In this document: positions 1 through 64,000 of the stretch, piece after piece
Position numbering within the stretch: the first letter of the stretch is position 1
Layout of the letters: each line of letters starts with the position of its first letter
From: Calditrichaceae bacterium
GTDB taxonomy: Bacteria; Calditrichota; Calditrichia; Calditrichales; JBFXGD01
NCBI GenBank assembly: GCA_050173015.1
Contig: JBFXLE010000004.1
Coordinates: 67,470 to 131,469, forward strand
Direction of reading: 5' to 3'
DNA length: 64,000 nucleotides
Translations under genes and position numbers: made by a program
Notes under the pieces: model-generated
What the model was told of the DNA's origin: nothing
Databases searched by the model: none
Seen by the model: the letters and a program-made list of their open reading frames with translations, nothing else

Positions 1-2616
1 GTCGAAGGCAAAAATATTGGCGCCGCCACCGATCTGGATGGATATTTTGTGATTTTAAATGTACCTCCCGGTGTCTATACCGTTTCGGCATATTCGATCG
101 GATATGTCACAATATCCATGCAGAATGTAGATGTATCCATCGATCTAACCGCGCGGGTGAATTTTGATCTTCAGCAAACGACTCTTGAGTCTTCAGAGAC
201 GGTGGTTGTAGAAGCGGAACGCCCGATTATTACGCGTGACCTGACCGCGAGTACCGCTGTTGTGGGCAGCAGCACAATTGACGCCCTTCCGGTGACGGAG
301 CTCAGCGAGATATTGGAGCTGCAGGCGGGTGTTATCGACGGCCATGTTCGCGGCGGGCGAAGCGGAGAAGTAGTTTACGCGATCGATGGTGTTCCCGTAA
401 CGGATACCTATGACGGATCGACTGTCGTTGATGTCAATACCAGCGCGATTCAGGAGTTACAATTTGTAAGCGGCGCGTTTAACGCCGAATATGGTAAAGC
501 GCTGTCCGGTTATGTTAATATCGCCACGAAAGAGGCCAGCAATAAATTGGAAGCCGGCATTACCAGTTACGGCGGTGATTATATCAGTAGTCACACCGAT
601 ATTTTCAGGGGAATTGACCGCTTTGATATAACGGCGATCCGTGATATTGAGGGTTTTGTGAGTTTACCTTTAGTAAAAGATAAACTTTCCTTTTATGGAA
701 ATGTACGATATATATATTTTGATGGCTGGATGAACGGTAAAAAGGTCTTTGAACCCTGGGATATTACCGTTAATAAGGGACCGAGCGAACCGATAGAGGA
801 TCGTTATGATATTCAGTCCAGCGGTGACGGAAAATATGTATCAATGAACTGGAACAGAAAAATAAACGCGCATACTAAATTAACCTATACTCCATTTGCC
901 GGGATAAAGCTGAACTATAATCTGATGTTGGAAAAAGTCGCCTATCAGGACTATGATCATAGTTTCTCCTATAATCCAGATGGTGATTTTCAACGCTTTC
1001 GTAACGGCTTTACAAATATTTTGGGTATGACGCATGTTCTTAATGCGGCCACATTTTACCAGTTCAACCTCTCATATTTCAGCAAAGAATATAAACATTA
1101 CGTCTATGAAGATCCTTATGATTCACGTTATACTCACTATGATCTGTTGAATCAACAGCCGCAGGATGTGCCCAGTTTTTTAACCGGGGGTACAAAGAAT
1201 CAGCATTTTTACCGTAAAACAAATACATATTCGGCAAAACTGGATATAACATCCCAAATTACCAAACGGAACCTGATAAAAGGCGGCATTGAGTTCAGCA
1301 GGCATAAACTTACATACGACAATTATTATTTGTTGCAGGAGGCAGGTCTGCCGAGCCCGTCGGAAAGCGGAGATCCATTTGTGAAAACACGGATCCCGGA
1401 TCCGGATAATCCGAGCGAAAATCTTTCGATTGACCGCTACACCCGTGAACCCATGGAGATATCCGCTTATTTGCAGGATAAAATTGAATTTGACCAGTTG
1501 ATCATCAACCTGGGTCTCCGGTATGATGTTTTTATGCCCGAAGGGCAAATATTATCTGATCCCTCGGATCCTGATATTTATCGCCCTAAAAGACCGGAAA
1601 ACATCGAGAAGACCATAGAGGAGAGATCAACCTACTGGTACAAAGACGCGTCGATCAAATCGCAATTCAGTCCGCGGTTGGGAGTTTCCTTTCCGTTCAG
1701 CACAAACGGGGTCTTTCATTTTTCATACGGTCATTTCTTCCAGATACCAAACTTCGAACTGCTGTACCAGAATCCGCAATATAAGTTCGGCACCGGTACC
1801 GGAAATCTCGGCATCGCGGGTAATCCCGATCTGAAACCGGAACAAACCATAAATGGGGAAGTGGGCTTTTCCTATGGTTTAAACAGAAGCCTGTCAATTG
1901 ATATTACGGGATATTTTCGTGATATCCGTAACTTAGCGGGAACACGCGCCGACGAGATATATATGTTTGGAGGATCGGGAAGCTACAGCCAGCTTGTTAA
2001 CAGTGATTTTGGTTTCGTCCGGGGAATAGTTTTTACCCTGGATAAGCGATTCAGTGATAACTGGTCGGCAAAAATTGATTATACCTTCCAGACGGCAAAA
2101 GGAAACGCTTCCGATCCGGCAGCGACCAGAAACCAGCAGGTTAGCGGCCAGGAGCCTGAGATTCAGTTGATAAATCTGGATTTTGATCAAACGCATACGG
2201 TTAACGCCACATTTAATTATGTCACAAATAACCGGTGGGGAATAAGTGTGATCGGGCGATATGGCAGCGGAATGCCATATACACCTTCACAATCGATTGA
2301 CATATCCAAGCTATTGACGAACTCAGAAATAAAACCATCATTTTATAATGTGGATTTGAAGCTCCGCAAGGATTTAATCATCAACACGCGCGCGGTTACC
2401 TTTTTTGCGCGAATTTATAATTTGTTTGATTTTAAAAATGAGATAAATGTTTACAATGACAGCGGCACAGCTGATTTTACTCTGGAAGAATATTTACGGC
2501 AGCAGCAGGATCTGCCGGCTTTGGTGAATACGCTGAATGAATACTACCGCATTCCTTATTATTATTCTGAGCCGCGCCGGTTGGAATTGGGTTTAACCCT
2601 TCAATTATCTAATTAA
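1..2616 (+). CDS. TonB-dependent outer-membrane receptor (5' end cut by window edge)
   Basis: Frame 1 is open from nt 1 (VEGKNIGAATDLDGYFVILNVPPGVYTV, a carboxypeptidase-regulatory-like N-domain). A plug-like segment follows (ETVVVEAERPIITRDL...IDALPVTELSEILELQAGV), then about 600 aa of beta-barrel-like sequence. The stop overlaps the next start (TAATG). Confidence 0.85.
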   Translation, partial: VEGKNIGAATDLDGYFVILNVPPGVYTVSAYSIGYVTISMQNVDVSIDLTARVNFDLQQTTLESSETVVVEAERPIITRDLTASTAVVGSSTIDALPVTELSEILELQAGVIDGHVRGGRSGEVVYAIDGVPVTDTYDGSTVVDVNTSAIQELQFVSGAFNAEYGKALSGYVNIATKEASNKLEAGITSYGGDYISSHTDIFRGIDRFDITAIRDIEGFVSLPLVKDKLSFYGNVRYIYFDGWMNGKKVFEPWDITVNKGPSEPIEDRYDIQSSGDGKYVSMNWNRKINAHTKLTYTPFAGIKLNYNLMLEKVAYQDYDHSFSYNPDGDFQRFRNGFTNILGMTHVLNAATFYQFNLSYFSKEYKHYVYEDPYDSRYTHYDLLNQQPQDVPSFLTGGTKNQHFYRKTNTYSAKLDITSQITKRNLIKGGIEFSRHKLTYDNYYLLQEAGLPSPSESGDPFVKTRIPDPDNPSENLSIDRYTREPMEISAYLQDKIEFDQLIINLGLRYDVFMPEGQILSDPSDPDIYRPKRPENIEKTIEERSTYWYKDASIKSQFSPRLGVSFPFSTNGVFHFSYGHFFQIPNFELLYQNPQYKFGTGTGNLGIAGNPDLKPEQTINGEVGFSYGLNRSLSIDITGYFRDIRNLAGTRADEIYMFGGSGSYSQLVNSDFGFVRGIVFTLDKRFSDNWSAKIDYTFQTAKGNASDPAATRNQQVSGQEPEIQLINLDFDQTHTVNATFNYVTNNRWGISVIGRYGSGMPYTPSQSIDISKLLTNSEIKPSFYNVDLKLRKDLIINTRAVTFFARIYNLFDFKNEINVYNDSGTADFTLEEYLRQQQDLPALVNTLNEYYRIPYYYSEPRRLELGLTLQLSN

Positions 2617-5600
2617 TGAAGCAGAGGGTTTTGATGAAGAACAGCAGTATATATATTTTTTTAATTTTCATGGTATTTGTCCTGACAGGATTTAATCAAT
2701 CATTTGGCCAGTATGAAAAAAGTACACCGACAGCCCGGAGGGTGGGAAATCATAATGGCAACCAGGTACGGACAACTTTTACGAATTATGGTGTGATTGG
2801 CCAGCCCGGAAGTCAGGGAACTAATTGCGCCTGGAAGTATGACGCCAACGGATATGCCACTGATATACAGCCTCTTGTGGGCGTCCGCCTTCCCATCCGT
2901 GATTATCGTGTCGCGGGAGTGTATGACGGTGTGCCAGATACGCTGTTTTCAGTCATTGGCTGTAATGCCGACCGCTCCGGGGTGCCCGATTATGATCCGG
3001 GTGGCGGTCAGTTTTGGGGATTTGAACCGATCCCCGGTTTTTTTAATCCATCCCTCGATGCATTAGGTATCGGCGTGGCCATGAATCATCTCCCGCAAAC
3101 CTGGCCCGCGTATTGGCCGGATCATCCTGATTGGATAGGTAGTAACGGAAGCGCGGAATGGAATGGTTACTTCGGCCGCGGCGTGGAGAATTCTGATCAG
3201 GAGAGTTATTTTTTGATGGATGATGCCAATGATCTGAAAATGTGGCAGCGCTATCAATTCTTGCCCGACAGTAATGATACAAGCCGCAAGGGACAGGGAA
3301 TTCAGGTGGCTGTTCGGGGTATGCAATGGTCCAATTTTCTGGCGCAGGATGTCATCTTCTGGGTTTATGAAATTACGAACGTGGGGACGGAAGTTTATGA
3401 CCAGGCTTCTTTTGGAACTTTAATAGGCACTTATCTGGGTGTCGGGCCCCAGGGCGGAACGGAATGGATGGATGACGCTTCATTCTTTAATGTCCGCGAA
3501 GCGATCGTTTATACCTGGGACTTTGATCAATACATCAATCCTTCGGCGAATCCCAAATGGCAGCCCAATCCATATGAAGTCGGTTATATCGGATACGCGT
3601 TTCTGGAATCTCCGGGTAACCCTTACGATGGCATTGACAATGACGGGGACAACGCGCCCAGTGGTTCAGCTCCGTATTTTAATGAGGGAGACTTTGTTCC
3701 GCGGACAGTCAAGGCCGGTGATCGATTAATTTTGATCAATAAGGATACCTATGAAAGGACTTTATTTGTCATGCCCAATGAGCGGACTAATGTTGTCTCT
3801 CTCGGCAAGACATTTACACTTATCCCCGATACAACTATCCTTGAAGAAGGTAATATGAAGCTTGGAGGCACGTCGGGTTTAACCATTAACAAAAACGCGT
3901 TTGATGGTCTGGATAATGATCTTGACGGAATGATTGACGAAAATTACCAATTGCATTATCGTCAGTATAAAGAAACCACAGAGGGGAAAGTACTCATAGA
4001 TACGCTGGCTCCGGTCCAGCATTTTGATTATATCAACGGTATCGGTCTCAACGATCTTTTAATCGACGAAGCCAGGGATGACGGTATTGACAATGATGGT
4101 GACTGGGATCCGATGGTGGATGATGTGGGCGCGGACGGGAAGCCCGGCACCGGCGATTATGGCGAGGGTGATGGTCAGCCCACAAGCGGTGAACCACATT
4201 TTGATCAAAAAGATGTGGATGAATCTGACCAGCTCGGTCTCACCAGTTTTGATTATTTTGTTCCTTCAACAGATATAGATATGAGTGATGAAAAAGAGAT
4301 GTGGGAACGATTGCGTCCGGGCCGGTTTGATGTGCCCGAGTCGATTGTCGATAACCGCGCGGTCAGGGGAGAGGACGGCGATTTTATTTTCGGATCGGGT
4401 TATTTCCCTTTACTTCCGGGAAAAACAGAACGATTCTCGATGGCTTTAGTTTTCGGTGATGACTATGAAGCTGTTGTACGCAGTAAGAATATTGCTCAGT
4501 TGATATATAATTCTAATTACAATTTTCCAAGACCCCCGACAAAACCAACTTTGACAGCGGTTCCCGGGGACGGCAGTGTGACATTGTATTGGGATAAGGA
4601 AGCCGAAAAATCTTATGATTTCTCTTTGCAGGAATTTGATTTTGAGGGGTATAAGATATACAAAAGCACGGATCCCGGTTTTTCCGACGCGAAAGTTATA
4701 TCAAATGGTTATGGACAAATTGTTGACTATAAACCCTTTGTCCAATATGATCTCAATAATTCAGTAAGCGGTTTTTTTAATTCAGACCCATTGTTATATG
4801 AGCTCAGCAGCGGTAAGCCATTTTATCTTGGCAATGACAGCGGTATTAAAAACAGTTTTGTCGATACCGATGTGATCAACGGACGCACTTATTATTATGC
4901 CGTAACAGCGTATGATCGCGGAGATGAAACCGAATCAATTTATCCGTCGGAAAACACAAAAACCATTTATCGTGACGCGGCGGGCAATCTGGTTCTTGAT
5001 AGAAATACCGCGGCTGTCACGCCGACCGCTCCGGTCGCCGGTTATGTGACTCCTGAATCCGGACTTTCCGCTGACCGTGTCGCGGGGTATTCGACATTTA
5101 TACCCTTCGCCGAAATCGTTGATCAAACCAATCTGAAACCAACAACTTATGAAATATCATTTTTAGACTCACTGATCCGGGATGTGCCGGTTGCATTCGC
5201 TTATAATATCGTTGATTCAGCGAGCGGTGATACGGTTTATTGGGGGAACACCAATCTGCAAAAGGAAAACGGAGATGTCTTTGACGGCATTCGCTTCTCT
5301 TTCAATACACGATATCAGGTATTGGATAGCGTGCGGCTTGATACATCGAAGAGCGGCTGGAATAATGAAAGAAACGATAATCTTGTTCCGGTCGTTTCAG
5401 AATTTAAATTCGGAAATATTGTCAGTACCCGATTCCCGAAAGATTATTTGTTCGTATTTTATGAAGAGAGAAACCAGACATCTTCCCGGTTACCTCTAAT
5501 TTTCGGCACCAGTTCTCCTCTTCAAACCATTGCCACAAATTTTGCCGTTTATGATGTAACGGATTCTACCAATCATAAAAAAATCCAATATGGCTTTGTG

Positions 5601-6170
5601 GAGTCGCCAAGCACACCAAAGGATACCCTGAGTCATTTTGACAGCGTGTATTTATCAAATGAGGACGGAAGTCAGCTATCATGGCGCATAACATTTACAA
5701 AACCGCCTGCCTGGCTTGGTGTTGATGCTGCCGTGCCACAGGAAGGCGATAGCCTGTATTTGTCATTTTTTAAACCGTTTACTTCAAAAGACCGGTTTGT
5801 ATATCATTCCAAATTGGCAAAAGTGGATTCTAAACTCGCGCGGGACGAAATGGACGATATCCGGGTAGTTCCCAATCCTTATGTGGTGACCAATGTGTAT
5901 GAAGAACCGCTTCCGTCTCAGGTGCGTGGCAGGGGAGAACATGTGGTGAATTTTATAAACCTACCCGCCGGTTCGACGATTCAAATCTTTGCTTCAAACG
6001 GATATCATGTAAGAACAATCCAACACACCGGCAATTTGTTTGACGGTACAAGCACATGGGATTTAAGGACAAAAGAAGGATTGGATGTGGCCGCCGGCGT
6101 TTATTTTTACGTCATTGAAGCGCCCGGAATCAAGCAGAAAAAAATGGGTAAATTAGCAATCATTAAGTAG
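2616..6170 (+). CDS. Large secreted cell-surface protein with acidic Ca-binding (DxDxDG) repeats, an FN3-like module and a T9SS-CTD-like C-terminus; function unknown
   Basis: Signal peptide (IYIFLIFMVFVLTGFNQSFGQ). Motifs DGIDNDGDNA, DGLDNDLDGMIDEN and DDGIDNDGDWDPMVDDVGADGKPGTGDYGEGDG. FN3-like segment PTKPTLTAVPGDGSVTLYWDKE...FEGYKIYKS. C-terminal beta-sandwich-like tail VVPNPYVV...GVYFYVIEA...GKLAIIK. Confidence 0.6.
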   Translation: MKQRVLMKNSSIYIFLIFMVFVLTGFNQSFGQYEKSTPTARRVGNHNGNQVRTTFTNYGVIGQPGSQGTNCAWKYDANGYATDIQPLVGVRLPIRDYRVAGVYDGVPDTLFSVIGCNADRSGVPDYDPGGGQFWGFEPIPGFFNPSLDALGIGVAMNHLPQTWPAYWPDHPDWIGSNGSAEWNGYFGRGVENSDQESYFLMDDANDLKMWQRYQFLPDSNDTSRKGQGIQVAVRGMQWSNFLAQDVIFWVYEITNVGTEVYDQASFGTLIGTYLGVGPQGGTEWMDDASFFNVREAIVYTWDFDQYINPSANPKWQPNPYEVGYIGYAFLESPGNPYDGIDNDGDNAPSGSAPYFNEGDFVPRTVKAGDRLILINKDTYERTLFVMPNERTNVVSLGKTFTLIPDTTILEEGNMKLGGTSGLTINKNAFDGLDNDLDGMIDENYQLHYRQYKETTEGKVLIDTLAPVQHFDYINGIGLNDLLIDEARDDGIDNDGDWDPMVDDVGADGKPGTGDYGEGDGQPTSGEPHFDQKDVDESDQLGLTSFDYFVPSTDIDMSDEKEMWERLRPGRFDVPESIVDNRAVRGEDGDFIFGSGYFPLLPGKTERFSMALVFGDDYEAVVRSKNIAQLIYNSNYNFPRPPTKPTLTAVPGDGSVTLYWDKEAEKSYDFSLQEFDFEGYKIYKSTDPGFSDAKVISNGYGQIVDYKPFVQYDLNNSVSGFFNSDPLLYELSSGKPFYLGNDSGIKNSFVDTDVINGRTYYYAVTAYDRGDETESIYPSENTKTIYRDAAGNLVLDRNTAAVTPTAPVAGYVTPESGLSADRVAGYSTFIPFAEIVDQTNLKPTTYEISFLDSLIRDVPVAFAYNIVDSASGDTVYWGNTNLQKENGDVFDGIRFSFNTRYQVLDSVRLDTSKSGWNNERNDNLVPVVSEFKFGNIVSTRFPKDYLFVFYEERNQTSSRLPLIFGTSSPLQTIATNFAVYDVTDSTNHKKIQYGFVESPSTPKDTLSHFDSVYLSNEDGSQLSWRITFTKPPAWLGVDAAVPQEGDSLYLSFFKPFTSKDRFVYHSKLAKVDSKLARDEMDDIRVVPNPYVVTNVYEEPLPSQVRGRGEHVVNFINLPAGSTIQIFASNGYHVRTIQHTGNLFDGTSTWDLRTKEGLDVAAGVYFYVIEAPGIKQKKMGKLAIIK

Positions 6171-6179
6171 AGAAAATCG

Positions 6180-7187
6180 ATGATTAAAAATACTGTCTAT
6201 ATATGTCTTATAATTTGCTCTCTGGTCCTTAATGCTTTCGGCCAAACGAAAGTAGGGACAACGGCAGCTAATTTCTTAACCATACCTATCGGCGCCCGCG
6301 CTACAGGTATGGGGGGAGCCTTTGTCGCTATAGCGAATGACGCGACGAGCGCGTATTGGAATCCGGCGGGATTGACGCGTCTAAGCGGAAATCAAATAAA
6401 CGCGACGCATACACCATGGCTGGTAAATACGAATCTGAACTGGCTGAGTCTGGTGATGAAATTCGGGGAAAATGCATTGAGTGTCAGTATCAATCAACTC
6501 GACTATGGCAGTGAAGAAATTACAACCGCCGACGCGCCGATGGGTACCGGGCAGAAATGGGAGGCGATGGATTTGTCCTTCGGTATTTCATACGCCAGGG
6601 AACTGACCGACCGTTTTTCATTTGGAACGACTTTTAAAATTATTCAACAACAGATTTGGCACGAGACCGCTAATGCGATAGCCATGGATGTCGGTCTTAT
6701 GTACAATACGGAATTCAGGGGGTTGACCATCGGGATGAATATCTCAAACTTTGGATCGGAATTGCAAATGACCGGTAAAGATCTGCTGCAGCCTGTTGAT
6801 ATTGATCCGGGAAATAGCGGAAATAACGATAATATTGTGGCCAACATGGATACAGATTCCTGGCCTCTGCCATTGGCTTTTACGGTAGGGCTTGGTGTGG
6901 ATATTTTTCAGAACGAAAATTGGCGCGTTACGATGGCCAGCGACGCCACACATCCCAATAATCAGAAACTGCATATGAATCTTGGAACAGAGTTTTCCTG
7001 GCGTGAGATCCTTGCGTTGCGCGCGGGGTATAATTCCATGTTTAAGGAAGAAGCGCAGGAGGGATTCGCTTTTGGATTTGGTCTCAATTATCCTTTCGGT
7101 GATTTAATAGTTTCATTAGATTATAGTTATATGGAATTCGGAGTTTTTAATCCGATTTCACGTTATTCGTTAAATTTGCAATTTTAA
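6180..7187 (+). CDS. PorV/PorQ-family-like outer-membrane beta-barrel protein
   Basis: Signal peptide, then GTTAANFLTIPIGARATGMGGAFVAIANDATSAYWNPAGLTRL, which matches my memory of the PorV/PorQ (UPF0164-like) N-terminal signature. The C-terminal residue is aromatic (LNLQF). Confidence 0.65.
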   Translation: MIKNTVYICLIICSLVLNAFGQTKVGTTAANFLTIPIGARATGMGGAFVAIANDATSAYWNPAGLTRLSGNQINATHTPWLVNTNLNWLSLVMKFGENALSVSINQLDYGSEEITTADAPMGTGQKWEAMDLSFGISYARELTDRFSFGTTFKIIQQQIWHETANAIAMDVGLMYNTEFRGLTIGMNISNFGSELQMTGKDLLQPVDIDPGNSGNNDNIVANMDTDSWPLPLAFTVGLGVDIFQNENWRVTMASDATHPNNQKLHMNLGTEFSWREILALRAGYNSMFKEEAQEGFAFGFGLNYPFGDLIVSLDYSYMEFGVFNPISRYSLNLQF

Positions 7188-7244
7188 GAACTGATTTTGG
7201 GTGTTATCCTGATCTGAAAATGGCAACAATCACTCAAATGGAAA

Positions 7245-8897
7245 ATGAAGGGAATCTCTATGCAATTTGGCACCATTGATTATATCGTCTTTATCGGATA
7301 TCTCCTTCTTATCGTCGGACTTGGTTTATGGGTATCACGTGACAAAAAAGGCCATATCAAAGACTCAAAAGATTATTTTCTTGCCAGTAAATCCCTGCCA
7401 TGGTGGGCCATTGGCGCGTCCCTGATCGCCGCGAATATCTCGGCTGAGCAGTTTATTGGCATGTCCGGTTCGGGCTTTGCGATAGGCCTTGCCATCGCCT
7501 CGTATGAATGGATGGCGGCTATTACACTGATCATCGTCGGGAAGTTTTTTCTCCCGATATTTATTGAAAAGAAACTGTACACTATTCCTGAATTTATTGA
7601 AAAGCGTTTCAGTACAAACCTGAAAACAATTCTTGCTGTTTTCTGGGTGGCGCTCTTTATATTCGTAAATCTCACCTCGGTGCTGTTCCTGGGAGGGAAG
7701 GCTCTGGATACCATTATCGGAAACGGTGACGGCAATTATATCATCTATGCCATCATATTCCTGGCATTTATAGCCGCTGCTTATTCTTTGTACGGCGGTC
7801 TCTCCGCTGTCGCATGGACTGACGTTGTACAGGTCGCGCTTCTGGTGATCGGCGGTTTAATTACATCGGTAATCGCGCTGAATCATGTCACACCCGAAGG
7901 TGGAGTGTTTGCCGGATTGGCTCATATCTACGATCAGGCCGGGGATAAATTCCATATGATACTCTCCAGAGATAATCCAGAGTTTTTTAACCTGCCCGGG
8001 ATAGCCGTTCTGATTGGCGGTATGTGGGTGGCGAATCTCTACTATTGGGGTTTTAACCAGTATATCATTCAGCGGACACTGGCGGCTAAATCGCTTAAAG
8101 AAGCTCAAAACGGTATCGCGTTCGCGGCATTCCTGAAATTAATTATTCCCGTAATCGTCGTGATTCCGGGAATCGTTGCTTATGTCCTATACGCGCAGCC
8201 GGAAGGAACCGCCGTTATTGAGGGCGTCAGAGAGGCTTTTAGTAACGGAAACGGCGGGATCAATTACGATAAAGCTTATCCGTGGCTGATCAGCGTATTT
8301 ATCCCGACGGGATTGAAGGGACTGGTATTGGCCGCGTTGACCGCAGCGATTGTGTCTTCGGTCGCCTCTATGCTTAACTCCACATCGACGATATTTACCA
8401 TGGATATTTTTAAACCGTATATCAATAAAAACGCGTCAGAGAAACAGCTTGTCAGCGTTGGCCGGATCGCCGCGTTTGCCGCTTTGCTGATTGCCGTTTT
8501 TATGGCGCCGGTCATGGGTAATATTCCACAGATGTTTCAGTATATCCAGGAATATACCGGTTTAGTCAGTCCGGGAATTCTGGCGGTATTTCTGATGGGT
8601 TTGTTCTGGAAAAAAGCCACCAACAAAGGAGCAATAGCGGGGGTTCTCTCATCCATCGTTATCGCGCTCGTTCTTAAGAGTCAGGTTGTTGATTTACCAT
8701 GGATGGATCAGATGTTCTATACGATGCTGATAACAATGGCAATAATCGCGGGTGTGAGTTTGACGACATCTGAAAGCTCCGATGATCCAAATGCGATTCA
8801 ACTGGAACCGAAGATGTTTCAAACTTCCCAGGTGTTCAACATCAGCGCTTATATTGTTTTGATTGTTTTGGTGGTGCTGTACACTGCATTCTGGTAA
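7245..8897 (+). CDS. Sodium:solute symporter family (SGLT-like Na+/sugar cotransporter)
   Basis: About 13-14 predicted TM segments. SSF-type N-terminal block WWAIGASLIAANISAEQFIGMSGSGFAIGLAIASYEW. Sits inside a glycoside-hydrolase locus. Confidence 0.85.
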   Translation: MKGISMQFGTIDYIVFIGYLLLIVGLGLWVSRDKKGHIKDSKDYFLASKSLPWWAIGASLIAANISAEQFIGMSGSGFAIGLAIASYEWMAAITLIIVGKFFLPIFIEKKLYTIPEFIEKRFSTNLKTILAVFWVALFIFVNLTSVLFLGGKALDTIIGNGDGNYIIYAIIFLAFIAAAYSLYGGLSAVAWTDVVQVALLVIGGLITSVIALNHVTPEGGVFAGLAHIYDQAGDKFHMILSRDNPEFFNLPGIAVLIGGMWVANLYYWGFNQYIIQRTLAAKSLKEAQNGIAFAAFLKLIIPVIVVIPGIVAYVLYAQPEGTAVIEGVREAFSNGNGGINYDKAYPWLISVFIPTGLKGLVLAALTAAIVSSVASMLNSTSTIFTMDIFKPYINKNASEKQLVSVGRIAAFAALLIAVFMAPVMGNIPQMFQYIQEYTGLVSPGILAVFLMGLFWKKATNKGAIAGVLSSIVIALVLKSQVVDLPWMDQMFYTMLITMAIIAGVSLTTSESSDDPNAIQLEPKMFQTSQVFNISAYIVLIVLVVLYTAFW

Positions 8898-8949
8898 TAA
8901 AAATTGTATGGATCGGAATGGATCCTGACCAACGGTTGTAAATGTTCTC

Positions 8950-10764
8950 GTGTTTAACAATGCCGAAAGAAATATTTTGAAGGAAAACAAAAGGGTGTTG
9001 ACAAAGAATTTAATATATTTGTGGAGTTCTTTTTTTATTTTATCATGCGGATCGACGGTCTCAGATGAATTTTCTCCCCTGATACATGAATCAGGACGCT
9101 GGTTTGCGGAGGTCCGGACGGAAAAAGCAAATTACAAGGATGGAGAAAAAGTCAGCTTTCTGCTGTCATTCCATGATAAACCGCAGCAGGAATCTGAAGT
9201 TTTTATTCGTTACCGATATCTGAATACCGTTTTGGATTCTCAAACAATAAAGACACCGGACAGCCTGGGTATTCACTGGCAATGGAATCCCCCGGCTCAT
9301 GATTTCAGGGGGTATTTGACTGAAATATTCCTGAAGTACAATAACCGCGTATTAGATCAAATCAACATCGCGATTGATGTTTCGTCTGACTGGAGCCGTT
9401 TCCCTCGTTATGGTTTCCTTTCACGCTATCCCGAACTGAGTCAAAGCGCCATTGATTCTGTTATGCGCCGTTTGAATCGTCATCATATAAACGGGATTCA
9501 GTTTTATGACTGGCATTTTAAACATCATATGCCCCTGAGCACAAAGGACGGGCAAGTGACGGATACCTGGCCTGATATAGCCAAACGGCCCATACATCGC
9601 GAGACGATTGAAAAATATATAAAAGCTTGCGCTAAGTATGGTATGAAATCGATGGCCTATAATCTTTTGTATGGAAGCTGGGAGGACGGGCCGCGGGACG
9701 GAGCGCCCGCGAGTTGGCGGTTGTATCGCGACCAAACTCAGAAGGAACCGGTTAAAATTGATTTTGATTCGAGCTGGTCAAGTGATATTTATTGGATGAA
9801 TCCGGACAATAGGGACTGGCAGAATTATATTTTTCATCAGACTGAAAAAGTGTTTAACGCGTTACCATTTGATGGCTGGCATGTGGATCAGCTGGGTGAC
9901 TGGGGGAAGATGTGGACGGCTGATGGCAGGGAAATCATGCCGGATACGACATTTGGAGATTTTTTGACATCCGCGCGTCAATATCTCAATCGACCTCTGG
10001 TTATGAATGCTGTATCGCAGTACGGACAGGAAGAGATTGCCGCAAGCCCGGTCGAATTTCTGTACTCCGAAGTCTGGGACCCTGACAGTACATACGCTGA
10101 TTTGCTAAAGATTATCCGGCAAAACGATACCCTTGGAAATTCCCGGTTAAAGACTGTGTTCGCGGCATATGTGAATCAGGGCCTTGCCGAAAAGCCCGGC
10201 ATGGCGAACACCGCTTCCGTTTTATTGGCTGATGCCCTTATCTTTGCCGCGGGTGGAGATCACCTCGAATTGGGAGAGCATCTGCTGGTTCATCCATATT
10301 TCCCGAATAATAATCTTAAAATGGATGCCGCGTTACAAAAAAGTATGCTCGATTATTATGATTTTATGGTAGCGTATCAAAATATTTTAAGAGGGAATTT
10401 AAAAGACTCAGACATGAAAATTGAATCGGACCAAAGGATTGAATTGAGTAAGGTACCGGAGCAGGGTAAAATATGGTATTCCGCTAAAACGGATAATCGG
10501 CGGAGCGTCGCGCATCTGGTAAATTTTTCATCGGCCAAAACGATGAACTGGCGTGATGATAAGGGAATACAGACCGAACCGGATCTGATTAATCTATTGT
10601 CCATTTCATTTAATAGTACATCGCCCATACGTCAGATTTGGTATGCCTCTCCTGATTTTAATTCCGGTTCCCCTTTTACTATACCTTTCAAACAGGACGG
10701 AGATAAGATATTCCTGAAGCTGCCGCGATTCAGATACTGGTCTATGCTGGTGATGGAACAATAG
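8950..10764 (+). CDS. Glycoside hydrolase family 66-like (dextranase / cycloisomaltooligosaccharide glucanotransferase family), probable lipoprotein
   Basis: Lipobox FFILSCGS. Motifs DVSSDWSRFPRYGFLS, INGIQFYDWHFKHH, FDGWHVDQLGDWG and YSEVW recalled as GH66 catalytic-region signatures. The true start is probably internal (GTG/TTG near 8995). Confidence 0.7.
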   Translation: MFNNAERNILKENKRVLTKNLIYLWSSFFILSCGSTVSDEFSPLIHESGRWFAEVRTEKANYKDGEKVSFLLSFHDKPQQESEVFIRYRYLNTVLDSQTIKTPDSLGIHWQWNPPAHDFRGYLTEIFLKYNNRVLDQINIAIDVSSDWSRFPRYGFLSRYPELSQSAIDSVMRRLNRHHINGIQFYDWHFKHHMPLSTKDGQVTDTWPDIAKRPIHRETIEKYIKACAKYGMKSMAYNLLYGSWEDGPRDGAPASWRLYRDQTQKEPVKIDFDSSWSSDIYWMNPDNRDWQNYIFHQTEKVFNALPFDGWHVDQLGDWGKMWTADGREIMPDTTFGDFLTSARQYLNRPLVMNAVSQYGQEEIAASPVEFLYSEVWDPDSTYADLLKIIRQNDTLGNSRLKTVFAAYVNQGLAEKPGMANTASVLLADALIFAAGGDHLELGEHLLVHPYFPNNNLKMDAALQKSMLDYYDFMVAYQNILRGNLKDSDMKIESDQRIELSKVPEQGKIWYSAKTDNRRSVAHLVNFSSAKTMNWRDDKGIQTEPDLINLLSISFNSTSPIRQIWYASPDFNSGSPFTIPFKQDGDKIFLKLPRFRYWSMLVMEQ

Positions 10765-10773
10765 GAGATTTTA

Positions 10774-12822
10774 ATGCTTTTTCGGCTGAAAAATATATGG
10801 CGTGTAACATTTTTGGTGATGGTGGTATTCACACTGCAATCCCGCGCGGATAGCCTGGGTGAAATCAGGACAGATCAGGCCAGATATTCACCCGGTGATA
10901 GTGTAAACTTTAACCTTGAAATAACGGAATTACCTGGTAATTCCATCTTAAAAATTGAATATCTCTTTCTAAACAGGGTTGTTGACAGCGTTTCATATTA
11001 TCCGGGAAACGCGGGTAATTTTGAATGGGTATGGCAGACGCCCAATGATGATTTTCGGGGATATTTGGTGGTTATTTCCCTCATGCAGGATGCCGTGATA
11101 AGTGACAGGACCGTCATCGGGGTGGACGTGTCCTCCGATTGGAGCCGTTTCCCGCGTTACGGTTTTTTATCCGCGTATCCGTACTTAAGTCAGGCCGGTG
11201 TTGACGCGACCATAGCCGAGTTAAACCGCTATCATATTAACGGAATCCAATATTATGACTGGCATTATAAACATCATCTCCCGTTAAAGGGAACACCGGA
11301 AAATCCCGCCGGTACCTGGCCCGACATTGCCAACAGGACAAATTATTTCGCGACAATCAAACGGTACATCGATACCGGCCATCTGCATGGTATGAAAGCC
11401 ATGGCCTATAATTTACTTTACGGCGCCTATGAAGACGCGCAAAATGATGGTGTACAGGATGAATGGCGGCTTTTTAAAGACACTTTTCATTCTGACCCTG
11501 ATTTTCATGATTTACCGGATACATGGGCCAGTGACATCTATTTAATTGATCCATCCAATCCCGCTTGGAAAAATTATATTTTTGATAAAATGTCCGATGT
11601 TTTTGAGGCGTTACCCTTTGACGGTTGGCATATTGATCAGTTAGGTGACAGAGGGGCGCGTTATAACTACAGCGGCCAGCGGGTGGATCTTAATCAAACT
11701 TTTTTACCGTATATAGAACAAACGAAGGATGCCATGGATGTTTCGCTGGTGATGAATGCCGTCAACCAGTATGGGCAGCAGGATATCGCGAAAAGTCCGG
11801 TGGATTTTCTGTACACGGAAGTCTGGTGGCCCAATGAAACCTATTCAGATCTCGTCTTTATCATTCTGGATAACGCCTCCTATTCCGAAAATAAGCTGTC
11901 GACAGTATTGGCCGCCTATATGGATCGTTCACTTTCTTCCCAAAGCGGCTATTTTAATGCTCCGGGCGTTTTTTTGACGGACGCGGTAATATTCGCCGCG
12001 GGCGGATCGCATCTGGAATTGGGAGAGCATATGCTTGCCAATGAGTACTTTCCCAACAACAATCTGCAGATGTCTGAGGATCTGAAAAATCAATTGGTTC
12101 ATTACTATGATTTCCTGGTGGCATATCAGAACCTGCTGCGTGACGGCGGCGATTTTAATCAGGTTTATCTTACATCGGAAAACGATATTTCAATTAAATA
12201 TTACGCGCAAAAAGGGAGTGTGTGGAATTTTTCAAAACTGAAAGGTGATTTGCAGATTTTTCATTTAATCAATTTTAAAGACGCCACTTCACTTAATTGG
12301 CGGGACGATACAGGCACACAGCCGGAGCCTGAAACAATCTCAAATACACCAGTCTATTTTACGACTCAGGAAAAAGTAAAATCCCTATGGCTGGCCACTC
12401 CCGATTTTAATGGCGGTAATCCCGAAAACTTACTTTTTAGTCAGAAGAATGACACGGTTTATTTTGAAATACCGTATTTAAAGTATTGGGATATGCTTGT
12501 GGCTGAATATGATGTGAACACGGGCATTGATGATGGTGATTTAATCTATCCGGGACAAGCCAGGATGCTGGGCAATTACCCCAATCCGTTTAACCCGGAG
12601 ACCCGGATCAGTTTTGAGCTGAATGCGTCGATGCATATCGAGTTGTCGGTTTATAATATCGCGGGGCAAAAAATCGCGACTTTGGCGAATCAAAAATTTA
12701 CATCAGGGCAGCATTCCGTTTCATGGAAACCGGAAAGCAGTTTGGCCAGCGCGGTTTATTTTGCCGTTCTTAAAACAAATGAGGGCAACGTACTTTTTCA
12801 CAAACTGCTCTATTTAAAATAA
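10774..12822 (+). CDS. GH66-like paralogue with T9SS type-A C-terminal sorting domain
   Basis: Same motif set as the upstream gene (DVSSDWSRFPRYGFLS identical; FDGWHIDQLGDRG; YTEVW). C-terminus NYPNPFNPETRISFEL...AVYFAVLKT...LLYLK. Confidence 0.7.
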   Translation: MLFRLKNIWRVTFLVMVVFTLQSRADSLGEIRTDQARYSPGDSVNFNLEITELPGNSILKIEYLFLNRVVDSVSYYPGNAGNFEWVWQTPNDDFRGYLVVISLMQDAVISDRTVIGVDVSSDWSRFPRYGFLSAYPYLSQAGVDATIAELNRYHINGIQYYDWHYKHHLPLKGTPENPAGTWPDIANRTNYFATIKRYIDTGHLHGMKAMAYNLLYGAYEDAQNDGVQDEWRLFKDTFHSDPDFHDLPDTWASDIYLIDPSNPAWKNYIFDKMSDVFEALPFDGWHIDQLGDRGARYNYSGQRVDLNQTFLPYIEQTKDAMDVSLVMNAVNQYGQQDIAKSPVDFLYTEVWWPNETYSDLVFIILDNASYSENKLSTVLAAYMDRSLSSQSGYFNAPGVFLTDAVIFAAGGSHLELGEHMLANEYFPNNNLQMSEDLKNQLVHYYDFLVAYQNLLRDGGDFNQVYLTSENDISIKYYAQKGSVWNFSKLKGDLQIFHLINFKDATSLNWRDDTGTQPEPETISNTPVYFTTQEKVKSLWLATPDFNGGNPENLLFSQKNDTVYFEIPYLKYWDMLVAEYDVNTGIDDGDLIYPGQARMLGNYPNPFNPETRISFELNASMHIELSVYNIAGQKIATLANQKFTSGQHSVSWKPESSLASAVYFAVLKTNEGNVLFHKLLYLK

Positions 12823-12838
12823 AAATTACTGAAACGAG

Positions 12839-15499
12839 GTGGGAGTGAGACGATCCAGTTTATTTATAATAATGATATTAATGATTGCCGGTTCATGTAT
12901 GCAGTCAAAAATCTACAAGTCAGAAAAGTTTGAAATAACCCAAAACAAAGTGGTTCAGGGTCAATACTACGCGGAAGCGGTTAGCCCGGAACATATCAAA
13001 TCCACTTATCAAAGTGATTTCAAAACTCCTACTAAAAGAGAAATATTTTTTAAATTCAGTTTAAATGGCGGAGATAACGAGCGTTTTCCGGGAGAAGATC
13101 ACCGGATTATTCTGGATGATAACAGTCAGGATATGATATCAGAGATCTACCTTTTTGGGGAAAATGATCCGGATCAGGTCATTCACTCAAAAGTAACAGG
13201 CGCTCCTGAATTATACAAAGCGGTATTGGTCACTTTCAGATGTGATATGAATAATGTGTTAAACGCATTCAGGACGAACGGATTTTACATTACCAAAACC
13301 GGCGAACGCATAACCAGGGAACAGTTCAATGGACTTTATATCGCCGGCGCCCAGTTACCACTCACCTGGGAATTTGGTTCTCTGAGCTCAAAGGATGAAT
13401 TTCGGTTAAACGATGAAGATGGTGACGGCATCTTTGAAATAACACTCAAATTTAACCCAACCCAGGTTGAAAACGACAAGGAAGGCGAATGGAGCTTAAG
13501 TACAGATATATCATCTCTGCCTCAATATAAATCCGGCATTCCAATTATGGATGCATTGTACAACTTATCTTTGGAAGAATTGTTGCTGGATATCCGGGAA
13601 GACGGCGCCTTTATGGCGGGTCAAAAATGGCCGGGTGTGTGGACGCGCGATGTCAGCTACAGTATTTTACTTTCGCTGGCCGCCATAAGGCCCGATGCCG
13701 CCAAAAAGAGTTTGATGAAAAAGGTTCAGAACGACAGGATCATTCAGGATACAGGAACGGGCGGTTCCTGGCCGGTTTCCACCGATAGAATGACCTGGAC
13801 ACTGGCGGCCTGGGAAATCTATCAGGTTACCGGAGATCAGGATTGGTTACGGTACGCGTTTGGCATAATCAAAAACTCAGCCCGGGATGATCTGGCTACG
13901 GCGTTCAATCCGTCAACCGGTTTATTTTATGGTGAATCGTCTTTTTTGGACTGGAGGGAACAAACCTATCCTTTGTGGATGGATCCCAAAGATATCTATA
14001 AATCACAATGTCTGGGGACAAATGCCGTTCATTTTCAGACCTATCATATTTTAGCTCAAATGGCAGAGATTTTGGGCGAAGACGGAAATGACTATCGTAC
14101 CCGTGCCATTCAAGTGAAGGACGCGGTAAACAAATGGTTGTGGCTTCCTGAAAAAGGGTATTACGGGCAATATTTATATGGCCGGACATTTCTGACTCTA
14201 TCCCCTAAATCCGAAACCCTCGGTGAAGCATTAAGCATAATATTTAATATCACCGATGAAGACCGGCAAAGTTCGATTATGAGTAACATGCCTTTAACTG
14301 AATTTGGACCGGTCTGCATATATCCGCAAATCCCGGATTTACCTCCATATCACAACAATGGTATCTGGCCATTTGTTTCGGCATACTGGACCTGGGCGGC
14401 AGCAGAAGCGAAGAATGTCAAAGCGGTCGAACACGGCCTGGCCTCGGTTTACCGCAGCGCCGCTCTGTTTCTGACCAACAAGGAAAATATGGTCGCTCAA
14501 TCGGGTGATTATCTGGGAACCGAGATCAATTCGGACCGGCAATTGTGGAGTGTCGCCGGTAATCTGGCGATGACATACCGCGTATTTTTCGGAATGCGCT
14601 TCACTCCGGATTCCCTACGATTCAATCCGTTTATTCCCGAGTCATATGCCGGATTAAAGGAGCTGAAGAATTTTCCGTTCCGAAACGCGAGCCTTAATAT
14701 TACAATTAGCGGTTTTGGAGATGCTATCAAGGAAATTCAACTGGATGGAGAAAAATTGGAACATGCCGCGATTCCCGGCAGCATAACGGGACAACATACA
14801 ATCGCCATCATTATGAACGGAAAACTGCCGGCGAATACAAGGATCAATCTGGTTGAAAATTATACCGCACCGCAAACTCCCGTAATAAAAGTTGATCAGA
14901 ACGCGCTGGTTTGGCAACCGGTCAGTCCGGACGCGGAATACATCATTGTAAAAAATGGCAGAGAAGAGGCCAAAAGTAAAGAAACCGTATTTAAACTTCC
15001 CGATTCGAATGAGCGCGCGGAATACCAGGTGAAAGCAATTGACCCTAAAGGTTATGAATCATTTTTAAGTGAACCGGTATTGGTGAATATGGAAGAAAAA
15101 ACACTGTACGCGTACCCGCCGCGGAATCAGTCAGCCGGCAAAGACGCTTATCTTGTATTGAGCAAAACTAAAAATATCCGTATTGATTTGCGGGTGAAGA
15201 TTGATGAGTCCGGCACCTACAGTATCGACTGTTTTTACGCGAACGGCAACGGACCAATCAATACAAACAATCAATGCGCCATCCGTACACTGGTAATTGA
15301 TGGAACGGTCGCGGGCAAAATGGTGATGGCGCAGCGCGGCACCGAAAAATGGGACGATTGGGGGTATAGCAACAGTATTCTCAGGAATTTTGATAAAGGC
15401 GCGCACACCATCACTTTGTTATATGACGCGACCGATGAAAATATGAACGGTGAAGTAAATACGGCGCACCTGCAACATATCCGTTTGTTTAAGATATAG
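12839..15499 (+). CDS. (alpha/alpha)6-barrel glycoside hydrolase (GH15 / glycogen-debranching-like) with C-terminal CBM6/35-like module, lipoprotein
   Basis: Lipobox IAGSC. PGVWTRDVSYSILLSLA resembles the WTRD block of GH15-type toroid hydrolases. The C-terminal YSIDCFYANGNGPINTNNQCAIRTLVIDG...GAHTITLLY resembles a CBM6/35 beta-sandwich. Family assignment is uncertain. Confidence 0.55.
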   Translation: MGVRRSSLFIIMILMIAGSCMQSKIYKSEKFEITQNKVVQGQYYAEAVSPEHIKSTYQSDFKTPTKREIFFKFSLNGGDNERFPGEDHRIILDDNSQDMISEIYLFGENDPDQVIHSKVTGAPELYKAVLVTFRCDMNNVLNAFRTNGFYITKTGERITREQFNGLYIAGAQLPLTWEFGSLSSKDEFRLNDEDGDGIFEITLKFNPTQVENDKEGEWSLSTDISSLPQYKSGIPIMDALYNLSLEELLLDIREDGAFMAGQKWPGVWTRDVSYSILLSLAAIRPDAAKKSLMKKVQNDRIIQDTGTGGSWPVSTDRMTWTLAAWEIYQVTGDQDWLRYAFGIIKNSARDDLATAFNPSTGLFYGESSFLDWREQTYPLWMDPKDIYKSQCLGTNAVHFQTYHILAQMAEILGEDGNDYRTRAIQVKDAVNKWLWLPEKGYYGQYLYGRTFLTLSPKSETLGEALSIIFNITDEDRQSSIMSNMPLTEFGPVCIYPQIPDLPPYHNNGIWPFVSAYWTWAAAEAKNVKAVEHGLASVYRSAALFLTNKENMVAQSGDYLGTEINSDRQLWSVAGNLAMTYRVFFGMRFTPDSLRFNPFIPESYAGLKELKNFPFRNASLNITISGFGDAIKEIQLDGEKLEHAAIPGSITGQHTIAIIMNGKLPANTRINLVENYTAPQTPVIKVDQNALVWQPVSPDAEYIIVKNGREEAKSKETVFKLPDSNERAEYQVKAIDPKGYESFLSEPVLVNMEEKTLYAYPPRNQSAGKDAYLVLSKTKNIRIDLRVKIDESGTYSIDCFYANGNGPINTNNQCAIRTLVIDGTVAGKMVMAQRGTEKWDDWGYSNSILRNFDKGAHTITLLYDATDENMNGEVNTAHLQHIRLFKI

Positions 15500-16093
15500 A
15501 AGCAGGGGAAGATTGGCGTAATGGTAATATTCTTTTACAATGCGCCTGTCACAACAAATAGTCAGAATATTTAGTAAATCACTGACATCTTACTTATCGA
15601 AATTTTCAAATGCTTACCGGTATGAGAAGGGAAATATGTTTCATTTCTCATGCCGGTTTTTTATATGGAATTAACCGATGCAGTTCGAACAAAGCTCTAT
15701 ATATTAATTTTTTTTATTCTCCTTTTTCAGTTAAACAATTATATATTGGTAGAGGTAAAGCATTCATGTTTCAGGATGAGCGATTCTATTGTATAATGAA
15801 TGGGGATAATCTATGAATTTGAAACCGGCCGCTGAAATAATTGTCGCGTTGGTAACCGCCGCTTGTGTGATTTTCATTGCAATCCTGTTTAAACAAGTCC
15901 TTCATATTCAGGCCGATTTTTTAATGTCAAACGGCCCATCGTATTTATTTATTATCTATATTCTGACAAGAGAGCAGGCCAGAAAATCTAAATTTGATAA
16001 ACCAGTATAATTGGAGTTTAGCAATAATAGGCATTTCTTTTTTAACCATAATAGTACACATTATATGATGATATACTCGCCGGGTGGATAAAA

Positions 16094-16636
16094 ATGAGAT
16101 ATATTTCCCTGCTTCGCGGAATAAATGTAAGTGGTCAGAAGAAAATCAAAATGGCTGATTTAAAATCTATGTATGAGTCGCTTGGATTTAAAAACGTCAT
16201 TACGTACATACAGAGCGGAAATGTTATATTTGATGCCGAATCACTGAACAGGGGCGAATTAAAAATAAAGATTGAAAAAGCGATAGAGCATAAATATACA
16301 TTTCATGTTTCTGTGGAGATTCGAACGGTCAGTGAATTTGAGAGTATTATAAAAAACTGTCCCTTCGGCCCTGTTGACCCGGCGGAGGAAGGCGCGAAAT
16401 TATTAGTGACATTTTTTTCATCACCGCCATCCGGAATAAGGATTTCCGATATTCAAAACTATGCGGACGCGTCAGAAAAATTAATCGTGAGTAATAAAGA
16501 GGCATATCTGTACTGCCCAAACGGCTATGGGAAAACAAAACTGTCGAATGCCTTTTTAGAAAAAAAGCTTGGTGTCGCGGCAACAACGCGAAACTGGAAA
16601 TCTGTTCATAAATTGTATGAATTAGCTCAAGGGTGA
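16094..16636 (+). CDS. DUF1697 family protein
   Basis: N-terminus MRYISLLRGINVSGQKKIKMADLK is the characteristic DUF1697 start; the length (180 aa) fits. Confidence 0.8.
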   Translation: MRYISLLRGINVSGQKKIKMADLKSMYESLGFKNVITYIQSGNVIFDAESLNRGELKIKIEKAIEHKYTFHVSVEIRTVSEFESIIKNCPFGPVDPAEEGAKLLVTFFSSPPSGIRISDIQNYADASEKLIVSNKEAYLYCPNGYGKTKLSNAFLEKKLGVAATTRNWKSVHKLYELAQG

Positions 16637-16774
16637 AATAATAATGAACAAAGGATAGTTTGGACAATAATTAAAAAGGAAGCATCCCCGGTGATTTACA
16701 CCGCCGCGGCGGGTTGATGATCAATAAAACCGGTTTAGATTAATGACAGGAGCGCAACACTGGATTCAAACTAT

Positions 16775-17260
16775 TTGACAGTATATAAATATAATGGCGC
16801 GCGTTCTATGGTTTTGCTGCATGAGCATTATTTAAAATCACTCCTTCGGACCTGGCGGGAAGCCAAACGCGTCAATTTAGCTCTTCCGGAAACAGAAGAT
16901 TCAGATTATCAATCATTGGATACGCTTCTTAAACATATTTTTAGATCGGCAAGGGGTTATATGATTTGGATGTGCGATAAATTAAATCTTCCGGATCCCG
17001 ACATCAAAGCTGTACCTGAAACGGATATCATTGAAAACGCGGCAAATGAGTATCTTGATCACCTTTTAGAAAAATGGCGTATGCCTCTGTCCGAAATAGA
17101 AGAGGATAAATTTCATTCACCGACTTTTACATCCCGTTGGGGAGTTGAATATTGTATTGATGCCATGCTAGAGCACGCGGTGATGCATCCGATACGCCAT
17201 GAATTTCAGCTAAAAACTTTGATGACTATTAACCAAAACAAGTCAGAAAGTATTAAATAG
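16775..17260 (+). CDS. Hypothetical protein, possibly DinB-like four-helix bundle
   Basis: Helical protein with spaced His residues (LHEHYL ... EHAVMHPIRHE). The start is uncertain; the first in-frame ATG is at 16808. Confidence 0.4.
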   Translation: MTVYKYNGARSMVLLHEHYLKSLLRTWREAKRVNLALPETEDSDYQSLDTLLKHIFRSARGYMIWMCDKLNLPDPDIKAVPETDIIENAANEYLDHLLEKWRMPLSEIEEDKFHSPTFTSRWGVEYCIDAMLEHAVMHPIRHEFQLKTLMTINQNKSESIK

Positions 17261-17311
17261 GAAAACATAAAAAACAATGGGCATTACACATCAAATGATA
17301 AGGAGTAAGAA

Positions 17312-17737
17312 ATGAAACGTAAAGCATCAGCGGTTTGGAAGGGTGGTTTAAGAGGCGGACAGGGAGCTCTGTCCACAGACAGCGGTGTACTTGCCGGGAC
17401 GCAATATTCATTTAGTACACGATTTGAGAATGGAATCGGTACAAATCCGGAAGAATTAATCGGGGCAGCCCATGCAGGTTGTTTTTCGATGGCTTTGTCT
17501 GGTCAGTTGGAAAATATGGGTTTTGCGCCGGAAAGCATCAACACACAAGCGGCCGTAAAACTCGAAAAAACGGATGCCGGTTTTACCATTACACAAATAC
17601 ATCTGGAAGTTAAAGCGAAAGTTCCGGGAGCAGACCAGGAAAAATTTGAAACGGCGGCAAAAAACGCTAAATCCGGATGCCCTGTATCACGGGTATTGAA
17701 TGCTGAAATCACAATGACTACTATTCTCGAATCATAA
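17312..17737 (+). CDS. osmC: OsmC family peroxiredoxin
   Basis: ASAVWKGGLRGGQGALSTDSGVL... with the two conserved Cys (AHAGCFSMAL and KSGCPVSRVL) typical of OsmC. Confidence 0.85.
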   Translation: MKRKASAVWKGGLRGGQGALSTDSGVLAGTQYSFSTRFENGIGTNPEELIGAAHAGCFSMALSGQLENMGFAPESINTQAAVKLEKTDAGFTITQIHLEVKAKVPGADQEKFETAAKNAKSGCPVSRVLNAEITMTTILES

Positions 17738-17790
17738 AAAGAATAAATTAATACATACAGGACGAACCATTCAGACCTTGATTCGACAGA

Positions 17791-17835
17791 AAGCTTATCC
17801 CGACCCGATTTTGATGGTCGGGTATGCTTTTGTCT
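17791..17835 (+). terminator. Putative Rho-independent terminator after osmC
   Basis: CCCGACC (17799-17805) pairs with GGTCGGG (17816-17822) with extended flanking pairing, followed by TATGCTTTTGTCTG. Confidence 0.5.
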
Positions 17836-17901
17836 GAAAGAAGTTTATAGCAATCCGTCAAATTTCATCCGGTTCGGATCCGGGTTAAAGGAGTCTTTCG
17901 C

Positions 17902-18369
17902 TTGTTGCACATTTTTGTAGATGCGGACGCGTGTCCGGTTAAACAGGAAATCTATCGCGTCGCCAAACGATATGACCTTAATGTCACATTAGTAACAAAC
18001 ACATGGATGCGTGTACCGAATGAGCCATGGCTGGCGCTGGAAATTGTCGGTGACGGCCTGGACGCGGCCGATGATTGGATCGCCGAAAATGTGAAGTCAG
18101 ACGATATCGTAGTCACAGCCGACATACCACTTGCCAGCCGCTGTCTGAAACAGGGAGCGCGTGTTATTGGTTCAACCGGAAAACCGTTTACCGATAGTAA
18201 TATCGGTGAAGCTGTGGCGACCCGTAACCTTTTGTCCGAGCTGCGCGGCGCGGGAGAGATAACAGGCGGTCCGCCACCGCTGCAGAAGCGCGACCGGTCA
18301 CGATTTCTTCAGCAGCTTGATGATGTGATTCAATCAATCCGCCGAAAGCAACGGCTCAAATCCGACTGA
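17902..18369 (+). CDS. YaiI/YqxD family protein (UPF0178/DUF188)
   Basis: LHIFVDADACPVKQEIYRVAKRY is the family's N-terminal signature. Non-ATG (TTG) start. Confidence 0.8.
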   Translation: MLHIFVDADACPVKQEIYRVAKRYDLNVTLVTNTWMRVPNEPWLALEIVGDGLDAADDWIAENVKSDDIVVTADIPLASRCLKQGARVIGSTGKPFTDSNIGEAVATRNLLSELRGAGEITGGPPPLQKRDRSRFLQQLDDVIQSIRRKQRLKSD

Positions 18370-18729
18370 TCACCGGATCCTCCAGGACGTTTGTCCGAAA
18401 ACAGATAGCTGCCGTAAAAATCTGTTCACTAATGTTTCTGCTGTTTTGCTGACCTTTTTATCACTAATTCTATTACGACGGAATTCCCCTTTTTTACTTT
18501 TTTATCAATATAAATAATAACATTTCCATAACTTTCCGTATTGTCTTTAATGATAAAATATATGTGGCACCGATGGCTGCAGATAGATGGTCTGTTGAGC
18601 CCGGTAATAGACTTGTTGGCTCGTCTGTGACATGAAAGCAGGTAACTGGAAAATTATTTTCCACTCTCCTAATCCCGAGAAATATTATGCCGATTATCCA
18701 TGATGAAATAATCATTAGGGAGGTAATTC

Positions 18730-19401
18730 ATGCGTTATGGTGTTCTTTTAATTCTTGGATTATTTGTTTTTCTGAGTTCCTGTGCAACGGTACCCCCGCC
18801 TTCGGAAATTGACGATGAAACGGATCTTGTCCTGGATCTGCCGCCGTATTCCGGTGAGAAACTTACCATCGCGGTCCTCGATTTGCAAAACCAAACCGAA
18901 TTTGACGACCCGAGAATCGGCCGGGGAGTCGCCAACATGTTAGTAACCGCGCTGGTAAATTCCGATCGTTTTACCGTAGTGGAGCGAAATTCTGAAGCGA
19001 TTCAAAAACTGCTGGAAGAACAGGCGCTCGGGTTAAGCGGAGTGGTGGACGCGGCTACAGCAGCCAAAGTGGGTAAAATGTTAGGAGCGAAAGGTGTAGT
19101 CATCGGGGAAGTCAGCGAATTCGGTATTCGAAAAACCGGAGCTTTCGTGGGAGTCGGGGGGCAAAAAACCATTACAACCAGGGTTGTCATTGACGCGCGC
19201 ATGGTGGATGTGGAAACAGGAAGAATTATGATGGCTTCCCCGGGTATTGGTAAAAGCAGAACAAGCACTTCGGGAATCGCTCTGACATTCGAATTCGGAA
19301 CAACCGGATTTGACGAAACGACTATCGGTATGGCCACCAGGAAAGCGGTAAACCAGATTGTCAAAAAATTTGCCATGACATTCAACCCGACTAATATTTA
19401 A
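18730..19401 (+). CDS. CsgG/HfaB-family lipoprotein (curli-type secretion channel family)
   Basis: Lipobox FLSSC. TIAVLDLQNQTEF...GRGVANMLVTALVNSDRFTVVERN...LLEEQAL matches the CsgG-family core as I recall it. Confidence 0.75.
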   Translation: MRYGVLLILGLFVFLSSCATVPPPSEIDDETDLVLDLPPYSGEKLTIAVLDLQNQTEFDDPRIGRGVANMLVTALVNSDRFTVVERNSEAIQKLLEEQALGLSGVVDAATAAKVGKMLGAKGVVIGEVSEFGIRKTGAFVGVGGQKTITTRVVIDARMVDVETGRIMMASPGIGKSRTSTSGIALTFEFGTTGFDETTIGMATRKAVNQIVKKFAMTFNPTNI

Positions 19402-19450
19402 TGTTAGTGTCTCAATAAAGACACTATTGATTTAATTTCATGGAGGATGT

Positions 19451-20356
19451 ATGAAAAGGACTATTTTGTATTTTCTTCTGTTTTTAACGATTGGTTTTAT
19501 GACTGTTCACGCGGATGACAACACTACGGATTTTAAGATTACCCCGCCGCCGGTATCATGTATCAAGTTTTTTCCAGGAGTAAAACAGTTCTCAGTCACG
19601 GGTATTTATTATAAAATGGGAGAACTTGAGGGTCAGACGGGATCCAGTGACAGTCCCGTCGCGTACGGGTTTAACGCGAATTACGCGTTTTCCTCTCCTA
19701 GTACCTTATTTGGAGCTCAAAACGGTGGAATCATTACTTTCTCTTATATGAGAATCACCATGCCGGCGGGTGCTTCCGAAATTTATGATGAGGATATAAA
19801 TACCAATTCTTTTAATTTGGGTTATACCGCGGTGTTGGATCTGATTAACGGGGAGAAAAGAGATATTGCCGGAGAAATAATCGCGCTCAAACCCACATGG
19901 GCGGTGTTTTTTGGCAGCTCTATCAATTACTTCAGTCTGAACATGGGGCCTTTGTATCAGGCATTCGGGCATTCACAGGATATCAAAGCCATAAACCTTA
20001 TAACGAGTCTTTCTTTGGGCTCGGCTGCTGATTTTCCTATCGGATCCCATATTGCCCTGGTCCCATTTATCCGTTATACAATGAATATAGCGCAAACCAT
20101 TATGGATGTGCCTGAACCATTTAATCCTGATAAGCTATACTCGGAAACTTATACATCAGACTACAGTTATCTGGATTATGGTATGGATATCGATGTCAGG
20201 CCTTTCAGCAATTCACCGGACTGGATCATCAGTCTGGGAACTGCAATGGCCCAGGTGGAAGGAATGAAAAACGGTAATCTTCTCATCACTTTGGGCATCA
20301 AACATGAAATTGGCAAGTACTACAGCAGCACAACGGTAGGACCCGCGCTTCATTAA
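19451..20356 (+). CDS. Hypothetical secreted protein, possibly an outer-membrane beta-barrel
   Basis: Signal peptide (FLLFLTIGFMTVHA). Alternating hydrophobic pattern, Gly/Ser/Tyr-rich. No recognised motif. Confidence 0.5.
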   Translation: MKRTILYFLLFLTIGFMTVHADDNTTDFKITPPPVSCIKFFPGVKQFSVTGIYYKMGELEGQTGSSDSPVAYGFNANYAFSSPSTLFGAQNGGIITFSYMRITMPAGASEIYDEDINTNSFNLGYTAVLDLINGEKRDIAGEIIALKPTWAVFFGSSINYFSLNMGPLYQAFGHSQDIKAINLITSLSLGSAADFPIGSHIALVPFIRYTMNIAQTIMDVPEPFNPDKLYSETYTSDYSYLDYGMDIDVRPFSNSPDWIISLGTAMAQVEGMKNGNLLITLGIKHEIGKYYSSTTVGPALH

Positions 20357-20375
20357 TTCCATGATCCCATTCAAA

Positions 20376-20420
20376 AATCATACCCTCCAGCCATCTTGGT
20401 CGGAGGGGTATGATTTATTC
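20376..20420 (+). terminator. Rho-independent terminator
   Basis: AATCATACCCTCC / GGAGGGGTATGATT form a 13-bp stem (one bulge) with a 13-nt loop, followed by TATTC. It lies 20 nt after the stop at 20356. Confidence 0.6.
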
Positions 20421-20658
20421 AATTCATTTAAGTGATTTCGAAAAATTATTTGATTTCCATTTTTTAAGTTAACCGGATTTACATCTACCAATTATTTGAT
20501 CATTTGCTAAATGAAACCGGAATTATTCCCTAAGATTTAATAGTTAAACAGACAAAAGCCTGTGTCCGGATTCTTGTGATGTTTTGTAAAAATCAAAGTT
20601 GGAATCAGGTCTTAGCGCGGCGAAGAATGGTTAAATTATTTTTATCAGGGGATAAATT

Positions 20659-21744
20659 ATGTCTGAGAAAATCCGTTTTACAGAACAGACAGGTTTCTAT
20701 CAGGAACTGAGGTCACGGGTCAATGAGTATTTCACACAGAACAAACTGACACAAACCGGAGGATGGCGCATCTTTTTAAAAGGCTCCATCATCTTTTCAC
20801 TCTTTATTACATCTTATGTTTTACTTGTGTTTTTTACGACCTCATGGATAATGGCGATTATTTCAGCTTTTGTTCTTGCCCAGGGATTCGCCCTGATAGG
20901 CTTTAATATTATGCATGACAGTGTGCACGGCAGTTTTTCAAAAAACAAAAAACTAAATAAAACGCTTGGTTATACCCTGGATTTGATCGGCGGAAGCAAA
21001 AGGTTGTGGTATCATAAACACAATATTTTACACCATACTTATACAAATATTGCCGGGGTGGACATGGATTTGGATTCAAACGGTCTGCTGAGATTAAGCC
21101 CAAACCAAAAATGGCGCCCCTGGCACCGGTTACAGTTTTTATATGCTTTTCCCATGTACAGCTTATTAACACTTTCGATGATTACTTTTACCGATTTTCA
21201 TAAATTCTTTAACGGCCGCATAGGAAATTATAAACTGCCAAAGCCATCCGCCGGTGAAACAACACTCTTTTTATTAGCTAAGATTTTCTATTTTGTATAT
21301 ACTTTGATAATCCCACTGTTTTTTAACCCGTTTCTGTATGTAATCGGTGTTTTTTTACTGGTTCATCTCATTCTTGGATTCACATTTTCTATCGTTTTTC
21401 AGCTTGCCCACACGGTTGATGAGAATGAATTTCCGGTTGTTGATAATGAAAGCGGAATAATAGAAAATGAGTGGGCTATTCACCAGGCTCAGACAACGGC
21501 AAATTTTTCACCTAAAAGCCGACTGGCGAATTGGTATCTCGGAGGATTAAATTTTCAGATTGAACATCATTTATTTGCTAGAATTAGTCATGTGCATTAC
21601 CGGAAGATCAGCAGGATTGTCCAAAATGTCTGCACTGATTTCGGTATAAAATATACATCCTATTCCAATATTTTCAAGGCGATAATGGTTCACTGGAAAT
21701 GGCTTTATATGATGGGCAAAAAACCGGCTCTTATCGTCGAATAG
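20659..21744 (+). CDS. Membrane fatty-acid desaturase (front-end-like His-box pattern)
   Basis: Three His boxes, HDSVHG, HKHNILHH and QIEHHLF, with TM pairs between them. Confidence 0.85.
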   Translation: MSEKIRFTEQTGFYQELRSRVNEYFTQNKLTQTGGWRIFLKGSIIFSLFITSYVLLVFFTTSWIMAIISAFVLAQGFALIGFNIMHDSVHGSFSKNKKLNKTLGYTLDLIGGSKRLWYHKHNILHHTYTNIAGVDMDLDSNGLLRLSPNQKWRPWHRLQFLYAFPMYSLLTLSMITFTDFHKFFNGRIGNYKLPKPSAGETTLFLLAKIFYFVYTLIIPLFFNPFLYVIGVFLLVHLILGFTFSIVFQLAHTVDENEFPVVDNESGIIENEWAIHQAQTTANFSPKSRLANWYLGGLNFQIEHHLFARISHVHYRKISRIVQNVCTDFGIKYTSYSNIFKAIMVHWKWLYMMGKKPALIVE

Positions 21745-22264
21745 TTAATAAAGAAGGGGTGTTCATTTTGGAATATCCCTTCATCTTTTCCTAATGCGCG
21801 GGTATATTAATCGATGTTGATAAGCCGAACTTCTGCGGTGAATTTAAACCGGATTGCGGTATTATTTCCATTCCTCAGCCAATTTGTTCCGGCATTAACG
21901 CGTGATGGTAGTTTATAAAGGCCTGCTGTCACTTTCTTGTAAAAAGCATACCCATTTATCTAATTTAGATTTGAGCTCCTAATTTCTTAAGATGATTATC
22001 AGATAGCTCATTCTGCTCAGTTAACCGCACAGTTTGTAAATCGTAAGCAATCTTTTATTTTTAATATTTAGATGTTTAGAAATGAAATTATGTATATTAT
22101 ATCCGCAAATTAGAGTGTGATGATGTGAATAAGATCTGCGCGCCCGTGGTATGTGGATGGTGATGCGTTTTGGTTCGCTTTCTTTTTAAATAGAGATTAT
22201 TTTCAGATATGAACATGGATGGCCGTTCTAATCATGTTTCATTTTACAGAAAAGACATCCTGCT

Positions 22265-24442
22265 ATGATAAAGAAAACGTTTGGAACATTTGCCGGGGTA
22301 TTTACACCTACAACATTAACGATTTTAGGTGTAATAATGTACATCAGACAACCCTGGGTTGTTGGAAATGCCGGCATTGTTGGGGCTTTGATGATCGTAT
22401 TACTGTCTGTGGCAATCACCTTTACTACGGCCCTGAGCTTGTCTTCCATCACTACCAATGTCAGAATTGGCGCGGGCGGCGCTTTCAGTTTAATATCGCA
22501 ATCGCTTGGTCTCGAAATTGGCGGGGCGATCGGCATTCCATTTTACTTCGCCCAGGCCATTGCCGTGGCCATGTATATTTTTGGATTCAGGGAAGGTCTT
22601 CAAACGCTTACTCCTGATGCCAGTCCTTTGCTTCTCGATATGGCTGTTTTTGTTTTGGTGATGATCATTGCTTTCATAAGTACAAGCTTTGCGTTTAAAA
22701 TTCAATATGTCATTTTAGGTGTTATCGCTCTGTCATTAGTCTCAATATACGGCGCCTTATTTGTGAATGAGCTGAATTATAATGTCGAGTGGTTTGGTAA
22801 ATATCCCGGGTCTGTTGAAAATAATTTTAGCGGTTCATCATTTTGGGGCGTGTTTGCCGTATTCTTTCCGGCAGTGACAGGCGTTATGGCCGGTTCCAAT
22901 ATGTCCGGTGATCTGACCAATCCAAGGAAAAGTATTCCGTATGGTACCATCTCTTCAGTCATTATTACCACGATTATTTACATCAGTTTAATTTTTGTCG
23001 CGGCCGTACTGGCAACGCCTGATGAATTATCACAAAACTACAATCTGTTTATTGATAAAGCCCTATTCAGTCCAATTGTGTTGGCGGGTCTATTAGGCGC
23101 GACACTTTCATCAGCGCTTGGCTCTTTCGTCGGTGCGCCGAGAATCTTGCTGGCATTGGGAGAAAAAAATATTCTTCCTGAAAGCCATAAACTAGCCAAA
23201 ACTTCAAAAAGAGGTGAACCGGTCAATGCGATGCTGGTAACAGCAGTCATTGTTTTAGTCGGAATTTCGCTCAGAGACTTAAATACGATAGCACCTCTGT
23301 TAACCATGTTTTTTATGATCACCTACGCGATGGTGAATGTTGTTGTGCTGGTGGAACAAACACTGGCATTGCCCAGCTACCGGCCAACATTAAAAGTCCC
23401 AATCGTGATACCGACGATTGGCGCTTTCGGTTCGATTGCGATAATGTTTGTTATGAATGTGATCGTGGCGTTGTTTTCGTTAATATTTATTGTGTTTTTT
23501 TATTTTTATCTGGTGAAAAAAAATATCAAATCAGCAGCGGGCGACTCGCGTAGCGGGTTATTTACCGCCCTGGCGGAATGGGCCACTAAAAAGACGAATA
23601 ACCTGCGTCCGCAAAGAGAAGTGAGATCATGGCGTCCCGATTTACTCATACCTATGACTATGCCAAAAGATATAAGAAGTTCTTTTAAACTTATTCAGTC
23701 AATTGTCTCCCCGAAAGGTTCCATTAAAATTTTAGTTCTCAGAAATGAAAATGAATCTGAACAAAGAAATATGGAAAGTTTCCTTAAAAATGCAATTCAA
23801 AAATTTAAAGAAAGTGAATTGCCTGTGTCTTTTACGGTAATTGATAATACTGATTTTAATAATACCATAAATATCAGCATGCAGTCCTTAAACGCCGCGT
23901 TTTTTAAGCCAAACGTTCTTTTTATCACTGTTGACGCAGCAAATTCTAATAAGGACTATTATGACAGACTTTTGATAGACGCCAAAAAAAATAACTTTGG
24001 CGTGATTATATACGTGCCATTTTCAACCGCCGGTTTAGCTATCGAAAAAAATATTAATTTATGGATGACCAACATACCGGCCGATTGGAAGGAGACCTTT
24101 AGCGTTAAAAATAATGATTTATCGACGCTGGTCTCCATACTGATTTGCCGGAATTGGAAGGGATCTATTGATGTACACCTTTTAAATAATGATCCTCTGC
24201 TGGCAATTACAGATGAAGATATTGAAGACTTTCGGGTGATGGTTAGGTTTCCAAGTAAGACGACAATTGACGTTAAAACCGGCAATTTGATTGAAAATGT
24301 TAAAAAAGAACGAAATACCGATATAAATATTATTAACATTGATCAGGGTATGACTATTGATGATATGGTTAAGATTGTGATTGAATCCCGGATCTCTGCC
24401 ATATTTTGCGCTGATTCAGAATACGAAAACGTTCTGGTATAA
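22265..24442 (+). CDS. APC-superfamily transporter of the cation-chloride cotransporter (SLC12-like) type with a large cytoplasmic C-terminal domain
   Basis: N-terminus FGTFAGVFTPTTLTILGVIMYIRQPWVVGNAG is the SLC12/CCC TM1 signature. About 12 TM segments, then a roughly 290-aa soluble tail. Confidence 0.8.
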   Translation: MIKKTFGTFAGVFTPTTLTILGVIMYIRQPWVVGNAGIVGALMIVLLSVAITFTTALSLSSITTNVRIGAGGAFSLISQSLGLEIGGAIGIPFYFAQAIAVAMYIFGFREGLQTLTPDASPLLLDMAVFVLVMIIAFISTSFAFKIQYVILGVIALSLVSIYGALFVNELNYNVEWFGKYPGSVENNFSGSSFWGVFAVFFPAVTGVMAGSNMSGDLTNPRKSIPYGTISSVIITTIIYISLIFVAAVLATPDELSQNYNLFIDKALFSPIVLAGLLGATLSSALGSFVGAPRILLALGEKNILPESHKLAKTSKRGEPVNAMLVTAVIVLVGISLRDLNTIAPLLTMFFMITYAMVNVVVLVEQTLALPSYRPTLKVPIVIPTIGAFGSIAIMFVMNVIVALFSLIFIVFFYFYLVKKNIKSAAGDSRSGLFTALAEWATKKTNNLRPQREVRSWRPDLLIPMTMPKDIRSSFKLIQSIVSPKGSIKILVLRNENESEQRNMESFLKNAIQKFKESELPVSFTVIDNTDFNNTINISMQSLNAAFFKPNVLFITVDAANSNKDYYDRLLIDAKKNNFGVIIYVPFSTAGLAIEKNINLWMTNIPADWKETFSVKNNDLSTLVSILICRNWKGSIDVHLLNNDPLLAITDEDIEDFRVMVRFPSKTTIDVKTGNLIENVKKERNTDINIINIDQGMTIDDMVKIVIESRISAIFCADSEYENVLV

Positions 24443-24492
24443 CACATAATCCGTTGCGGTAAGCTCAATATTCAGTTTAATGCGGAGTAAAC

Positions 24493-25395
24493 ATGACCTT
24501 TCAGGATCTGTACAGTCAATTAAAAGCCGCTTACAACGAATCAAACTTAAATTATATTACTACACGAATTATTGAACTGTATCGCCATAATAATGATGCG
24601 GCAATATTAAAACTTGGCAGAAAGATAAAAGAATTCGCCGAGCTCGATAGCTCAAAGGCAAATCGGCTGTTTAGCCAATTAATCTTGCTTTACCATCCCG
24701 ACAAATTAAACTATTACCGGAATATGCTTGAAAAGTATCATTTGCAAAAGGATCATGAGAAATTAAGTCAGTTCACGCATATATTTATAATTCAGGAAGC
24801 CCTGAACACCTCAATTGTTCATAATAATTTTGATTATGAAAACCTTTATTATTCTCAGGTGCAATATGGGCTGGATGAAGATGATCTGAGTTCAATGGGT
24901 CAAACAGACTCATTGGAAAATGGATGGGATAATGAGGTTGCCGCGGTGCCCGATGATCGTTTTATTGATTTTCTCAGGGCTTTTCAGAATCAAGAAAACA
25001 TAGATTTTAATATTAACTCTCCTGATTTTATCCTGGAACAGCTGGTGGGGGAACTTGATTTGTCTGATTCAAATATTGGTGATCTAAAAGGCGTGGAATA
25101 CTGTAAAAATATTACATCCATAGATCTTTCCCGCAATCAAATAATTGATATTTCAGAACTAAGTGAGCTGGTGAACCTGGAGTCTGTTTATCTTTCAAAT
25201 AACTATATTTCCGATATTTTCATTTTATCAAACCTGATAAATTTAAAATATATCGATCTGTCTTTTAATGACATGTCTGATATAGAGCCGTTAATGGATC
25301 TGGATAAGCTTGAATATTTAAATGTCATCGGCAATGTGGTCCCGGTTGAACAAATCAATAGAATGCGAAAGAGAGGCGTAGTCGTTATTGACTAA
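24493..25395 (+). CDS. Cytoplasmic protein with a divergent J-like (HPD) region and C-terminal internalin-type leucine-rich repeats
   Basis: ANRLFSQLILLYHPDKLNYY contains an HPD tripeptide in J-domain-like context. About five 22-aa LRRs follow (ITSIDLSRNQIIDISELSELVNLESVYLSNNYISDIFILSNLINLKYIDLSFNDMSDIEPL). No signal peptide. Confidence 0.6.
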   Translation: MTFQDLYSQLKAAYNESNLNYITTRIIELYRHNNDAAILKLGRKIKEFAELDSSKANRLFSQLILLYHPDKLNYYRNMLEKYHLQKDHEKLSQFTHIFIIQEALNTSIVHNNFDYENLYYSQVQYGLDEDDLSSMGQTDSLENGWDNEVAAVPDDRFIDFLRAFQNQENIDFNINSPDFILEQLVGELDLSDSNIGDLKGVEYCKNITSIDLSRNQIIDISELSELVNLESVYLSNNYISDIFILSNLINLKYIDLSFNDMSDIEPLMDLDKLEYLNVIGNVVPVEQINRMRKRGVVVID

Positions 25396-25487
25396 ACCAA
25401 TCTATTGATCTTTCTTCAACAATGTCTGAAAAAGGCAGTAAATTTTATTGGCTGCTGTAAATTTCCAATACAATTTCGATTTGTTTC

Positions 25488-26138
25488 ATGAATATTGAGG
25501 GAATAATGATTTTATCCGCCATCTCTGTTCTGGTTATAATCACGGCTATCTTACATATCATTGCCGATTATAAAAAACAACGATATCAAACTTATATATT
25601 TAAACCGCTGACCATTGGTTTGATTATTTTGATCGCGTTTATTCAACCGGCCGAGGTTTCTCCGGCTTACCGATATCTGATTATTGCCGGTTTATTCTTT
25701 GCTTTTATCGGTGATATTTTTTTGATGCTGCCTTCGGATCGATTTCTATTTGGGCTGTCCAGTTTTTTTGTTACTCATGTTTTTTACATCGTTGCTTTTT
25801 TAAGTGATTCAAGTTTCCCGGTAAGTTATATATACCTCATACCGGGTTTAATTTTGAGCGTCGTCTTTTTAAAAATATTACTTCCTCATGCGCGTCTGAA
25901 AACAGTCCCGGTTATAATATATTCCATGATCCTGGTGTTTTTGCTCTGGCAGGCGACCGGCCGGATGGAAGAGATGTTTACACATAGTTCAATCATCGCG
26001 TTGATCGGAACACTCTTATTTGTTTTTTCTGATGTCGTTTTGGCATATAACCGGTTTGTGAGAAAATTCAGGAGCGCGCAATTAATCATTTTGAGCACAT
26101 ACTATACAGCCCAATTATTGATCGCTTATTCTGTATAG
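25488..26138 (+). CDS. YhhN-family membrane protein (lysoplasmalogenase family)
   Basis: Seven or eight TM segments; FAFIGDIFLM and FVFSDVVLAYNRF motifs are typical of YhhN/TMEM86. Confidence 0.75.
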   Translation: MNIEGIMILSAISVLVIITAILHIIADYKKQRYQTYIFKPLTIGLIILIAFIQPAEVSPAYRYLIIAGLFFAFIGDIFLMLPSDRFLFGLSSFFVTHVFYIVAFLSDSSFPVSYIYLIPGLILSVVFLKILLPHARLKTVPVIIYSMILVFLLWQATGRMEEMFTHSSIIALIGTLLFVFSDVVLAYNRFVRKFRSAQLIILSTYYTAQLLIAYSV

Positions 26139-26362
26139 TATTTTTCTTTACTTAAAGATAAAGAATATGACCAATGAAAGGATTTCAGATGATTAAATAT
26201 GGAAATGGTATCTGTTTTTTAGATTGTTTTCGACGAGATGGCGGTGTTCAATGCCTGTAAAACAGTGTCATCCGGTCTGTTTGCAATAGACAATTAAATT
26301 CCAGACAACGATCACCCTAATTTTTTATTTTTTTCTTGACTTCATAATTTTTTTTAATATCT

Positions 26363-26382
26363 TCTACTATAAAAATAGTAGA
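26363..26382. promoter_or_regulatory. Perfect 8-4-8 palindrome, candidate BlaI-family operator
   Basis: TCTACTAT-AAAA-ATAGTAGA lies 18 nt upstream of the blaI-like ATG. TTGACT is at 26336-26341. Confidence 0.5.
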
Positions 26383-26399
26383 TAAACTATGGCAATAGG

Positions 26400-26798
26400 A
26401 TGATTGTTATGAAAGAAGTGAATCAAAATCTTACACCCCTCGAATGGGAGATTATGGATATCATCTGGGAACTTAAAAAAAGCCTGTCCGTACGTGAAGT
26501 TTTGGAAACAGCCTATCCTGACGGTAATAAGGCTTATACCACTGTTCAAACTGTGATGAACAATCTTGAAGCAAAGGGCTTCCTCAAAAAAGAAAAAATT
26601 GGACTTGTAAATTTTTATAAACCGCTCATCTTTCATAAAGATATGCTCAGAAAAGAAACATCTCAGTTTGTGAAACGGGTGTTCGGCGGTTCATTTCCGG
26701 GGCTTGTTAATTATCTGATTGACTCCAAGGCGCTAACAGAAGAGGAAATCAACGACCTGAAAAAACTCATCGCCGAAAAGGGAGAGGGAGAATCGTGA
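26400..26798 (+). CDS. BlaI/MecI/CopY-family transcriptional repressor
   Basis: LTPLEWEIMDIIWELKKSLSVREVLE...YTTVQTVMNNLEAKGFLKKEK is a winged-helix Penicillinase_R pattern. It overlaps the downstream M56 gene. Confidence 0.85.
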   Translation: MIVMKEVNQNLTPLEWEIMDIIWELKKSLSVREVLETAYPDGNKAYTTVQTVMNNLEAKGFLKKEKIGLVNFYKPLIFHKDMLRKETSQFVKRVFGGSFPGLVNYLIDSKALTEEEINDLKKLIAEKGEGES

Positions 26799-28105
26799 TG
26801 GTAAGTCTGCTAAATGATATCAGTCTGCATTGGGCCAATCTATTCTTAGCGATGATAGTTCAGAGTTCTGTCTTTGTTTCCCTGATCCTTTTTTTTCTCC
26901 ATATGATGCGCCATAAAGAAGCATGGTTTTTAAAATCTGTTACCGTTGTCGGTTTAGTTAAATTAGTTGTGCCTCCGTTTCTCATATCTGACCGCGTGAA
27001 TGAAGCGATTATTTCAGGAATGGGTTGGCTTCCAATCATCACCGTTTTTCCGAATGCGAAAGTCGATCCTGTTGAGCAATTATCCTTATCCGGTTTCGTT
27101 TTTCTCTCCTGGCTGGGCATTTGCTTAATTCTGCTAATCGCTGTTTCCATACGTCATTTGGCGTTTCGCTATGGGTTTCGTGATATAATACCGATAGATA
27201 ATCCGTTGAGTCACCCGGATGAGCGCGATTTAAAGATCATGTTTCTGCAATCAAAGAAAGTACACAGTCCTTTTGTAATCGGTTTGTTCAGGCATAAAAT
27301 CATTCTACCGGCAAACTGGTCGCAATGGAATAGTCAGACACAACGCGCCATTATTACTCATGAAATCGGTCACATCAGGCAAGGAGATCGATGGTTGAAT
27401 TTGTTGAAAATATTTGTCCTTAGTATCCATTTTTTCAATCCGCTCGCCTGGATACTAACGCGTAAATTAACCTGTTTCAGCGAAATTTTATGTGATGAGG
27501 TATCATTAAAGTCAAACGGATTTGGGAGAAAAGCATACGCGCGTGTTTTATTGACGATTGCCGAAGAAACCGGAGGGAGGTTAACCGGCGTCTCGGCGCT
27601 AAATTTCTCCAGGACCCATCGTTTACTAAAAACCCGTATTACCTATCAGTTAAGTCAAAAAGAGGAGACAATGATGAAGAACTCAACATGGGCGAACCGG
27701 ATCACTATTCTGGGGCTGTCGCTAATGGTCATTCTGTTTTCCTGGCAATGCAGTAATGATAACAATGCCGCGCCAAGCGAAACCAAACAGCAGATTTCAT
27801 CAGTCGTGACACAATCCGATGCCATGGACTTTTCAAGTGTGGATGTTAAGCCGGAACTGGTTAAGAAGGAAAGACCGGAATATCCTGAAGACGCCAGAAG
27901 AGGAGGCATTGAAGGAACCGTTATTGTCGCGGTCACCATTGATGTTGATGGATCGGTGACAGAGGCCAGTATATTAAAATCGGTACCACTGCTTGATCAG
28001 GCTGCCCTTGATGCCGCCAGGATGGCGCAATTCACACCCGCGGAGCATGACGGGAAAAAAGTAAAAGTGACAATGAAAATTCCGTATCAGTTCAAACTAA
28101 AATAA
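26795..28105 (+). CDS. BlaR1-like M56 peptidase sensor fused to a TonB C-terminal domain
   Basis: HEIGHIRQGD (HExxH) lies in an M56 membrane context. The C-terminus VKPELVKKERPEYPEDARRGGIEGTVIVAVTIDVDGSV...IPYQFKL is a TonB_C fold signature. Confidence 0.85.
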   Translation: MMVSLLNDISLHWANLFLAMIVQSSVFVSLILFFLHMMRHKEAWFLKSVTVVGLVKLVVPPFLISDRVNEAIISGMGWLPIITVFPNAKVDPVEQLSLSGFVFLSWLGICLILLIAVSIRHLAFRYGFRDIIPIDNPLSHPDERDLKIMFLQSKKVHSPFVIGLFRHKIILPANWSQWNSQTQRAIITHEIGHIRQGDRWLNLLKIFVLSIHFFNPLAWILTRKLTCFSEILCDEVSLKSNGFGRKAYARVLLTIAEETGGRLTGVSALNFSRTHRLLKTRITYQLSQKEETMMKNSTWANRITILGLSLMVILFSWQCSNDNNAAPSETKQQISSVVTQSDAMDFSSVDVKPELVKKERPEYPEDARRGGIEGTVIVAVTIDVDGSVTEASILKSVPLLDQAALDAARMAQFTPAEHDGKKVKVTMKIPYQFKLK

Positions 28106-28237
28106 TGATACCCCTGGTCTTAACTCCATCCGGATAGGTTTTAAGACCATTCGTGTAAGCCCGGGCTTTATTTTAACATCAATAATGACATCACTATTAA
28201 CTCAAGTGTCTTCGTTGCATTCATTTTCAAAGATGTC

Positions 28238-30559
28238 TCAGTATTCATCCAAATCAATGACCAGAAAGGCATTTAAATTATCAGTTACAAAAGTTTTTAC
28301 CCATACCGGTAACTCGTGGCCGTCTAAAAGTGGAATATCATTGCGATAGACATCATCCAGCCATTTCCGGCTTTTTTCGGTGATCGCGCGCCACATATTT
28401 GATTGTCTCAAAAAGCGGGTCCGGAGAATCTCGAAAACCAGAACGGTGGAAAGCAGCGTAAATAAATCGACATTCTGCCCTGTTTTGATGTTTTTTGAGA
28501 GTTTTTGAATTGTATTCAAATCGAGTTTAAGTACATGTGCCAGGTCTTCAGTAATCCGGAATCCACCCTCGGATTGCTGAGAAGCGAGCAGTGACATCAA
28601 CACATCAGTTGTGCCGATTTTATTATAGGAAGGGGAAGAACTGAAAAGTTTATTCAATGTGTGAATTTCAGGAATTTGACACATATCAACGCTGCGAGTG
28701 GCTGGTAGATCGTTGATATTCATATTTTCAATAAATCTATCTTTAATTATTTTCATTCGCGCGGTTTTTACATGATCGTGCCAACCGGTGGTAACCATGG
28801 TTGGGACCAGCGTGAGTTCGACTTCGCCAAAAGTTTTTTCGCTTTTCTTCCGTCTCTCTATTCCCAGAAAACTGGTATGTTTCGATAGGATACCGTATTC
28901 CTTTGAAAGTTCGATAATCATGTTGGTTGTTTTGTCCTGCTTCCGTTCTTCCTGTCTGGATCCGGATCTTTGAGCCGATTCCTCCAGATCACGAATTCTT
29001 TCCCTCGCCCATAGCTGCGGCAGCGGCATGTTTTCATGTGAAGTTTCGATCACCTCAAAATGCCATTCTTTCCTTTCCGCTCCGGCGCGGCCGTGTACAA
29101 CTATTCGGGAAGGCAGGGAGGTCATTAATGCTCCGCGGGCGAAAATTGTGGATACTTTATCGCCAAATAAAGTGGGATGAGCCGGCGCCTGTTCAATATC
29201 CTCGCCGTCCCAGGAAATACTTTCTATTTCCAGTTCAGGAGCTATGATCCGGTCAAAGATTCTAAGCACTTTGGGTTCGATCCGTTCTCCGGGATAAACA
29301 AATTCCGCTGCTCCGTTGCCCGCGCGCGCCACGCCTTTGATCAGGTGTTCATTGGGTCCGCTACCGATGCCGATCGAGAAAACTCTCGTATGTGAGCGGT
29401 TGGAAGCCGCGAGATCGATGATTTCCTGTTCATTTCCGACTTCACCGTCGGTTAATAATAATATCGTTCGTCCGTTCTCCGCGGATTCTGAATAGATTTC
29501 CTTCAATGGTTCATAGATTTCAGTACCACCCAGGATGGCCTGGGTTCTTTCCAATTTGTTGAGAGCCAAAGTCAGTTTGTCTTCCGAGTAGTCTTGTGAT
29601 TTGATGAAAAATGAATTAAACGATGACCCAAAACGATACACATTAAATTTGCATGCCTTTGGTAATGCCTTAAGGCAGATCTCCAATGCCTTTTTTGCTT
29701 CAAGAATCGAATCTCCCGACATAGACCCGGAACAGTCCAGCAGAAAAATCACTTCCTTTGATCCGGTTTTAGGGGTGAAATAAATTTGCGGAATCGAAAA
29801 ATCCAGTTGCCAGTAAGAATAATCACCGTCATTGCAGCAATAGGCCGCGCCGGATTCACTCTCCCCTGGATCGATTACAAGGATAAAATCACGATCCATG
29901 TTCACTGAATCGCTGACAAATTCAACAGCTACAAGTTTCTTCCGCAGTTTAATTCTGATAGGATGTGTGATGGATTCCACGGAGGCCAGACCGCCGTCAT
30001 GATAAATGTTAAGTTGCAAGGATAAACCGTAGGGGACTTCCGGCGCGTAGGGTGGATTTACAATGTCATGAATTGGAATCCCCTGATCGTCAGGCATGTC
30101 GCCCGGGATATAACGAGGGGAAATAGTTGTGGGCAGCGTGAAACGATAGTTGTGACCTTCGCTGTCAAGCAGCATTACCAGCTCGATTTCAACAATTACC
30201 TCCATACCGGGATTCAAATTGCCGACAGACAGCGTAAAAATATTCGGCCTCTCCTCATCCAAAAGATAGCCGCCGTCGCCAGCCATTAATGCATCGTCGT
30301 AATTATCGAAAGCCTTGTCACGCTCTTCTATCTTTCCGTCAATCCGCCTTTCCCCAACCCAGACCTGAAAACCGGTAATAGCGCTGCTTTCCGGTAACGG
30401 GAATTTATAAACAGCTTCAATGGCATTTTTTTCTTTATTACGGAATTTTTGCCGGATGATAATCTTTGCCCCGCGACCAAGCAATTCACCATTCACAGTA
30501 ACACCTGTCAAAGGAACGGAATGGTTGTTTGTTGAGAAAAGACCCCAAAAAGCACTCAT
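28238..30559 (-). CDS. Cytoplasmic VIT domain + von Willebrand A domain protein with a long helical C-terminal region
   Basis: VIT-like N-terminus (VPLTGVTVNGELLGRGAKIIIRQKFRN...AVYKFPLPESSAITGFQVWVGERRIDGKIEER). Intact MIDAS (VIFLLDCSGSMSG). C-terminal LLASQQSEGGF repeat-like motif. No signal peptide. Confidence 0.85.
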   Translation of the reverse strand: MSAFWGLFSTNNHSVPLTGVTVNGELLGRGAKIIIRQKFRNKEKNAIEAVYKFPLPESSAITGFQVWVGERRIDGKIEERDKAFDNYDDALMAGDGGYLLDEERPNIFTLSVGNLNPGMEVIVEIELVMLLDSEGHNYRFTLPTTISPRYIPGDMPDDQGIPIHDIVNPPYAPEVPYGLSLQLNIYHDGGLASVESITHPIRIKLRKKLVAVEFVSDSVNMDRDFILVIDPGESESGAAYCCNDGDYSYWQLDFSIPQIYFTPKTGSKEVIFLLDCSGSMSGDSILEAKKALEICLKALPKACKFNVYRFGSSFNSFFIKSQDYSEDKLTLALNKLERTQAILGGTEIYEPLKEIYSESAENGRTILLLTDGEVGNEQEIIDLAASNRSHTRVFSIGIGSGPNEHLIKGVARAGNGAAEFVYPGERIEPKVLRIFDRIIAPELEIESISWDGEDIEQAPAHPTLFGDKVSTIFARGALMTSLPSRIVVHGRAGAERKEWHFEVIETSHENMPLPQLWARERIRDLEESAQRSGSRQEERKQDKTTNMIIELSKEYGILSKHTSFLGIERRKKSEKTFGEVELTLVPTMVTTGWHDHVKTARMKIIKDRFIENMNINDLPATRSVDMCQIPEIHTLNKLFSSSPSYNKIGTTDVLMSLLASQQSEGGFRITEDLAHVLKLDLNTIQKLSKNIKTGQNVDLFTLLSTVLVFEILRTRFLRQSNMWRAITEKSRKWLDDVYRNDIPLLDGHELPVWVKTFVTDNLNAFLVIDLDEY

Positions 30560-30966
30560 TTTTTATCTCCTTTTAAAATCGATTTAGCTATACGAATAAG
30601 CTCGGTAATCCGCCGCCCTTTGTCCTGTTCTACATCGCGTCGGATATGAATCTCGATTCCCGGGATAATGGGATATCTGACCCATATATCCCTGACAGAC
30701 TCCGGTGTGTTTTCCAAATCGGTTTTTGTCAGTTCCTGAATAGCGGCTAATTTGATTCCCTGTTCCTGATTTGCCCGGATTTCTTGTAATTTATGCAGGT
30801 GACTGTCATAATAAAATCCACCGCGCCCTCTTCCGGCCGGCGGCTCAATAAGTCCTTGTTGTATATAGTATCTTATGGTACGTCGTGTGTATCCGGTTAG
30901 CTCAGATAACTGCTCAATGGTATATTTTTTGCTATTCATGGATTCATAATAACAGTAAACTGTCAT
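30556..30966 (-). CDS. MerR-family HTH protein, translationally coupled to the VIT-vWA gene
   Basis: YTIEQLSELTGYTRRTIRYYIQQGLIEPP is a MerR-type HTH. A 4-nt ATGA overlap joins it to the downstream gene. The true start may be the internal ATG at 30939 (MNSKKY...). Confidence 0.8.
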   Translation of the reverse strand: MTVYCYYESMNSKKYTIEQLSELTGYTRRTIRYYIQQGLIEPPAGRGRGGFYYDSHLHKLQEIRANQEQGIKLAAIQELTKTDLENTPESVRDIWVRYPIIPGIEIHIRRDVEQDKGRRITELIRIAKSILKGDKK

Positions 30967-31030
30967 AAAAGCAATAAGAAAATAAAATATTTTAATTCTG
31001 TTGGATCTATGCTTTTTGTTGGAGATTTTT

Positions 31031-31051
31031 GATCATACTTTTGTTATGATC
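31031..31051. promoter_or_regulatory. 7-7-7 palindrome in the MerR/clpS divergent region (candidate operator)
   Basis: GATCATA-CTTTTGT-TATGATC lies about 65-90 nt upstream of the MerR start candidates. Confidence 0.3.
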
Positions 31052-31210
31052 ATTAAATATGATGATGTGTTCTTAAGAAGAATCATGGACCGGGAAGGGA
31101 AGCGGCTGATGGGGTGATTCCCGGTTCCTAAGTTTTCATAGTTGCAAATTCCATGATGCATCATTAATATGGTTGACAGTAGAATGTCATGAAAAGAGAA
31201 ATTTAATCGC

Positions 31211-31555
31211 ATGAAGTCTGATATACCTGATATCAAAGTAAAAAAAGAGAAACGGGATAAAACAGTCCCAAAACTCATTCCGTTGTATCATGTGATTCTG
31301 CTTGATGATAACGATCATAGTTATGATTATGTCATCGAGATGCTGATGCAGATTTTTGGACACAGCCGTGAAAAATCTTTTCAGATGGCCAGGGAGGTTG
31401 ATACAAAAAGTCGCGTGATTGTGGATACTACCCATATGGAAAGGGCGGAGATGAAGCAGGATCAGATCCATGCATACGGAGCCGACTGGAGAATTCCGCA
31501 TTGCAAAGGTTCCATGTCAGCCGTCATTGAACCGGCGGAAAATCAGAACTCATGA
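31211..31555 (+). CDS. clpS: ATP-dependent Clp protease adaptor ClpS
   Basis: LYHVILLDDNDHSYDYVIEMLMQIFGHSREKSFQMAREVDTKSRVIV is the canonical ClpS core. Confidence 0.85.
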   Translation: MKSDIPDIKVKKEKRDKTVPKLIPLYHVILLDDNDHSYDYVIEMLMQIFGHSREKSFQMAREVDTKSRVIVDTTHMERAEMKQDQIHAYGADWRIPHCKGSMSAVIEPAENQNS

Positions 31556-31602
31556 TTCAAAGGCCTGAGAAATCGTGTAATGATGTTCACAGGGAATAGT
31601 CT

Positions 31603-31860
31603 ATGCCGAAAAAACCGGTAATATTTGAAATAATTGATGTTGAGTGCTATCACGGTTATAAATCCAACGAACGGCCCTTGTCTTTCACCTATCGCGAACA
31701 GCGATGGAAGGTGGATGAAATCCTGGATCGTTGGTATGAAAGCGGTGTTGTGGCCGGACATCCGAATCTGGATTATTTTAAGGTGCGGACGGATGAAGGA
31801 GGGGTCTTTCTGCTACGCCATAACATCAGATATAAAACCTGGGCCATTCGTCAAATTTAA
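31603..31860 (+). CDS. Small hypothetical protein (85 aa)
   Basis: Composition looks coding (EILDRWYESGVVAGHPNLDYFKVRTDEGGVFLLRHN). No recognised family. Confidence 0.4.
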   Translation: MPKKPVIFEIIDVECYHGYKSNERPLSFTYREQRWKVDEILDRWYESGVVAGHPNLDYFKVRTDEGGVFLLRHNIRYKTWAIRQI

Positions 31861-31961
31861 ATACGATTCCCACCGCGTAACCAAATAAATTCTAAATTTT
31901 CTATTGAAATTGAATTGTTGGTTTTTTATACTGGTGTACATAAGTACAAGATTAAAATAAA

Positions 31962-32990
31962 TTGATAATGAACAATGCCGATCATTCCCTGCGCCTGATA
32001 TTTTTTGCGGATACGCATCTCGGATTTGACTATCCCATGCGCCCGCGAATTAATATCCGGAGACGCGGGCCCGATTTCTTCAAAAATTTTTATCAGGTCC
32101 TTGATTACGCGCGCGCTCACAAACCTGATCTGGTTATTCATGGTGGTGATATGTTTTTCAGAAGCCGGGTACCAGAGAAGATTGTTGACATGGCGTATCA
32201 GTCTTTGGCCGATTTAGCCGATTTCGGCATCCCCGTATTTATTGTTCCCGGAAATCACGAGCGATCGAGATTACCGGTATCGATATTTTTGTCGCATCCC
32301 GGGATAAAAATATTTTCAGTTCCGAAAACATACACGTTTGAGACCGTTCATGGTAAAGTGTCCATCTCAGGATTTCCGTCTGTTCGCGATAATATCCGTG
32401 ATCACTTCAATACCGTTATCCGTCAAACCGGTTACGCTGAACACGAAAGCAAAATCAGATTGTTATGCATGCATCAGACCGTCGAGGGCGCCGTGGTAGG
32501 ACCAAATTCATACACATTCCGTTCAGGGAAAGATGTAGTAAATATAGATGATATTCCTTCAAACCTTACCGCGGTACTATCCGGTCATATACACCGGAGT
32601 CAAATTTTGCGGACAGCAGATCATATACCTGTGATTTATCCGGGATCAACGGAACGAACCTCGTTTGCCGAACGCTCTGAAACAAAAGGATTCTATGATA
32701 TCAGGATATGCGCCAATGACAGGAATGATCAATTGGTCAAAACGGATTTTGTAAAACTGAATGCCAGACCGATGACGGATATTATGATTAATAATTCCAT
32801 CACCGAAAATGAACTGGAGGGATATCTGGCTGAAAAATTTTCATCACTTCACCCTGAATCAATTGTGAGAATCAGGACATGCAACGCGATAGACCGAAAA
32901 ATTAAATCAAAATTGACATCAGGCTTTTTGAGAAATATCGCTCCGGCCCGCATCAATATTCAGTTTGGTTCTGTCTTTGAACGCTTATAA
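31962..32990 (+). CDS. Calcineurin-like metallophosphoesterase (SbcD/Mre11-like nuclease family)
   Basis: Motifs FFADTHLG, IHGGDMF, VPGNHE and LSGHIHR appear in canonical order. No SbcC partner is adjacent. Confidence 0.7.
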   Translation: MIMNNADHSLRLIFFADTHLGFDYPMRPRINIRRRGPDFFKNFYQVLDYARAHKPDLVIHGGDMFFRSRVPEKIVDMAYQSLADLADFGIPVFIVPGNHERSRLPVSIFLSHPGIKIFSVPKTYTFETVHGKVSISGFPSVRDNIRDHFNTVIRQTGYAEHESKIRLLCMHQTVEGAVVGPNSYTFRSGKDVVNIDDIPSNLTAVLSGHIHRSQILRTADHIPVIYPGSTERTSFAERSETKGFYDIRICANDRNDQLVKTDFVKLNARPMTDIMINNSITENELEGYLAEKFSSLHPESIVRIRTCNAIDRKIKSKLTSGFLRNIAPARINIQFGSVFERL

Positions 32991-33201
32991 AAAAGGAAAG
33001 TCATCTTGATTGGATTTTAGGTGTAATATTGATCCCTTAAATGATCGAAAATTCTTCCAAAATCGACTATTTTATATTAAAACTCGTCCGATTAGTCGAA
33101 TTTGATTAAACTCAGTTCAATAAAAACAATAACTTACGAGTTGGTACGACATTTGAAATAGAATATCTTGAAAACAGTCCAACAACCCAAAGGAGTAGGA
33201 A

Positions 33202-33654
33202 ATGAAATTATTAACGACATTTTTAGTCATCTTTTTTGCAGCCCTTTCATTATACGGTCAGGAAGTGCAGGTAAAGGAGAAAGTTAAGACGGAAGCCAAA
33301 GAAAAAGTACAGATCAAAGAGCAGGCAAAAACCGCCGAAAAAGAGCAAGTCCAGGTTAAGAACGAATTGAAAGAACAAGAACAGACTAAAAGCAAAGAAA
33401 TGATTCAGACCAAAACCAAAAAAGAAGAGCAGGTAAAAGAAAAAGTTCAGGAAAAAGCGGAAGAAAAGGCGCAGATCAAAACAAAAGAGCAAACAAAAGA
33501 ACAAACCGGATTTATTGATGAAGACGGCGACGGCATCAATGATAAGTCAAAAAAGGATGAAGGAAGTCAGTTTAAGGAAACCAACCGAAATCATTCCGGT
33601 GAAGGAACCACAAGCGAAGACGCGGCTAAACAGATTCAAAAAGGAAAGAAATAA
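33202..33654 (+). CDS. Secreted low-complexity Lys/Glu/Gln-rich protein with a DxDxDG motif
   Basis: Signal peptide, then degenerate KEKVQ/KEQ repeats, then FIDEDGDGINDK. The antisense F/L-rich ORF is a mirror artefact. Confidence 0.55.
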   Translation: MKLLTTFLVIFFAALSLYGQEVQVKEKVKTEAKEKVQIKEQAKTAEKEQVQVKNELKEQEQTKSKEMIQTKTKKEEQVKEKVQEKAEEKAQIKTKEQTKEQTGFIDEDGDGINDKSKKDEGSQFKETNRNHSGEGTTSEDAAKQIQKGKK

Positions 33655-33696
33655 TCATCACGGAAGTTCTAAATCAATAAAACTGAATATAATGAA

Positions 33697-33719
33697 GGAG
33701 CAGAGATGCTCCTTTTTTT
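33697..33719 (+). terminator. Rho-independent terminator
   Basis: GGAGCA-GAGA-TGCTCC followed by T7. Confidence 0.6.
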
Positions 33720-33916
33720 GTTTTAAATATCTTTATTGAGTCTTCCTGTTCACGCGCCTCAATGTGAATCCATTCTCAAAACTGCCAAATTTTTTCCCGT
33801 CATTCTCAAATTTAAGAGGAAAATCGGTTCATTTAACATCATACTCCCTGATCGTATCATATTTCACAAGGATATGTCATCTAAAATTGTTTTGGTACGA
33901 TTTTTGTAAATCTATA

Positions 33917-33954
33917 TTGAAAAATGTAGATATTTCTACAATTTAAACTATAGG
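33917..33954 (+). promoter_or_regulatory. Candidate promoter with embedded 6-4-6 palindrome (MerR-style operator)
   Basis: TTGAAA (33917-33922), then TGTAGA-TATT-TCTACA (33925-33940), then TTTAAACTATAGG. The palindrome sits between the putative -35 and -10, as in MerR-regulated promoters. Confidence 0.4.
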
Positions 33955-33956
33955 TT

Positions 33957-34418
33957 GTGAGGATGGAAGAGAAAAAAGGCCAAAAAAATGTACTGTATCC
34001 CATAGGGATGGTCGCCAAAATTTTTGATATTTCTGTGGCGACGCTCCGGCTGTATGAAGCGGAGGGATTAATCATTCCACGCAAAAGTAAGGGAGGACAT
34101 CGTCTGTTTACAGAGGTCGATCTTGACCGTATCCACTGTATCAGGGATATGATTGATGAAAAAGGCCTGAATCTGGCGGGAATCCGCATGATGTTGTCGG
34201 CAATTCCCTGTTGGGAGTTAAAACCATGCTCCCTTGAAGAGCGCCAGAGTTGCGACGCTTATTATGAATCCAATTCTCCCTGCTGGATGGTCGAAAATAA
34301 AGCTGAAATTTGTGCTAATGAGGACTGTAGTCAATGTCCCGTATATACGCAATCAAACAATTGTACCAATATAAAAATGATTTTAAAGAAATATTGGAGG
34401 GCGAAAGGTAATGGCTAA
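33957..34418 (+). CDS. MerR-family regulator with a C-terminal Cys-rich (two 'CW' motifs) domain
   Basis: HTH YPIGMVAKIFDISVATLRLYEAEGLIIPRKSKGGHRLF. C-terminus PCWELKPCSLEERQSCDAYYESNSPCWMVENKAEICANEDCSQCPVY holds 8 Cys. The start may be the ATG at 33963. The 3' end overlaps the psrA-like start by 8 nt. Confidence 0.75.
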   Translation: MRMEEKKGQKNVLYPIGMVAKIFDISVATLRLYEAEGLIIPRKSKGGHRLFTEVDLDRIHCIRDMIDEKGLNLAGIRMMLSAIPCWELKPCSLEERQSCDAYYESNSPCWMVENKAEICANEDCSQCPVYTQSNNCTNIKMILKKYWRAKGNG

Positions 34419-36621
34419 GAAATTCGACAGACGCGAATTTATCAAAATTATGGGTGTCGGTACCGGAGGGGTAATGGTCGGTTCATCCATGTTGCAAGCG
34501 CTGGATTTTGGTTCGCTTAATGCCGTCACGCAAGGGGCAATGGACAGAACCCCCACCTACTGCGAGATATGTTTCTGGAAATGCGCCGGATGGGTTTATA
34601 AAAAAGATGATAAACCATGGAAGATCGAAGGTAATCCGGATGATCCAAACAGCAACGGGCGGTTTTGTCCCCGTGGGACAGGCGGTATTGGCGCGTATAA
34701 CGATCCTGATCGTTTAAAAACACCGCTAATCAGGGTTGAAGAACGTGGAAAACAGGTTTTCCGTGAAGCCTCCTGGGAAGAAGCGTTCGACTATATCGCT
34801 GAAAAAATGATTGATATTAAAGAAAATCATGGTCCGGAATGCGTGGCTTTGTTTACGCATGGTTCCGGCGGTGATTATTTTAAAACACTATTGCGGGGAT
34901 ACGGTTCAAACAACATCGCAGCTCCGTCATACGCTCAGTGCCGCGGGCCGCGTGAAGAAGCTTACATGCTTACTTTTGGCGAGGCGGTCGGTTCTCCGGA
35001 AAGAACCGATATCGCTAACAGTAAATGCATCGTTCTGATCGGATCACATCTTGGTGAAAATATGCATAACGGTCAGGTACAGGAGTTCTCTGAAGCGGTG
35101 GCAAAAGGCGCGTCTGTTATCACGGTTGACCCCAGATTTTCGACGGCCGCCAGCAAATCAAAATATTGGCTTCCGATAAAACCCGGAACGGATATGGCCT
35201 TACTTCTTGCCTGGATACATGTCATTATAAATGAAGAATTGTATGATAAAAAGTATGTGGAAAAATATACCTATGGATTTGAACAATTAAAGGCAGCGGT
35301 TAAGGATAAAACCCCGGAGTGGGCATACACGAAAACAACAATTAAACCGAACGTCATCCGGGAAACGGCCAGGGAAATGGCTAAAAACGCGCCTGCTACA
35401 TTAGTGCATCCGGGACGCCATGTTACATGGTACGGCGATGATACTCAGCGTGTCAGGGCAGGAGCAATCCTCAATGCGCTGCTCGGCTCCTGGGGACGCA
35501 GGGGAGGGTTTTATGTTCCAGCGAAAGCTCATCTCGCCAAAGCCAAATTACCTCCGTTTCCGGCAACCAACAAGAGCTGGAAAGACGCGTTCCCCGGGAA
35601 ATTCCCGCTGGCGAGCCTGGCCCTATCTTCGGGAATCTGTGACGCCACGATCCCTTCTCCCCAGCATGATTGTTCATTCAAGGGGTGGATCGTATACGGA
35701 ACAAATCTGCCGCTGACACTTCCGGAACCGAAAAAAACATTGGAAGCGATTCAAAATCTTGAACTACTTGTGGCGATCGATATCATGCCCGCGGAGATCA
35801 CCGGTTGGGCCGATGTTGTGCTTCCTGAATGCACATATTTGGAACGTTACGATGACATAAGAATATCTCCGGGACGCGTTCCGACCATTGCTTTACGCGC
35901 GCCGGCATTCGAGCCTAAGTATAATACAAAACCGGCATACTGGATGGCCAGGGAACTGTCAAAACGATTGGGTCTTCAGCAATATTTTCCGGCTGAAACG
36001 ATGGAAAAACATATTGATCAGAGACTCAAGACAATCGGCAGCAGTCTGAAAGAAATGAAAAAGATTGGCGTTAAGCGGTTTGAAAACGAATATGACCTCT
36101 ATTTTCTTAATGGAGAAGATTATGAGTTCGGCACGCCAACCGGTAAGATCGAATTATACTCAACCACACTAAGCGACGCGGGATTTGATCCAATTCCACA
36201 ATATACCGCCCATGAGGAACCGCCTGCAAATTATTACCGCCTTCTTTACGGACGGGCACCAATGCATACTTTTGGAAGGACAGCAAATAATCCTAACCTG
36301 AATGATCTGATGGATGAGAATGAAGTCTGGATAAATCCTAAAGTCGCCAAAGAATGGGGAATCAAGAACAGGCAATATATTAAATTAGAGAACCAGGATG
36401 GTGTCATATCTAATAAAATTCGCGTAAAAGTGACTGAACGAATTCGTCATGATTCAGTCTATATGGTTCATGGATTCGGTCACACACAGAAACAAATGAC
36501 CCGTTCTTATCAGAAGGGTGCAAATGACACGGGACTGATTAGCAGGGTTAAAGTTGATCCGATTATGGGAGGCACGGGAATGCGTGTTAATTTTGTCACC
36601 TTTAAGAGGGAGGTAGCGTAA
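34411..36621 (+). CDS. Periplasmic Mo-bisPGD oxidoreductase catalytic subunit, PsrA/PhsA-like (polysulfide/thiosulfate-reductase clade; substrate unproven)
   Basis: Tat signal (DRREFIKIMGVG). N-terminal FS0 motif CEICFWKCAGW...x27...CPRG. Its size (736 aa) and its PsrB/PsrC-like partners fit the clade. Confidence 0.85.
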   Translation: MAKKFDRREFIKIMGVGTGGVMVGSSMLQALDFGSLNAVTQGAMDRTPTYCEICFWKCAGWVYKKDDKPWKIEGNPDDPNSNGRFCPRGTGGIGAYNDPDRLKTPLIRVEERGKQVFREASWEEAFDYIAEKMIDIKENHGPECVALFTHGSGGDYFKTLLRGYGSNNIAAPSYAQCRGPREEAYMLTFGEAVGSPERTDIANSKCIVLIGSHLGENMHNGQVQEFSEAVAKGASVITVDPRFSTAASKSKYWLPIKPGTDMALLLAWIHVIINEELYDKKYVEKYTYGFEQLKAAVKDKTPEWAYTKTTIKPNVIRETAREMAKNAPATLVHPGRHVTWYGDDTQRVRAGAILNALLGSWGRRGGFYVPAKAHLAKAKLPPFPATNKSWKDAFPGKFPLASLALSSGICDATIPSPQHDCSFKGWIVYGTNLPLTLPEPKKTLEAIQNLELLVAIDIMPAEITGWADVVLPECTYLERYDDIRISPGRVPTIALRAPAFEPKYNTKPAYWMARELSKRLGLQQYFPAETMEKHIDQRLKTIGSSLKEMKKIGVKRFENEYDLYFLNGEDYEFGTPTGKIELYSTTLSDAGFDPIPQYTAHEEPPANYYRLLYGRAPMHTFGRTANNPNLNDLMDENEVWINPKVAKEWGIKNRQYIKLENQDGVISNKIRVKVTERIRHDSVYMVHGFGHTQKQMTRSYQKGANDTGLISRVKVDPIMGGTGMRVNFVTFKREVA

Positions 36622-37158
36622 ATGTCTCGATATGCAATGGCTATAGATACAAAACGATGTGTGGGTTGCGCCGATTGCGTTGTTGCCTGCCAGACGGAAA
36701 ATAATGTTCCGATAGGATACTGTAAAGACTGGATTGTTGAGGAAATGACCGGTGTCTATCCGGAATTACAGCTTGAAATCCGCTCAGAACGATGCAATCA
36801 CTGTGAAGACGCGCCCTGTGTGCGTTCCTGCCCGACCAGCGCCAGTCATTATGAAGAAGGTGGCATTGTTCTGGTGACTCATGAGGAATGTATCGGTTGT
36901 AAGGCGTGTATTGCTTCCTGCCCTTACGATGCAAGATTTGTTCATCCTGAAGGCTATGTGGATAAGTGTACATTTTGTATTCACAGAGTTAAAGACGGAA
37001 AAGATCCGGCATGTGTCAGCGTCTGTCCGACACACGCGATGATTTTTGGAGATCTGGATGATCCGAATAGTGAGATCTCAAAAACAATCCGTACGAGAAA
37101 AAATAAGACACTCATCCCGGAAGCAGGTACAAAACCTCATGTTTATTATCTGCTGTAA
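36622..37158 (+). CDS. 4x[4Fe-4S] ferredoxin subunit (PsrB/NrfC-like)
   Basis: Four Cys clusters: CVGCADCVVAC, CNHCEDAPCVRSC, CIGCKACIASC and CTFC...CVSVCP. Confidence 0.9.
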   Translation: MSRYAMAIDTKRCVGCADCVVACQTENNVPIGYCKDWIVEEMTGVYPELQLEIRSERCNHCEDAPCVRSCPTSASHYEEGGIVLVTHEECIGCKACIASCPYDARFVHPEGYVDKCTFCIHRVKDGKDPACVSVCPTHAMIFGDLDDPNSEISKTIRTRKNKTLIPEAGTKPHVYYLL

Positions 37159-37208
37159 AATATGAACCGGTTTTTAGGATTTGTAAATAAAATTTCTGGA
37201 GAATCAAA

Positions 37209-38162
37209 ATGAAAGAAATAACCATCACATCAGGGAGAATGAATCCGGGTATTGATCCGGTGCTTCATGCATGGGGTTGGGAAATCCCTGTTTACCTGTT
37301 TCTTGGAGGGCTTGTTGCCGGTATTCTGTTCTTCTCAACTCTATATTATATCCGCGGCCGACAGAATGACTACCCGACAGCGGTGAAAATCGCGCCGTTA
37401 TTTGTCCCCGTGTTTTTATCAATCGGATTGCTGGCGTTGTTTCTCGATTTGTCGCATAAACTCTATTTTTGGCGACTGTACACGACAGTCCGGTGGGAGT
37501 CACCGATGTCCTGGGGCGCGTGGACGCTTCTTTTAATCTTTCCGCTCTCCATACTCTGGATCGCAACATGGATCGAGGATGTATTTCCTAAATGGAACTG
37601 GAAATATAAAATATTAAAAATCAGCGCGGATTTACTAAAAAATTACCGCAAACTTCTGGCCTGGTCGGTTATGATCCTCGCGCTTATTCTCGGTATGTAC
37701 ACAGGTATTCTGCTTTCCGCCTTTAATGCGCGTCCATTCTGGAACACATCGATACTCGGGCCCTTATTTCTGGTTTCCGGTTTATCCACAGGAACGGCGT
37801 TCATCATTTTGCTGTCAAAATCTCATGAAGAGAAGAAAAGGTTCAGTCAGATTGATTTAACCCTGATTGGTGCGGAGCTGTTCTTAATCGTTCATATGTT
37901 TATGGGATTTCTGGCCAGCACCGAGGTCCATATTCAGGCCGCGGAACTTTTCCTCGGCGGACCGTACACCGCTGTATTCTGGACATTTATCGTCGGATTA
38001 GGGCTGGTGATTCCGCTTATTGTAGAGCTTCTGGAACTTCGCGGCGTGAAGATTCCTTTGCAAATTCCGGCATTGCTTGTGCTTATGGGCGGATTTATTC
38101 TGAGATTCATTGTTGTTGACGCCGGGCAGACTTCGAGATGGCTGTATAAGTTTTTGGAGTAG
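37209..38162 (+). CDS. NrfD/PsrC-family integral-membrane quinol-interacting subunit
   Basis: Eight TM segments with an NrfD-like N-terminus (WGWEIPVYLFLGGLVAG). Confidence 0.85.
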   Translation: MKEITITSGRMNPGIDPVLHAWGWEIPVYLFLGGLVAGILFFSTLYYIRGRQNDYPTAVKIAPLFVPVFLSIGLLALFLDLSHKLYFWRLYTTVRWESPMSWGAWTLLLIFPLSILWIATWIEDVFPKWNWKYKILKISADLLKNYRKLLAWSVMILALILGMYTGILLSAFNARPFWNTSILGPLFLVSGLSTGTAFIILLSKSHEEKKRFSQIDLTLIGAELFLIVHMFMGFLASTEVHIQAAELFLGGPYTAVFWTFIVGLGLVIPLIVELLELRGVKIPLQIPALLVLMGGFILRFIVVDAGQTSRWLYKFLE

Positions 38163-38248
38163 GGAGGAAGAAGAAGTAGGAAGTAAGAAGTAGGAAGTAG
38201 GAAGGTTAAGAAAAAAGAAAAAAGAAAAAAGAAAAAAGATTAAGAACG

Positions 38249-38341
38249 GTCTGAACCTGGATTAAAATGATTAAATGATTTGGATGATTAAGAAATTGGA
38301 AATCAGAGTTGTCATTTAATCAGTCGAATCAGAGTTCAGAC
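38249..38341 (+). other. 93-nt imperfect hairpin module, copy 1
   Basis: GTCTGAAC...GTTCAGAC closing stem; GATT/AATC; inner 10-bp stem GATTAAATGA/TCATTTAATC. Confidence 0.6.
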
Positions 38342-38420
38342 AAAGAAGTAAGAAGTAGGAAGTTGGAAGTGGGAAGTGGGAAGGTTAAGAAAAAAGAAAA
38401 AAGAAAAAAGATTAAGAACG

Positions 38421-38513
38421 GTCTGAACCGGGATTAAAATGATTAAATGATTTGGATGATTAAGAAATTGGAAATCAGAGTTGTCATTTAATCAGTCGAA
38501 TCAGAGTTCAGAC
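38421..38513 (+). other. 93-nt imperfect hairpin module, copy 2
   Basis: Same arms as copy 1, with a single substitution (CCGGG versus CCTGG) in the internal loop. Confidence 0.6.
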
Positions 38514-38592
38514 AAAGAAGTAAGAAGTAGGAAGTAAGAAGTAGGAAGTGGGAAGGTTAAGAAAAAAGAAAAATGAAAAAAGATTAAGAACG

Positions 38593-38685
38593 GTCTGAAC
38601 CGGGATTAAAATGATTAAATGATTTGGATGATTAAGAAATTGGAAATCAGAGTTGTCATTTAATCAGTCGAATCAGAGTTCAGAC
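38593..38685 (+). other. 93-nt imperfect hairpin module, copy 3
   Basis: Identical to copy 2 by eye. Confidence 0.6.
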
Positions 38686-38810
38686 AAAGAAGTAAGAAGT
38701 AGGAAGGTTTAAAAAAAATATTGGGTGAGGAAGTCCGTGCCCAAAGAAAAAAGTGGATCTTAAAATAAATATAAAGAATAATTCCGGGTTTTAACGAGAG
38801 GAATCAAAAG

Positions 38811-39314
38811 ATGAAAGAACAAAAGTATTGGTCACCCTATTTATCAGGAATTGGCCTGGGGATTACACTCTTGCTGGCTTTTGTGATTATGGGGCGGGGA
38901 CTTGGCGCTTCCGGTGCCATGATGAGGTTTGAAGTCTGGTTTCTAAACCTGTTCGCAGCCGATCATGTGGCGGCAAATCCTTATTTTAGCAAATATGCAA
39001 ATAATCCTTTGTCAAACTGGCTGATTTTTGAAGTAATTGGTGTCATTATCGGCGGATTTTTATCAGGGGCTCTCGCGGGACGCCTGAAATTTAAAATCGG
39101 CAAAGGTCCGAATATTTCAAACAAAGGGCGTTTAGCTCTTGCTTTTGGTGGAGGCGCCTTAATGGGATTCGCCGCGCGTTTGGCGCGAGGATGTACCAGT
39201 GGTCTTGCGCTTACCGGTGGGGCGACGCTCGCTCTTGGAGGCTGGGTTTTTATGCTGATGATCTTCGCGGGTGGATACATGACCGCATATTTCGTCCGGA
39301 GACAGTGGTTATAA
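38811..39314 (+). CDS. YeeE/YedE-family sulfur-compound transporter, half-size subunit 1
   Basis: GRGLGASGA and ARLARGCTSGLALTGG motifs (DUF395 'sulphur transport' signature). Confidence 0.8.
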   Translation: MKEQKYWSPYLSGIGLGITLLLAFVIMGRGLGASGAMMRFEVWFLNLFAADHVAANPYFSKYANNPLSNWLIFEVIGVIIGGFLSGALAGRLKFKIGKGPNISNKGRLALAFGGGALMGFAARLARGCTSGLALTGGATLALGGWVFMLMIFAGGYMTAYFVRRQWL

Positions 39315-39375
39315 ATCAATGATCGTCAAAGGGAATATGATCTGATAAGAATTTTAGATCTTCTCGGAAATTTAA

Positions 39376-39981
39376 ATGATGGAGAAAACTATGGCACCCT
39401 TTTTTAAAATGGGATTTTTTGGAGAGCAGACAAGTTTTATAATCGCTCTGATCCTTGGTATCAGTTTTGGTTTCTGGCTGGAAAGAGCCGGTTTTGGCGA
39501 CAGCCGTAAATTAGCCCTTCAATTTTATTTTGAAGATATGACGGTCCTGAAAGTCATGTTTACGGCCATACTGGTGGCGATGGTAGGAATGATGTATATG
39601 ACCTTGTTTGGCTATCTCGATATTGAAAAAGTATATATCAATCCGACATATATCTGGGCTCAGACAATCGGCGGACTCGTTTTGGGAGTCGGTTTCGCGA
39701 TCGGCGGATATTGCCCGGGTACCTCAGTTGTGGGCGCGGCGACTGGAAGAATTGACGGTTTTGTGTATATTTTGGGAGCTCTGTTCGGGATGTTCGTGTT
39801 TGGGGAGATGTTCCCGTTCATCGAAGAGTTCTATTATGCCGGTTTCATGGGTAACGCGAAGCTGACCGACTTTTTTGGTCTTTCCACCGGTGTGGTGGGA
39901 CTTCTCGTTATTCTGATGGCCGTGGGTATGTTTTACGGCGGTGAATGGTTGGAGAGAAAGTTCAGGAAGGAGACTGTATAA
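39376..39981 (+). CDS. YeeE/YedE-family sulfur-compound transporter, half-size subunit 2
   Basis: GFAIGGYCPGTSVVGAATG motif; 4-5 TM segments. Its stop overlaps the next ATG (TAATG). Confidence 0.8.
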   Translation: MMEKTMAPFFKMGFFGEQTSFIIALILGISFGFWLERAGFGDSRKLALQFYFEDMTVLKVMFTAILVAMVGMMYMTLFGYLDIEKVYINPTYIWAQTIGGLVLGVGFAIGGYCPGTSVVGAATGRIDGFVYILGALFGMFVFGEMFPFIEEFYYAGFMGNAKLTDFFGLSTGVVGLLVILMAVGMFYGGEWLERKFRKETV

Positions 39982-40607
39982 TGACATTTTCAAGCAAAAC
40001 TCTCGGTTTTGGTTTGTTGGTTTTATTGGGTCTGATTCTGGCATTCTCACCCGTGGATAAGATGAGCCGGAAGCCGGTTACAGCCGAACAACTGATCAAA
40101 GAAATCACGACAAAAAAAGATTTTGTTCAGCCGGAAGACCTGGCGCACTGGATTATTGATAAAGATCCGGGTTTTCAGGTGATTGATGTCCGGTCAAAGG
40201 ATGACTATGCAAAATATCATATTCCCGGAAGTGTCAGCATTCCGCTTGAGAAATTGGTCGATTCAGAGAGCAGGGACTATATCTATGCGAATAAAATGTT
40301 GATTCTTACTTCAAACGGAAACACAAATGCATCCCAGGCCTGGATTTTTATGAAGCAATTGGGATATAAGGAAGTTTATATTCTTTCGGGCGGAATGAAT
40401 TACTGGGTAGATGTTTTTAGCAATCCTAATCCTCCGGAAGGTAGCTACACGGACGATGAACTCTTCACTTACCAGTTCCGAAAAGCGGCTGGGCCGGTGA
40501 TGATGGGAACGGCGGTCGCTACTTCATCCGAAGTAACAATTGAAGCGCCGGCTCCTGTAAAAAGAGCAATCAGGATGCCAAAGAAAAAGCGTGATGAGGG
40601 ATGTTAA
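39981..40607 (+). CDS. Exported rhodanese-homology-domain protein lacking the catalytic Cys
   Basis: I chose the ATG at 39981 (MTFSSKTLGFGLLVLLGLILA signal/anchor) over the track's 39945. Rhodanese fold FQVIDVRSKDDYAKYHIPGSVSIP...LILTSNGNTNASQAW...GYKEVYILSGGMNYW. Ser occupies the active-site Cys position. Confidence 0.75.
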   Translation: MTFSSKTLGFGLLVLLGLILAFSPVDKMSRKPVTAEQLIKEITTKKDFVQPEDLAHWIIDKDPGFQVIDVRSKDDYAKYHIPGSVSIPLEKLVDSESRDYIYANKMLILTSNGNTNASQAWIFMKQLGYKEVYILSGGMNYWVDVFSNPNPPEGSYTDDELFTYQFRKAAGPVMMGTAVATSSEVTIEAPAPVKRAIRMPKKKRDEGC

Positions 40608-40615
40608 GATTACCT

Positions 40616-40651
40616 GAAGCAGGGCAGATAATTTCTGCTCTGCTTTTTTTT
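40616..40651 (+). terminator. Rho-independent terminator at the convergence point
   Basis: GAAGCAGGGCAGA-TAAT-TTCTGCTCTGCTT (one G:T pair) followed by T8. It abuts the stop of the minus-strand cytochrome gene. Confidence 0.7.
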
Positions 40652-42290
40652 ATTTGTTGAATAGTTCTTCTATGCCGTCGTTTTTAAATGCCCTTGTCCG
40701 CCACTTTTTGTAATCCGCCGATTTTTCCAACAATCTTCGTTGTTCCTGACTGTTTAATAAACGGCTTCCCGGTATAACAGGTTCGGTCGGCAGAGTTATT
40801 GAATTTGAAACGGAGTTCGAAAAAGCATTGCGAATTCCCAATCCGGCGGCTTTGGTATTACCGTGACAGCTTTCACAGACGCGCCCACTCTTCCCGGTTG
40901 TGTGGGGTGTGTACGCATCCCATGACCAACCGGGGCGCCCGTCAGATCTTTTCGGGATGACCGAATCAAGCCATAAATTTTCACTGGAATCCACATACGT
41001 TATAAAATACTGATGTAGCGGTCGGATAATTGAGTATTTTCCATTGGAATTTACTCCCAGCACGGGATCTTCCCATCGTCTGAACGACCAGCCTTTATAC
41101 CAGATTCCGGTTGATTCCACACCTGTTAAACGATTGGGCGAATGAGCGGTTGGCCGTACTGTCGGATCAATCAGAAACATATCGGTCAATAAATTGATAA
41201 CGGATTTATCTCCCTGCCAAATCAAATTTTCCCATATTTCATAATGTTTGGTTTCATCCAGAAAAAGATGAAGACCGTAATCCTGGTATGACCATTGCGC
41301 GTGACACGAACCGCAGGTTAAATCCGCGTGAAAATCCATATGTGATATGATGTCTTTATTAAATTTTATTACATCTTTTTTATTTGGAGCTTGTTTAAAT
41401 CCGCCGTGGCAATTTTCGCACCTGATATCCGAAGGCTGCTCTCCAAATTTTCTATTTCGGAAATCACCCATGACACTCTGTGAAGTGTGACAGTCAAGAC
41501 ATGTCATACCCGCATTCTGATGCACATCGGTAGCGAGACGGTGCTGATAGGCGCCGAAGAAGGGTTGGCTTCCGTAAGGCGTCGCGTATTCCTGATGATA
41601 GTCATGTTCAAAATAACCATAATAGTCACCACCGATATGATTATTTGAATGACAAGTCAGACAGGTTTTATCCACAACTTTTTTCTGCATTTTATGACCA
41701 TGCAGGGGCTCACCATTTTTCTGATCGAAGGGAATATGACAAGATGCGCATCCGCCGGCTCTTATTTTACCAGGCTGCTCATCCTTCCCTGAAGCGTTAA
41801 AGTGACAGGAAAGACATTTTTTTGCCAGCAGATTGTCCACGAGCTCCGGAGGGGTCGTACCTGTGGCGCGTCCTGTTCTGCCCAGCAGTTTCCATTGATC
41901 GGGATCAGGATTCGTAACAAGCGTTTTGTCTTTTCCCCAAAGATATCTGGTCTGTGAGATCATTCCCCCGGCAGAGTAGTGAAGGCTGTTTTTAAATTGA
42001 GTGATTTCTTTTTGATGACAGCTGAGACATTTTTCACGCCACCATTTTTCTAATGAAGGATTTTGTATCACACGCGAATGACCTGCCTGATCGGGTTGAA
42101 AATCAGCGTTTGGTGAGGAATGACAGTCCGCGCAGGTAATATTGCAGCTGGATTCAATACCCTTATGACAATCAACGCAGTTCTCGCCCGCGTATCCGGC
42201 GGACACGACCATGAGCAATAAAACCTGAAGGCTTATTTGTCGGATTAACCTCACAGAATAACAACTCTTAATCATCAATTTTTTCTGCAT
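40650..42290 (-). CDS. Decahaem c-type cytochrome (periplasmic)
   Basis: Signal peptide and 10 CxxCH motifs (CVDCH, CADCH, CLSCH x2, CASCH, CLTCH, CLDCH, CENCH, CGSCH, CESCH). Overlaps the upstream gene by 16 nt. Confidence 0.9.
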   Translation of the reverse strand: MQKKLMIKSCYSVRLIRQISLQVLLLMVVSAGYAGENCVDCHKGIESSCNITCADCHSSPNADFQPDQAGHSRVIQNPSLEKWWREKCLSCHQKEITQFKNSLHYSAGGMISQTRYLWGKDKTLVTNPDPDQWKLLGRTGRATGTTPPELVDNLLAKKCLSCHFNASGKDEQPGKIRAGGCASCHIPFDQKNGEPLHGHKMQKKVVDKTCLTCHSNNHIGGDYYGYFEHDYHQEYATPYGSQPFFGAYQHRLATDVHQNAGMTCLDCHTSQSVMGDFRNRKFGEQPSDIRCENCHGGFKQAPNKKDVIKFNKDIISHMDFHADLTCGSCHAQWSYQDYGLHLFLDETKHYEIWENLIWQGDKSVINLLTDMFLIDPTVRPTAHSPNRLTGVESTGIWYKGWSFRRWEDPVLGVNSNGKYSIIRPLHQYFITYVDSSENLWLDSVIPKRSDGRPGWSWDAYTPHTTGKSGRVCESCHGNTKAAGLGIRNAFSNSVSNSITLPTEPVIPGSRLLNSQEQRRLLEKSADYKKWRTRAFKNDGIEELFNK

Positions 42291-44071
42291 GGCAGGTGGC
42301 TCTCATTCCGGTACCTTTCGATACTTTGTTCAAAATTTCTATAAATGGCGTCATTATAGGTATCATGACAGGTGATACAAAGACTAACCCTGTAAATGTT
42401 TTTGATCTCTTTCATGTCAAACGGGCGGGCGGTGAGTCTTGACATGCGTTGGGTCAGCCTGCCCTGACCATCGGTCATCATCTCAAGGCTAGTTTTCCCA
42501 AGGCCGGCCGTTTGCGTATCGTACAGTTGCTGTGTTTCGAAACCATTTTCTCGCGGTTTCAGAAATCCTTCTCCCATTCCTAGACGCTTGATATTACTGT
42601 GGCAATCTATACATTCCGGCACTGATTTTCTTGTAGAATGCGGATCAAACGGGGCCATGGTCAGCCAGGTTTTTTGCTGTCTGATCTGCAAAGAGTCATT
42701 CAGTTCGGTTAAATACACCTGGCATCCGGGAGCGAAGGGCATAACCCGATCCAGATTGTCCACACCGAGTGTGGGTTTTTCATAGCGCAGGTATGAGCGT
42801 CCCTCACGCCAGTGGCCGAATGTTTCCTCATTGCTGACTTTGTCAAGCTGTTTTTTGGTGGGATCGTAAATATCATGACAACCGTAACACTGCGGCGTAT
42901 AAGCGGAGTGACAGGACTGACATCCCATCCTATCATGTCCCTGAAAATTACAGGCTTCATTATTTTTGTTTTGCGGAATTTCCAGCTCTTTACCGTCAAG
43001 TTTTCTGGTCAGCACGGGCTTTCCCGACCGCATTTCTACATTGGCGTAAAATGAACCGCGGGTTGTTCTTGCCAACAGGGAATCATCCGGCATCATAAGA
43101 TTTTGGTTGACAGATATAATTTTCCATACAATATTATCCGCGGGAGGACGTTCAAATTCCGCGTCATGACAGTCTTCACATTTGATATGCACCTGCTGTT
43201 CAAGGTGCTCGTATCTTTTGCCGTCTCCCATGATATCTTCCGCGACATGGCAGTCGATACAGGTCATTCCCGCGTCAAAATGGACATCCGCTGTTATATG
43301 ATAGTAAAATCTGCCGCCTGAGAGTTCCATTTGGGAAGTATTTCCGCCCTCATAGGGTGTGCCGTATCCTTCTGATTCAAATTTTCCCTGATAGGTCAGC
43401 GCTGTTCTGTTGGAGCGGTTATGGCATTTTTCACAGGTCGGGATATCGATTTCCACACTCAGCGTTGGATGTATTTTCAAATTCTCGTTTTTCACCAGGT
43501 GACAATCGTTGCATCCGCCACCGCGTTCTCCGATTTCTCCGGGGAAATCATTTTCGCGTTTATTGATATGACAACTCGCGCAAAGCTTTCGGAGATGCGA
43601 GGTCGCCAGCGAAGTGTCCGGAATGTTCTGATCTATATGAAGCGTGGAATCATCGGGAGTTGATTTTTCATACCATTGATAGAGAGTTGACGCAACCAGT
43701 CCTGAATTTGAAGTCATTATGGAATTTTTAACGGAATGCGCCAGATCGGAATGGCATTCGCTTTTACCGCAGGTTTGGTCAACCCAGTGTAGATCGGATG
43801 GATTCCTGACCATGCCGTAGTGCGCGTTTCTTTCATCGGCTGCATCCGGATTTCCGAGATGACAGGTGTAACATCCAAAGATTTTATTTGGGTGTGAAGA
43901 ACTCATATCCTTCTCATCAGCATGACAGGAAATACAGCGGTCAGGCCGATTAAGGGCGTTTATGTTATCATTCGTGCCGTTATTCTGTATGGTTAAAATG
44001 ATAACCAGAAGAAGAATCAAAATTGAAAGAATTAAATATGTCCGGGGTTTCATCTGTTTAAAAATTGCCAT
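42275..44071 (-). CDS. Multihaem c-type cytochrome: 11 CxxCH plus 1 CxxxxCH, with an N-terminal membrane anchor
   Basis: CISCH, CYTCH, CASCH, CNDCH, CEKCH, CIDCH x2, CEDCH, CQSCH, CYGCH, CITCH, plus CGKSECH. Shares the block DVHxxAGMTC(I/L)DCH with the decahaem paralogue. Confidence 0.9.
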   Translation of the reverse strand: MAIFKQMKPRTYLILSILILLLVIILTIQNNGTNDNINALNRPDRCISCHADEKDMSSSHPNKIFGCYTCHLGNPDAADERNAHYGMVRNPSDLHWVDQTCGKSECHSDLAHSVKNSIMTSNSGLVASTLYQWYEKSTPDDSTLHIDQNIPDTSLATSHLRKLCASCHINKRENDFPGEIGERGGGCNDCHLVKNENLKIHPTLSVEIDIPTCEKCHNRSNRTALTYQGKFESEGYGTPYEGGNTSQMELSGGRFYYHITADVHFDAGMTCIDCHVAEDIMGDGKRYEHLEQQVHIKCEDCHDAEFERPPADNIVWKIISVNQNLMMPDDSLLARTTRGSFYANVEMRSGKPVLTRKLDGKELEIPQNKNNEACNFQGHDRMGCQSCHSAYTPQCYGCHDIYDPTKKQLDKVSNEETFGHWREGRSYLRYEKPTLGVDNLDRVMPFAPGCQVYLTELNDSLQIRQQKTWLTMAPFDPHSTRKSVPECIDCHSNIKRLGMGEGFLKPRENGFETQQLYDTQTAGLGKTSLEMMTDGQGRLTQRMSRLTARPFDMKEIKNIYRVSLCITCHDTYNDAIYRNFEQSIERYRNESHLPCRKN

Positions 44072-44961
44072 CCATCCCCTCGAAAATATGTACCAATGAT
44101 GCTTTCAATCATATAAATAATAATCATAAGGAGTATAAAATACAGCACGGACTTTTCAAATTTCTTTACTACCGGTAACAGAAAGAAGGCGATGAGTATC
44201 AGCGAGGGGAAAACAACACCAGCGATCGAAACCGGCAGCCAGGCAAGAAGTTCCTGCAATCCGATGAAGTACCAGGGTCCTTTTACAACTTCAATAACCG
44301 CGTCCGGTCTGAATCCCAGTTTTGCGGGAAACAAAATTGCAAAAAGTGAGATCAATATGATTGTATATGCAAACGCGTACCGCTCCGATTTTAATCTGTG
44401 AATATGAATATAGGTAAGAATCACGGATAAGATTGAAAAAGTGGCCGCGTGATGCGTATAGATTACCGCCAGCGGTGTTGTTGAACGTTCCGACTGCAGG
44501 AGAAAGTTTGACAGAGTATTCCCAAGCGCGGGAAGCGTTTGCAGGATTCCGTCAAAGATATGCACCGCGGAAAAACTTTCCTTGCTGCCGATACTTAAAA
44601 ATCCGCTGAAGACGGTAAGAATGGAGATTACGAACAGAATGATAAGCAATCCCCATGATTTCATGGTATAGCTTTGATAAGTTTTTTTTAAAAGATATTC
44701 AATGATATGGATGACTGTTGAAATTAGAAATATATCACCCGCGTAAGAATGGAAACCGTGTAAAAAAGCACCCATATAGCCGGCGCTGATGAATTGACTG
44801 ACACTCCGGAATGGATCGTCGCCGGAAATATAGAAGGGTATGAGCATTAATCCTGAAATCAGGGCTAATACAAGGCTGCTGAGTGAAATTTCCCCCCAGC
44901 CCGGCATCCACAATGTTTTTTCAAAAAAGACTGATCGGTTCAAGATTTTATCCATTTTCAA
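44050..44961 (-). CDS. Cytochrome b of a Rieske/cyt b complex
   Basis: FHSYAGDIFLISTVIH gives H-x13-H and HAATFSILSVILTYIH gives H-x14-H, the bis-His haem ligand spacing of helices B and D. A Qo-loop-like GPWYF sits where PEWYF occurs in canonical cyt b. Confidence 0.75.
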   Translation of the reverse strand: MKMDKILNRSVFFEKTLWMPGWGEISLSSLVLALISGLMLIPFYISGDDPFRSVSQFISAGYMGAFLHGFHSYAGDIFLISTVIHIIEYLLKKTYQSYTMKSWGLLIILFVISILTVFSGFLSIGSKESFSAVHIFDGILQTLPALGNTLSNFLLQSERSTTPLAVIYTHHAATFSILSVILTYIHIHRLKSERYAFAYTIILISLFAILFPAKLGFRPDAVIEVVKGPWYFIGLQELLAWLPVSIAGVVFPSLILIAFFLLPVVKKFEKSVLYFILLMIIIYMIESIIGTYFRGDGWQFLNR

Positions 44962-44967
44962 AAAAGA

Positions 44968-45363
44968 TCAAATAATTATCTCAATATCATTCGTTTCGTT
45001 GAGTTTATAATCCAGATCGGTCAGATTTTTTTTTGCCGGTCCGGATAAATAATTCCCTTCATTGTCAAATTTGCTGCCGTGACAGGGGCAGATGAACATT
45101 TTGCTGTTTTCGTTAAAATTTACGGTGCATCCCAAATGAGTACATTTTTTTGAAATGATGCGCAATTTTTGATGGTCAGTTCTGACAAAGAAAAATTCGG
45201 TTTCCTTCAGGTCTTTCAATTTTAATTTTAGAACATGTTTCTTTTGGGAAATACGATTTAAAAAACCGGAAAATGGAAAATACAAAAGACCTGCAGCCAG
45301 AAATAAAATTCTCCGGCCTAATGTATGTAAAAATGTGCGGCGTTTGTAAGTGTTTTCCGACAT
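44968..45363 (-). CDS. Rieske [2Fe-2S] protein
   Basis: CTHLGC...CPCHGS cluster-binding boxes. N-terminal RRTFL Tat-like motif plus a TM anchor. Confidence 0.85.
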   Translation of the reverse strand: MSENTYKRRTFLHTLGRRILFLAAGLLYFPFSGFLNRISQKKHVLKLKLKDLKETEFFFVRTDHQKLRIISKKCTHLGCTVNFNENSKMFICPCHGSKFDNEGNYLSGPAKKNLTDLDYKLNETNDIEIII

Positions 45364-45403
45364 ATCAATTATTTTTTTGTGAGACTATTTTATATGATAA
45401 GGG

Positions 45404-46543
45404 TTAGATCCCCGATGAGTCATTCTTCTCCCGGACAGTTGTTTCGACTGTTAAAACCTGGATGAAGAGCTGTGTCATAAAACTGTCCAATCTCCTGATT
45501 CCCTTATTATCTCCGGATACGATCCAGCTTTGCCGGATAATTTGTTTAAATAAGGGGAACAATCCAATTATAGATTCAATTTCCGGCGAATAGTGTATTT
45601 TTTTTCTGCTCAAATATGACCTGAGTTTGTTGATCACTATCGGTCCTAATATAAAGTACCAGATAGTCATTATAAGAACGGATCTCGCTACCATTAATAA
45701 AGCTGCTGTTCCTTGGTTTTTCTCAAATACGGGAAAAATATAGGACAAAATCAGGATCGATGATATAATCACGAGTAGCATTATATTGGAAAATTTATGC
45801 CAGGGACGTTTTCTTTTCTTTTTTTTCGGAGGATTATCCGCTTTATCAGAATCCACAGTCAGATTCAACGATACCGGATTGTTTTTTAATTCGTTTTTTA
45901 TTTTAACGCTAAGGATAGGCGCCCAAACACCTGCCGATACACCGGCCGCAACGTGAATGCCTACATATAGAATGATAAATAAGGCGCTGATGCTGAGTGG
46001 CAGGGAATCCGTTCCTGAAAGAAAAAGTTGACCAAGAATATATTCTGTAAACAAGTCAATCGAATTCCACAGATTATTACCGAAAACAACGGTCAAAATG
46101 ATGATTTTCTGAATTCCCGATTGAAACAAGGCCAGAGCTCCGAGGATGGGAGCGGCTATACCGGGGTATTTTATCCATCGGAATATAAATTCACCGAACA
46201 AACCCTGCAAACCCACGGCGATATACGCGGTAATCGGTGTGTGTGGACTGACAAGACCTTTCACAATTAAAACCAATAGAGTGGCGCGGAGAATGGTGTT
46301 TTTTTTATCCGAAAAACAAGCGATAAGCGTCATAAATATCACAGCGCTGCTGCCGATTATCAATCCGGTGAACGGGATTTTAAATGCATGCAGAATGCCT
46401 CCGAGTCCTGCTTCGCTTAAGGCCCAAAGCGCTGTAATTCGGTCGATAGCTCTCGTACGGGAAAAGTAATACCCGGCCGGAGAATCATTGGTAATCATTG
46501 TATTTTTGATGGGATTATTCATTTTTCTTGCTTCAGGTATCAC
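45404..46543 (-). CDS. Polytopic membrane protein of unknown function
   Basis: About 9-10 TM segments interrupted by a basic loop (PPKKKKRKRPWHK). A 4-nt overlap joins it to mobA. No family recognised. Confidence 0.6.
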   Translation of the reverse strand: MIPEARKMNNPIKNTMITNDSPAGYYFSRTRAIDRITALWALSEAGLGGILHAFKIPFTGLIIGSSAVIFMTLIACFSDKKNTILRATLLVLIVKGLVSPHTPITAYIAVGLQGLFGEFIFRWIKYPGIAAPILGALALFQSGIQKIIILTVVFGNNLWNSIDLFTEYILGQLFLSGTDSLPLSISALFIILYVGIHVAAGVSAGVWAPILSVKIKNELKNNPVSLNLTVDSDKADNPPKKKKRKRPWHKFSNIMLLVIISSILILSYIFPVFEKNQGTAALLMVARSVLIMTIWYFILGPIVINKLRSYLSRKKIHYSPEIESIIGLFPLFKQIIRQSWIVSGDNKGIRRLDSFMTQLFIQVLTVETTVREKNDSSGI

Positions 46544-47175
46544 TCTGTCTGATCAGGAAACTCATCTGTCTGCATCAATCTTGCCAGGTCTTCCCGGGTA
46601 TTGACATTATAAAAGTATTCGGGTTTATACCCCGGCATATTATTGGGGATATCGACCTGAACGGCGTTTAAGCGTGAAAGAAGTTTGTGCAGACTGTAAT
46701 TTCCCTCACGGATTGACTGTTCGACGATCCTTAATGCGTTGGCCGGCCAGATAGAGACCAAGGGCTCGATACCCTTATCGGACTTTGCGACAACTGCTTG
46801 ATCGGCCGATCGGGAGTTCATCATATAATGATACACTTTTGCCGAAAGGCGGGGCATATCACATGGCAGAACGGCAATCCATTGGTCCGGGAAACAGGCC
46901 AGCGCCGTATAGATACCGCCAATAGGCCCCCGGTCGGTAACTTTGTCCCGCACAGACCTGATGTGATCAAAATATTTGATCTCTTCCGGGCCTGAAACGA
47001 TAACGATATTGTCCGCGATACCTTCAGCCAGCCCGGCGGCCCAGTCTATAAGTCGCTTATTTTTATAGACAGCTGTGACCTTCGAAGTACCAAATCTGGC
47101 GCTTTTTCCACCGGCAATGATCGCCGCGGAAAGTGCATTTATATTTTCCAAACATTTCTCATAGTAAATGATCAT
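46540..47175 (-). CDS. mobA: Molybdenum cofactor guanylyltransferase MobA
   Basis: LSAAIIAGGKSARFGTSK...LPCDMP pattern of MobA/NTP_transf_3. Confidence 0.8.
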   Translation of the reverse strand: MIIYYEKCLENINALSAAIIAGGKSARFGTSKVTAVYKNKRLIDWAAGLAEGIADNIVIVSGPEEIKYFDHIRSVRDKVTDRGPIGGIYTALACFPDQWIAVLPCDMPRLSAKVYHYMMNSRSADQAVVAKSDKGIEPLVSIWPANALRIVEQSIREGNYSLHKLLSRLNAVQVDIPNNMPGYKPEYFYNVNTREDLARLMQTDEFPDQTE

Positions 47176-47263
47176 GTAAAACTATAAAGGTAATCAAAAT
47201 ATGAACTTAAACAAGTAAAAAGTTTGGGTTCAATTGAAGTTTGGCTGGAAAGAAAGAGATAAA

Positions 47264-47300
47264 GTAAAGAAAAAAGCCTTTCCCGGTGAAGGGAAAGGCT
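47264..47300 (-). terminator. Rho-independent terminator after the TPR lipoprotein gene
   Basis: On the minus strand, AGCCTTTCCC-TTCACC-GGGAAAGGCT (10-bp stem) followed by TTTTTTCTTT. Confidence 0.7.
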
Positions 47301-47318
47301 TTAAACCTGACGGTTTTG

Positions 47319-47948
47319 TTAAATGACGCCGCGTAATCTCATAATTTCTTCATGCAATGCCTGTTGTCCGTCGGAAGTACTGACATCCGCATTAAAACTG
47401 GCATTTAATTTCTGAACTTCAGTCAGGCTGCCATCGAAATCACCGAGCCAGAAATAATCCTGGGCCATACACAATTGTAAATCCTTGTAATCCAGATCGA
47501 TTCCGATGGACGGAGAATTATAGGTGAATGACCAGTTAGCCTCATTGCTGATTGCCATTGAGGCGTGCACAATAGAATTGTCATATAAACCGAGAACGAG
47601 TTCGGCAAAAGCCATACCTGCATACAGATCATTGCTTGAAATGTTCAGGTCATCTGCGGAGTCAAAATAATCGTATGCCGTCGCGATTTCTCCCAATTTG
47701 GAATAACTCCAGGCAAGACCGAGATGGGCTGCAAATTCATTCGGGTTGTCAGAAAGGGCGGTATCAAAATATCCAATGGCTTCCTGATAATTTCCCGCCT
47801 TAAACGCATTCCAGCCACTAACGCTCGCGTCAGATATTGTCGTGCCATCGTCCTTATTGCTCGTAGAATCTGAACTGCAGCCGACAAATGCAATAGAAAA
47901 TATTAATATCAGCCACAAATTATATAACAGAAGTTTTTTGATTTTCAT
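47319..47948 (-). CDS. TPR-like lipoprotein
   Basis: Lipobox IAFVGCSS. Helical repeats with TPR-like A/Y/G spacing (AFKAGNYQEAIGYFDTAL..., AHLGLAWSYSKLGE...). Confidence 0.65.
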   Translation of the reverse strand: MKIKKLLLYNLWLILIFSIAFVGCSSDSTSNKDDGTTISDASVSGWNAFKAGNYQEAIGYFDTALSDNPNEFAAHLGLAWSYSKLGEIATAYDYFDSADDLNISSNDLYAGMAFAELVLGLYDNSIVHASMAISNEANWSFTYNSPSIGIDLDYKDLQLCMAQDYFWLGDFDGSLTEVQKLNASFNADVSTSDGQQALHEEIMRLRGVI

Positions 47949-47973
47949 AATAAAGCTCCTTATCCAATCTGTT

Positions 47974-50892
47974 TTATTTTATCAATATCATTTTTTTAGA
48001 AACTACCTGGTCGCCTGAAACAAGCTGGTAGAAATACACACCACTGGAAACTTTTTGTCCGGATGAATTGGTTCCATCCCAGCGGACTTTGAAAGTGCCA
48101 AAAGAATATTTTCCGCTGAACAAAGTTTTTAATTTTTGTCCCAGACTGTTATACACGACCAGTTCGGTATTCTGAGGAACCTTATTTGCAATTGTAAACT
48201 CAATATCAGTGACCGGGTTAAAAGGATTTGGGAAATTCTGATTCAGGACAAAACTCTGAGGCATCGCGTTAGTTATTGCGTCACCTTCACCCAATTTATA
48301 TGTACCGAGTTTGGAAGTGTTAATGACAAGTTCTTTGTTCGTCTTATCAATGTAGGTCTCTTGCTCTACCCATCCCGCCGCAGAACGATAATATACCTTA
48401 AGTCTTGATTCATCATATACCTGATTCTTGATGAGCTCATCATATTTAAAGGTCAGAACAAATTCTTTATCTGATACGTAATCGGTCGGTCCAAATTGTA
48501 TTTCTGAACCTTCAAACATACCCGATTCATTCCTGATGATATCTGATTTAAAGATTGTCATGAACATTTCATCTCTAACGGCATCTGCAGGGATAAACAG
48601 GCTCACATCACCATCGGGACTGTAGGCCAGTGTTTCTTCACCGGGTTTTAGCAGCTGAACTCCGAAGTCTTTTTCAAAGGATGCGTCCGGTCCGAAAACA
48701 CTGATGGCATCCACGCTTAAATGGATAGTACCGGAAGCCGTAAAATAAACTTTACAGCCATAATTGTAGAGGGAGATGTCATTCACTGTTAGATCTGCGC
48801 TTGATTCTCCGAGGGACGCGGTCACTTCAGGCGGCGCCATGAGAGGAATATCCGTGGTCATAAATATTTCGGCAAACATGGTGAATGCAGAATTCTGAAC
48901 AAGGGAAATACCCAGATCAGGCGGATCCAGCTTATTTATCTGAATCATACGTTCGATGATTTTTGCGGGAGCGTTATCCGCGTCAACGGTGATGGTGTAA
49001 AAAAATACATCTCCGGCAGGAAGGTTGTCAACATGAATAGGCCAGACAGTATAGTCACCGCCATTTGCCTGCATATTCCCAAATTCGGTAGTCGCGTTGC
49101 CTTCGACCAGGGAAAGACCGCTTGGGAGATTTATTGTGGCTGTGACATTTGTCGCTTCCACACCACCGGTATTGAACAGGCTCGCGGTAACTGAAAATGA
49201 AGTGGTCTGCGGTACGCTGTTTTCCACTTTTATTGATGATATTGATGAAACCGATACCGATATTGGCGGCAGCAGGTCATCGTTTGGTATGACGAACCTA
49301 TAAGCGATATTGTTTGAGCCGTTTGATTCAACTACCACATCGTTTGGATCAATCTGAGCATAGATAGCGTGATAAGCTGGATTAGTAGGCACCGTCCAGT
49401 CGAATGAAAATGTATAGCTTGATCCGGCCTGGATTGAATCGACATACATGACTGCCGAGATTGGAATACCGCCGTCAGGGTCGCCGTCGAATAAGCGGAT
49501 TCCCACATTCATCGCGGTGGCAAATCCATAGTTATGCACCGTTGTTTTGATGGTGATGGGATCACCGGCATTTCTTGTTTCAGTGTCAGGCAATAAAACA
49601 ATATCACTTGCCGAGACAGCGAGATCGGGCAATCCCAGCGCAAAATTCAGCGGCATAAAATCAGCGCCGGCCGCGCCACCAAATGAGCTTATAATTGATA
49701 AGTTTTTTGTCCCCGTTACATGATAAACGGTTTTAGTCGAATAAAAATAATAGCCTTCGCCTTCATTTAAAGTCCCTGTCCAGACGTTTGACTCTGTATT
49801 GGGATCATAAACCGTAATTTCATTTCCGTCCTCGTATGAGAAGATATTATAGTCGCCGGGAATAACGGGTGTATAGAAATTAGTACCTATCCCGCGTCCT
49901 GATTCATCCACTTGCCTTGTCAGATAGTAATAACTACCTGAGTAATATGCATAGGGAGTATTACATACTGTCGCATTATTGCTGGTTTCGACTTCCCAGT
50001 AAGTATCTTCATATATGATGTCATAGGCCACTTCGCCTTCATTTAACGTTCCTGATGAAATCACTTCCTGAGTTGTGGAGTTGGTCACCGTATAAGTGGT
50101 GTTATCTGAATATGCGGTAATGATGATTCCGTTTGGCCAGCCGCCCACATATCCGGCAAAACCATAAAAATGCGTACCGGTAAACAGACCGTTGGTAGCC
50201 GGTATAAAGTATCCCTGATCGCCATAACTCAGAGCGGATACCGGTTTGCTCGATCTGACACCAAGAAAAACACCATAATAACCGTCTAATTGAAAATGTT
50301 CACCCTCATTTAATATTCCGGCGGCAATGGTGTTTCCGGATGAGAGATCCCGGATAGTGAATTCTGTTCCGTCTTCATAACCGAATAGGATAAAATGAGC
50401 ATAACCGTATGCATCGGGCATATATGTGTTTATCCTTGTGGATAAGGCTCTGCCGGCTTCATCAACAGCGAAATAACCCATTACATAATTAGAAACAGGA
50501 TCGCCAACAAGCAGAGTAAAGGAGTTAGAACCTTCAACTCTATATACACCGGCGCCGGAAGTAAAAGCATAATATTCATCATTATTTAATGTGGTTGTGC
50601 CAATTAATTCACCCGCAGAATTAAAAAAGTTAAATGTTGTATTATCGAAGTAGCTAAAAACAATAAGATCTGAAAAGGTGTAAGAAGTAGTAGCAAAGAC
50701 AAAATCCGCGGGTTTAAGCAAAGATTTCTCGATTTGCGACGAGATCACGCCCTGCTGAAATCCGGGAGACGCGTTATCTGTTGTAAATCCGGGCGCTGCG
50801 CCCGGTATCTGCTGGGCAAACAAACTGCCGACAGACAGATATAGAAGAATTAATAATACCGTAAACTTCTTCTGCATAAAAACCTCCTTCAA
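47974..50892 (-). CDS. Large T9SS-secreted adhesin-like protein (internal beta-repeats, CARDB-like domains, type-A CTD)
   Basis: Signal peptide. Four repeats of about 90 aa, each ending in (G)xLNEGE. CARDB-like segment PDLAVSASDIVLLPD...GDPITIKTTVHNYGFATAMNVGIRLFDG. C-terminus NFPNPFNPVTDIEFTI...GVYFYQLVSG...KKMILIK. Confidence 0.8.
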   Translation of the reverse strand: MKEVFMQKKFTVLLILLYLSVGSLFAQQIPGAAPGFTTDNASPGFQQGVISSQIEKSLLKPADFVFATTSYTFSDLIVFSYFDNTTFNFFNSAGELIGTTTLNNDEYYAFTSGAGVYRVEGSNSFTLLVGDPVSNYVMGYFAVDEAGRALSTRINTYMPDAYGYAHFILFGYEDGTEFTIRDLSSGNTIAAGILNEGEHFQLDGYYGVFLGVRSSKPVSALSYGDQGYFIPATNGLFTGTHFYGFAGYVGGWPNGIIITAYSDNTTYTVTNSTTQEVISSGTLNEGEVAYDIIYEDTYWEVETSNNATVCNTPYAYYSGSYYYLTRQVDESGRGIGTNFYTPVIPGDYNIFSYEDGNEITVYDPNTESNVWTGTLNEGEGYYFYSTKTVYHVTGTKNLSIISSFGGAAGADFMPLNFALGLPDLAVSASDIVLLPDTETRNAGDPITIKTTVHNYGFATAMNVGIRLFDGDPDGGIPISAVMYVDSIQAGSSYTFSFDWTVPTNPAYHAIYAQIDPNDVVVESNGSNNIAYRFVIPNDDLLPPISVSVSSISSIKVENSVPQTTSFSVTASLFNTGGVEATNVTATINLPSGLSLVEGNATTEFGNMQANGGDYTVWPIHVDNLPAGDVFFYTITVDADNAPAKIIERMIQINKLDPPDLGISLVQNSAFTMFAEIFMTTDIPLMAPPEVTASLGESSADLTVNDISLYNYGCKVYFTASGTIHLSVDAISVFGPDASFEKDFGVQLLKPGEETLAYSPDGDVSLFIPADAVRDEMFMTIFKSDIIRNESGMFEGSEIQFGPTDYVSDKEFVLTFKYDELIKNQVYDESRLKVYYRSAAGWVEQETYIDKTNKELVINTSKLGTYKLGEGDAITNAMPQSFVLNQNFPNPFNPVTDIEFTIANKVPQNTELVVYNSLGQKLKTLFSGKYSFGTFKVRWDGTNSSGQKVSSGVYFYQLVSGDQVVSKKMILIK

Positions 50893-51522
50893 TAAGTTAG
50901 ATTTGTAGATGGTGAAAAAAGTTGTTACAAATATTATTAAAATCCCGGGCGGTATATTGACCGTGCCAGGTAAATATAATCATAATTCAACCTTCAATTT
51001 TGCAGGAGATAATCTCATATCGATTCGTACACGGGTTAAAATTAAATGAAATCTTTTTTCCTTTGTCCGTTTACCAAAATTGTTAATCCGGGTTTAAATA
51101 AGAGCCCCGGGTCAAATCTGCTTCCCGATTAAAAAGGGAAGATGACTAAAACTATCAGGATATTTATCCAGTAACGCTGTAATGATAAATTAGTCATGTC
51201 CTTTTTTTGGTGAAAATTCTGAATAGTTTTGTGATATTTTAAAGGGGAATATAAACAATAATCATCGGGGAGCTTTGATCTACGTCAAAAGAATGGAGAT
51301 TCATAACACTTTATTCTATAAAATTGTTAATAAATATGGCTAAAAAATAGGGAAATGTTTAAAAATTGATAAATTTTACCGAATATTAAAGAAATAGTAC
51401 TGTCTATAAATCATATAAAATTAATGACTTACAAAAATTATACGGGAATATTTTGATATAAAACACATTTAATTTGATTTGGAATAAAAAAAAGACCTTT
51501 TTTAAGGCTTTTTTTTGTTTGC

Positions 51523-52515
51523 TCATTTCCCCGCGGAAATAATTTTTTCAAGTGTTGCATGATCCACATTCAGAAGTCCGTTTTTGACAATTCGCCTTGT
51601 CAGTTCCGCCCAGTTCTTATCTTTTTTAAATATTTCTTCGAACATGGGCAGGGCTTTGTCTAACATGCCAATGTTTACAAGTGAGACCGCGTGCCAGTAT
51701 TTCATCTCGATGTTTTTCGGAAACATCGATTCAGCCGCTCCGTATTCCCGCAGCGCTCCCTGTTCATCGCCTTTTTCGATGGCCAGATCACCGTTGTTCA
51801 TGTGTTCATAAGCGCGGTAAACTCTGAGAACGCGTTCAATTTCATTAACCGCGTCGGGATGATCTTCAACTCTTAAATCAATTTTGCGGTCCTCCCAAAG
51901 ATTACCCGTCGCTTTTCCTTTAACAACAAGTATGGCCGCCGACTGTTGTCCGCGAATATCGCCTCCCGCTGCCTGTGCCGCTTTCAGAGCCGCCAGCATT
52001 CTTTCCGCGAGAGGGCCTGTACTCGATTCAAATGCCTTGGACATGGCGGGGACAACTTTATCATTTAGCATCATGTTTGCCTGAACGGAATAATTTTTAC
52101 CGGTAATATGTCCGGCGTCAGCTATACATTTCTCTCCGGTGTAAGCCGCGACCTGACCCTTTGTATTGATTATTGCCACCTGCCGAAAATCACGCCCCTC
52201 ATCCGAGGCGATGAGATCATTGAGCGCTTCGGAAGATGATTGACCGGATTTTAGCAAATCGAGTCCGCGCGGGCCAAAAGAAGCGTTTACCATCGATTGT
52301 GTGGCTACTGCTCCAACGCCGGCCTCCGCCCATGAAACAATCGATCCCACGGAAAACCAGTGTGACTGAACAGCCACTCCCAGTTCGCCTGTCTGTTCAT
52401 CACGTGCTACGATTGAAAATGTGTGTGTAAAAGGTTCCCCGTTAAAAGTTTGCGCAAAGAGTGTTGATGCAAGGAAAAAAATAGTTAATGAAGTGAAATT
52501 AATAAATATTTTCAT
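51523..52515 (-). CDS. DUF1028-family (Ntn-hydrolase-like) secreted protein
   Basis: TFSIVARDEQTGELGVAVQSHWFSVGSIVSWAEAGVGAVATQS is the DUF1028 N-terminal signature following a signal peptide. Confidence 0.75.
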   Translation of the reverse strand: MKIFINFTSLTIFFLASTLFAQTFNGEPFTHTFSIVARDEQTGELGVAVQSHWFSVGSIVSWAEAGVGAVATQSMVNASFGPRGLDLLKSGQSSSEALNDLIASDEGRDFRQVAIINTKGQVAAYTGEKCIADAGHITGKNYSVQANMMLNDKVVPAMSKAFESSTGPLAERMLAALKAAQAAGGDIRGQQSAAILVVKGKATGNLWEDRKIDLRVEDHPDAVNEIERVLRVYRAYEHMNNGDLAIEKGDEQGALREYGAAESMFPKNIEMKYWHAVSLVNIGMLDKALPMFEEIFKKDKNWAELTRRIVKNGLLNVDHATLEKIISAGK

Positions 52516-52955
52516 AAAGAGCCTCCGGTTGAATGCTTATTGAGCAACATATGAATCAATTCCGTTTCGTCAGCCTTCATTTTTAGAGTGGCGGGATTAA
52601 TAAAGACGATCTGTCTCCAATTATAAAAGACCTTGTAAACTTTTAAATTTAAAATAAAATTTCTTCGGTTCAATTAATATTCCTTTAAAGAAATAAATTA
52701 GTTTAAGCAGAATTAATCCACAAGATTTTTTATTCCTTCACTGATTTCGGATTTCAATATGGATGAATAATTCAAGGAATATGGGGGTTAGAGAATGACT
52801 TAAGGATATAAATATTCATTTCTTTGATGGTTTTTATTGTTTTAAGCGTTATTTTTAAATGTTTGTATTTAACGTTCAGAATATAGAATTTATAAAAATA
52901 TATTAGTTAACGATGTGGGCGATATTGTCTGGAAATGTCTAACTAAGGAGTCAGC

Positions 52956-54254
52956 ATGCAATCAAGAAAAAATCATGCTCCGGGGGTTAACCTTAATCTT
53001 AATGTGAGAGGATTGCAGCAATCCGCGACATTACGAATCAATGAAATCAGTGATAAAATGATTCGCGAAGGCCACCAGATTTTCAAGTTGGGACTGGGGC
53101 AATCGCCTTTTCCGGTGCCACAGGTCGTTCAGGATGAATTAAAAGCGAATACCCATCAAAAGGATTATCTGCCGGTCATGGGTCTCAGGGAACTAAGAGG
53201 CGCGGTTGCGGGATATCTGCATCGCGCCCAAGGTGTAGATTTTACTCCTGACAACATCATGATCGGTCCCGGTTCAAAAGAATTAATGTTTATTCTTCAA
53301 CTGGTCTATTACGGCGATTTAGTTATTCCTACGCCAAGCTGGGTTTCCTATGCGCCACAGGCGCATATTGTGGGACGGCACATAAGCTGGGTACCCACCA
53401 ACGCCGGGGACTGCTGGCGTATCATGCCGGAAGAGTTTGAAAAGTTATGTAGTATGGATCCGGACAGGCCGAGGCTGGTGATACTGAATTACCCTGCTAA
53501 TCCACATGGGTGTACCTACCGGATTGATGAACTTAAAGCGATCGCGCATATTGCCCGTAAATACCATGTATTGCTTTTATCAGATGAAATTTATGGTGAA
53601 TTGCACCACCTGGGACAGCATGTTTCCATCGCGCGGTATTATCCCGAAGGCACCATTATAAGCTCAGGCTTGAGTAAGTGGTGCGGCGCCGGCGGATGGC
53701 GTCTTGGTACATTCGCGTTTCCAAGATCATTGACCTGGCTGCGTGATGCCATGGCTGTTGTAGCCAGTGAAACATACACTTCCACATCAGCCCCTATTCA
53801 ATACGCGGCAGTGAGAGCCTTTCAGGGCGGGCTGGAAATTGAGAGATATCTGTCGCAGTCGAGGCGGGTTTTAAGATCTCTAAGCGCGGTTCTGGTATCT
53901 AAATTAAGAAAGTCCGGGGTCAGCCTGTCAGAACCAAAAGGCGCTTTTTATCTCTTCCCTGATTTTAGCCCTTTCAGGGAGAAAATGATACAGAGGGGAA
54001 TTTATAACAATGAACAGTTATGTGAGCGTCTTCTTGAAGAAACCGGCGTGGCTATACTGCCGGGGAGTGTTTTTGGAAGATCACCTGAAGAACTCACGGC
54101 AAGACTGGCTTATGTTGATTTTGACGGGGCGCGTGTCCTGACCGCCGCTTCTCAAATCGCCGAGGGAAAATCGCTTGATCATGTATTTCTCGAAACGTAT
54201 TGCCGGAATTGCCTGACGGCTGTGGATAAAATTTGTGATTGGTTAATCACGTAA
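52956..54254 (+). CDS. Class I/II PLP-dependent aminotransferase
   Basis: NYPANPHG, LLSDEIYGEL and SSGLSKWCGAGGWRLG (PLP-Lys motif) appear in canonical order. Confidence 0.85.
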   Translation: MQSRKNHAPGVNLNLNVRGLQQSATLRINEISDKMIREGHQIFKLGLGQSPFPVPQVVQDELKANTHQKDYLPVMGLRELRGAVAGYLHRAQGVDFTPDNIMIGPGSKELMFILQLVYYGDLVIPTPSWVSYAPQAHIVGRHISWVPTNAGDCWRIMPEEFEKLCSMDPDRPRLVILNYPANPHGCTYRIDELKAIAHIARKYHVLLLSDEIYGELHHLGQHVSIARYYPEGTIISSGLSKWCGAGGWRLGTFAFPRSLTWLRDAMAVVASETYTSTSAPIQYAAVRAFQGGLEIERYLSQSRRVLRSLSAVLVSKLRKSGVSLSEPKGAFYLFPDFSPFREKMIQRGIYNNEQLCERLLEETGVAILPGSVFGRSPEELTARLAYVDFDGARVLTAASQIAEGKSLDHVFLETYCRNCLTAVDKICDWLIT

Positions 54255-54267
54255 ATTACTTTTTTAA

Positions 54268-55158
54268 TTGAGCTGCAAATTTATATACTTAATCTTCACA
54301 AAAATCGGGGGATGTGGGGTGAGAAAAGTATTTCTTTATCAGATTATATTGGCGCTTATTCTGTTTCATACAACGCTTTGCGCGACGGAAATCCAGAGGG
54401 ATGAGAATGCTCCCGGCGCGAGAGCGGCCATGGGGCTATTCGCCAATGCGTACAGTAAGTCACTAACTGCAAATGTTTTTAACCTTGAACCTTTATCGCT
54501 TAAAGGGCGGTTAAGCAGCCTGGCAATCGCTGCGGCAGGTTACCAGATGATCTCATATGACACGATGAAAGGTATTCAGCTTAATCCGTTTAAATTCAGG
54601 AAAGAATGGCATGGTTATTGGGAAGGATATCTCGCGGCAGAAGGATTGGATATTTTTCTCAGCATCGTCCGCAAGTATGACGGAGCAAAATTTATTGTCG
54701 CGTCTACGGTTCTCATATCGATGGGAATAATTATTGCAAACGGTGAAGATGGCGATGGATGGCGAAATGCGGATGATGCGCCGCTGACGTTAAAAAACCT
54801 TTTTAAAAACCGGGATTCCTACTGGATTCACTTTTCGGGGTCGGGGGGATTATACTGGGCAATCGCCAATCATACGGTTTCGAAAGAATCCGCTTTGCTT
54901 TATGCCGCTTCACTTGTTTGGCTTTGGGAAATTAAGGATGGATATCTCAAATGGGAAGACGCAGGTTTTATTGGTGGAGACGGTTTCTCCTGGAGGGACG
55001 GGACAGCGGGGACGATTGCGGTTCTTGGCAGTTATGCGGTCAGCAAATGGATATTTCCCCGGGTAAAAGAGTTTCTGGGAAGATTTGGAGCGGATGGGAT
55101 ATCAGCAGACGCGGACAGAGACAGGTTCAGACTAACAGTAAGATTCGATCTGCTCTAA
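54268..55158 (+). CDS. Hypothetical exported/membrane protein
   Basis: Long ORF with plausible composition. The likely start is the GTG at 54319 (VRKVFLYQIILALILFHTTLCA signal). No family recognised. Confidence 0.5.
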   Translation: MSCKFIYLIFTKIGGCGVRKVFLYQIILALILFHTTLCATEIQRDENAPGARAAMGLFANAYSKSLTANVFNLEPLSLKGRLSSLAIAAAGYQMISYDTMKGIQLNPFKFRKEWHGYWEGYLAAEGLDIFLSIVRKYDGAKFIVASTVLISMGIIIANGEDGDGWRNADDAPLTLKNLFKNRDSYWIHFSGSGGLYWAIANHTVSKESALLYAASLVWLWEIKDGYLKWEDAGFIGGDGFSWRDGTAGTIAVLGSYAVSKWIFPRVKEFLGRFGADGISADADRDRFRLTVRFDLL

Positions 55159-55240
55159 AAACTTTCTAAAATATTATTTTGATGGTTTACCATAAATGCC
55201 ATGATTATCTTAAACAATCAAAAAACAGTACAGGTCTGAT

Positions 55241-55939
55241 ATGAAGAAGATTTTTATCACGGGATCAAACAGAGGAATTGGGATCGAGTTTGTCAGACAA
55301 TATCTGGCGCGGGGTGATCATGTGTTTGCCGGATGCAGAAATCCCGATGCTGCAAACGGCTTAAAGCGGCTGATGGATGCCTGGCCGGAAAGGCTGAATA
55401 TAGTAAAATTGGATCTCGGGGAGACGGATTCATTTGATGTTGCCGTAACTGAGGTAAGCAGGGTGACCGGCAGTCTGGATATATTGATCAATAATGCGGG
55501 CATTTATATAAAAAATGAAAATCTGGACAATCTGGATGTCTCAAAGATGTTGGCCTCATTCAGAATTAATTCTATCGCGCCGATTTTAATTGCCCGGAGT
55601 TTTATAAATTTGCTTGAAAAAGGCAAAGAGCCCAAAATCGTAAATATCAGTTCACAAATGGGGTCGCTACAAAATAAAACATCTGGTGGCGATTACAGTT
55701 ACTGTTCTTCCAAAGCGTCTCTTAATATGCTCACACGGTCGTTGGCCTATGATGTCAGGCGCCGGGGAATTATCACGGTTTCACTTCACCCGGGATGGGT
55801 AAAAACAGATATGGGCGGATTCAATGCCATGATCGAGCCGTCAGAGTCCGTTTATGACATGATCAAGCTCATCGATCGTTTAGAATTGAATGATTCATCA
55901 AAATTTTTTACGCGGGACGGCAGAATCCATCCCTGGTAA
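55241..55939 (+). CDS. Short-chain dehydrogenase/reductase (SDR)
   Basis: ITGSNRGIG (TGxxxGxG), NNAG and YCSSK (YxxxK). Confidence 0.85.
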   Translation: MKKIFITGSNRGIGIEFVRQYLARGDHVFAGCRNPDAANGLKRLMDAWPERLNIVKLDLGETDSFDVAVTEVSRVTGSLDILINNAGIYIKNENLDNLDVSKMLASFRINSIAPILIARSFINLLEKGKEPKIVNISSQMGSLQNKTSGGDYSYCSSKASLNMLTRSLAYDVRRRGIITVSLHPGWVKTDMGGFNAMIEPSESVYDMIKLIDRLELNDSSKFFTRDGRIHPW

Positions 55940-56144
55940 AAGTAAAAACTGTTTGGTTTTATATTTAAAGATAATTGTAACTCTATCTTGATATTAAATA
56001 AATATTATTTATGAATCGCTTTTTTGGTTCGATATTAGAAAATAGAATGTGATGGTGTTTACCTACCGGTCATTTTGAATGATATACGCGTCTTTATACG
56101 TATATCTACTCCGGAAATATTCGTGAGAAAGGTAATAAAGAGAC

Positions 56145-56609
56145 TTGAAGTCGAATGGGGGGAAAATAATGGACACTAAAATACCTATTCCCGGGAAAGA
56201 CGTGGATGAACAGGAAACCAGCGTTAAAAATACAAAACACAAGCGTATATTTATAGTTGAGGACGAAGAAATTATAAGAGACCTCTATAAAGATATTCTC
56301 GGAGAGAACGGATACGTGCTCCTGATGTCAAAGACGGTTGAAGAAGGGAAATCAAATTGGGGTGACGGAAATTATCATCTTGTGATTTGCGATCTGGGGC
56401 TGCCCGGCGAAAATGGCTGGGAGTTTATAAAATTCGCGAGAGAAAAGAATCAAAGTATTCCTATTGTCGCGCTTACGGGTTGGGGAGATATGATTTCGAA
56501 AGAACAATCCGCAAAATTTAATATACAGCGTGTAGTCGCAAAGCCGGTTTCCGTGGGACAGTTATTGAAACTGGTATCAGAATTAACTTCCGACACACAG
56601 GCTATTTAA
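56145..56609 (+). CDS. Stand-alone response-regulator receiver domain
   Basis: IFIVEDEE, HLVICDLGLPGENG (phospho-acceptor Asp) and VVAKP. The start is possibly the ATG at 56169. Confidence 0.8.
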   Translation: MKSNGGKIMDTKIPIPGKDVDEQETSVKNTKHKRIFIVEDEEIIRDLYKDILGENGYVLLMSKTVEEGKSNWGDGNYHLVICDLGLPGENGWEFIKFAREKNQSIPIVALTGWGDMISKEQSAKFNIQRVVAKPVSVGQLLKLVSELTSDTQAI

Positions 56610-56839
56610 TGAACACATGGAGCCCTTTTGTGTAACGCCAATTGGCATCTTTAATCGGCTGGTTCTCCCGCGTGCGGATAAAACCCGGCATGAATACATC
56701 TATCCTCAGCACCCTCAATAAAGCCTTCTATCCAATGAACTAAAAAAATGGATTCAAAATTTTTTGTTCGGATATTTTTAGATTGCAATATAATTTAATA
56801 ATATGTTCGATTCCTTTAAACTCATAAAATGAGATAAAT

Positions 56840-57997
56840 ATGAAAATCAGCGGATTTGTAATATTTCTAACCATTATTCTTGCTATCTACGGTTCAGTTA
56901 ATTTTTATATATTTCTGCGAGGCTGGGAGGCGCTGTCTCGATATCCCACTTTTAAAATATATTTTTTTATATTTTTCTGGTCAATCGCCGCGTCATTTAT
57001 TGCCGGAAGGATTCTTGAAAAATATGGATTTTTCGCGGTTTCCAAAATTTTGATTCATATGGGATCCTACTGGCTGGCGATGATGCTTTATTTGTTTCTG
57101 ATTTTACTGGTTATTGATCTGGTCAGGTTAATAAATCATTTCATCCCATTTTTCCCGGACTATATCTATAATAATTATCATTCAGTCAAACAAATCACCG
57201 CGGTGTCCGTCGTCCTGTCTGCATTAATCATTGTGTGGGCAGGGCATATCAATGCTGTCATTCCCGGAATCAGAACACTTGAACTCAAAATTGACAAACG
57301 TGTTGAAAATACAAAAAACTTAAATATAGTCCTTGCATCGGATATCCATCTCGGGACCATTATCGGTCGTTCCGAAATTGATAATATCGTGGCTATGATT
57401 AACAAACTTGAACCTGATATTGTTCTCTTGCCCGGAGATATTGTTGATGAGGATATCGGTCCGGTAATAAGACAAAATTTGGGAGAAGCGCTCAATAATA
57501 TCCGGACTCGATACGGTGTCTTTGCCGTTACGGGAAATCATGAATTTATAGGCGGTGTTGAATCTGCTCATCAATACCTTTCGGGACATAGAATAACCAT
57601 GCTAAGGGATAGCGTCGCCAGGATTAACAGCGGTATTTTTATAGTGGGAAGAGAAGATATTTCTGTGAATCGTTTTATGGGAAAAAAACGGAAAACTATT
57701 GAGAAGTTATTAGAGAACGTGGATAAGGAGTATCCGGTGATTTTGCTTGATCATCAGCCATTCAATCTGGATGAGGCTGCCGATAATGGAATTGATTTAC
57801 AGATCTCCGGGCACACGCATCACGGGCAGTTATGGCCGTTTAATTTTATAACTTCTAAGGTGTATGAAATAAGTCATGGTTATAAAAAAATCAAACACAC
57901 ACATTTTTATATCTCATCCGGGGTAGGGACATGGGGGCCCCCGGTCAGGATCGGCAACCGTCCTGAGATTGTCAATATAAAACTAAGTTTTAAGTGA
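56840..57997 (+). CDS. Membrane-anchored metallophosphoesterase
   Basis: Four N-terminal TM segments, then ASDIHLG, LPGDIVD, TGNHE and SGHTHHGQ. Confidence 0.8.
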   Translation: MKISGFVIFLTIILAIYGSVNFYIFLRGWEALSRYPTFKIYFFIFFWSIAASFIAGRILEKYGFFAVSKILIHMGSYWLAMMLYLFLILLVIDLVRLINHFIPFFPDYIYNNYHSVKQITAVSVVLSALIIVWAGHINAVIPGIRTLELKIDKRVENTKNLNIVLASDIHLGTIIGRSEIDNIVAMINKLEPDIVLLPGDIVDEDIGPVIRQNLGEALNNIRTRYGVFAVTGNHEFIGGVESAHQYLSGHRITMLRDSVARINSGIFIVGREDISVNRFMGKKRKTIEKLLENVDKEYPVILLDHQPFNLDEAADNGIDLQISGHTHHGQLWPFNFITSKVYEISHGYKKIKHTHFYISSGVGTWGPPVRIGNRPEIVNIKLSFK

Positions 57998-58150
57998 CTG
58001 GAATCGATGGATTTAGTAGAAAATAACTGTGAGATCAGATCAAATATAGATTCCCGGTCGGGAAAATTGACCAGGCGGATAAGAATAAATGAAATTTAAT
58101 GAATTTTTGCCGATGATATTTATAAGGATATCTAACGCAGGGAGGCTTGT

Positions 58151-58477
58151 ATGAAAATATTTATCGGAAATGTGTCAAAATCCGTTGAAGCAAAAGAATT
58201 AAAAGAGGCGTTCCAGGCTTTCGGCCGACTTGAGTCGATCGAAATTAAAGAGCAGGAAGTAATGGGAAAAATGGAAACGTATGTTATTGTTGAAATGCCG
58301 GTTGAGTCCGAAGCAAGGAGGGCAATGGAAAGTCTGGACGGAATGGAGTGGATGGGAAACATCATCAGTGTCCATCCGGCAAGGGTAAACCTGGAAGACC
58401 GCCGGAAAAGTGGAAGAGGTGGTGGGCGCCGATTTACTGATCATCACAGATCCGAGGTGTCCAAAGGGGGGAAATAA
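58151..58477 (+). CDS. RRM-type RNA-binding protein with an Arg/Gly-rich tail
   Basis: MKIFIGNVS (RNP-2-like), an RRM fold and the tail RRKSGRGGGRRF. Confidence 0.85.
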   Translation: MKIFIGNVSKSVEAKELKEAFQAFGRLESIEIKEQEVMGKMETYVIVEMPVESEARRAMESLDGMEWMGNIISVHPARVNLEDRRKSGRGGGRRFTDHHRSEVSKGGK

Positions 58478-58767
58478 TAACCGGTATTCACATCAGAATC
58501 GCCCATAACCGCATTTTTGAGTGCGATCCTTGTTTTCTGTACTGCCATCCCGGAGTAAAGTACTGTTTAATGTCCGGGAATTGGAAAGTGATCACCGATT
58601 TGTGGATGAATTTCATTGGCGCTTTTAGATTGCTAAATCGCTCCGGAATATATCCCTGATATACTGACTCCGGGTCAGATATATGGTCTGTAAATCGTAA
58701 AGAATGAATAAATCAAGACTGAAACATAAACAGAAAACGGCCGTAGATTATAGAAAACTAAATTGGG

Positions 58768-58968
58768 ATGAAAATGGAAAAATTATATCGATCCAAAAAA
58801 GACAGAAAAATCGCAGGAATCTGTGGAGGACTTGAGACTCTGATGGGAGTAGATTCAACAATAATACGGTTGCTGGCCATTCTGATCGGGATTGTCACCG
58901 GGATATTTCCGGTGCTCATCACTTACATTATCGGCTGGATAATCATTCCGGAATCGCCGGAGTCGTAA
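58768..58968 (+). CDS. PspC-domain membrane protein
   Basis: LYRSKKDRKIAGICGGLE followed by one TM segment. Confidence 0.75.
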   Translation: MKMEKLYRSKKDRKIAGICGGLETLMGVDSTIIRLLAILIGIVTGIFPVLITYIIGWIIIPESPES

Positions 58969-59413
58969 AAACGCAATTTCCAGATTAGATTCACCAATTT
59001 CCGCCGAAGTTTTTTATTATATTTATGGAATTGGCCTAATCCGCTCGTTTTGTCCGGAAATAATTTAATTCTTGATTATCGCATAGAACACATCTATTAT
59101 ATTCCTGTTCGGCCGGATTTTCAGCTGAGTTTCTCTGAAAATTATATGGACCGCACCACCGGTCGATCGGTCGTATTCTGATCATTCATTATTCATAAAA
59201 AATTGACAGTTTATCGAATGGGGGAGATTCGATGTAAATATCAATTACCGGATAATGACACACCTGAAAAAATAATATTAAAGCACTTTCGGACCACCGC
59301 CTGTATCGTCGCGAGAGCGCCGATTTATTCTGCCAACAATAACGACACCATCCGCATCCTATCATCACGCGCTAAGAATAAATGAGATATCTTTTTGATA
59401 ACAGGAAAATTAA

Positions 59414-61600
59414 ATGCATGGAGGAAAGCGGTTAATCCATTTATTCGGAGGAACTATGATAAAATCTTTCATGTTAGTGCTCGGACTTATCCTGATTAGC
59501 GCGGGACAAATGCCGGCGCAGGCTGTAACTCACGGCCCGGTCGTTGGCGGGGTAACCTCTCAATCAGCGGAATTCGTCCTAAGAGTTGACGTAGCTGCTA
59601 AAATACAGTTGCAAATATCAACGAATCTTTCTTTTTCTCCATCCATCTTGTCCACGACGGTTTATGTGGATAATTCTACCGATTACTTCGGAAAAGTATC
59701 TGCCGCGGGACTTTCACCGGCAACACGATATTACTACAGACCGGTTATTAACGGGATACCGCTTGAGACTGCCGCTGTCCGGACATTTAGAACTTTTCCG
59801 CCCTCCGGAAGTCATGCTGAATTCAAATTCTTAACAGGATCATGCCAACAGGCGGATCCGGATCCGAATTCGGGGATAGGAATGATTTTCCCAAAAATGG
59901 CCAAGGAAAACGCGCTTTTCCTTTTGCATCAGGGAGACTGGGGTTATCCGGATACAACTGATATAGAATCAGGCAATCCGGGCCATTATTTTGCCCTGGA
60001 CTACGGTCGTGTTCGGGAGACTTATCGCGCCAGATATGATCCCACTTTTCCAATGGATGCCCTTTTAAAAGTGATGCCTGTCGCTTACACCTATGATGAT
60101 CATGACATGGTTGACGACAACAGTGATTATACCTATGCGGGGATTGCCAATTCAATAAAAGGGTACATGGAGATGTTTCCGGATTATCCCCTTCCGAATC
60201 CTGATGGCGGTATTTGGCATAAATTTAGCTGCGGCAATGCCGATTTCTTTATGCTGGATAATCGATCTCAGCGTGATCCTTCATTGGAGTCATTTTTCTC
60301 CCTGCCATCCAATAGTTTTCTGGGTGACGGATATGTTATGTATAATCCGTCTCCGGAACATCGAATTCTGTCCGGGAATCCTTTTATGACGGGTGAGGAT
60401 CAGATGACCTGGCTTCTCAGGGAATTAAGCCGTTCAACCGCGCACTGGAAATTTATATCGACCGGAACCCCTTTTAATCCTGCCCTGAGGGGCGGGCTGG
60501 AACTTGCCTTATTACTGCAGAATGAACCGCGCTTCAATCCGATTATAACACCGCAGGGATCATTTACTCCGCTGCAGATTGCCGGGGAATTTGCCGATAA
60601 ATGGGCCGGTTATCCTGAAAGCATCATCCGGCTGCTCAATCATATCATTACAAATAAAATTGAAAATGTCATTTTTCTCAGCGGGGATACTCATACATCG
60701 GGCATTGATGACGGGGCCAATTCAATCATCCCCGAACTCATGGCCGGACCGCTTGACAGAACTAACAGCCGGATTGTCGCGCTGCTGGAGCAGTTTGGGG
60801 TGTTTATCTTCAATAAAGGCGGACAGACGAGCACGCAGACAGATTTTGGAAACGCGTACGGTCGTGTCAGCGTATCAGGTACCGAATTGGTCACCCTGGA
60901 AGTTGTGAGCGAAAGTGGAAATGTCATTGCAAGTCATGTTGTCAAATCAGGATTTCTCCCATCCCGTGTGGGGGGGCTTGTGGTTCCGGCCGGTCTGGCT
61001 TTTGGAGAATTGAATACAGGGACTATTGGAACGCAGGCTATAGTGATTGTCAATACCAGTGTTGACCCGCTTGTTGTGTCAAATATTACAAGCAGCGATC
61101 CGCTCCATTTCAGGGTTTTTCCAAAATCCTTTACTGTTCTGCCCGGTACAGTCCGGCGCGCTGTAGTGACCTACTTTCCATTTGGTGCAGGAAAAACCCA
61201 TCAGGCTCTTCTTACTGTACATACAAATGACCCCGACGGACCGGGTTATGTTCAGGTGTCCGGATCCGCGGCGGCTGCTTTCGCAATGGTAGAGGAACAG
61301 AGCGCTGTATCCGGAATGCCATATCAGTTTAAACTGCATCAGAATCATCCAAATCCGTTTAATCCCCGGACAGATATTCAGTATAGCATACCGGAAATGA
61401 GCCAGGTTTCGATTACGGTGTTTAATGTTCTGGGTGAAAGGATAAAAACTCTGATTAACGAGGAAAAACAATCTGGAAATTATTTTGTTTCCTGGGATGG
61501 GACTAATGAACAGCAAATTCCGGTTCAAAGTGGTATATATTTTTATACGATAACAGCCGGAAAATTTAAAGAAACCCGAAAGATGATGCTCTTAAAATAG
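59414..61600 (+). CDS. PhoD-like metallophosphatase with T9SS type-A CTD
   Basis: THGPVVGGVTSQSAEFVLRV (PhoD_N-like), HQGDWGYPD, YDDHDMVDDN and LSGDTHTSG. C-terminus NHPNPFNPRTDIQYSI...GIYFYTITAG...KMMLLK. The likely start is MIKSF at 59456. Confidence 0.75.
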   Translation: MHGGKRLIHLFGGTMIKSFMLVLGLILISAGQMPAQAVTHGPVVGGVTSQSAEFVLRVDVAAKIQLQISTNLSFSPSILSTTVYVDNSTDYFGKVSAAGLSPATRYYYRPVINGIPLETAAVRTFRTFPPSGSHAEFKFLTGSCQQADPDPNSGIGMIFPKMAKENALFLLHQGDWGYPDTTDIESGNPGHYFALDYGRVRETYRARYDPTFPMDALLKVMPVAYTYDDHDMVDDNSDYTYAGIANSIKGYMEMFPDYPLPNPDGGIWHKFSCGNADFFMLDNRSQRDPSLESFFSLPSNSFLGDGYVMYNPSPEHRILSGNPFMTGEDQMTWLLRELSRSTAHWKFISTGTPFNPALRGGLELALLLQNEPRFNPIITPQGSFTPLQIAGEFADKWAGYPESIIRLLNHIITNKIENVIFLSGDTHTSGIDDGANSIIPELMAGPLDRTNSRIVALLEQFGVFIFNKGGQTSTQTDFGNAYGRVSVSGTELVTLEVVSESGNVIASHVVKSGFLPSRVGGLVVPAGLAFGELNTGTIGTQAIVIVNTSVDPLVVSNITSSDPLHFRVFPKSFTVLPGTVRRAVVTYFPFGAGKTHQALLTVHTNDPDGPGYVQVSGSAAAAFAMVEEQSAVSGMPYQFKLHQNHPNPFNPRTDIQYSIPEMSQVSITVFNVLGERIKTLINEEKQSGNYFVSWDGTNEQQIPVQSGIYFYTITAGKFKETRKMMLLK

Positions 61601-61624
61601 TGTAAACCCGGAAAAATTTTAAAC

Positions 61625-62164
61625 ATGGTACATCAGAAAATGAAAAAGCCCGGATTAAATTTTATGATGAAAAAGTTTCTAGTGATGAGCATAATAATTA
61701 TGACGGGGGTAATGGCTTGTTCGCAGAAGTCGAAGCATTCGGAAAGGTCAAATGTGAAGTACAAAATCCAGAAATCGGACGAAGAATGGCGCAAAATTCT
61801 GACAAATGAACAATATATCATCACCAGAAAAAAAGGAACGGAATCGCCTTTTTCGGGAAAATATAACAACTTCAAAGAGCAGGGGATATTTGAGTGCGTA
61901 TGTTGCGGAAATGAGTTGTTTAGTTCGGAAACAAAATATAATTCGGGAAGCGGATGGCCGAGTTTCTGGGCTCCTTTCTCCAATGAAAAAATAAATAAGG
62001 ATGAAGACCGAACTCTTTTCATGACGAGAACGGAAGTGACATGCAGTCAGTGCGGGGCGCATCTCGGACATGTTTTTGAAGATGGTCCCGAACCGACCGG
62101 TCTCCGTTATTGCATAAATTCTGCCGCGCTAAAGTTTGTGGGGAATGAAGACGATAAAGAGTAA
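61625..62164 (+). CDS. msrB: Peptide-methionine (R)-S-oxide reductase MsrB (lipoprotein form)
   Basis: CVCCGNELF...GSGWPSF...CSQCGAHLGHVFEDGP is the canonical MsrB. Lipobox GVMACS. The start is probably an internal Met (about 61664). Confidence 0.9.
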   Translation: MVHQKMKKPGLNFMMKKFLVMSIIIMTGVMACSQKSKHSERSNVKYKIQKSDEEWRKILTNEQYIITRKKGTESPFSGKYNNFKEQGIFECVCCGNELFSSETKYNSGSGWPSFWAPFSNEKINKDEDRTLFMTRTEVTCSQCGAHLGHVFEDGPEPTGLRYCINSAALKFVGNEDDKE

Positions 62165-62376
62165 ATGACATACAAACCGTCATTGAAAATTTAATTGAAC
62201 TTATCGGGATACGGTTTGTAAAATAAAATAATTTACGCTGCGCGGGAAATTTAACAGGGAAATTTTCTGCGCGATGATTGATGCCCTGAAGCAAGGAGGT
62301 GATCCTATTAGTAGTCGAAGTATGAAAGGAGCCTCCGTCGAGATCTGCTAGCACCAGATCCGCGGGCTCCATAAGT

Positions 62377-62412
62377 AAAAGCCCCCGTTTGTTTACGGGG
62401 GCTTTTTTTTTA
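62377..62412. terminator. Bidirectional Rho-independent terminator
   Basis: GCCCCCG-TTTGTTTA-CGGGGGC is flanked by an A-run upstream and T9 downstream. It lies between convergent msrB and the GGDEF-EAL gene. Confidence 0.8.
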
Positions 62413-62462
62413 TTGAAGATGCCAGATGTATTCAATTTATATCTATCGAGAAGGATGTATAC

Positions 62463-64000
62463 CTAGGAAAAAACCGTACTAAGCAGATTTTCTTTCTGCA
62501 AATACTTTTCGAACGCGCTGAGAGTCAATGGAGGACTGAATAAAAAGCCCTGAAACTTTGCGCAATTTTGGGACTCAAGAAGATAAAGATCTTCCAACTG
62601 TTCAATACCTTCTGCAATGACGTCCTTGTTCAAATCCATCCCCAGTTTGATAATTGAATTTACAAGTTCCATATGTTTGGGATTTGTGCTGATGTGTTTG
62701 ATAAATGATTTGTCTATTTTAATGGTCTGGGCGGTGAATTTCTGAAGATAAACAAGTGAAGCATAACCGGTTCCAAAGTCATCGATCGCGAGCCTGAAGC
62801 CGAGTGTTGATAATTCATTTAGATTTCTAAGAACCTCAATATGATTATCCATATAACTCGTTTCGGTTAATTCAATTTGTACCATACCCGGATCCACATC
62901 CAGAATCCGCATCATTTTCTCGATTTTTCGTATCATATTTGTCGCCTGAAGCTGCTTTGCCGAAAAATTGACGGAGACGTACAGGCGATCACTATGGCGC
63001 GAGATTATCTCTTTAAAATCCCGGCAAGCCTTATATAAAATCCATTCCCCGATAGTCGATATGAGATTGGATTGTTCGGCGATTGGAATAAATAGATCCG
63101 GATGAACAACACCAAGTTCAGGATGCTTCCAGCGTACCAATGCTTCCGAACCAATCGTTTTATATGAATTTTTTGAAATTTTTTCTACAATCGGCTGAAA
63201 TAAGATTTCAAACTGACTTGAAAAATCGGCTTCATTTGAAACCCTTCTAAGCGCTTTTTCAATGTTTAATTTCCTGAGCAGTTGTTCCGTCATATTTCTT
63301 GAAAAGAACTGAAAATTGTTTTTGCCTTTCTTTTTTGCGTTATACATGGCTGTGTCAGCATTCTGGATGAGCAGTTCATTTACCATACCATCCATTGGAA
63401 ATAATACAATCCCGATACTTATACTCAGGAATGTAATTTTATGACCGGATATATAATAAGGATCGGCGACGTATTGTATGATTTTCTCAGCAATTTTTCC
63501 CGCATCATAATCCTGATGGATATTTTTGAGGATAATGGAGAACTCATCACCGCCAACTCTGAATACAGAATCTGATTTACGAACACAAATGTTGATTCTT
63601 GATGCGACCTCTTTCAATACTTTATCGCCGATATCATGACCAAACGAGTCGTTTATCACCTTGAAATTGTCCAGGTCACAATATAGAACAGCCGTTATAT
63701 TTTCGTCGGTGTCTCTTTCCGCGTCCAGAATGATCTGATTAACAACTTCGTAGAACGCGTACCGGTTTTTGAGTCCGGTGAGCATATCGTGATAGGCCTG
63801 ATATTTTAGTTCTTTTTGCCCAAGGATTGTAGAGCTGAGATTGGTTCCAAACAGACAAATAGATGAAATTTTTTTCTGATCTTTATCAGCGAAAATGGGT
63901 TGATAATATCTTTTGTAATATAAGGTCTTTTTTTTATCAGGGATGTAAAGTTTTTCAGTGAATTTTACTGTTGTTTTTTCGGTTAGCGCGCGTTCAAAAT
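62463..64000 (-). CDS. GGDEF-EAL signalling protein (5' end beyond window)
   Basis: Intact RVGGDEF and SEALVRW motifs. I checked the minus-strand frame codon by codon from 63786 to 64000 and found no stop, so the gene continues upstream (...LKYQAYHDMLTGLKNR is a typical sensor-to-GGDEF junction). Confidence 0.9.
   Translation of the reverse strand, partial: FERALTEKTTVKFTEKLYIPDKKKTLYYKRYYQPIFADKDQKKISSICLFGTNLSSTILGQKELKYQAYHDMLTGLKNRYAFYEVVNQIILDAERDTDENITAVLYCDLDNFKVINDSFGHDIGDKVLKEVASRINICVRKSDSVFRVGGDEFSIILKNIHQDYDAGKIAEKIIQYVADPYYISGHKITFLSISIGIVLFPMDGMVNELLIQNADTAMYNAKKKGKNNFQFFSRNMTEQLLRKLNIEKALRRVSNEADFSSQFEILFQPIVEKISKNSYKTIGSEALVRWKHPELGVVHPDLFIPIAEQSNLISTIGEWILYKACRDFKEIISRHSDRLYVSVNFSAKQLQATNMIRKIEKMMRILDVDPGMVQIELTETSYMDNHIEVLRNLNELSTLGFRLAIDDFGTGYASLVYLQKFTAQTIKIDKSFIKHISTNPKHMELVNSIIKLGMDLNKDVIAEGIEQLEDLYLLESQNCAKFQGFLFSPPLTLSAFEKYLQKENLLSTVFS

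Follow-up and report, generated by a model that had tools for sequence, protein, structure and literature searches.

Probable sulfur respiration island of a Calditrichaceae bacterium combining a Psr-type molybdoenzyme cassette with an Ext-type Rieske/cytochrome b-multihaem module

Gene content and gene neighborhoods indicate that a Psr gene set and a Rieske/cytochrome b-22-haem complex nested within it probably form one sulfur respiration system in a Calditrichaceae bacterium. Both are encoded at positions 33917-47175 of the window, the 64-kb stretch of DNA that was analyzed. We regard it as likely (probability about 0.75) that this island represents a single co-inherited periplasmic respiratory system for sulfur compounds (chalcogens), built of two menaquinone-linked modules. 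Module 1 would be a 'Psr cassette' of the FCB group, consisting of mobA, a Cys-rich MerR regulator, psrABC, complementary half-YeeE channel subunits, a Cys-tailed carrier with a rhodanese fold, and the membrane protein Unk379. Module 2 would be an ExtMNOPQ-type Rieske/cytochrome b complex, with a membrane-anchored 12-haem cytochrome in place of c1/f and a 10-haem cytochrome as an extension of the wire. Module 2 lies, in this lineage, between unk379 and the rhodanese gene, with mobA-unk379 first in its operon. Module 2 is already known, and what appears to be new is its pairing with a Mo-Psr cassette: no paper describing such a pairing was found in a search of freely accessible literature.

Gene content of the island

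ORF calls and Pfam searches in the window recovered in place every gene of the original prediction (Table 1), together with its haem counts (10; 11 + 1), the repeat array and the gene overlaps of 4, 16 and 22 nt on the - strand, calculated from ORF coordinates. The neighboring genes encode a T9SS surface protein, a TPR lipoprotein and a phosphoesterase, all unrelated to the island, and the borders therefore stay as first drawn. Both predicted hairpins are present, but the one on the - strand, noted originally as one of two terminators bounding the operon, lies upstream of mobA and ends the adjacent TPR gene; it thus isolates the mobA operon rather than terminating it. The 64-kb window contains no further CxxCH-rich ORF and no MccSep-like cytochrome, and an Rfam scan of 33-48 kb returned neither a Moco riboswitch nor any other family. 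A search for a MerR operator shared by the two promoter regions yielded a single common 10-mer, TCATTTAACA, which is not evidence for an operator: the chance expectation is about 0.1 matches of this kind, and the 10-mer is positioned upstream of the terminator. The tandem array occurs as a single copy in 97% relatives, and farther relatives have a spacer of 15-20 nt at this site; this comparison shows the array to be an expansion specific to the strain rather than a conserved component.

Table 1. Features of the island and their supporting matches (positions in the window)
Feature	Position	Strand	Support
MerR-family regulator, C-terminal domain with ~9 conserved Cys	33957-34418	+	Pfam MerR_1 1e-17
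PsrA/PhsA-type Mo-bisPGD catalytic subunit, 736 aa, RR signal	34411-36621	+	Pfam Molybdopterin, Molydop_binding, Fe4S4
PsrB four-cluster ferredoxin	36622-37158	+	Fer4_11 5e-25
PsrC, NrfD-type quinol-interacting membrane anchor	37209-38162	+	NrfD 2e-46
Tandem array, 172-bp unit x 3.1, psrC-yeeE spacer	38171-38706	unstranded	TRF score 972
Half-size YeeE/YedE, C-terminal half of Sulf_transp profile, RGCTSG motif	38811-39314	+	PF04143 4e-24, profile positions 174-309
Half-size YeeE/YedE, N-terminal half of Sulf_transp profile, GYCPGT motif	39376-39981	+	PF04143 2e-14, profile positions 13-152
Rhodanese-fold protein, N-terminal signal or anchor, EGC-COOH tail	39945-40607	+	Pfam Rhodanese 7e-17, 62 bits
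Terminator-like hairpin in 42-nt convergent gap	40616-40646	+	13-bp stem, then T run
10-haem cytochrome c, ExtN/ExtM-related, signal peptide	40650-42290	-	10 CxxCH; NCBIfam ExtM 153 bits, ExtN 104 bits
12-haem cytochrome c, ExtM homologue, N-terminal membrane anchor, invariant Cys450	42275-44071	-	11 CxxCH + one CX4CH; NCBIfam ExtM 311 bits
Cytochrome b, fused b6-like + subunit-IV-like (ExtP+ExtQ)	44050-44961	-	Pfam Cytochrome_B; ExtP 68 bits, ExtQ 25 bits
Rieske [2Fe-2S] subunit, CTHLGC...CPCHGS, RR signal anchor	44968-45363	-	Pfam Rieske 1.5e-12
Unk379, conserved polytopic membrane protein, 379 aa	45404-46543	-	no Pfam or NCBIfam match
MobA-like molybdenum cofactor guanylyltransferase	46540-47175	-	NTP_transf_3 2e-28; NCBIfam MobA 118 bits
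Hairpin ending upstream TPR gene	47273-47302	-	12-bp stem, then T run

The catalytic subunit had been described as Psr-like, and it does fall in a sulfur clade: PsrA aligns over residues 6-732 with Thermus thermophilus PsrA (PDB 2VPW_A) at 48% identity and 718 bits, and the Mo-ligand Cys is conserved ('AQCRGPRE' aligned with Thermus 'SLCTAPRE'). An RREF signal and the Molybdop_Fe4S4 domain are also present. By homology, the Mo enzyme is assigned to the Psr/Phs clade without being a PhsA equivalog (495 bits in NCBIfam versus a cutoff of 694). Its identification as an arsenate reductase was rejected (ArrA, 140 bits versus 718 bits for PsrA). The Psr systems of Thermus (PsrABC, PDB 2VPW-2VPZ) and Wolinella succinogenes (Psr with Sud) share with the island the A/B/C architecture, a TAT-exported Mo-bisPGD subunit with its Cys ligand, an NrfD-type anchor, and a rhodanese-fold accessory protein encoded alongside. 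Unlike these systems, the island adds two half-YeeE genes, a Cys-rich MerR, Unk379 and the bc-multihaem module. Calditrichota and metagenome loci alike have the MerR regulator at the head of the Psr cassette, and its Cys pattern is kept as well in a Bacteroidota-labelled metagenome-assembled genome (MAG; locus L170).

The MobA-like protein scores below the NCBIfam cutoff of 164 bits, with an alignment covering 16-203 of 211, and its gene flanks merR in loci L009, L134 and L141 and stands first in the operon of L170. Unk379 has 563 homologues; in 16 of 40 loci its gene converges with the Psr cassette, in L088 it adjoins mobA-mobB, and the AF2 model of Unk379 (pLDDT 86) has no fold match in the PDB. 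In relatives, mobA and unk379 are thus both members of the conserved Psr cassette, which strengthens the originally proposed link between MobA and Psr.

The two half-YeeE proteins remain members of PF04143, with TsuA scores of 49 and 21 bits versus cutoffs of 400-645. A YeeE/TsuA transporter is defined here as a single polypeptide of ~330 aa that scores above the TsuA cutoffs and has a YeeD/TusA partner; a TusA-like small ORF was not seen within the island. Features shared with YeeE/YeeD (TsuA/TsuB) are the Sulf_transp family, conserved Cys-containing GCxxG-type motifs, and a Cys-bearing partner encoded directly downstream. In the island, however, the channel is divided between two genes whose order is permuted (C-half, then N-half), and its partner, of rhodanese fold, carries a signal or anchor, whereas YeeD is cytoplasmic and TusA-like. 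For the rhodanese gene, position 39981 is the likelier start (208 aa, the call made in 97% relatives). The active-site loop of its product reads 'LTSNGNTNASQ', and this loop lacks Cys in every aligned cassette homologue; the sole Cys of the mature protein belongs to a C-terminal EGC on an invariant basic arm (KKKKREGC in L170). The suggested analogy to Wolinella Sud thus extends to the rhodanese fold but not to the catalytic active-site Cys that Sud uses, which is replaced by the invariant EGC tail.

The Rieske/cytochrome b-multihaem module and its recurrence

In alignments, cytochrome b (303 aa) retains four invariant haem-ligating His and the Qo motif GPW[YF]F (GPWY here), and both Rieske boxes are invariant, including the disulfide Cys pair. 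Cytochrome b consists of an ExtP-like N-terminal part fused to an ExtQ-like C-terminal part. On these features, the arm is classified as a Rieske/cytochrome b complex, in which the 12-haem protein appears to take the place of the c1/f subunit. Residues 41-579 of the 12-haem protein align with positions 17-586 of the 599-position ExtM profile at a score below the cutoff (800 bits), which is compatible with an ExtM homologue but not an equivalog. Cys450 is invariant across 77 homologues, as are Met119 and Met281. Fusions of cytochrome b to the 12-haem protein are common, occurring in 29 of 150 family cluster representatives, and the fusion in L170 is likewise real; one case of a fusion between the 12- and 10-haem proteins was found. 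An apparent cytochrome b-12-haem fusion in locus L032 was discarded as a frame artefact of a high-GC contig. Neither the 12- nor the 10-haem protein has a usable PDB relative by sequence.

The - strand arm is homologous over its full length to the ExtM/N/O/P/Q 'bc complex' of Geobacter (12-haem and 10-haem cytochromes, Rieske, cytochrome b), with all scores to Ext families below the NCBIfam equivalog cutoffs. The G. sulfurreducens 'bc complex' cluster extHIJKLMNOPQS (GSU2930-2940) was described by Butler 2010 (PMC2825233) and Jahan 2018 (PMC5877670), and the view that the Rieske/cytochrome b/22-haem module itself had not been described must therefore be abandoned. In Geobacter, the 'bc complex' GSU2930-2937 (extKLMNOPQS) lies beside the rhodanese ExtH and MccSep, a periplasmic polysulfide reductase that is essential for S0 respiration and whose electron donor was called 'unidentified' (PMC13510729). 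Both loci thus combine 12- and 10-haem cytochromes, Rieske, cytochrome b and a rhodanese-like protein with an adjoining periplasmic polysulfide reductase. They differ in the partner enzyme (Mo-PsrABC in the island versus the pentahaem selenoprotein MccSep), in gene order (O-P/Q-M-N versus M-N-O-P-Q) and in the fusion of the ExtQ-like part to cytochrome b. The Geobacter ExtI porin, ExtJ, ExtKL (MccSep) and ExtS have no counterparts in the window.

Psr genes adjoin the bc-multihaem module in Calditrichota, Campylobacterota, Desulfurellaceae and the Bacteroidota-labelled MAG. The pairing takes four or more arrangements and involves three or more lineages of PsrA. The convergent arrangement of the island is repeated in L002, L008 and L009, while L010/L084 carry a co-directional order in which psr...rhd is followed by Rieske...MHC10. 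The single-strand pairings include arrays with short gaps. In L170, all genes lie on one strand (mobA-Rieske-cytb::MHC-merR-psrABC-yeeE-yeeE-rhd), Sulfurospirillum has the order Rhd-PsrC-PsrA-PsrB-Rieske-cytb-MHC12-MHC10 (L071), and in one Calditrichaceae species two Mo cassettes flank a single bc-multihaem module (L085). An adjacent PsrA was found in 18 of 40 loci with Rieske/cytochrome b and in one of 42 loci without (Fisher p = 3e-6, not phylogeny-corrected). This linkage, conserved and re-invented in differing arrangements across phyla, supports the coupling of the two arms, as had been proposed. The cluster is also present in Sulfurospirillum MAGs, Campylobacteraceae and Arcobacteraceae. 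The idea that Campylobacterota clusters lack PsrC, which would force the Mo enzyme onto the bc complex, was dropped, an NrfD protein (380 aa, 9-10 TM) being encoded upstream of PsrA.

Each unit also occurs separately. The Psr cassette is found without the bc-multihaem module in L134 and L141, the 12-haem/10-haem pair of most Desulfobacterota is accompanied by neither Rieske/cytochrome b nor Psr, and among Calditrichota loci with sufficient flanking sequence about half have no adjacent Psr. In L028 and L056, a rhodanese gene and/or a YeeE pair flank the bc-multihaem module though Psr is absent. From these comparisons, the conserved Psr cassette comprises mobA, merR, psrABC, two yeeE halves, the rhodanese gene and unk379, with the bc-multihaem module as an optional insert.

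Electron flow and alternative explanations

In the mechanism that we infer for substrates, direction of electron flow and protein contacts between the modules, which we put forward tentatively, both modules would take electrons from the menaquinol pool and pass them to oxidised sulfur species that differ in potential. PsrC-B-A would reduce polysulfide or thiosulfate at the Mo centre in a low-potential step without a Q cycle. The Q cycle of Rieske/cytochrome b would feed the 22 haems and, through them, a chalcogen acceptor of higher potential (for example tetrathionate, selenite or S-S species on the carrier Cys). In the 12-haem subunit, a His/Cys haem for the chalcogen step could form at the invariant Cys450, while the YeeE pair and the EGC-tailed carrier may move or present sulfur species. 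A menaquinol-type Rieske centre has a potential of ~+100 mV and cannot drive polysulfide reduction at ~-260 mV, which leaves any acceptor named for the haem wire a guess. A second quinol oxidase is not needed, because PsrABC already contains a quinol site, and this counts against reading the island as one system.

Comparable logic may operate in known chains. Salmonella uses ttr and phs in a sequential chain from tetrathionate through thiosulfate to sulfide. Periplasmic nitrate and TMAO reductases of Campylobacterota are Qcr-dependent (Garg et al. 2018, as cited in PMC6896113). By analogy, Rieske/cytochrome b would serve the higher-potential periplasmic acceptors and an NrfD- or PhsC-anchored Mo enzyme the low-potential sulfur step. 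The c-type partners in those systems are mono- or dihaem, versus 22 haems in the island, and the genes of the two parts are not known to be nested there.

An opposite direction is conceivable, though improbable: PsrABC, working in reverse as a sulfide/polysulfide/thiosulfate:menaquinone oxidoreductase, would deliver menaquinol to Rieske/cytochrome b, and the electrons would travel along the 22-haem wire to an acceptor in the periplasm or outside the cell (nitrate/nitrite reductases, Fe(III)/Mn(IV), or a partner). All steps of such a chain run downhill, from S0/HS- (~-270 mV) through menaquinone (-74 mV) to Rieske and the haems. The presence of the cluster in Sulfurospirillum, Campylobacteraceae and Arcobacteraceae, groups that include sulfide oxidisers, and of a sulfur-relay set (DsrE_2, DsrC-like) beside the cassette in Caldithrix abyssi would also fit. 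However, no Psr/Phs-clade enzyme is known to act oxidatively, the island encodes neither a terminal acceptor enzyme nor an outer-membrane conduit, and the Ext cluster is documented experimentally in the reductive direction only. The reduction of S0 and thiosulfate to sulfide by C. abyssi also speaks against an oxidative chain and for the reductive reading, against which it counts that this organism failed to grow on either S0 or thiosulfate as acceptor when H2 or acetate was supplied (PMC5317091). An oxidative chain of this kind has been proposed for cable bacteria, where sulfur oxidation feeds the quinone pool and, through Rieske/cytochrome b (PetAB), periplasmic cytochromes (PMC13047784). 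Cable bacteria resemble the island in having Psr/Phs, rhodaneses, YeeE and a c1-less Rieske/cytochrome b complex that feeds multihaem cytochromes, but their genes are dispersed rather than in one island, the cytochromes are others, and the proposed direction is oxidative.

It is quite unlikely that the system truly acts on selenium, tellurium or another metalloid, with PsrA as an Srr-like selenite reductase, the YedE halves moving selenium and the Ext-type module as a 'selenite/tellurite reduction' complex. The NCBIfam label of the Ext families ('selenite/tellurite reduction operon') agrees with this reading, as does the potential of selenite (~+0.2 V), which suits a bc-type outlet. Loss of ExtI impairs selenite and tellurite reduction in Geobacter, and MccSep reduces selenite, but it prefers polysulfide 7-fold (PMC13510729) and its essential role is in S0 respiration. 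Weak NCBIfam matches to YedE/FdhT and '(seleno)protein rhodanese' lie far below their cutoffs, and the closest relative of PsrA is a solved polysulfide reductase, with ArrA-type enzymes distant. We assign a similarly small likelihood to two functionally independent anaerobic respiratory units brought together by shared regulation, a common need for Moco/haem maturation, or genomic hitch-hiking. The many genomes with only one of the modules, the separate quinol anchor of Psr and the Calditrichota loci without adjacent Psr are what such independence predicts. It does not readily account for a linkage rebuilt in so many gene orders and PsrA lineages, including short-gap single-strand arrays, for the bias in PsrA adjacency, or for the nesting of the bc-multihaem module between unk379/mobA and the remaining cassette genes; moreover, rhodanese and YeeE accompany this module even without Psr, and Geobacter has ExtH. 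As an account of the whole, co-inherited two-module sulfur (chalcogen) respiration is the best explanation, which we hold at about even odds.

Implications for sulfur respiration

Energy conservation in sulfur, polysulfide and thiosulfate respiration is still poorly understood, the electron donor of MccSep being one example, and the conserved 'bc complex' cluster of Geobacter, described in 2010, still awaits a function. The repeated linkage of the 22-haem Rieske/cytochrome b module to Psr cassettes, rhodaneses and YeeE in at least four lineages ties this module to chalcogen chemistry. A bolder proposal, which we consider rather doubtful, is that the Ext-type complex is a dedicated chalcogen-respiration engine and not a generic quinol oxidase, that its 12-haem subunit carries at the invariant Cys450 a His/Cys haem that is catalytic or interacts with the carrier, and that the complex is the long-sought membrane partner of chemically unrelated periplasmic polysulfide reductases (Mo-Psr; haem/selenocysteine MccSep). 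If so, it would form, together with Psr, the split YeeE and the EGC-tailed carrier, a two-tier energy-conserving sulfur respiratory chain or, if reversed, an electrogenic chain from sulfide to the haem wire. The analysis also defines a fuller Psr cassette, of which two components, the rhodanese-fold carrier with its EGC tail and the membrane family Unk379, are uncharacterised, and adds to the published respiratory inventory of C. abyssi, which lists a single Rieske/cytochrome b pair, located in the Nap locus. C. abyssi is cultured and Sulfurospirillum is a genus with cultured members, and both would offer tractable systems.

Layout of the island

The island consists of a polysulfide reductase (Psr)-type arm on the + strand that converges on a Rieske/cytochrome b-multihaem arm (the bc-multihaem module) on the − strand. 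All gene positions in the original prediction were confirmed by a six-frame ORF list and the gene identities by Pfam and NCBIfam, and the overlaps of 4, 16 and 22 nt agree with the ORF coordinates. The flanking genes are unrelated, no further c-type cytochrome was found elsewhere in the 64-kb window, and no Rfam family was matched within the island. Both predicted hairpins exist, but the one on the − strand is upstream of mobA and terminates the neighbouring TPR gene, so that it insulates the operon instead of ending it; the + strand hairpin lies inside the convergent gap of 42 nt. Directly upstream of merR is a gene for a secreted, low-complexity protein rich in Lys, Glu and Gln, which has no Pfam match and is kept in the 97% relatives.

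Features of the island and its borders in the window
Feature	Position	Strand	Basis
Secreted protein, 150 aa	33202-33654
MerR HTH protein, Cys-rich tail		+	Pfam/NCBIfam
Molybdopterin oxidoreductase, 736 aa, TAT signal		+	Pfam/NCBIfam
Four-cluster ferredoxin		+	Pfam/NCBIfam
NrfD anchor		+	Pfam/NCBIfam
Tandem array, 172 bp × 3.1	38171-38706
Two half-size Sulf_transp (YeeE/YedE) proteins		+	Pfam/NCBIfam
Rhodanese-fold protein (Rhd)	39981-40607	+	Pfam/NCBIfam
Cytochrome, 10 CxxCH motifs		−	Motif count
Cytochrome, 11 CxxCH and one CX4CH (12-haem protein)	42275-44071	−	Motif count
Cytochrome b		−	Pfam/NCBIfam
Rieske protein		−	Pfam/NCBIfam
Polytopic protein Unk379, 379 aa, no family	45404-46543	−
MobA-like transferase		−	Pfam/NCBIfam
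Hairpin	47302-47273	−

Relatives of the 12-haem protein are found in Calditrichaceae MAGs (97% and 88% identity), with 59% identity in Caldithrix abyssi, and in two assemblies (GCA_013581895.1 and GCA_013581875.1) the island recurs with every one of its genes. The predicted tandem array is real; its unit, which opens with purine-rich heptads (GAAGTAG/AAGAAAA), is present in three copies in the window and in a single copy in 97%-identical relatives (L086, L087 and L090), and the psrC-yeeE spacer of more distant relatives is just 15-20 nt. The array arose by recent expansion, at strain level, of an element inserted into the operon.

Protein families of the two arms

The four respiratory proteins of the − strand were matched in NCBIfam by families of the Geobacter Ext cluster, with every score under the equivalog cutoffs: the ExtM model aligned with the full length of the 12-haem protein (311 bits), the 10-haem protein matched ExtN and ExtM, and the N- and C-terminal parts of cytochrome b matched ExtP and ExtQ, respectively. 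In Geobacter, a conserved 'bc complex' that has 12-, 10-, 5- and 2-haem cytochromes was noted at this cluster in 2010 (PMC2825233); the name extHIJKLMNOPQS dates from 2018, with ExtH described as rhodanese-like (PMC5877670). The window's module is a relative of this complex, not an equivalog, and lacks the Geobacter companions ExtI, ExtKL and ExtS. The alignments show four invariant His and the Qo motif GPW[YF]F in cytochrome b, and CTHLGC…CPCHGS is retained in the Rieske protein.

Clustered at 50% identity, the 12-haem family has 222 representatives at E ≤ 1e-30. Natural fusions in which cytochrome b and the 12-haem protein form one chain of ~900 aa are widespread: 29 of the 150 best cluster representatives are of this kind, and another such gene lies at 17294-20044 (− strand) of locus L170 from a Bacteroidota-labelled MAG. 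One MAG encodes a 12-haem::10-haem fusion of 1134 aa with 19 CxxCH (L021, 1722-5126). These fusions argue for the 12-haem protein as the counterpart of the c1/f subunit. Among 77 homologues, Cys450 (PxCQV, outside the haem motifs) is invariant (77/77), Cys595 near the C-terminus is present in 92%, and Met119, Met281 and seven His outside the motifs are invariant or nearly so; the conserved non-motif residues of the 10-haem paralogue are His only. This conservation hints at His/Met haems in the 12-haem protein, and possibly a His/Cys haem, a ligation known in sulfur-converting cytochromes, including the ExtKL product MccSep. In 2026 MccSep was shown to reduce polysulfide in the periplasm and to be indispensable for S0 respiration (PMC13510729 and preprint), with an electron donor reported as 'unidentified' (PMC13510729).

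On the + strand, the full length of the Mo subunit aligns with Thermus thermophilus PsrA (PDB 2VPW) at 718 bits and 48% identity, and the Mo-ligating Cys of the Thermus protein is aligned with a Cys. An ArrA identity was rejected at just 140 bits, and the PhsA equivalog model scored 495 bits, under its cutoff of 694. The predicted placement in a sulfur clade is thus borne out, and sequence assigns the Mo enzyme to the Psr/Phs clade as a whole, not to a single substrate. Of the two YeeE genes, the first corresponds to the C-terminal half of the family profile and the second to the N-terminal half, and each half retains one Cys-containing motif.

The rhodanese-fold protein had been likened to Sud, but it is not a Sud-like enzyme: the active-site loop is Cys-free in all cassette homologues aligned. 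The sole Cys of the mature protein is its final residue, reached through an invariant Lys/Arg-rich basic arm that ends in EGC-COOH. The EGC-tailed protein is shared by the window and loci L002, L008-L010, L015, L028, L032 and L170, the last from the Bacteroidota-labelled MAG; a Desulfobacterota MAG has the tail on a rhodanese of two domains. A word-index search returned 88 homologues, nearly all from Calditrichota. By analogy with SoxY and DsrC, which carry Cys on C-terminal arms, the protein may serve as a swinging-arm sulfur carrier.

Linkage of the arms and the extended Psr cassette

A survey of 80 loci with the 12-haem protein in species-representative genomes, searched with all island proteins, supported the predicted linkage: synteny of the two arms is kept in Calditrichota and recurs in Campylobacterota and other lineages. 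Rieske-cytochrome b-12-haem-10-haem is nearly universal in the Calditrichota loci, and the MerR-PsrABC-YeeE-YeeE-Rhd set adjoins it in seven, being convergent in L002, L005, L008 and L009, co-directional in L010/L084 and ~6 kb downstream in L001. In L001, an AAA_14/DUF4143 gene lies between the 12-haem and 10-haem genes (10001-14632) and Rieske/cytochrome b is missing upstream of the 12-haem gene; the module may be decaying in this MAG. In L015/L085, from one Calditrichaceae species, a Mo cassette lies on either side of a single bc-multihaem module, and both cassettes include a YeeE pair and an EGC-tailed protein. The second cassette (L085, 13694-19418) directly follows the 10-haem gene, and its anchor is of the PhsC type (Ni_hydr_CYTB) in place of NrfD. 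A single module is therefore joined by a Psr-type as well as a Phs-type enzyme.

Eleven Campylobacterota loci have PsrC-PsrA-PsrB beside the four-gene module; most have both sets on a single strand, L069 and L073 have them divergent, and a rhodanese gene opens the array of Sulfurospirillum UBA6810. The link is also present in a Desulfurellaceae MAG and in a mislabelled high-GC MAG (PsrA 59% identical). The linked PsrA proteins belong to at least three lineages, and the window's PsrA clade is nearer Thermus PsrA than the Campylobacterota clade. PsrA is adjacent in 18/40 loci with Rieske/cytochrome b vs 1/42 without, as raw counts uncorrected for phylogeny. In Desulfobacterota the 12-haem and 10-haem pair is mostly alone in unrelated contexts, and at L028 and L056 a rhodanese and/or YeeE pair flanks the Rieske/cytochrome b module though Psr is absent.

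Unk379 has 563 homologues, mostly from Calditrichota, Ignavibacteria and Bacteroidota, none with a Pfam domain. Among 40 metagenome loci of at least 6 kb carrying this family, 16 have unk379 convergent on the MerR-PsrABC-YeeE-YeeE-Rhd cassette (PsrA 54-59% identical), several with mobA directly past merR, and in a C. abyssi-like contig unk379 follows mobA-mobB. L170 carries mobA-Rieske-cytochrome b::multihaem fusion-merR-psrABC-yeeE-yeeE-rhd on one strand, with unk379 convergent on it. Based on these arrangements, mobA and Unk379 belong to the conserved unit, a Psr cassette into which the bc-multihaem module is optionally inserted, at differing places. In the window the module sits between unk379 and rhd, so that mobA and unk379 apparently share its transcript. 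Membership of mobA in the cassette supports its proposed role as a link between the arms more strongly than the original argument from cofactor supply. The AlphaFold2 model of Unk379 is confident (pLDDT 86, pTM 0.83) and has no fold match in the PDB. In FCB-group bacteria (L088-L170) the family accompanies mobA/mobB and the Psr cassette, and it is a candidate for a membrane factor that is associated with Mo enzymes or handles sulfur.

The view that the island is not a described module fails for the bc-multihaem module, which the Geobacter cluster anticipates; the papers searched contain no description of its pairing with Psr, of the extended Psr cassette, of the EGC-tailed carrier or of Unk379 as a family. 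In the genome paper on C. abyssi, the Psr genes and 'two sulfur transferases' are listed, and a Rieske/cytochrome b pair is reported once only, in the Nap locus (PMC5317091). An assembly labelled C. abyssi (L002, 8727-19799) clearly contains a second such pair and two multihaem cytochromes adjoining psr; on the far side of its merR are DsrE_2- and DsrC-like genes.

Electron flow and its alternatives

The island's parts and their motifs, the gene fusions and the recurrence of the linkage rest on observation; the whole scheme of electron flow is inferred. PsrABC has its own quinol site and a menaquinol-type Rieske centre is unable to reduce polysulfide. The most likely meeting point of the two modules is therefore the menaquinone pool, with no direct electron transfer. 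We tentatively favour (probability about 0.4) a reductive two-tier arrangement, in which Psr would perform a low-potential step on polysulfide or thiosulfate, the Q-cycle complex and haem wire would serve a chalcogen acceptor of higher potential (tetrathionate, selenite or a carrier-bound S-S species), and the YeeE pair and EGC-tailed carrier would handle sulfur species. To our knowledge, all characterised Psr/Phs enzymes are reductases. This direction is further favoured because Ext-cluster experiments have been exclusively reductive (PMC5877670, PMC13510729) and C. abyssi forms sulfide from S0 and thiosulfate, though neither supports its growth with H2 or acetate (PMC5317091).

Against this reductive evidence stands the main rival, a reverse chain from reduced sulfur through Psr, menaquinone and Rieske/cytochrome b to the haem wire, which would be downhill throughout and parallels the cable-bacteria model (PMC13047784), yet is judged rather unlikely. 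Less likely still are a selenium-centred reading and one in which the two modules are simply independent. The role of Ext-type bc complexes, and the donor to periplasmic polysulfide reductases, are now testable in cultured organisms.

Follow-up and report, generated by a model that had tools for sequence, protein, structure and literature searches.

A MerR-family regulator with a cysteine-rich tail, here called REG, is encoded at the head of a polysulfide/thiosulfate-reductase type (Psr/Phs) operon in the 64-kb stretch of Calditrichaceae DNA analysed here (the window). The reading we favour, at roughly even confidence, is that REG is an autoregulated, operon-specific repressor whose C-terminal two-CW domain senses sulfur species and thereby derepresses a sigma-54-type promoter. 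Its basis is the domain make-up of the protein, its homology, conserved synteny, and conserved promoter and operator motifs in conserved positions (Table 1); that REG binds these operators, the direction in which it regulates, its cofactor and its signal are what we infer from sequence. Since relatives of REG in at least eight phyla head other sulfur-cycle operons in the same manner, the protein is a good candidate for a previously undescribed sulfur or redox sensor.

Table 1. Features of the REG locus, in window coordinates
Feature	Positions	Strand	Basis or remark
Terminator-like hairpin closing the upstream gene; 5' limit of the REG control region	33694..33715	+	
Candidate sigma-54-type -24/-12 element, TGGTAC-N5-TTGT (GG at 33894-95)	33893..33907	+	alignment with orthologous promoters
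Putative operator O1, TCTATA-N8-TGTAGA (half-sites A, B)	33911..33930	.	exact match to TCTAYA-N8-TRTAGA; spans predicted start site
TGTAGA-TATT-TCTACA (half-sites B, C), junction of O1 and O2; = TGTA-N8-TACA	33925..33940	.	
Putative operator O2, TCTACA-N8-TATAGG (half-sites C, D)	33935..33954	.	one mismatch to TCTAYA-N8-TRTAGA; reaches ribosome-binding region
REG, 151-aa MerR/GlnR-like regulator with C-terminal two-CW domain	33963..34418	+	translation
Winged helix-turn-helix (HTH), REG residues 12-80	33996..34202	+	Pfam MerR_1
Two-CW Cys-rich domain, REG residues 82-135, PCW-x4-C-x7-C-x9-CW-x8-C-x4-C-x2-C-PVY...C	34206..34367	+	
Overlap of REG stop and psrA-like start, 8 nt, ATGGCTAA	34411..34418	+	
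PsrA/PhsA-like molybdopterin catalytic subunit, twin-arginine motif DRREFIK	34411..36621	+	Pfam Molybdopterin, Molydop_binding, Molybdop_Fe4S4
PsrB-like four-cluster ferredoxin subunit	36622..37158	+	Pfam Fer4_11
PsrC/NrfD-like membrane quinol subunit	37209..38162	+	Pfam NrfD, E 2.4e-46
YeeE/YedE-type sulfur-transport half-protein (a)	38811..39314	+	Pfam Sulf_transp; syntenic in 13-15 loci
YeeE/YedE-type sulfur-transport half-protein (b)	39376..39981	+	Pfam Sulf_transp; syntenic
Rhodanese-domain protein, last gene of the conserved cassette	39945..40607	+	Pfam Rhodanese, E 6.9e-17; syntenic

The regulator gene and its operon

The REG reading frame can be opened by a GTG at 33957 or an ATG at 33963. 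The N-termini of homologues favour the latter, and the protein is identical to NCBI MGD9487240.1, a 'MerR family transcriptional regulator' of a Calditrichaceae bacterium. Translation and Pfam agree with the preliminary description of this locus, in which a MerR-type HTH is joined to an eight-cysteine tail with two Cys-Trp pairs (C83 with W84, C89, C97, C107 with W108, C117, C122, C125 and C135); a ninth cysteine, C59, lies inside the HTH domain.

The stop codon of REG (TAA, 34416-34418) falls 8 nt into the psrA-like frame, as had been described. Overlaps of 8-11 nt are kept in the orthologous loci L081, L082 and L084; in Ignavibacteria loci, REG and the next gene overlap by 1-4 nt or stand a few nucleotides apart. 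This conserved arrangement supports the predicted co-transcription of regulator and molybdoenzyme. To call it atypical of MerR regulators was an overstatement, because GlnR heads its own operon and a 4-nt overlap likewise joins the window's second MerR-family gene (30556-30966, minus strand) to the gene that follows it.

With a twin-arginine-bearing molybdenum subunit, a ferredoxin subunit and an NrfD-type membrane subunit, the operon is assigned by its sequence to the Psr/Phs type. The best NCBIfam match of the catalytic subunit is PhsA at 495 bits, below the equivalog cut-off of 694, and for this reason its substrate is left unassigned; ArrA matches weakly (147 bits). The two YeeE/YedE halves score 50 and 30 bits against selenium-related YedE models with cut-offs of 350 and 200. 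In Caldithrix abyssi, the orthologous operon has been annotated as Psr/Phs, yet this organism does not respire sulfur in the laboratory despite carrying psr genes (PMC5317091).

A GlnR-like DNA-binding domain

The HTH domain matches Pfam MerR_1 (PF13411) at E 1.1e-17 and 64 bits (cut-off 21.6), and PF00376 with 46.8 bits. Its best sequence matches in the PDB are GlnR structures (7tec_A, E 9.5e-13; 4r4e_B, E 1.4e-12), five to seven orders of magnitude better than CueR, CadR and MerR (E 1e-5 to 1e-6). The AlphaFold2 (AF2) model of REG has a pLDDT of 82 overall and of 90-97 in the DNA-binding domain. Foldseek with the full model matched MtaN, CueR, GlnR and CadR over 60-70 residues at an rmsd of 1.3-1.8, in the HTH part only, and GlnR gave the top target-normalised TM score (0.73-0.80).

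Beyond this domain the likeness to classical MerR activators stops. Alignments with CueR, CadR and SoxR end at about residue 80 or worsen to an rmsd above 5, and in the model a helix at residues 71-79 is followed by P82 and short helices only, with no long coiled coil beyond residue 80. The long antiparallel dimerisation helix of MerR, CueR, SoxR and BmrR thus appears from the model to be absent from REG. The protein has no metal-site motif of the CueR, ZntR, MerR or SoxR kind, and the corresponding NCBIfam models match the HTH only; for SoxR (TIGR01950) the score is 27.6 bits against a cut-off of 116.9, and CX2CXCX5C is absent. These comparisons point to a short GlnR/HspR-like branch of the MerR family, in which the DNA-binding domain of REG is closest to GlnR.

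A divergent two-CW domain in the tail

The tail is strongly conserved. Among 22 homologues (38-65% identity), C83/W84, C89, C97, C107/W108, C122 and C125 are invariant, and across 34 sequences from more than eight phyla seven cysteines and two tryptophans are invariant or nearly so. The preliminary description had made its proposal depend on the Cys pattern and the palindrome recurring in orthologous loci, and the former does so in all 22 homologues.

The isolated tail matched nothing in Pfam or NCBIfam at E<=10, and the curated two-CW model NF045718 (cut-off 35 bits) matched neither REG nor its tail at E<=10, in a search whose HMMER filters may hide very weak matches. An exhaustive search with a REG-tail profile, however, retrieved the C-termini of the chemoreceptors P0098 and P0110 at E 3e-16 and 2e-14, and these proteins score 93 and 91 bits on NF045718 'two_CW_domain' (cut-off 35). 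Aligning the REG tails with sequences that pass NF045718 gave an hhalign probability of 99.1% (E 9.3e-19). The earlier likening of the tail to a two-CW domain therefore holds as homology (by hhalign, and by profile E-values of 1e-14 to 1e-16) but not as a match to the curated model itself: by sequence, the REG tail is a divergent two-CW domain, homologous to NF045718 and lying below its curated model. A word-indexed search with the same profile returned MerR-linked fragments only, and all other architectures came from the exhaustive search.

Those architectures include MCP chemoreceptors (one from Thermodesulfobacteriota), an HD-GYP protein, and membrane-anchored and stand-alone proteins. Because the domain occurs in such signalling architectures, a sensory role for the REG tail, which had been suggested as plausible, seems reasonable. 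Its presence on chemoreceptors and HD-GYP proteins suits a general redox, O2 or metal sensor equally well as a sulfur-specific one. As to a known non-sensory fold, Pfam and NCBIfam gave no match for the tail and Foldseek with the full model matched the HTH only; the AF2 model of the domain alone (pLDDT 56) is too poor for a fold search or for Cys/cofactor geometry. A literature search found no published function for the two-CW domain. Its conserved cysteines probably hold a metal or Fe-S centre.

Promoter and operators upstream of REG

A MerR-activator promoter had been proposed for this region, with a palindrome between a TTGAAA -35 and an A+T-rich -10 across an over-long spacer. The TTGAAA is present at 33917-33922, separated by 2 nt from the palindrome, which is itself followed by A/T-rich sequence, but the hexamer is unconserved in orthologues and a sigma-70 scan does not report this promoter. 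The conserved element instead lies wholly upstream of the palindromes, which are not centred in a 19-20 bp sigma-70 spacer.

This element is a candidate sigma-54-type -24/-12 promoter. It matches the consensus TGGCAC-N5-TTGCW in its GG and its spacing, with GT as its -12 (TTGT rather than TTGC). In an alignment it falls on TGGCAC-N5-TTGCT in the two C. abyssi REG promoters, and L082, L084 and L001b line up with it as well. Of 51 regions upstream of REG genes, 26 contain the pattern TGG[CT]A-N6-TTG, where 0.015 would be expected per region. Transcription is predicted, from spacing alone, to start near 33919. No enhancer-binding protein (GAFTGA reading frame) was found in the window, nor within 8 kb of 46 of 47 related loci; the sole exception, L013 (Melioribacter), has one about 8 kb downstream.

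Other promoter types also occur in the family. In Calditrichota, a weak sigma-70 reading of the same region (TTGGYA-15-TAYAYT) is possible. Taking TTGGCA as the -35 would allow spacers of 14-16 nt in Calditrichota; this reading was rejected because in Ignavibacteria the supposed -10 would fall within the variable operator spacer. Marinimicrobia loci use TTGnnn-17-TAATTT promoters, with palindromes starting directly after the -10. At three Planctomycetota loci, a palindrome-like sequence sits within a 17-bp sigma-70 spacer (TTGACC-17-TATACC), closer to the classical MerR geometry, and the family may for this reason not act alike everywhere.

The perfect TGTAGA-TATT-TCTACA palindrome first noted in the window is present exactly as described (TGTAGATATTTCTACA, once in the window). 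Judged by its sequence context, it is the inner junction of two tandem putative operators of the form TCTAYA-N8-TRTAGA downstream of the promoter, which together make up a 48-nt imperfect palindrome (33909-33956). In orthologous loci the junction recurs in C. abyssi, is kept in L081 (TGTAGAAAATTCTACA) and is degenerate in L082. O1 is perfect in L081b and L007 and near-perfect in L084 and L001b, always 4-6 nt past the -12 element, and an O2 equivalent is present in L082. The TGTA-N8-TACA register of the junction corresponds to CTGTA-N10-TACAG upstream of KSB1 and Marinimicrobia homologues. By itself, a perfect 6+6 palindrome would be nothing unusual in an AT-rich stretch of 64 kb; its half-sites, however, are conserved in homologous loci.

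Throughout the family, palindromes start 0-6 nt past the -12 element, while operator sequence varies by clade (TCTACA-N8-TGTAGA, CTGTA-N10-TACAG or GTTGATA-N8-TATCAAC). Combined promoter and palindrome sites occur only before REG genes in 1.2 Mb of loci, where a search for such sites found no trans regulon; further operator copies in the window are weak matches at chance level. The placement of O1 and O2 over the predicted start site and leader is a repressor geometry, and REG is the protein we would expect to bind them. A search of the leader and of the psrC-yeeE gap for known RNA elements or riboswitches found none. A leader hairpin was also considered as the function of the palindrome and rejected: its stability is unexceptional (z = -1.04), and the arms keep their sequence and show no compensatory changes.

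Sulfur operons headed by REG in other phyla

Of 52 REG-family copies, 45 immediately precede sulfur-related or associated respiratory and transport operons encoded on their own strand. The Psr/Phs-YeeE-rhodanese arrangement of the window accounts for 15 copies, and a type III sulfide:quinone reductase (SQR)-DUF1641-DsrC-DsrE2 cluster for a further 11 (SQR at 660 bits, cut-off 525). The remainder precede multihaem cytochrome-rhodanese genes (seven copies), an octaheme tetrathionate-reductase family (Otr) protein with cytochrome b, YeeE and rhodanese (five; 585 bits, cut-off 375), DsrMK-like or DsrC genes (four), or a FadL-type outer-membrane transporter (three). REG paralogues within one genome are each dedicated to a single sulfur operon. 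None of the 52 copies has a chaperone gene or glnA beside it. Literature searches found no relevant work linking MerR regulators to polysulfide reductase or sulfane sulfur, or HspR to sigma-54.

Proposed mechanism and alternatives

In the mechanism we propose, REG would be transcribed first in a reg-psrABC-yeeE(a,b)-rhodanese unit from the sigma-54-type promoter. REG dimers would occupy the two tandem operators, from 4 nt past the -12 to the ribosome-binding site, and so block open-complex formation or promoter escape. The signal would be received by the two-CW domain through its seven conserved cysteines and probable metal or Fe-S centre. Since almost every family member is followed by a sulfur-cycle operon, the likeliest signal would be cytoplasmic reduced or sulfane sulfur (polysulfide, persulfide or a thiosulfate-derived species). 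By reacting with the thiolates or the cluster, it would weaken the hold of REG on DNA and so lift repression. Translational coupling may link the output of regulator and enzyme, giving negative feedback, and an unlinked enhancer-binding ATPase is presumably also required.

A wider proposal, which we put forward tentatively and regard as doubtful in its full extent, is that two-CW is a new sensor class for sulfane sulfur, polysulfide or sulfide, probably with a metal or Fe-S centre. On this view, the REG family would act as a dedicated switch for sulfur respiration and trafficking (Psr/Phs, type III SQR-DsrC-DsrE2, Otr and DsrMK-like systems) that occludes sigma-54 start sites in Calditrichota, Ignavibacteria, Bacteroidota, KSB1, Marinimicrobia, Lentisphaerota, Planctomycetota and Gemmatimonadota, and sulfate- and sulfur-reducers would owe sulfur-species taxis and c-di-GMP control to the two-CW module.

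The nature of the signal is where the strongest competitor lies. With the same protein and operators, two-CW might instead be a general redox, O2 or NO sensor with an Fe-S cluster, following the logic of SoxR, FNR, NsrR or WhiB and confining oxygen-sensitive sulfur respiration to reducing conditions. The seven to eight conserved cysteines do include a C-x4-C-x2-C-P stretch, chemoreceptors and HD-GYP phosphodiesterases are typical readers of general environmental cues, and every linked enzyme is an anaerobic respiratory complex. However, the linked operons are almost exclusively sulfur-specific (DsrC, DsrE2, rhodanese, YeeE, SQR, Otr, Psr) and form no broad anaerobic set, and paralogues that each serve one sulfur operon are unexpected of a global redox switch; we consider this reading unlikely, if worth serious attention. 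That REG senses a thiophilic metal, a metalloid or selenium (for example Mo/W, As(III), Cu(I), Zn or selenide), with the Psr-like enzyme and YedE-like transporters handling selenium or arsenic, seems improbable. The MerR family is rich in metal sensors, and the weak matches to ArrA and to selenium-related YedE models lean this way, but PhsA scores far above ArrA, the other linked operons encode sulfur enzymes (type III SQR, DsrC, DsrE2, DsrMK-like, octaheme tetrathionate reductase), and the metal-site motifs of CueR, ZntR, MerR and SoxR are absent.

Two further readings change what REG does at its promoter, or whether it belongs to the operon at all. The activator model of the preliminary description, in which a ligand on the Cys tail would distort DNA between a TTGAAA -35 and a -10, can draw on the MerR-family winged HTH, on the TTGAAA with its downstream A/T-rich sequence, and on the spacer-located palindromes of Planctomycetota homologues. 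It is nonetheless quite improbable: TGGYAY-N5-TTGY is conserved in orthologous promoters where TTGAAA and the -10 are not, the sigma-70 scan does not report this promoter, and a -10 at the proposed place would leave a leader of about 6-10 nt. REG, moreover, is closest to GlnR and without a long dimerisation helix, and the palindrome comes after the -12 in the family's sigma-54-type promoters and after the -10 in its sigma-70-type ones. That REG is an HspR-type heat-shock repressor adjoining psr by happenstance deserves almost no credence. HspR (NF047375) is the top NCBIfam match of the HTH, and JGI labels several homologues 'MerR family ... heat shock protein HspR', but the 58-bit score falls below the cut-off of 105, chaperone neighbours are missing at all 52 copies, the C-terminus is a different domain, and the operators are unlike the HAIR repeat.

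Significance

FCB-group phyla dominate many anoxic sediments and oxygen-minimum zones. To our knowledge, next to nothing has been described of how SQR or the dissimilatory reduction of polysulfide, thiosulfate and tetrathionate is regulated beyond a few Proteobacteria and Firmicutes, and nothing at all in those FCB-group phyla. One small regulator family that marks sulfur-cycle operons would offer a genomic handle on uncultured lineages, and the uncharacterised two-CW domain gains its first concrete functional context. If the repressor reading is true, a GlnR-like protein acting on the melting region of a -24/-12 promoter would be an unusual regulatory arrangement. The hypothesis is testable in cultured Caldithrix abyssi, Melioribacter roseus and Ignavibacterium album. 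It may also help to explain why C. abyssi carries psr genes without respiring sulfur in the laboratory (PMC5317091), should the operon remain repressed there or its activator be missing.

Comparison with known systems

Several regulators control operons of related content. CstR, SqrR/BigR and FisR govern SQR, rhodanese and sulfur-transfer operons and sense sulfane sulfur through reactive cysteines; FisR is a sigma-54 activator of sqr-pdo, so sulfide-oxidation genes can be sigma-54-dependent. These proteins belong to families unrelated to that of REG (CsoR-like, ArsR and NtrC-type, respectively) and use two or three cysteines in place of a seven-Cys module. No homology between them and REG was detected, and the reviews found on persulfide- and polysulfide-sensing regulators include no MerR-type member.

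Within the MerR family, SoxR likewise combines the HTH with a C-terminal Cys cluster, which in SoxR is a redox-active sensor. Unlike REG, it has a long dimerisation helix, the CX2CXCX5C motif and activation within a 19-bp sigma-70 spacer. HspR is a MerR-family repressor co-transcribed with its target operon and placed on inverted repeats over or near promoters, as proposed for REG; its operator (CTTGAGT-N7-ACTCAAG), C-terminus and regulon differ, and REG falls below the HspR family cut-off. The REG tail shares the Cys/Trp skeleton of NF045718 (CW-x4-C-x7-C-PAY-x7-CW ... C-x2-C-xVY), but the loop between its fifth and sixth cysteines has 4-5 residues compared with about 14.

The nearest parallel is GlnR/TnrA of Bacillus and Listeria. 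GlnR represses the operon that it heads via two adjacent operators over the promoter, and, like REG, these proteins are short, lack a coiled coil and carry the signal through a C-terminal segment. The GlnR/TnrA box (TGTNA-N7-TNACA, 17 bp) resembles the TGTA-N8-TACA of the REG locus, yet the latter spans 16 bp, and the best-conserved pair in Calditrichota REG loci is the everted TCTACA-N8-TGTAGA, unlike the GlnR box. In REG, the glutamine-synthetase-binding tail of GlnR is replaced by a Cys-rich two-CW domain of 55-70 residues, the promoter is of the -24/-12 type, and the predicted targets serve sulfur respiration rather than nitrogen assimilation.

Domain composition and conservation of the regulator

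The regulator that opens the psr-like operon, here REG, joins a MerR_1 winged helix-turn-helix (HTH) to a tail with eight Cys (residues 83, 89, 97, 107, 117, 122, 125 and 135), two of them followed by Trp; translation and Pfam thus bear out the architecture proposed in the preliminary description. The HTH contributes a ninth Cys, C59. An identical entry from a Calditrichaceae MAG bears no annotation beyond 'MerR family transcriptional regulator', and Pfam and NCBIfam scans of the remaining 70 residues gave no match, even at E ≤ 10.

A profile of the tail (A4), searched against 1.84 billion representative proteins, retrieved 542 at E ≤ 1e-3, mostly MerR fusions of about 150 aa. Other architectures are present as well. 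Chemoreceptors (P0098, which comes from a Thermodesulfobacteriota MAG, and P0110) end in two consecutive copies of the module, and an HD-GYP-type protein (P0186) likewise has it C-terminally. Some proteins of about 115 aa carry it behind one transmembrane helix, a 238-aa protein has it in duplicate, and proteins of 58-67 aa consist of it alone. Against the NCBIfam model NF045718 'two_CW_domain' (cut-off 35), the chemoreceptor copies reach 93 and 91 bits, and hhalign matches the REG-tail alignment to bona fide two-CW sequences with a probability of 99.1% (E 9e-19). The two-CW identity suggested in the preliminary description was therefore right in substance, and these profile comparisons indicate that the tail is a divergent two-CW domain that escapes the curated model. 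A literature search on this domain found no paper. AlphaFold2 models full REG at pLDDT 82 (tail 79-87); a confident tail model was obtained only with the HTH present, the tail alone reaching an unreliable 56. Foldseek of the REG model against the PDB aligned only the HTH, and found no characterised fold, hence no non-sensory one, for the tail.

Seventy homologues share 38-70% identity with REG over their full length. A 22-sequence alignment shows no variation at P82, C83, W84, C89, C97, C107, W108, C122, C125 and Y128; conservation is at least 90% at C117 and C59, and C135 is missing from the most distant homologues. With each species represented by one genome, a scan returned 589 HTH relatives, and among the best 80 of these, 43 loci encode the full-length architecture. 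They derive from Calditrichota, Marinimicrobia, Lentisphaeria, KSB1, Bacteroidota, Ignavibacteria, Kapaibacteria, Planctomycetota, Rokubacteria, Gemmatimonadales and one proteobacterium, and all keep the skeleton CW-x4-C-x7-C-x9-CW-x8-10-C-x4-5-C-x2-C-x-V-Y. C59, in the HTH motif RIxCIR, is retained in at least 90% of the family; two of the most distant homologues lack both it and the eighth tail Cys. C59 and the two-CW domain might together form a complete eight-Cys site.

Features of the REG region and its surroundings (window positions)
Feature	Position	Strand	Remarks
BlaI-type repressor and BlaR1-like genes	26400-28105	+	overlapping
VIT + von Willebrand A gene	28238-30559	-	773 aa
Second MerR-family gene	30556-30966	-	MerR_1, E 2.7e-17
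Terminator-like hairpin	33694-33715		precedes intergenic region 33716-33962, 5' of REG
Direct repeat CATTCTCAAA	33771-33780, 33801-33810		30 nt apart
Putative -24/-12 element	33893-33907		TGGTAC-GATTT-TTGT; alignment with orthologous promoters
Half-site A	33911-33916		TCTATA
Half-site B	33925-33930		TGTAGA
Half-site C	33935-33940		TCTACA
Half-site D	33949-33954		TATAGG
Palindrome TGTAGATATTTCTACA	33925-33940		exact match
REG	33963-34418	+	ATG start; 151 aa; in-frame GTG at 33957
MerR_1 winged HTH			REG residues 12-80; Pfam, E 1.1e-17
C59 codon	34137-34139		
psrA-like gene	from ATG 34411		molybdopterin subunit, 736 aa, twin-arginine motif
172-nt tandem repeat	38171-38706		3.1 copies, 95% identical
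Rieske/cytochrome module	40650-45363	-	

Association with sulfur-cycle operons

The strongest functional clue is the association of REG with sulfur-compound metabolism. In the window, its stop codon (34416-34418) lies inside the psrA-like ORF, confirming the reported 8-nt overlap, and PsrB-like, PsrC/NrfD-like, two YeeE/YedE-type half-transporter and rhodanese genes follow. Classification by tblastn and Pfam/NCBIfam covered the genes just 3' of REG in the window, in 47 loci and for additional paralogues from four loci, 52 copies in total. PsrABC-YeeE-YeeE-rhodanese follows 15 copies; type III sulfide:quinone reductase (660 bits, cut-off 525)-DUF1641-DsrC/TusE-DsrE2 follows 11; multihaem cytochrome-rhodanese, seven; an octaheme tetrathionate-reductase (Otr) family cytochrome (585 bits, cut-off 375)-cytochrome b-YeeE-YeeE/rhodanese set, five; DsrM/DsrK-like or DsrC, four; and a FadL-type outer-membrane transporter, three. 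The other seven received no class or met a contig end. REG always stands immediately upstream on the same strand, overlapping psrA by 8-11 nt in Calditrichota and by 1-4 nt, or separated by a few nt, in Ignavibacteria. In C. abyssi, two paralogues head tandem operons: REG1-sqr-DUF1641-dsrC-dsrE2 and REG2-psrA..., the latter being the Psr/Phs cluster Cabys_1269-1267 (PMC5317091). In a rough NJ tree, REGs cluster according to operon type, both within phyla and across them.

At three Ignavibacteria loci (L008, 3615-7553; L009, 3643-7582; L012, 73-2264), the Otr-like operon lies directly 5' of REG-psr without its own REG or promoter-plus-operator site; in other genomes it has its own REG.

Promoter and predicted operators

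The preliminary description placed the palindrome TGTAGATATTTCTACA, itself confirmed, in a MerR-activator promoter with TTGAAA and an A/T-rich -10, neither of which is conserved on alignment with orthologous promoters. The conserved element is TGGYAY-N5-TTGY (in C. abyssi, TGGCAC-ATTAC-TTGCT and TGGCAC-ACATA-TTGCT), which matches the sigma-54 -24/-12 consensus, the window's putative -12 being GT, not GC. Its core, TGG[CT]A-N6-TTG, precedes 26 of 51 REG genes, where the loci themselves give an expectation of 0.015 per region; its carriers are Calditrichota, Ignavibacteria, KSB1 and some Bacteroidota. Two loci have TGGCAC-N5-TAGC (L002) and CGGCAT-N5-TCGC (L003). A subset of Marinimicrobia loci carries TTGnnn-17-TAATTT instead, and Planctomycetota loci carry TTGACC-17-TATACC.

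Palindromes come right after the -12 or -10: Calditrichota carry TCTACA-N8-TGTAGA, KSB1 and Marinimicrobia CTGTA-N10-TACAG, and Ignavibacteria GTTGATA-N8-TATCAAC, which overlaps the -12. In the window, four half-sites alternate in orientation with a 12-nt period and pair as two predicted operators, A-B and C-D, so that the earlier palindrome would be the B-C junction between them. With the -12 at about 33907, transcription is predicted to start near 33919, within A-B, and C-D to extend to the Shine-Dalgarno region. Within the 1.2 Mb examined, every promoter-plus-palindrome site precedes a REG gene.

An Rfam scan of 33500-38900 found no family. A B-C hairpin in the predicted leader was rejected as an RNA element: its stability does not exceed that of shuffles (z = -1.04), and the arms show sequence conservation without covariation.

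No enhancer-binding protein was found near REG. A GAFTGA-containing one in a Melioribacter MAG (L013, ~16265, +) starts ~8 kb downstream of a REG-Otr operon; sigma-54 machinery therefore exists in its class. CATTCTCAAA lies about 85-120 nt 5' of the -24, and a related 9-mer, TTCTYAAAT/ATTTRAGAA (≤1 mismatch), occurs upstream of 7/7 Calditrichota REG promoters (the window, L081, L081b, L082, L084, L001 and L007), a count that only 1 of 100 mononucleotide shuffles attains. It could serve the missing sigma-54 activator as an enhancer (UAS), or be plain AT-rich noise.

Neighbouring features

The 172-nt repeat, with purine-rich heptad sub-repeats (AGGAAGT, AAGAAAA), fills the psrC to first yeeE-like gap, which spans just 35-180 nt in orthologous loci; within the window it is confined to this gap, and it has no Rfam match. 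The second MerR-family gene lacks a Cys-rich tail and overlaps the VIT + von Willebrand A gene by 4 nt, making another co-transcribed MerR-first pair. The BlaR1-like M56 peptidase is fused to a TonB C-terminal domain, an unusual sensor/transducer fusion. Converging on the psr operon are genes for a Rieske protein, cytochrome b and two multihaem c-type cytochromes (598 and 546 aa). Since relatives of these cytochromes adjoin REG-psr in Ignavibacteriales (L008 and L009), this may be a quinol-oxidising electron-transfer module functionally linked to psr.

Models of regulation

Because GlnR structures are nearest by sequence (E 9.5e-13 and 1.4e-12; next come CueR, CadR, TipA and MerR, with 1e-5 to 1e-6), HspR is the top NCBIfam model and the REG model lacks the long coiled-coil helix (helix 71-79 stops before P82), REG belongs to the short GlnR/TnrA/HspR-like branch rather than to MerR/CueR/SoxR-type activators. 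Characterised members of this branch are repressors. HspR proper is unlikely, the model scoring 58 bits against a cut-off of 105. The activator reading took its geometry from a palindrome between -35- and -10-like elements; palindromes placed right after the -12 or -10, alike at sigma-54-type and sigma-70-type promoters, have the geometry of a repressor that occludes the melting region, not of a MerR activator that twists a spacer. The activator model is unlikely.

In our judgement it is highly probable that REG, with its two-CW sensor domain, regulates sulfur-cycle operons in an operon-specific way and is itself autoregulated. The fuller model, in which it is a repressor whose two-CW domain senses a sulfur species, we put at even chances. 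Its main rival keeps this architecture and has an Fe-S cluster, for which the conserved Cys would be available, report general redox state, O2 or NO; with the operon association pointing to sulfur, we consider this doubtful, and a metal or selenium sensor unlikely.

Compared with the bona fide two-CW domain, the loop that separates the fifth Cys from the sixth is shorter in the REG version. The combination of parts and its family-wide tie to sulfur operons appear undescribed in the literature searched; the MerR HTH, the two-CW model, the Psr operon and the sigma-54 promoter are each individually known.

Follow-up and report, generated by a model that had tools for sequence, protein, structure and literature searches.

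The array at the psrC-yeeE junction

The window, a stretch of 64,000 nucleotides from a Calditrichaceae bacterium, carries on its forward strand a psrC-like gene encoding an NrfD membrane subunit (37209-38162; Pfam NrfD, E 2e-46) and downstream of it the first of the yeeE/Sulf_transp half-genes (38811-39314; Pfam Sulf_transp), an adjacency that is kept in 77 relatives. The C-terminus of the psrC product, KFLE followed by the stop, agrees with that of relatives, in which the stop codon is mostly TAA; that of the window is TAG (38160-38162) and is embedded in a GGAGTAG heptad, the first of a repeat tract. The array starts immediately 3' of it at 38163, and the yeeE-like ATG lies at 38811. A sequence-only reading had proposed that a tandem array of 172-nt units occupies this position and the array is real: Tandem Repeats Finder reported 38171-38706, with a period of 172, 3.1 copies, 95% matches and a score of 972, and a second repeat search recovered three 172-nt copies, identical to the reference one at 98% and 90% of positions. 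The units are 179, 172 and 172 nt long and are followed by a partial fourth. The anatomy that had been described, phased heptads joined to a 93-nt hairpin, was also found by repeat and folding analysis, with 11 heptads per unit in a single register and an extra AAGAAAA heptad in copy 1 only. The region had been said to carry no ORF, and the sole ORF of at least 40 aa within it is one of 42 aa with a TTG start; there are 14-15 stops in each of the three sense frames. The rejection of a CRISPR array was upheld, as the units are contiguous and 90-98% identical end to end and spacers are absent.

All parts of the array read on the forward strand. The first unit consists of a P1 module of GAAGTAR-type heptads, with TAG or TAA each 7 nt (38163-38205), a P2 module (38206-38248; TTAAG, four AAAAAAG heptads and ATTAAGAACG) that has one heptad more than those of units 2 and 3, and the hairpin HA of 93 nt, with arms of ~41 nt (38249-38341). 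In the second unit P1, P2 and HA lie at 38342-38384, 38385-38420 and 38421-38513 and in the third at 38514-38556, 38557-38592 and 38593-38685, the P2 of unit 3 carrying an AAAAATG variant that is common to an independent MAG contig (L004). The terminal partial unit (38686-38719) comprises P1 (AAAGAAGTAAGAAGTAGGAAG) and a degenerate P2 start (GTTTAAAAAAAAT) and would serve as the downstream direct repeat that permits unit duplication. The remaining intergenic sequence (38720-38810), which is common to strains L006 and L097, contains the yeeE ribosome-binding site and an imperfect GC hairpin at ~38725-38745.

Composition of the heptad tracts

Over the family as a whole P1 is built from GAAGTAR heptads, and is an array of GTAG/GTAA/GTGG tags, and P2 from AAGAAAA/AAGATAA heptads; in the array P2 is a homopurine mirror repeat of 28-35 nt. 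The number of heptads differs among copies and strains. The description of the whole tract as polypurine was only partly right, since it is purine-rich (88-90%) but not pure, most heptads containing a T. A TAG, TAA or TGA is present in 89/109 heptads, the figure for antisense heptads being 0, and P1 closes all three frames within 21 nt. At 10/10 independent loci the tract lies 0-3 nt past the upstream stop or overlaps it, always on the sense strand, and TAG is the stop at 6 of the 10 tract junctions compared with 8/48 (17%) in the window (p = 0.002). This perfect sense-strand bias could reflect replication-strand-specific transposition instead of selection at the level of RNA. The sense strand contains 6% C, and its C/G ratio of 0.30 falls under the window's first percentile; on the antisense strand the ratio averages 4.3 and reaches 25. 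Being almost free of C, the sense strand is predicted to be a poor Rho loading site and the antisense strand an extremely strong one.

The hairpin and its folding

The stems of HA are GTCTGAAC/GTTCAGAC, GATT/AATC, an inner 12-bp stem in which one of the pairs is G.U, and a small stem at the apex; its minimum free energy is -30.3 kcal/mol (copy of unit 2). The folding of the 648-nt region has a z of -11.8 against dinucleotide shuffles on either strand. HA occurs in length variants of 93, 104, 114 and 139 nt with different internal segments, and single arms are also found; variants with other cores keep the same ends, those of L088 showing a compensatory G>T/C>A change. AACG precedes HA and AAAGAAGTAAG follows it, so that no GTAG abuts it, and no target-site duplication was seen in the flanks (AAGAACG/AAAAGCG/GGAATTT on the left, AAAGAAG on the right). 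Analysis of covariation in HA was uninformative, copies being at least 89% identical with no double substitutions among those of 93 nt. The three HA copies of the window share GTTGTC and CAGTCG, both of which are missing from all other copies, and because these substitutions are private to them the array arose via local duplication. Recent slippage or homogenisation had been suggested, and recent slippage or duplication fits both this observation and the variable heptad number.

The array contains 22 GGA motifs, one per apical loop, in keeping with the more than 20 that had been claimed, and a single GGAGG. It had likewise been stated that the unit belongs to no Rfam family, and searches of Rfam with a permissive E-value over 37-40 kb and at the gathering score over the whole window gave no match at or near the gathering score, only sub-threshold chance miRNA-like matches. 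A search of the window for tRNA and tmRNA genes found none.

The junction in relatives and strains

In 77 relatives of the FCB group the gap between psrC and yeeE has a median of 40 nt and the insert is absent; in the window it measures 648 nt, against 410 nt for L006 and 558 nt for L097, and only this species-level lineage has the insert. L097 represents the same psrC-yeeE locus, with ~97.5% nucleotide identity across the flank on the yeeE side. The number of units at the junction is 3.1 in the window and one in each of L006 and L097, and the order of modules differs among the three, so that strains that are ~97% identical differ in the structure of the junction. The sulfur-locus specificity implied by the sequence-only reading is thus not supported, given the absence of the insert at the junction in the 77 relatives and its variability between such close strains. 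P1 heptads were not found at loci of ~80 other genomes. Independent assemblies with the same unit at the junction are L004, L005, L006 and L097, and the border sequences of the array are identical to Logan contigs. Short-read assemblies end exactly at these borders.

A dispersed family

The 22-nt core of the hairpin was found at 13 metagenome loci, many of them at contig ends and several on one contig, and blastn together with ORF maps placed P1, P2 and HA modules at at least 9 other distinct loci of the same lineage. Neighbouring genes at the family loci encode phosphodiesterases, a sugar transferase, an epimerase, a GHMP kinase, methylmalonyl-CoA mutase and an ABC permease; the mutase of L095 is 96% identical to a Calditrichaceae MAG protein, the next matches being at 83%. 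The idea of an unclassifiable element tied to sulfur genes is therefore not supported, the array belonging to a family dispersed beside unrelated genes with essentially no preference of context. A second orthologous junction, between the mutase and the B12 subunit, has TAG followed by (P1-P2-HB)x2 in a sister species (L111) and by P1-P2-HA in the JACDJ strains. Sister modules of HA consist of GTAG and a palindrome (GTAG-AGACACGGCATGCTGTGTCT and GTAG-GGGCACGATGCTCGTGCCC), with compensatory changes in their stems; HB (20 nt) and HC (19 nt) are both tagged directly by GTAG and have the short palindromic form of typical REPs, and neither is present in the window. This class of GTAG plus palindrome also occurs in Bacteroidales, for example 4 nt past psrC in L042 and L043. 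Only one family locus lies within the 64-kb window, so its density in the genome may be modest. A scan of GTDB representative genomes with an exact 45-mer gave no match, the species' representative differing by one base there, and neither a scan of viral contigs for the repeat nor a distant blastn against plasmids and phages produced one.

Origin of the array and alternative explanations

The array is probably best regarded as a cluster, amplified on the spot, of repeats from a non-coding mosaic family that is specific to this Calditrichaceae species and comparable to REP clusters/BIMEs, BOX elements and MITEs. The basic unit consists of P1, as a GTAG-like tag array, with P2 and a hairpin module, HA in the window and a short GTAG-tagged palindrome elsewhere. 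Such a unit landed at the psrC stop codon inside the conserved psrABC-yeeE operon and was then duplicated to the 3.1-3.2 copies of the window strain, presumably when the P1 tracts on either side of each P2-HA block recombined unequally or slipped. The element has the sense orientation, and its co-transcription is most likely; it may be tolerated inside the operon because the sense strand is poor in C, all three frames are closed and hairpins are formed. These hairpins, like those of REPs, might block 3'-exonucleases or be points of processing, and a role in mRNA stability or processing can be envisaged on that basis. The proposal of the sequence-only reading that the array is a stability or processing element uncoupling psr from yeeE expression stays plausible only as a side effect of the generic sort known from REPs and BIMEs.

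The alternative that retains most sees in the array an RNA element that acts in cis and is under selection, whose co-transcribed hairpins stabilise the psrABC mRNA or direct its processing, so that levels of psr and of yeeE/rhodanese differ, as with the REPs in malEFG, and whose copy number tunes the effect. The sense orientation within an operon junction that is conserved, the strong hairpins separated by unstructured purine tracts, the G.U pair of the sense strand in the stems of both HA and HB, which favours folding of that strand, and the precedent of REPs (PMC3733652) would all fit. Such selection is nevertheless unlikely, as module order and copy number vary between strains ~97% identical, relatives function with a gap of ~40 nt and the same modules stand behind unrelated genes.

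A further explanation turns the heptads into targets: P1 would be an array of GTAG/GTAA tags that are landing or cleavage sites for a RAYT-like Y1 transposase active on single-stranded DNA, with hairpins inserted or exchanged behind them, units added singly and the strand bias reflecting the replication strand. RAYT and TIRYT biology is on record (PMC3733652), the GTAG tag abuts the REP-like hairpins of the family, TAG is enriched at tract junctions and hairpin modules are swapped behind a conserved P1-P2 leader at orthologous junctions. There is also a contig, L093, of uncertain taxon and possibly from Bacteroidota, on which an HA-like element lies 157 nt downstream of a Y1_Tnp gene that itself lies between inverted repeats of 40 nt and of 21 nt with small hairpins in them. 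Homologues of the L093 Y1 gene, each present in one copy at a fixed locus and named RayT, have REPs and tandem REP arrays of their own but no HA. As these homologues come without HA, a direct link between HA and Y1 would be conjectural, and so would mobilisation by Y1. A tblastn search with E. coli RayT and the L093 Y1 protein turned up no Y1 gene, either in the window or among the Calditrichaceae loci that it covered. These observations, the different repeats that flank the close homologues, and the fact that simple recombination among heptad tracts is enough to account for the patterns make the involvement of such a transposase quite doubtful.

A broader version, which must be considered more speculative still, holds that the phased heptads are the working part of a new repeat-building system, in which arrays of GTAG/GTAA set precisely at stop codons either receive a single-strand-specific Y1 (RAYT/TIRYT-like) enzyme, as its landing pads, or offer an RNA-binding protein a platform of heptad-spaced UAG, and HA, HB and HC are inserted and swapped behind them. 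If it were true, a programmable 3'-UTR or intercistronic 'cassette site' would exist behind many Calditrichaceae genes, with a sense strand invisible to Rho and an antisense strand that is a strong Rho loading site.

The idea of tandem sRNA genes was rejected because counts of promoters and terminators were no higher than in shuffles: promoter-like sites numbered 3 against 2.3 expected, and a terminator scan found no terminator 3' of the hairpins on the sense strand, the only terminator-like site being inside psrC. The sequence-only reading had further suggested a CsrA sponge, a standby platform and a contingency locus, and no positive evidence emerged for any of them, the promoter and terminator signal not exceeding chance and the locus not being conserved. 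A sulfur-specific sponge or ribosome platform, in which GGA/AGGA motifs or UAG-N4-UAG heptads would titrate CsrA/RsmA, a HutP-like protein or 30S subunits, could appeal to the GGA motif in each apical loop and to a spacing of UAG that resembles HutP sites; with those chance-level promoter counts, no Rfam match, only one GGAGG, and the same motifs dispersed behind unrelated genes, it is very improbable. An assembly artefact, that is an over-expanded or chimeric repeat, deserves equally little credence: short-read assemblies do break at the array borders, so that copy number rests on one assembly, but the copies differ by specific substitutions and one heptad, L004, L005, L006 and L097 carry the unit at the junction with variants of their own, and the borders match the Logan contigs. 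A DNA contingency locus, in which the mirror repeats of P2 form H-DNA and slippage of heptads, whose number does vary between copies and strains, switches yeeE expression, is hardly to be expected of a tract that lies outside ORFs and recognisable promoters, 100-600 nt from the yeeE start, and has counterparts behind many genes.

The family is a REP/BIME-like mosaic in Calditrichota, a phylum for which no earlier account of such repeats was found; literature on the heptad sequence and on Caldithrix repeats yielded only an unrelated 18-nt palindrome in C. abyssi. Its architecture is unusual: a tag similar to GTAG has grown into tracts phased at 7 nt, which adjoin stop codons, shut all three reading frames and hold almost no C on the sense strand. 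It offers a natural system in which to ask how operons tolerate repeats, whether by translation stops, avoidance of Rho or RNA hairpins, and whether Y1 transposases build mosaics at GTAG tags. In practical terms, elements of the family break short-read assemblies of the lineage, and annotation should not present them as sulfur-metabolism regulators.

Comparison with known repeat systems

An integron attC site was rejected, as the ends GTCTGAAC/GTTCAGAC do not fit the R''/R' cores RYYYAAC / GTTRRRY and the flanking genes form a conserved syntenic operon, not cassettes. HutP sites have the form UAG-N4-UAG, and the array resembles them in its UAG triplets at a spacing of 7 nt, as it resembles the CsrB/RsmZ sponges in its many GGA motifs, one per apical loop. 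It differs from these sponges and HutP sites in that it has no independent transcription unit, no conservation as a locus and no Rfam match, and its motifs are dispersed behind unrelated genes. Pneumococcal BOX elements are modular intergenic repeats of the form boxA-boxB(n)-boxC, with an internal module that is variable in tandem; they have stable folds, are co-transcribed with their neighbours and have no known coding capacity. The present family shares the modular intergenic plan, the tandem-variable module, the stable structures and the lack of coding capacity; its sequence similarity to BOX is nil, and BOX elements have neither heptad purine linkers nor abutment to stop codons.

Comparison with MITEs such as the Correia elements of Neisseria and RUP (review PMC3184786) rests on HA, which is non-coding, has variants of its internal segment and ends on both sides in long inverted repeats, GTCTGAAC...GTTCAGAC. 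In contrast to MITEs it lacks a target-site duplication and is nearly always found behind a P2 tract, not inserted independently. A parent IS with HA ends was also sought, and no inverted 22-mer pair at IS-like spacing was present at the 13 metagenome loci; with neither the duplication nor the parent IS seen, HA is not a textbook MITE. The L093 locus is similar to TIRtrons/REPtrons (PMC3733652) in having a Y1_Tnp gene flanked by inverted repeats with an HA-like element close by, and differs from them in being a single instance and in that homologous Y1 loci bear other repeats.

GTAG REPs lie near the 3' ends of ORFs, where the tag can provide a TAG stop, and their clusters are reiterated in tandem together with flanking DNA (PMC3733652). 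The present family departs from these elements in several respects. REPs are imperfect palindromes of 20-40 bp, whereas the hairpin of the window is 93 nt with two arms of ~41 nt and has no directly abutting GTAG (GTRG) tag, and on account of this length and the missing direct tag HA is not a textbook REP. The expansion of a GTAG-like tag into phased (GAAGTAR)n and then (AAGAAAA)n is undescribed for REPs, and all family copies seen share one orientation, whereas orientation alternates in BIMEs. In common with GTAG REPs and BIMEs (Di Nocera et al. 2013, PMC3733652; Nunvar et al. 2010, PMC2817692) are the dispersed extragenic hairpins just 3' of ORFs, the placement between co-directional genes, the mosaic clusters with linker motifs and the variability between strains. 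As with GTAG REPs the tract adjoins the upstream stop at every one of the ten loci, with TAG enriched, and as in REP clusters the units are reiterated in tandem, 3.1 of them in the window and two of P1-P2-HB in L111.

Structure of the array

Tandem Repeats Finder resolved 38171-38706 into 3.1 copies of a 172-nt period with 95% matches, and a second repeat search returned three 172-nt copies in the array (38163-38710). The units are tripartite: about six GAAGTAR-type heptads make up P1; P2, which is TTAAG, three or four AAAAAAG heptads and ATTAAGAACG, continues the 7-nt register of P1; and HA is a 93-nt hairpin with a predicted fold energy of -30.3 kcal/mol and stems GTCTGAAC/GTTCAGAC, GATT/AATC, an inner one of 12 bp and an apical one of 5 bp. 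Unit 1 has one extra AAGAAAA, and at the 3' end a fourth unit is cut short, with P1 and only a degenerate beginning of P2. The whole region folds with z = -11.8 on either strand, the heptad tracts being unpaired in the minimum-free-energy structure. The sequence-only reading had described the period, the heptads and hairpin of the units and the extra heptad accurately; its claim of more than 20 GGA motifs agrees with the 22 counted, and its remark that the element is not recognisable as an Rfam family with a search that gave no family match. Its statement that the stretch lacks ORFs holds at a threshold of 40 aa save for a single 42-aa ORF with a TTG start.

A dispersed mosaic family

The array is the only locus of its family in the 64-kb window. 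A scan of JGI/NCBI metagenome contigs with a 22-nt HA core matched 13 loci; many of these lie at the end of a contig, and some contigs hold several. Searches by blastn with ORF maps placed P1, P2 and HA at at least nine distinct loci in JACDJ assemblies. These contigs are of the window's lineage, since one (L097) is the psrC locus itself and another (L095) encodes a methylmalonyl-CoA mutase that shares 96% identity with a protein from a Calditrichaceae MAG (next matches 83%). The genes beside family loci (phosphodiesterases, sugar transferase, epimerase, GHMP kinase, methylmalonyl-CoA mutase, ABC permease) have no relation to sulfur metabolism. The array unit belongs to a dispersed mosaic repeat family, in whose intergenic regions P1 heptads join recurring modules: HA, found also in a 114-nt version that has a CCCGCCATAGGCGGG hairpin nested inside it; the short palindromes HB (GTAG-AGACACGGCATGCTGTGTCT) and HC (GTAG-GGGCACGATGCTCGTGCCC), both with GTAG directly 5'; a TTAAGAG-type heptad block; and a module of about 110 nt. 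No P1 tract was found in loci of about 80 other genomes, and plasmid and phage searches gave no match to the unit. HB-type copies show compensatory stem changes (AGACACGG..., AGACGCAG..., AGACGCAT..., AGACGGGCC...). The HB class extends to Bacteroidales, where in two MAGs (L042, L043) it lies 4 nt past the psrC stop, which suggests that the GTAG-REP class including HB is old and widespread in the FCB group.

Several other loci were recorded in passing. The Bacteroidales palindrome following psrC at this 4-nt distance (L042:6939-6970, L043:6939-6970, L081:8793-8870) reads GTAG-AGACGCAT..ATGCGTCT and is repeated nearby. Another Calditrichia MAG carries a tandem array of 5.2 copies of a 137-bp unit (L054:365-1071), with a two-copy version 1 kb away (L054:2114-2389), the unit containing a GGCGCGATTAATCGCGCC hairpin followed by GCTCTAC, the GTAG tag on the opposite strand; GAGCGTA/GAGCGTT heptads and GTAG-tagged GC hairpins stand right after its psrC stop (L054:6955-7180). 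At L090:3335-4292 eighteen GAAGTAR heptads lie directly 5' of a 23S_rRNA_IVP gene (PF05635, four-helix-bundle; 3446-3901), and downstream of this gene three tandem copies of a 110-bp repeat carry the same heptads inverted, the only antisense P1 seen.

Insertion into an operon junction

The array follows the TAG of the NrfD/PsrC-like gene without a gap and ends 100 nt upstream of the Sulf_transp (YeeE-like) gene, among genes for MerR, molybdopterin oxidoreductase, a 4Fe-4S protein, NrfD, two YeeE halves and rhodanese, all on the + strand. The source of the window is a Calditrichaceae bacterium: its NrfD shares 97% identity with a protein of MAG JBFXGD01, the next relatives (~75%) being Calditrichia. 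The psrC-yeeE gap is 648 nt in the window against a median of 40 nt across 77 related loci, which come from Calditrichota, Bacteroidota, Marinimicrobia and further members of the FCB group, and in the 22 closest Calditrichia its median is 31.5 nt and its maximum 211 nt. The array was inserted into an operon junction that is otherwise tight and conserved. PsrC still ends ...KFLE*, in agreement with the ...KFME*/KFMQ* of relatives; its stop is a TAG within a GGAGTAG heptad, and TAA in most relatives. The insert is restricted to the closest lineage and varies among its members: a sister species (L006) has a 410-nt gap in which a single P1-P2-HA unit precedes a further P1-P2 and a short hairpin of another kind, and in a member of the window's own species (L097, yeeE-side flank about 97.5% identical in nucleotides to the window) the gap is 558 nt and comprises P1, a P2 as long as ~10 heptads, a single HA and other modules. 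Short-read assemblies of the same organism end exactly at the array borders.

Directly downstream of the rhodanese gene is a convergent cluster (40650-45363, - strand) with large multihaem cytochrome c genes (546 aa, 598 aa), which places the psr/yeeE operon within a respiratory gene neighbourhood; on the matching Logan contig a cytochrome b-like gene follows this cluster. Elsewhere in the window, 9366-9533 and 11115-11282, 1749 nt apart, are 72-81% identical and lie within adjacent ORFs of similar size (8950-10764, 10774-12822), probably tandem paralogues.

Strand bias and its possible causes

At all ten independent loci with a visible upstream gene the purine tract was on that gene's sense strand, and either began 0-3 nt past the stop codon or contained the end of the ORF. 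The upstream genes are not truncated, as their Pfam domains are complete. A census of 109 heptads gave 49 GAAGTAG, 34 GAAGTAA and 6 GAAGTGA, with none antisense; 82% contain a stop triplet, and given the 7-nt period all three frames are therefore closed within 21 nt. TAG was the stop at 6/10 tract junctions compared with 8/48 window genes (binomial p = 0.002).

The array is most likely co-transcribed with psrABC-yeeE, and three properties would help the operon to tolerate it. The first is the presence of stops in all three frames directly behind the gene. Second, its sense strand has 6% C and a C/G of 0.30, under the window's first percentile, while C/G on the antisense strand averages 4.3 and reaches 25; with such composition the sense transcript should be a poor Rho substrate and the antisense an excellent one. 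Judged from base composition, selection against polarity might be sufficient to account for the orientation bias. Third, the hairpins are stable and might stop 3' exonucleases or undergo processing, as REPs do.

An alternative is that a RAYT-like enzyme, acting at the GTAG arrays, transposes ssDNA in a strand-specific way and so causes the bias. The sole transposase lead is L093:1263-2140, where an IS200/IS605-family Y1 gene (1357-1803; Pfam E 8e-25; NCBIfam NF033573) has flanking inverted repeats of 40 nt and 21 nt that hold small hairpins, an arrangement resembling a REPtron or TIRtron, and a 139-nt HA-like element (L093:1961-2099) lies 157 nt away. Homologues of this Y1 gene (RayT in some JGI annotations) occupy fixed loci, where they have REPs and tandem REP arrays of their own but no HA, and no Y1 gene was found in the window or in the Calditrichaceae loci examined. 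The HA-like element is bracketed by ~33-nt direct repeats (TTTAGCGAAGCG...GGAAATA). One JGI-named RayT gene (L100:2519-4189, also L101-L109) sits at a single fixed locus between Peptidase_M3 and glutaredoxin/Cpn10 on at least 24 contigs, with CCCCCAAT..ATTGGGGG and CAACCCGCAGGGTTG hairpins either side and a ~120-nt x3 tandem repeat downstream.

That P2 acts as H-DNA or a contingency locus is conceivable in principle but very improbable, and it is rather improbable that the heptad tag arrays are cassette landing pads or protein platforms. A locus-specific sponge or standby RNA, as the sequence-only reading had suggested, is disfavoured: the modules are dispersed behind unrelated genes, the array is not conserved as a locus and it shows no promoter or terminator signal above chance. 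Tandem sRNA genes are disfavoured on the same counts. The tandem array is real, but dispersal beside unrelated genes and the lack of locus conservation leave the proposed special tie to sulfur-gene regulation unsupported.

Origin of the array

GTTGTC and CAGTCG are substitutions common to the window's three HA copies and absent from all other HA copies, which have GTTTTC and CAG[AG]CG or CAAACG at these sites; the window's three are thus local duplicates, not independent insertions, in keeping with the recent slippage or homogenisation proposed earlier. Direct-orientation P1 tracts flank every P2-HA block and the last module is P1. Unequal recombination or slippage between heptad tracts probably produced the array. 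An assembly artefact is unlikely, as the copies carry specific differences and independent assemblies also speak against it, the copy number being that of the assembly. CRISPR, already rejected from the sequence, and integron attC are excluded on sequence and context.

Unit-level duplication recurs elsewhere in the family. The junction between the mutase large and B12-binding subunit genes has TAG and (P1-P2-HB)x2 in the sister species (L111:5645-5950), and TAG, P1-P2-HA and other modules in JACDJ strains (L112:7645-8156, L095:7737-8081), so that hairpin modules are exchangeable behind a conserved P1-P2 leader.

Relationship to known repeats

GTAG-REPs between co-directional genes lie near the 3' end of the ORF that precedes them, their GTAG terminus is a frequent source of TAG stops, and large REP clusters consist of units reiterated in tandem with flanking DNA (PMC3733652). 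The stop-adjacent sense-strand tracts and TAG bias seen here agree with this behaviour. HA itself differs from a GTAG-REP in size and in lacking a direct tag, and from a MITE in having no target duplication; the sister modules, the tag and the position relative to ORFs nevertheless relate the element to GTAG-tagged REPs. By its sequence features the array would function like a REP cluster/BIME or a BOX-type mosaic element, with an expansion of the GTAG tag into heptads that has not previously been described.
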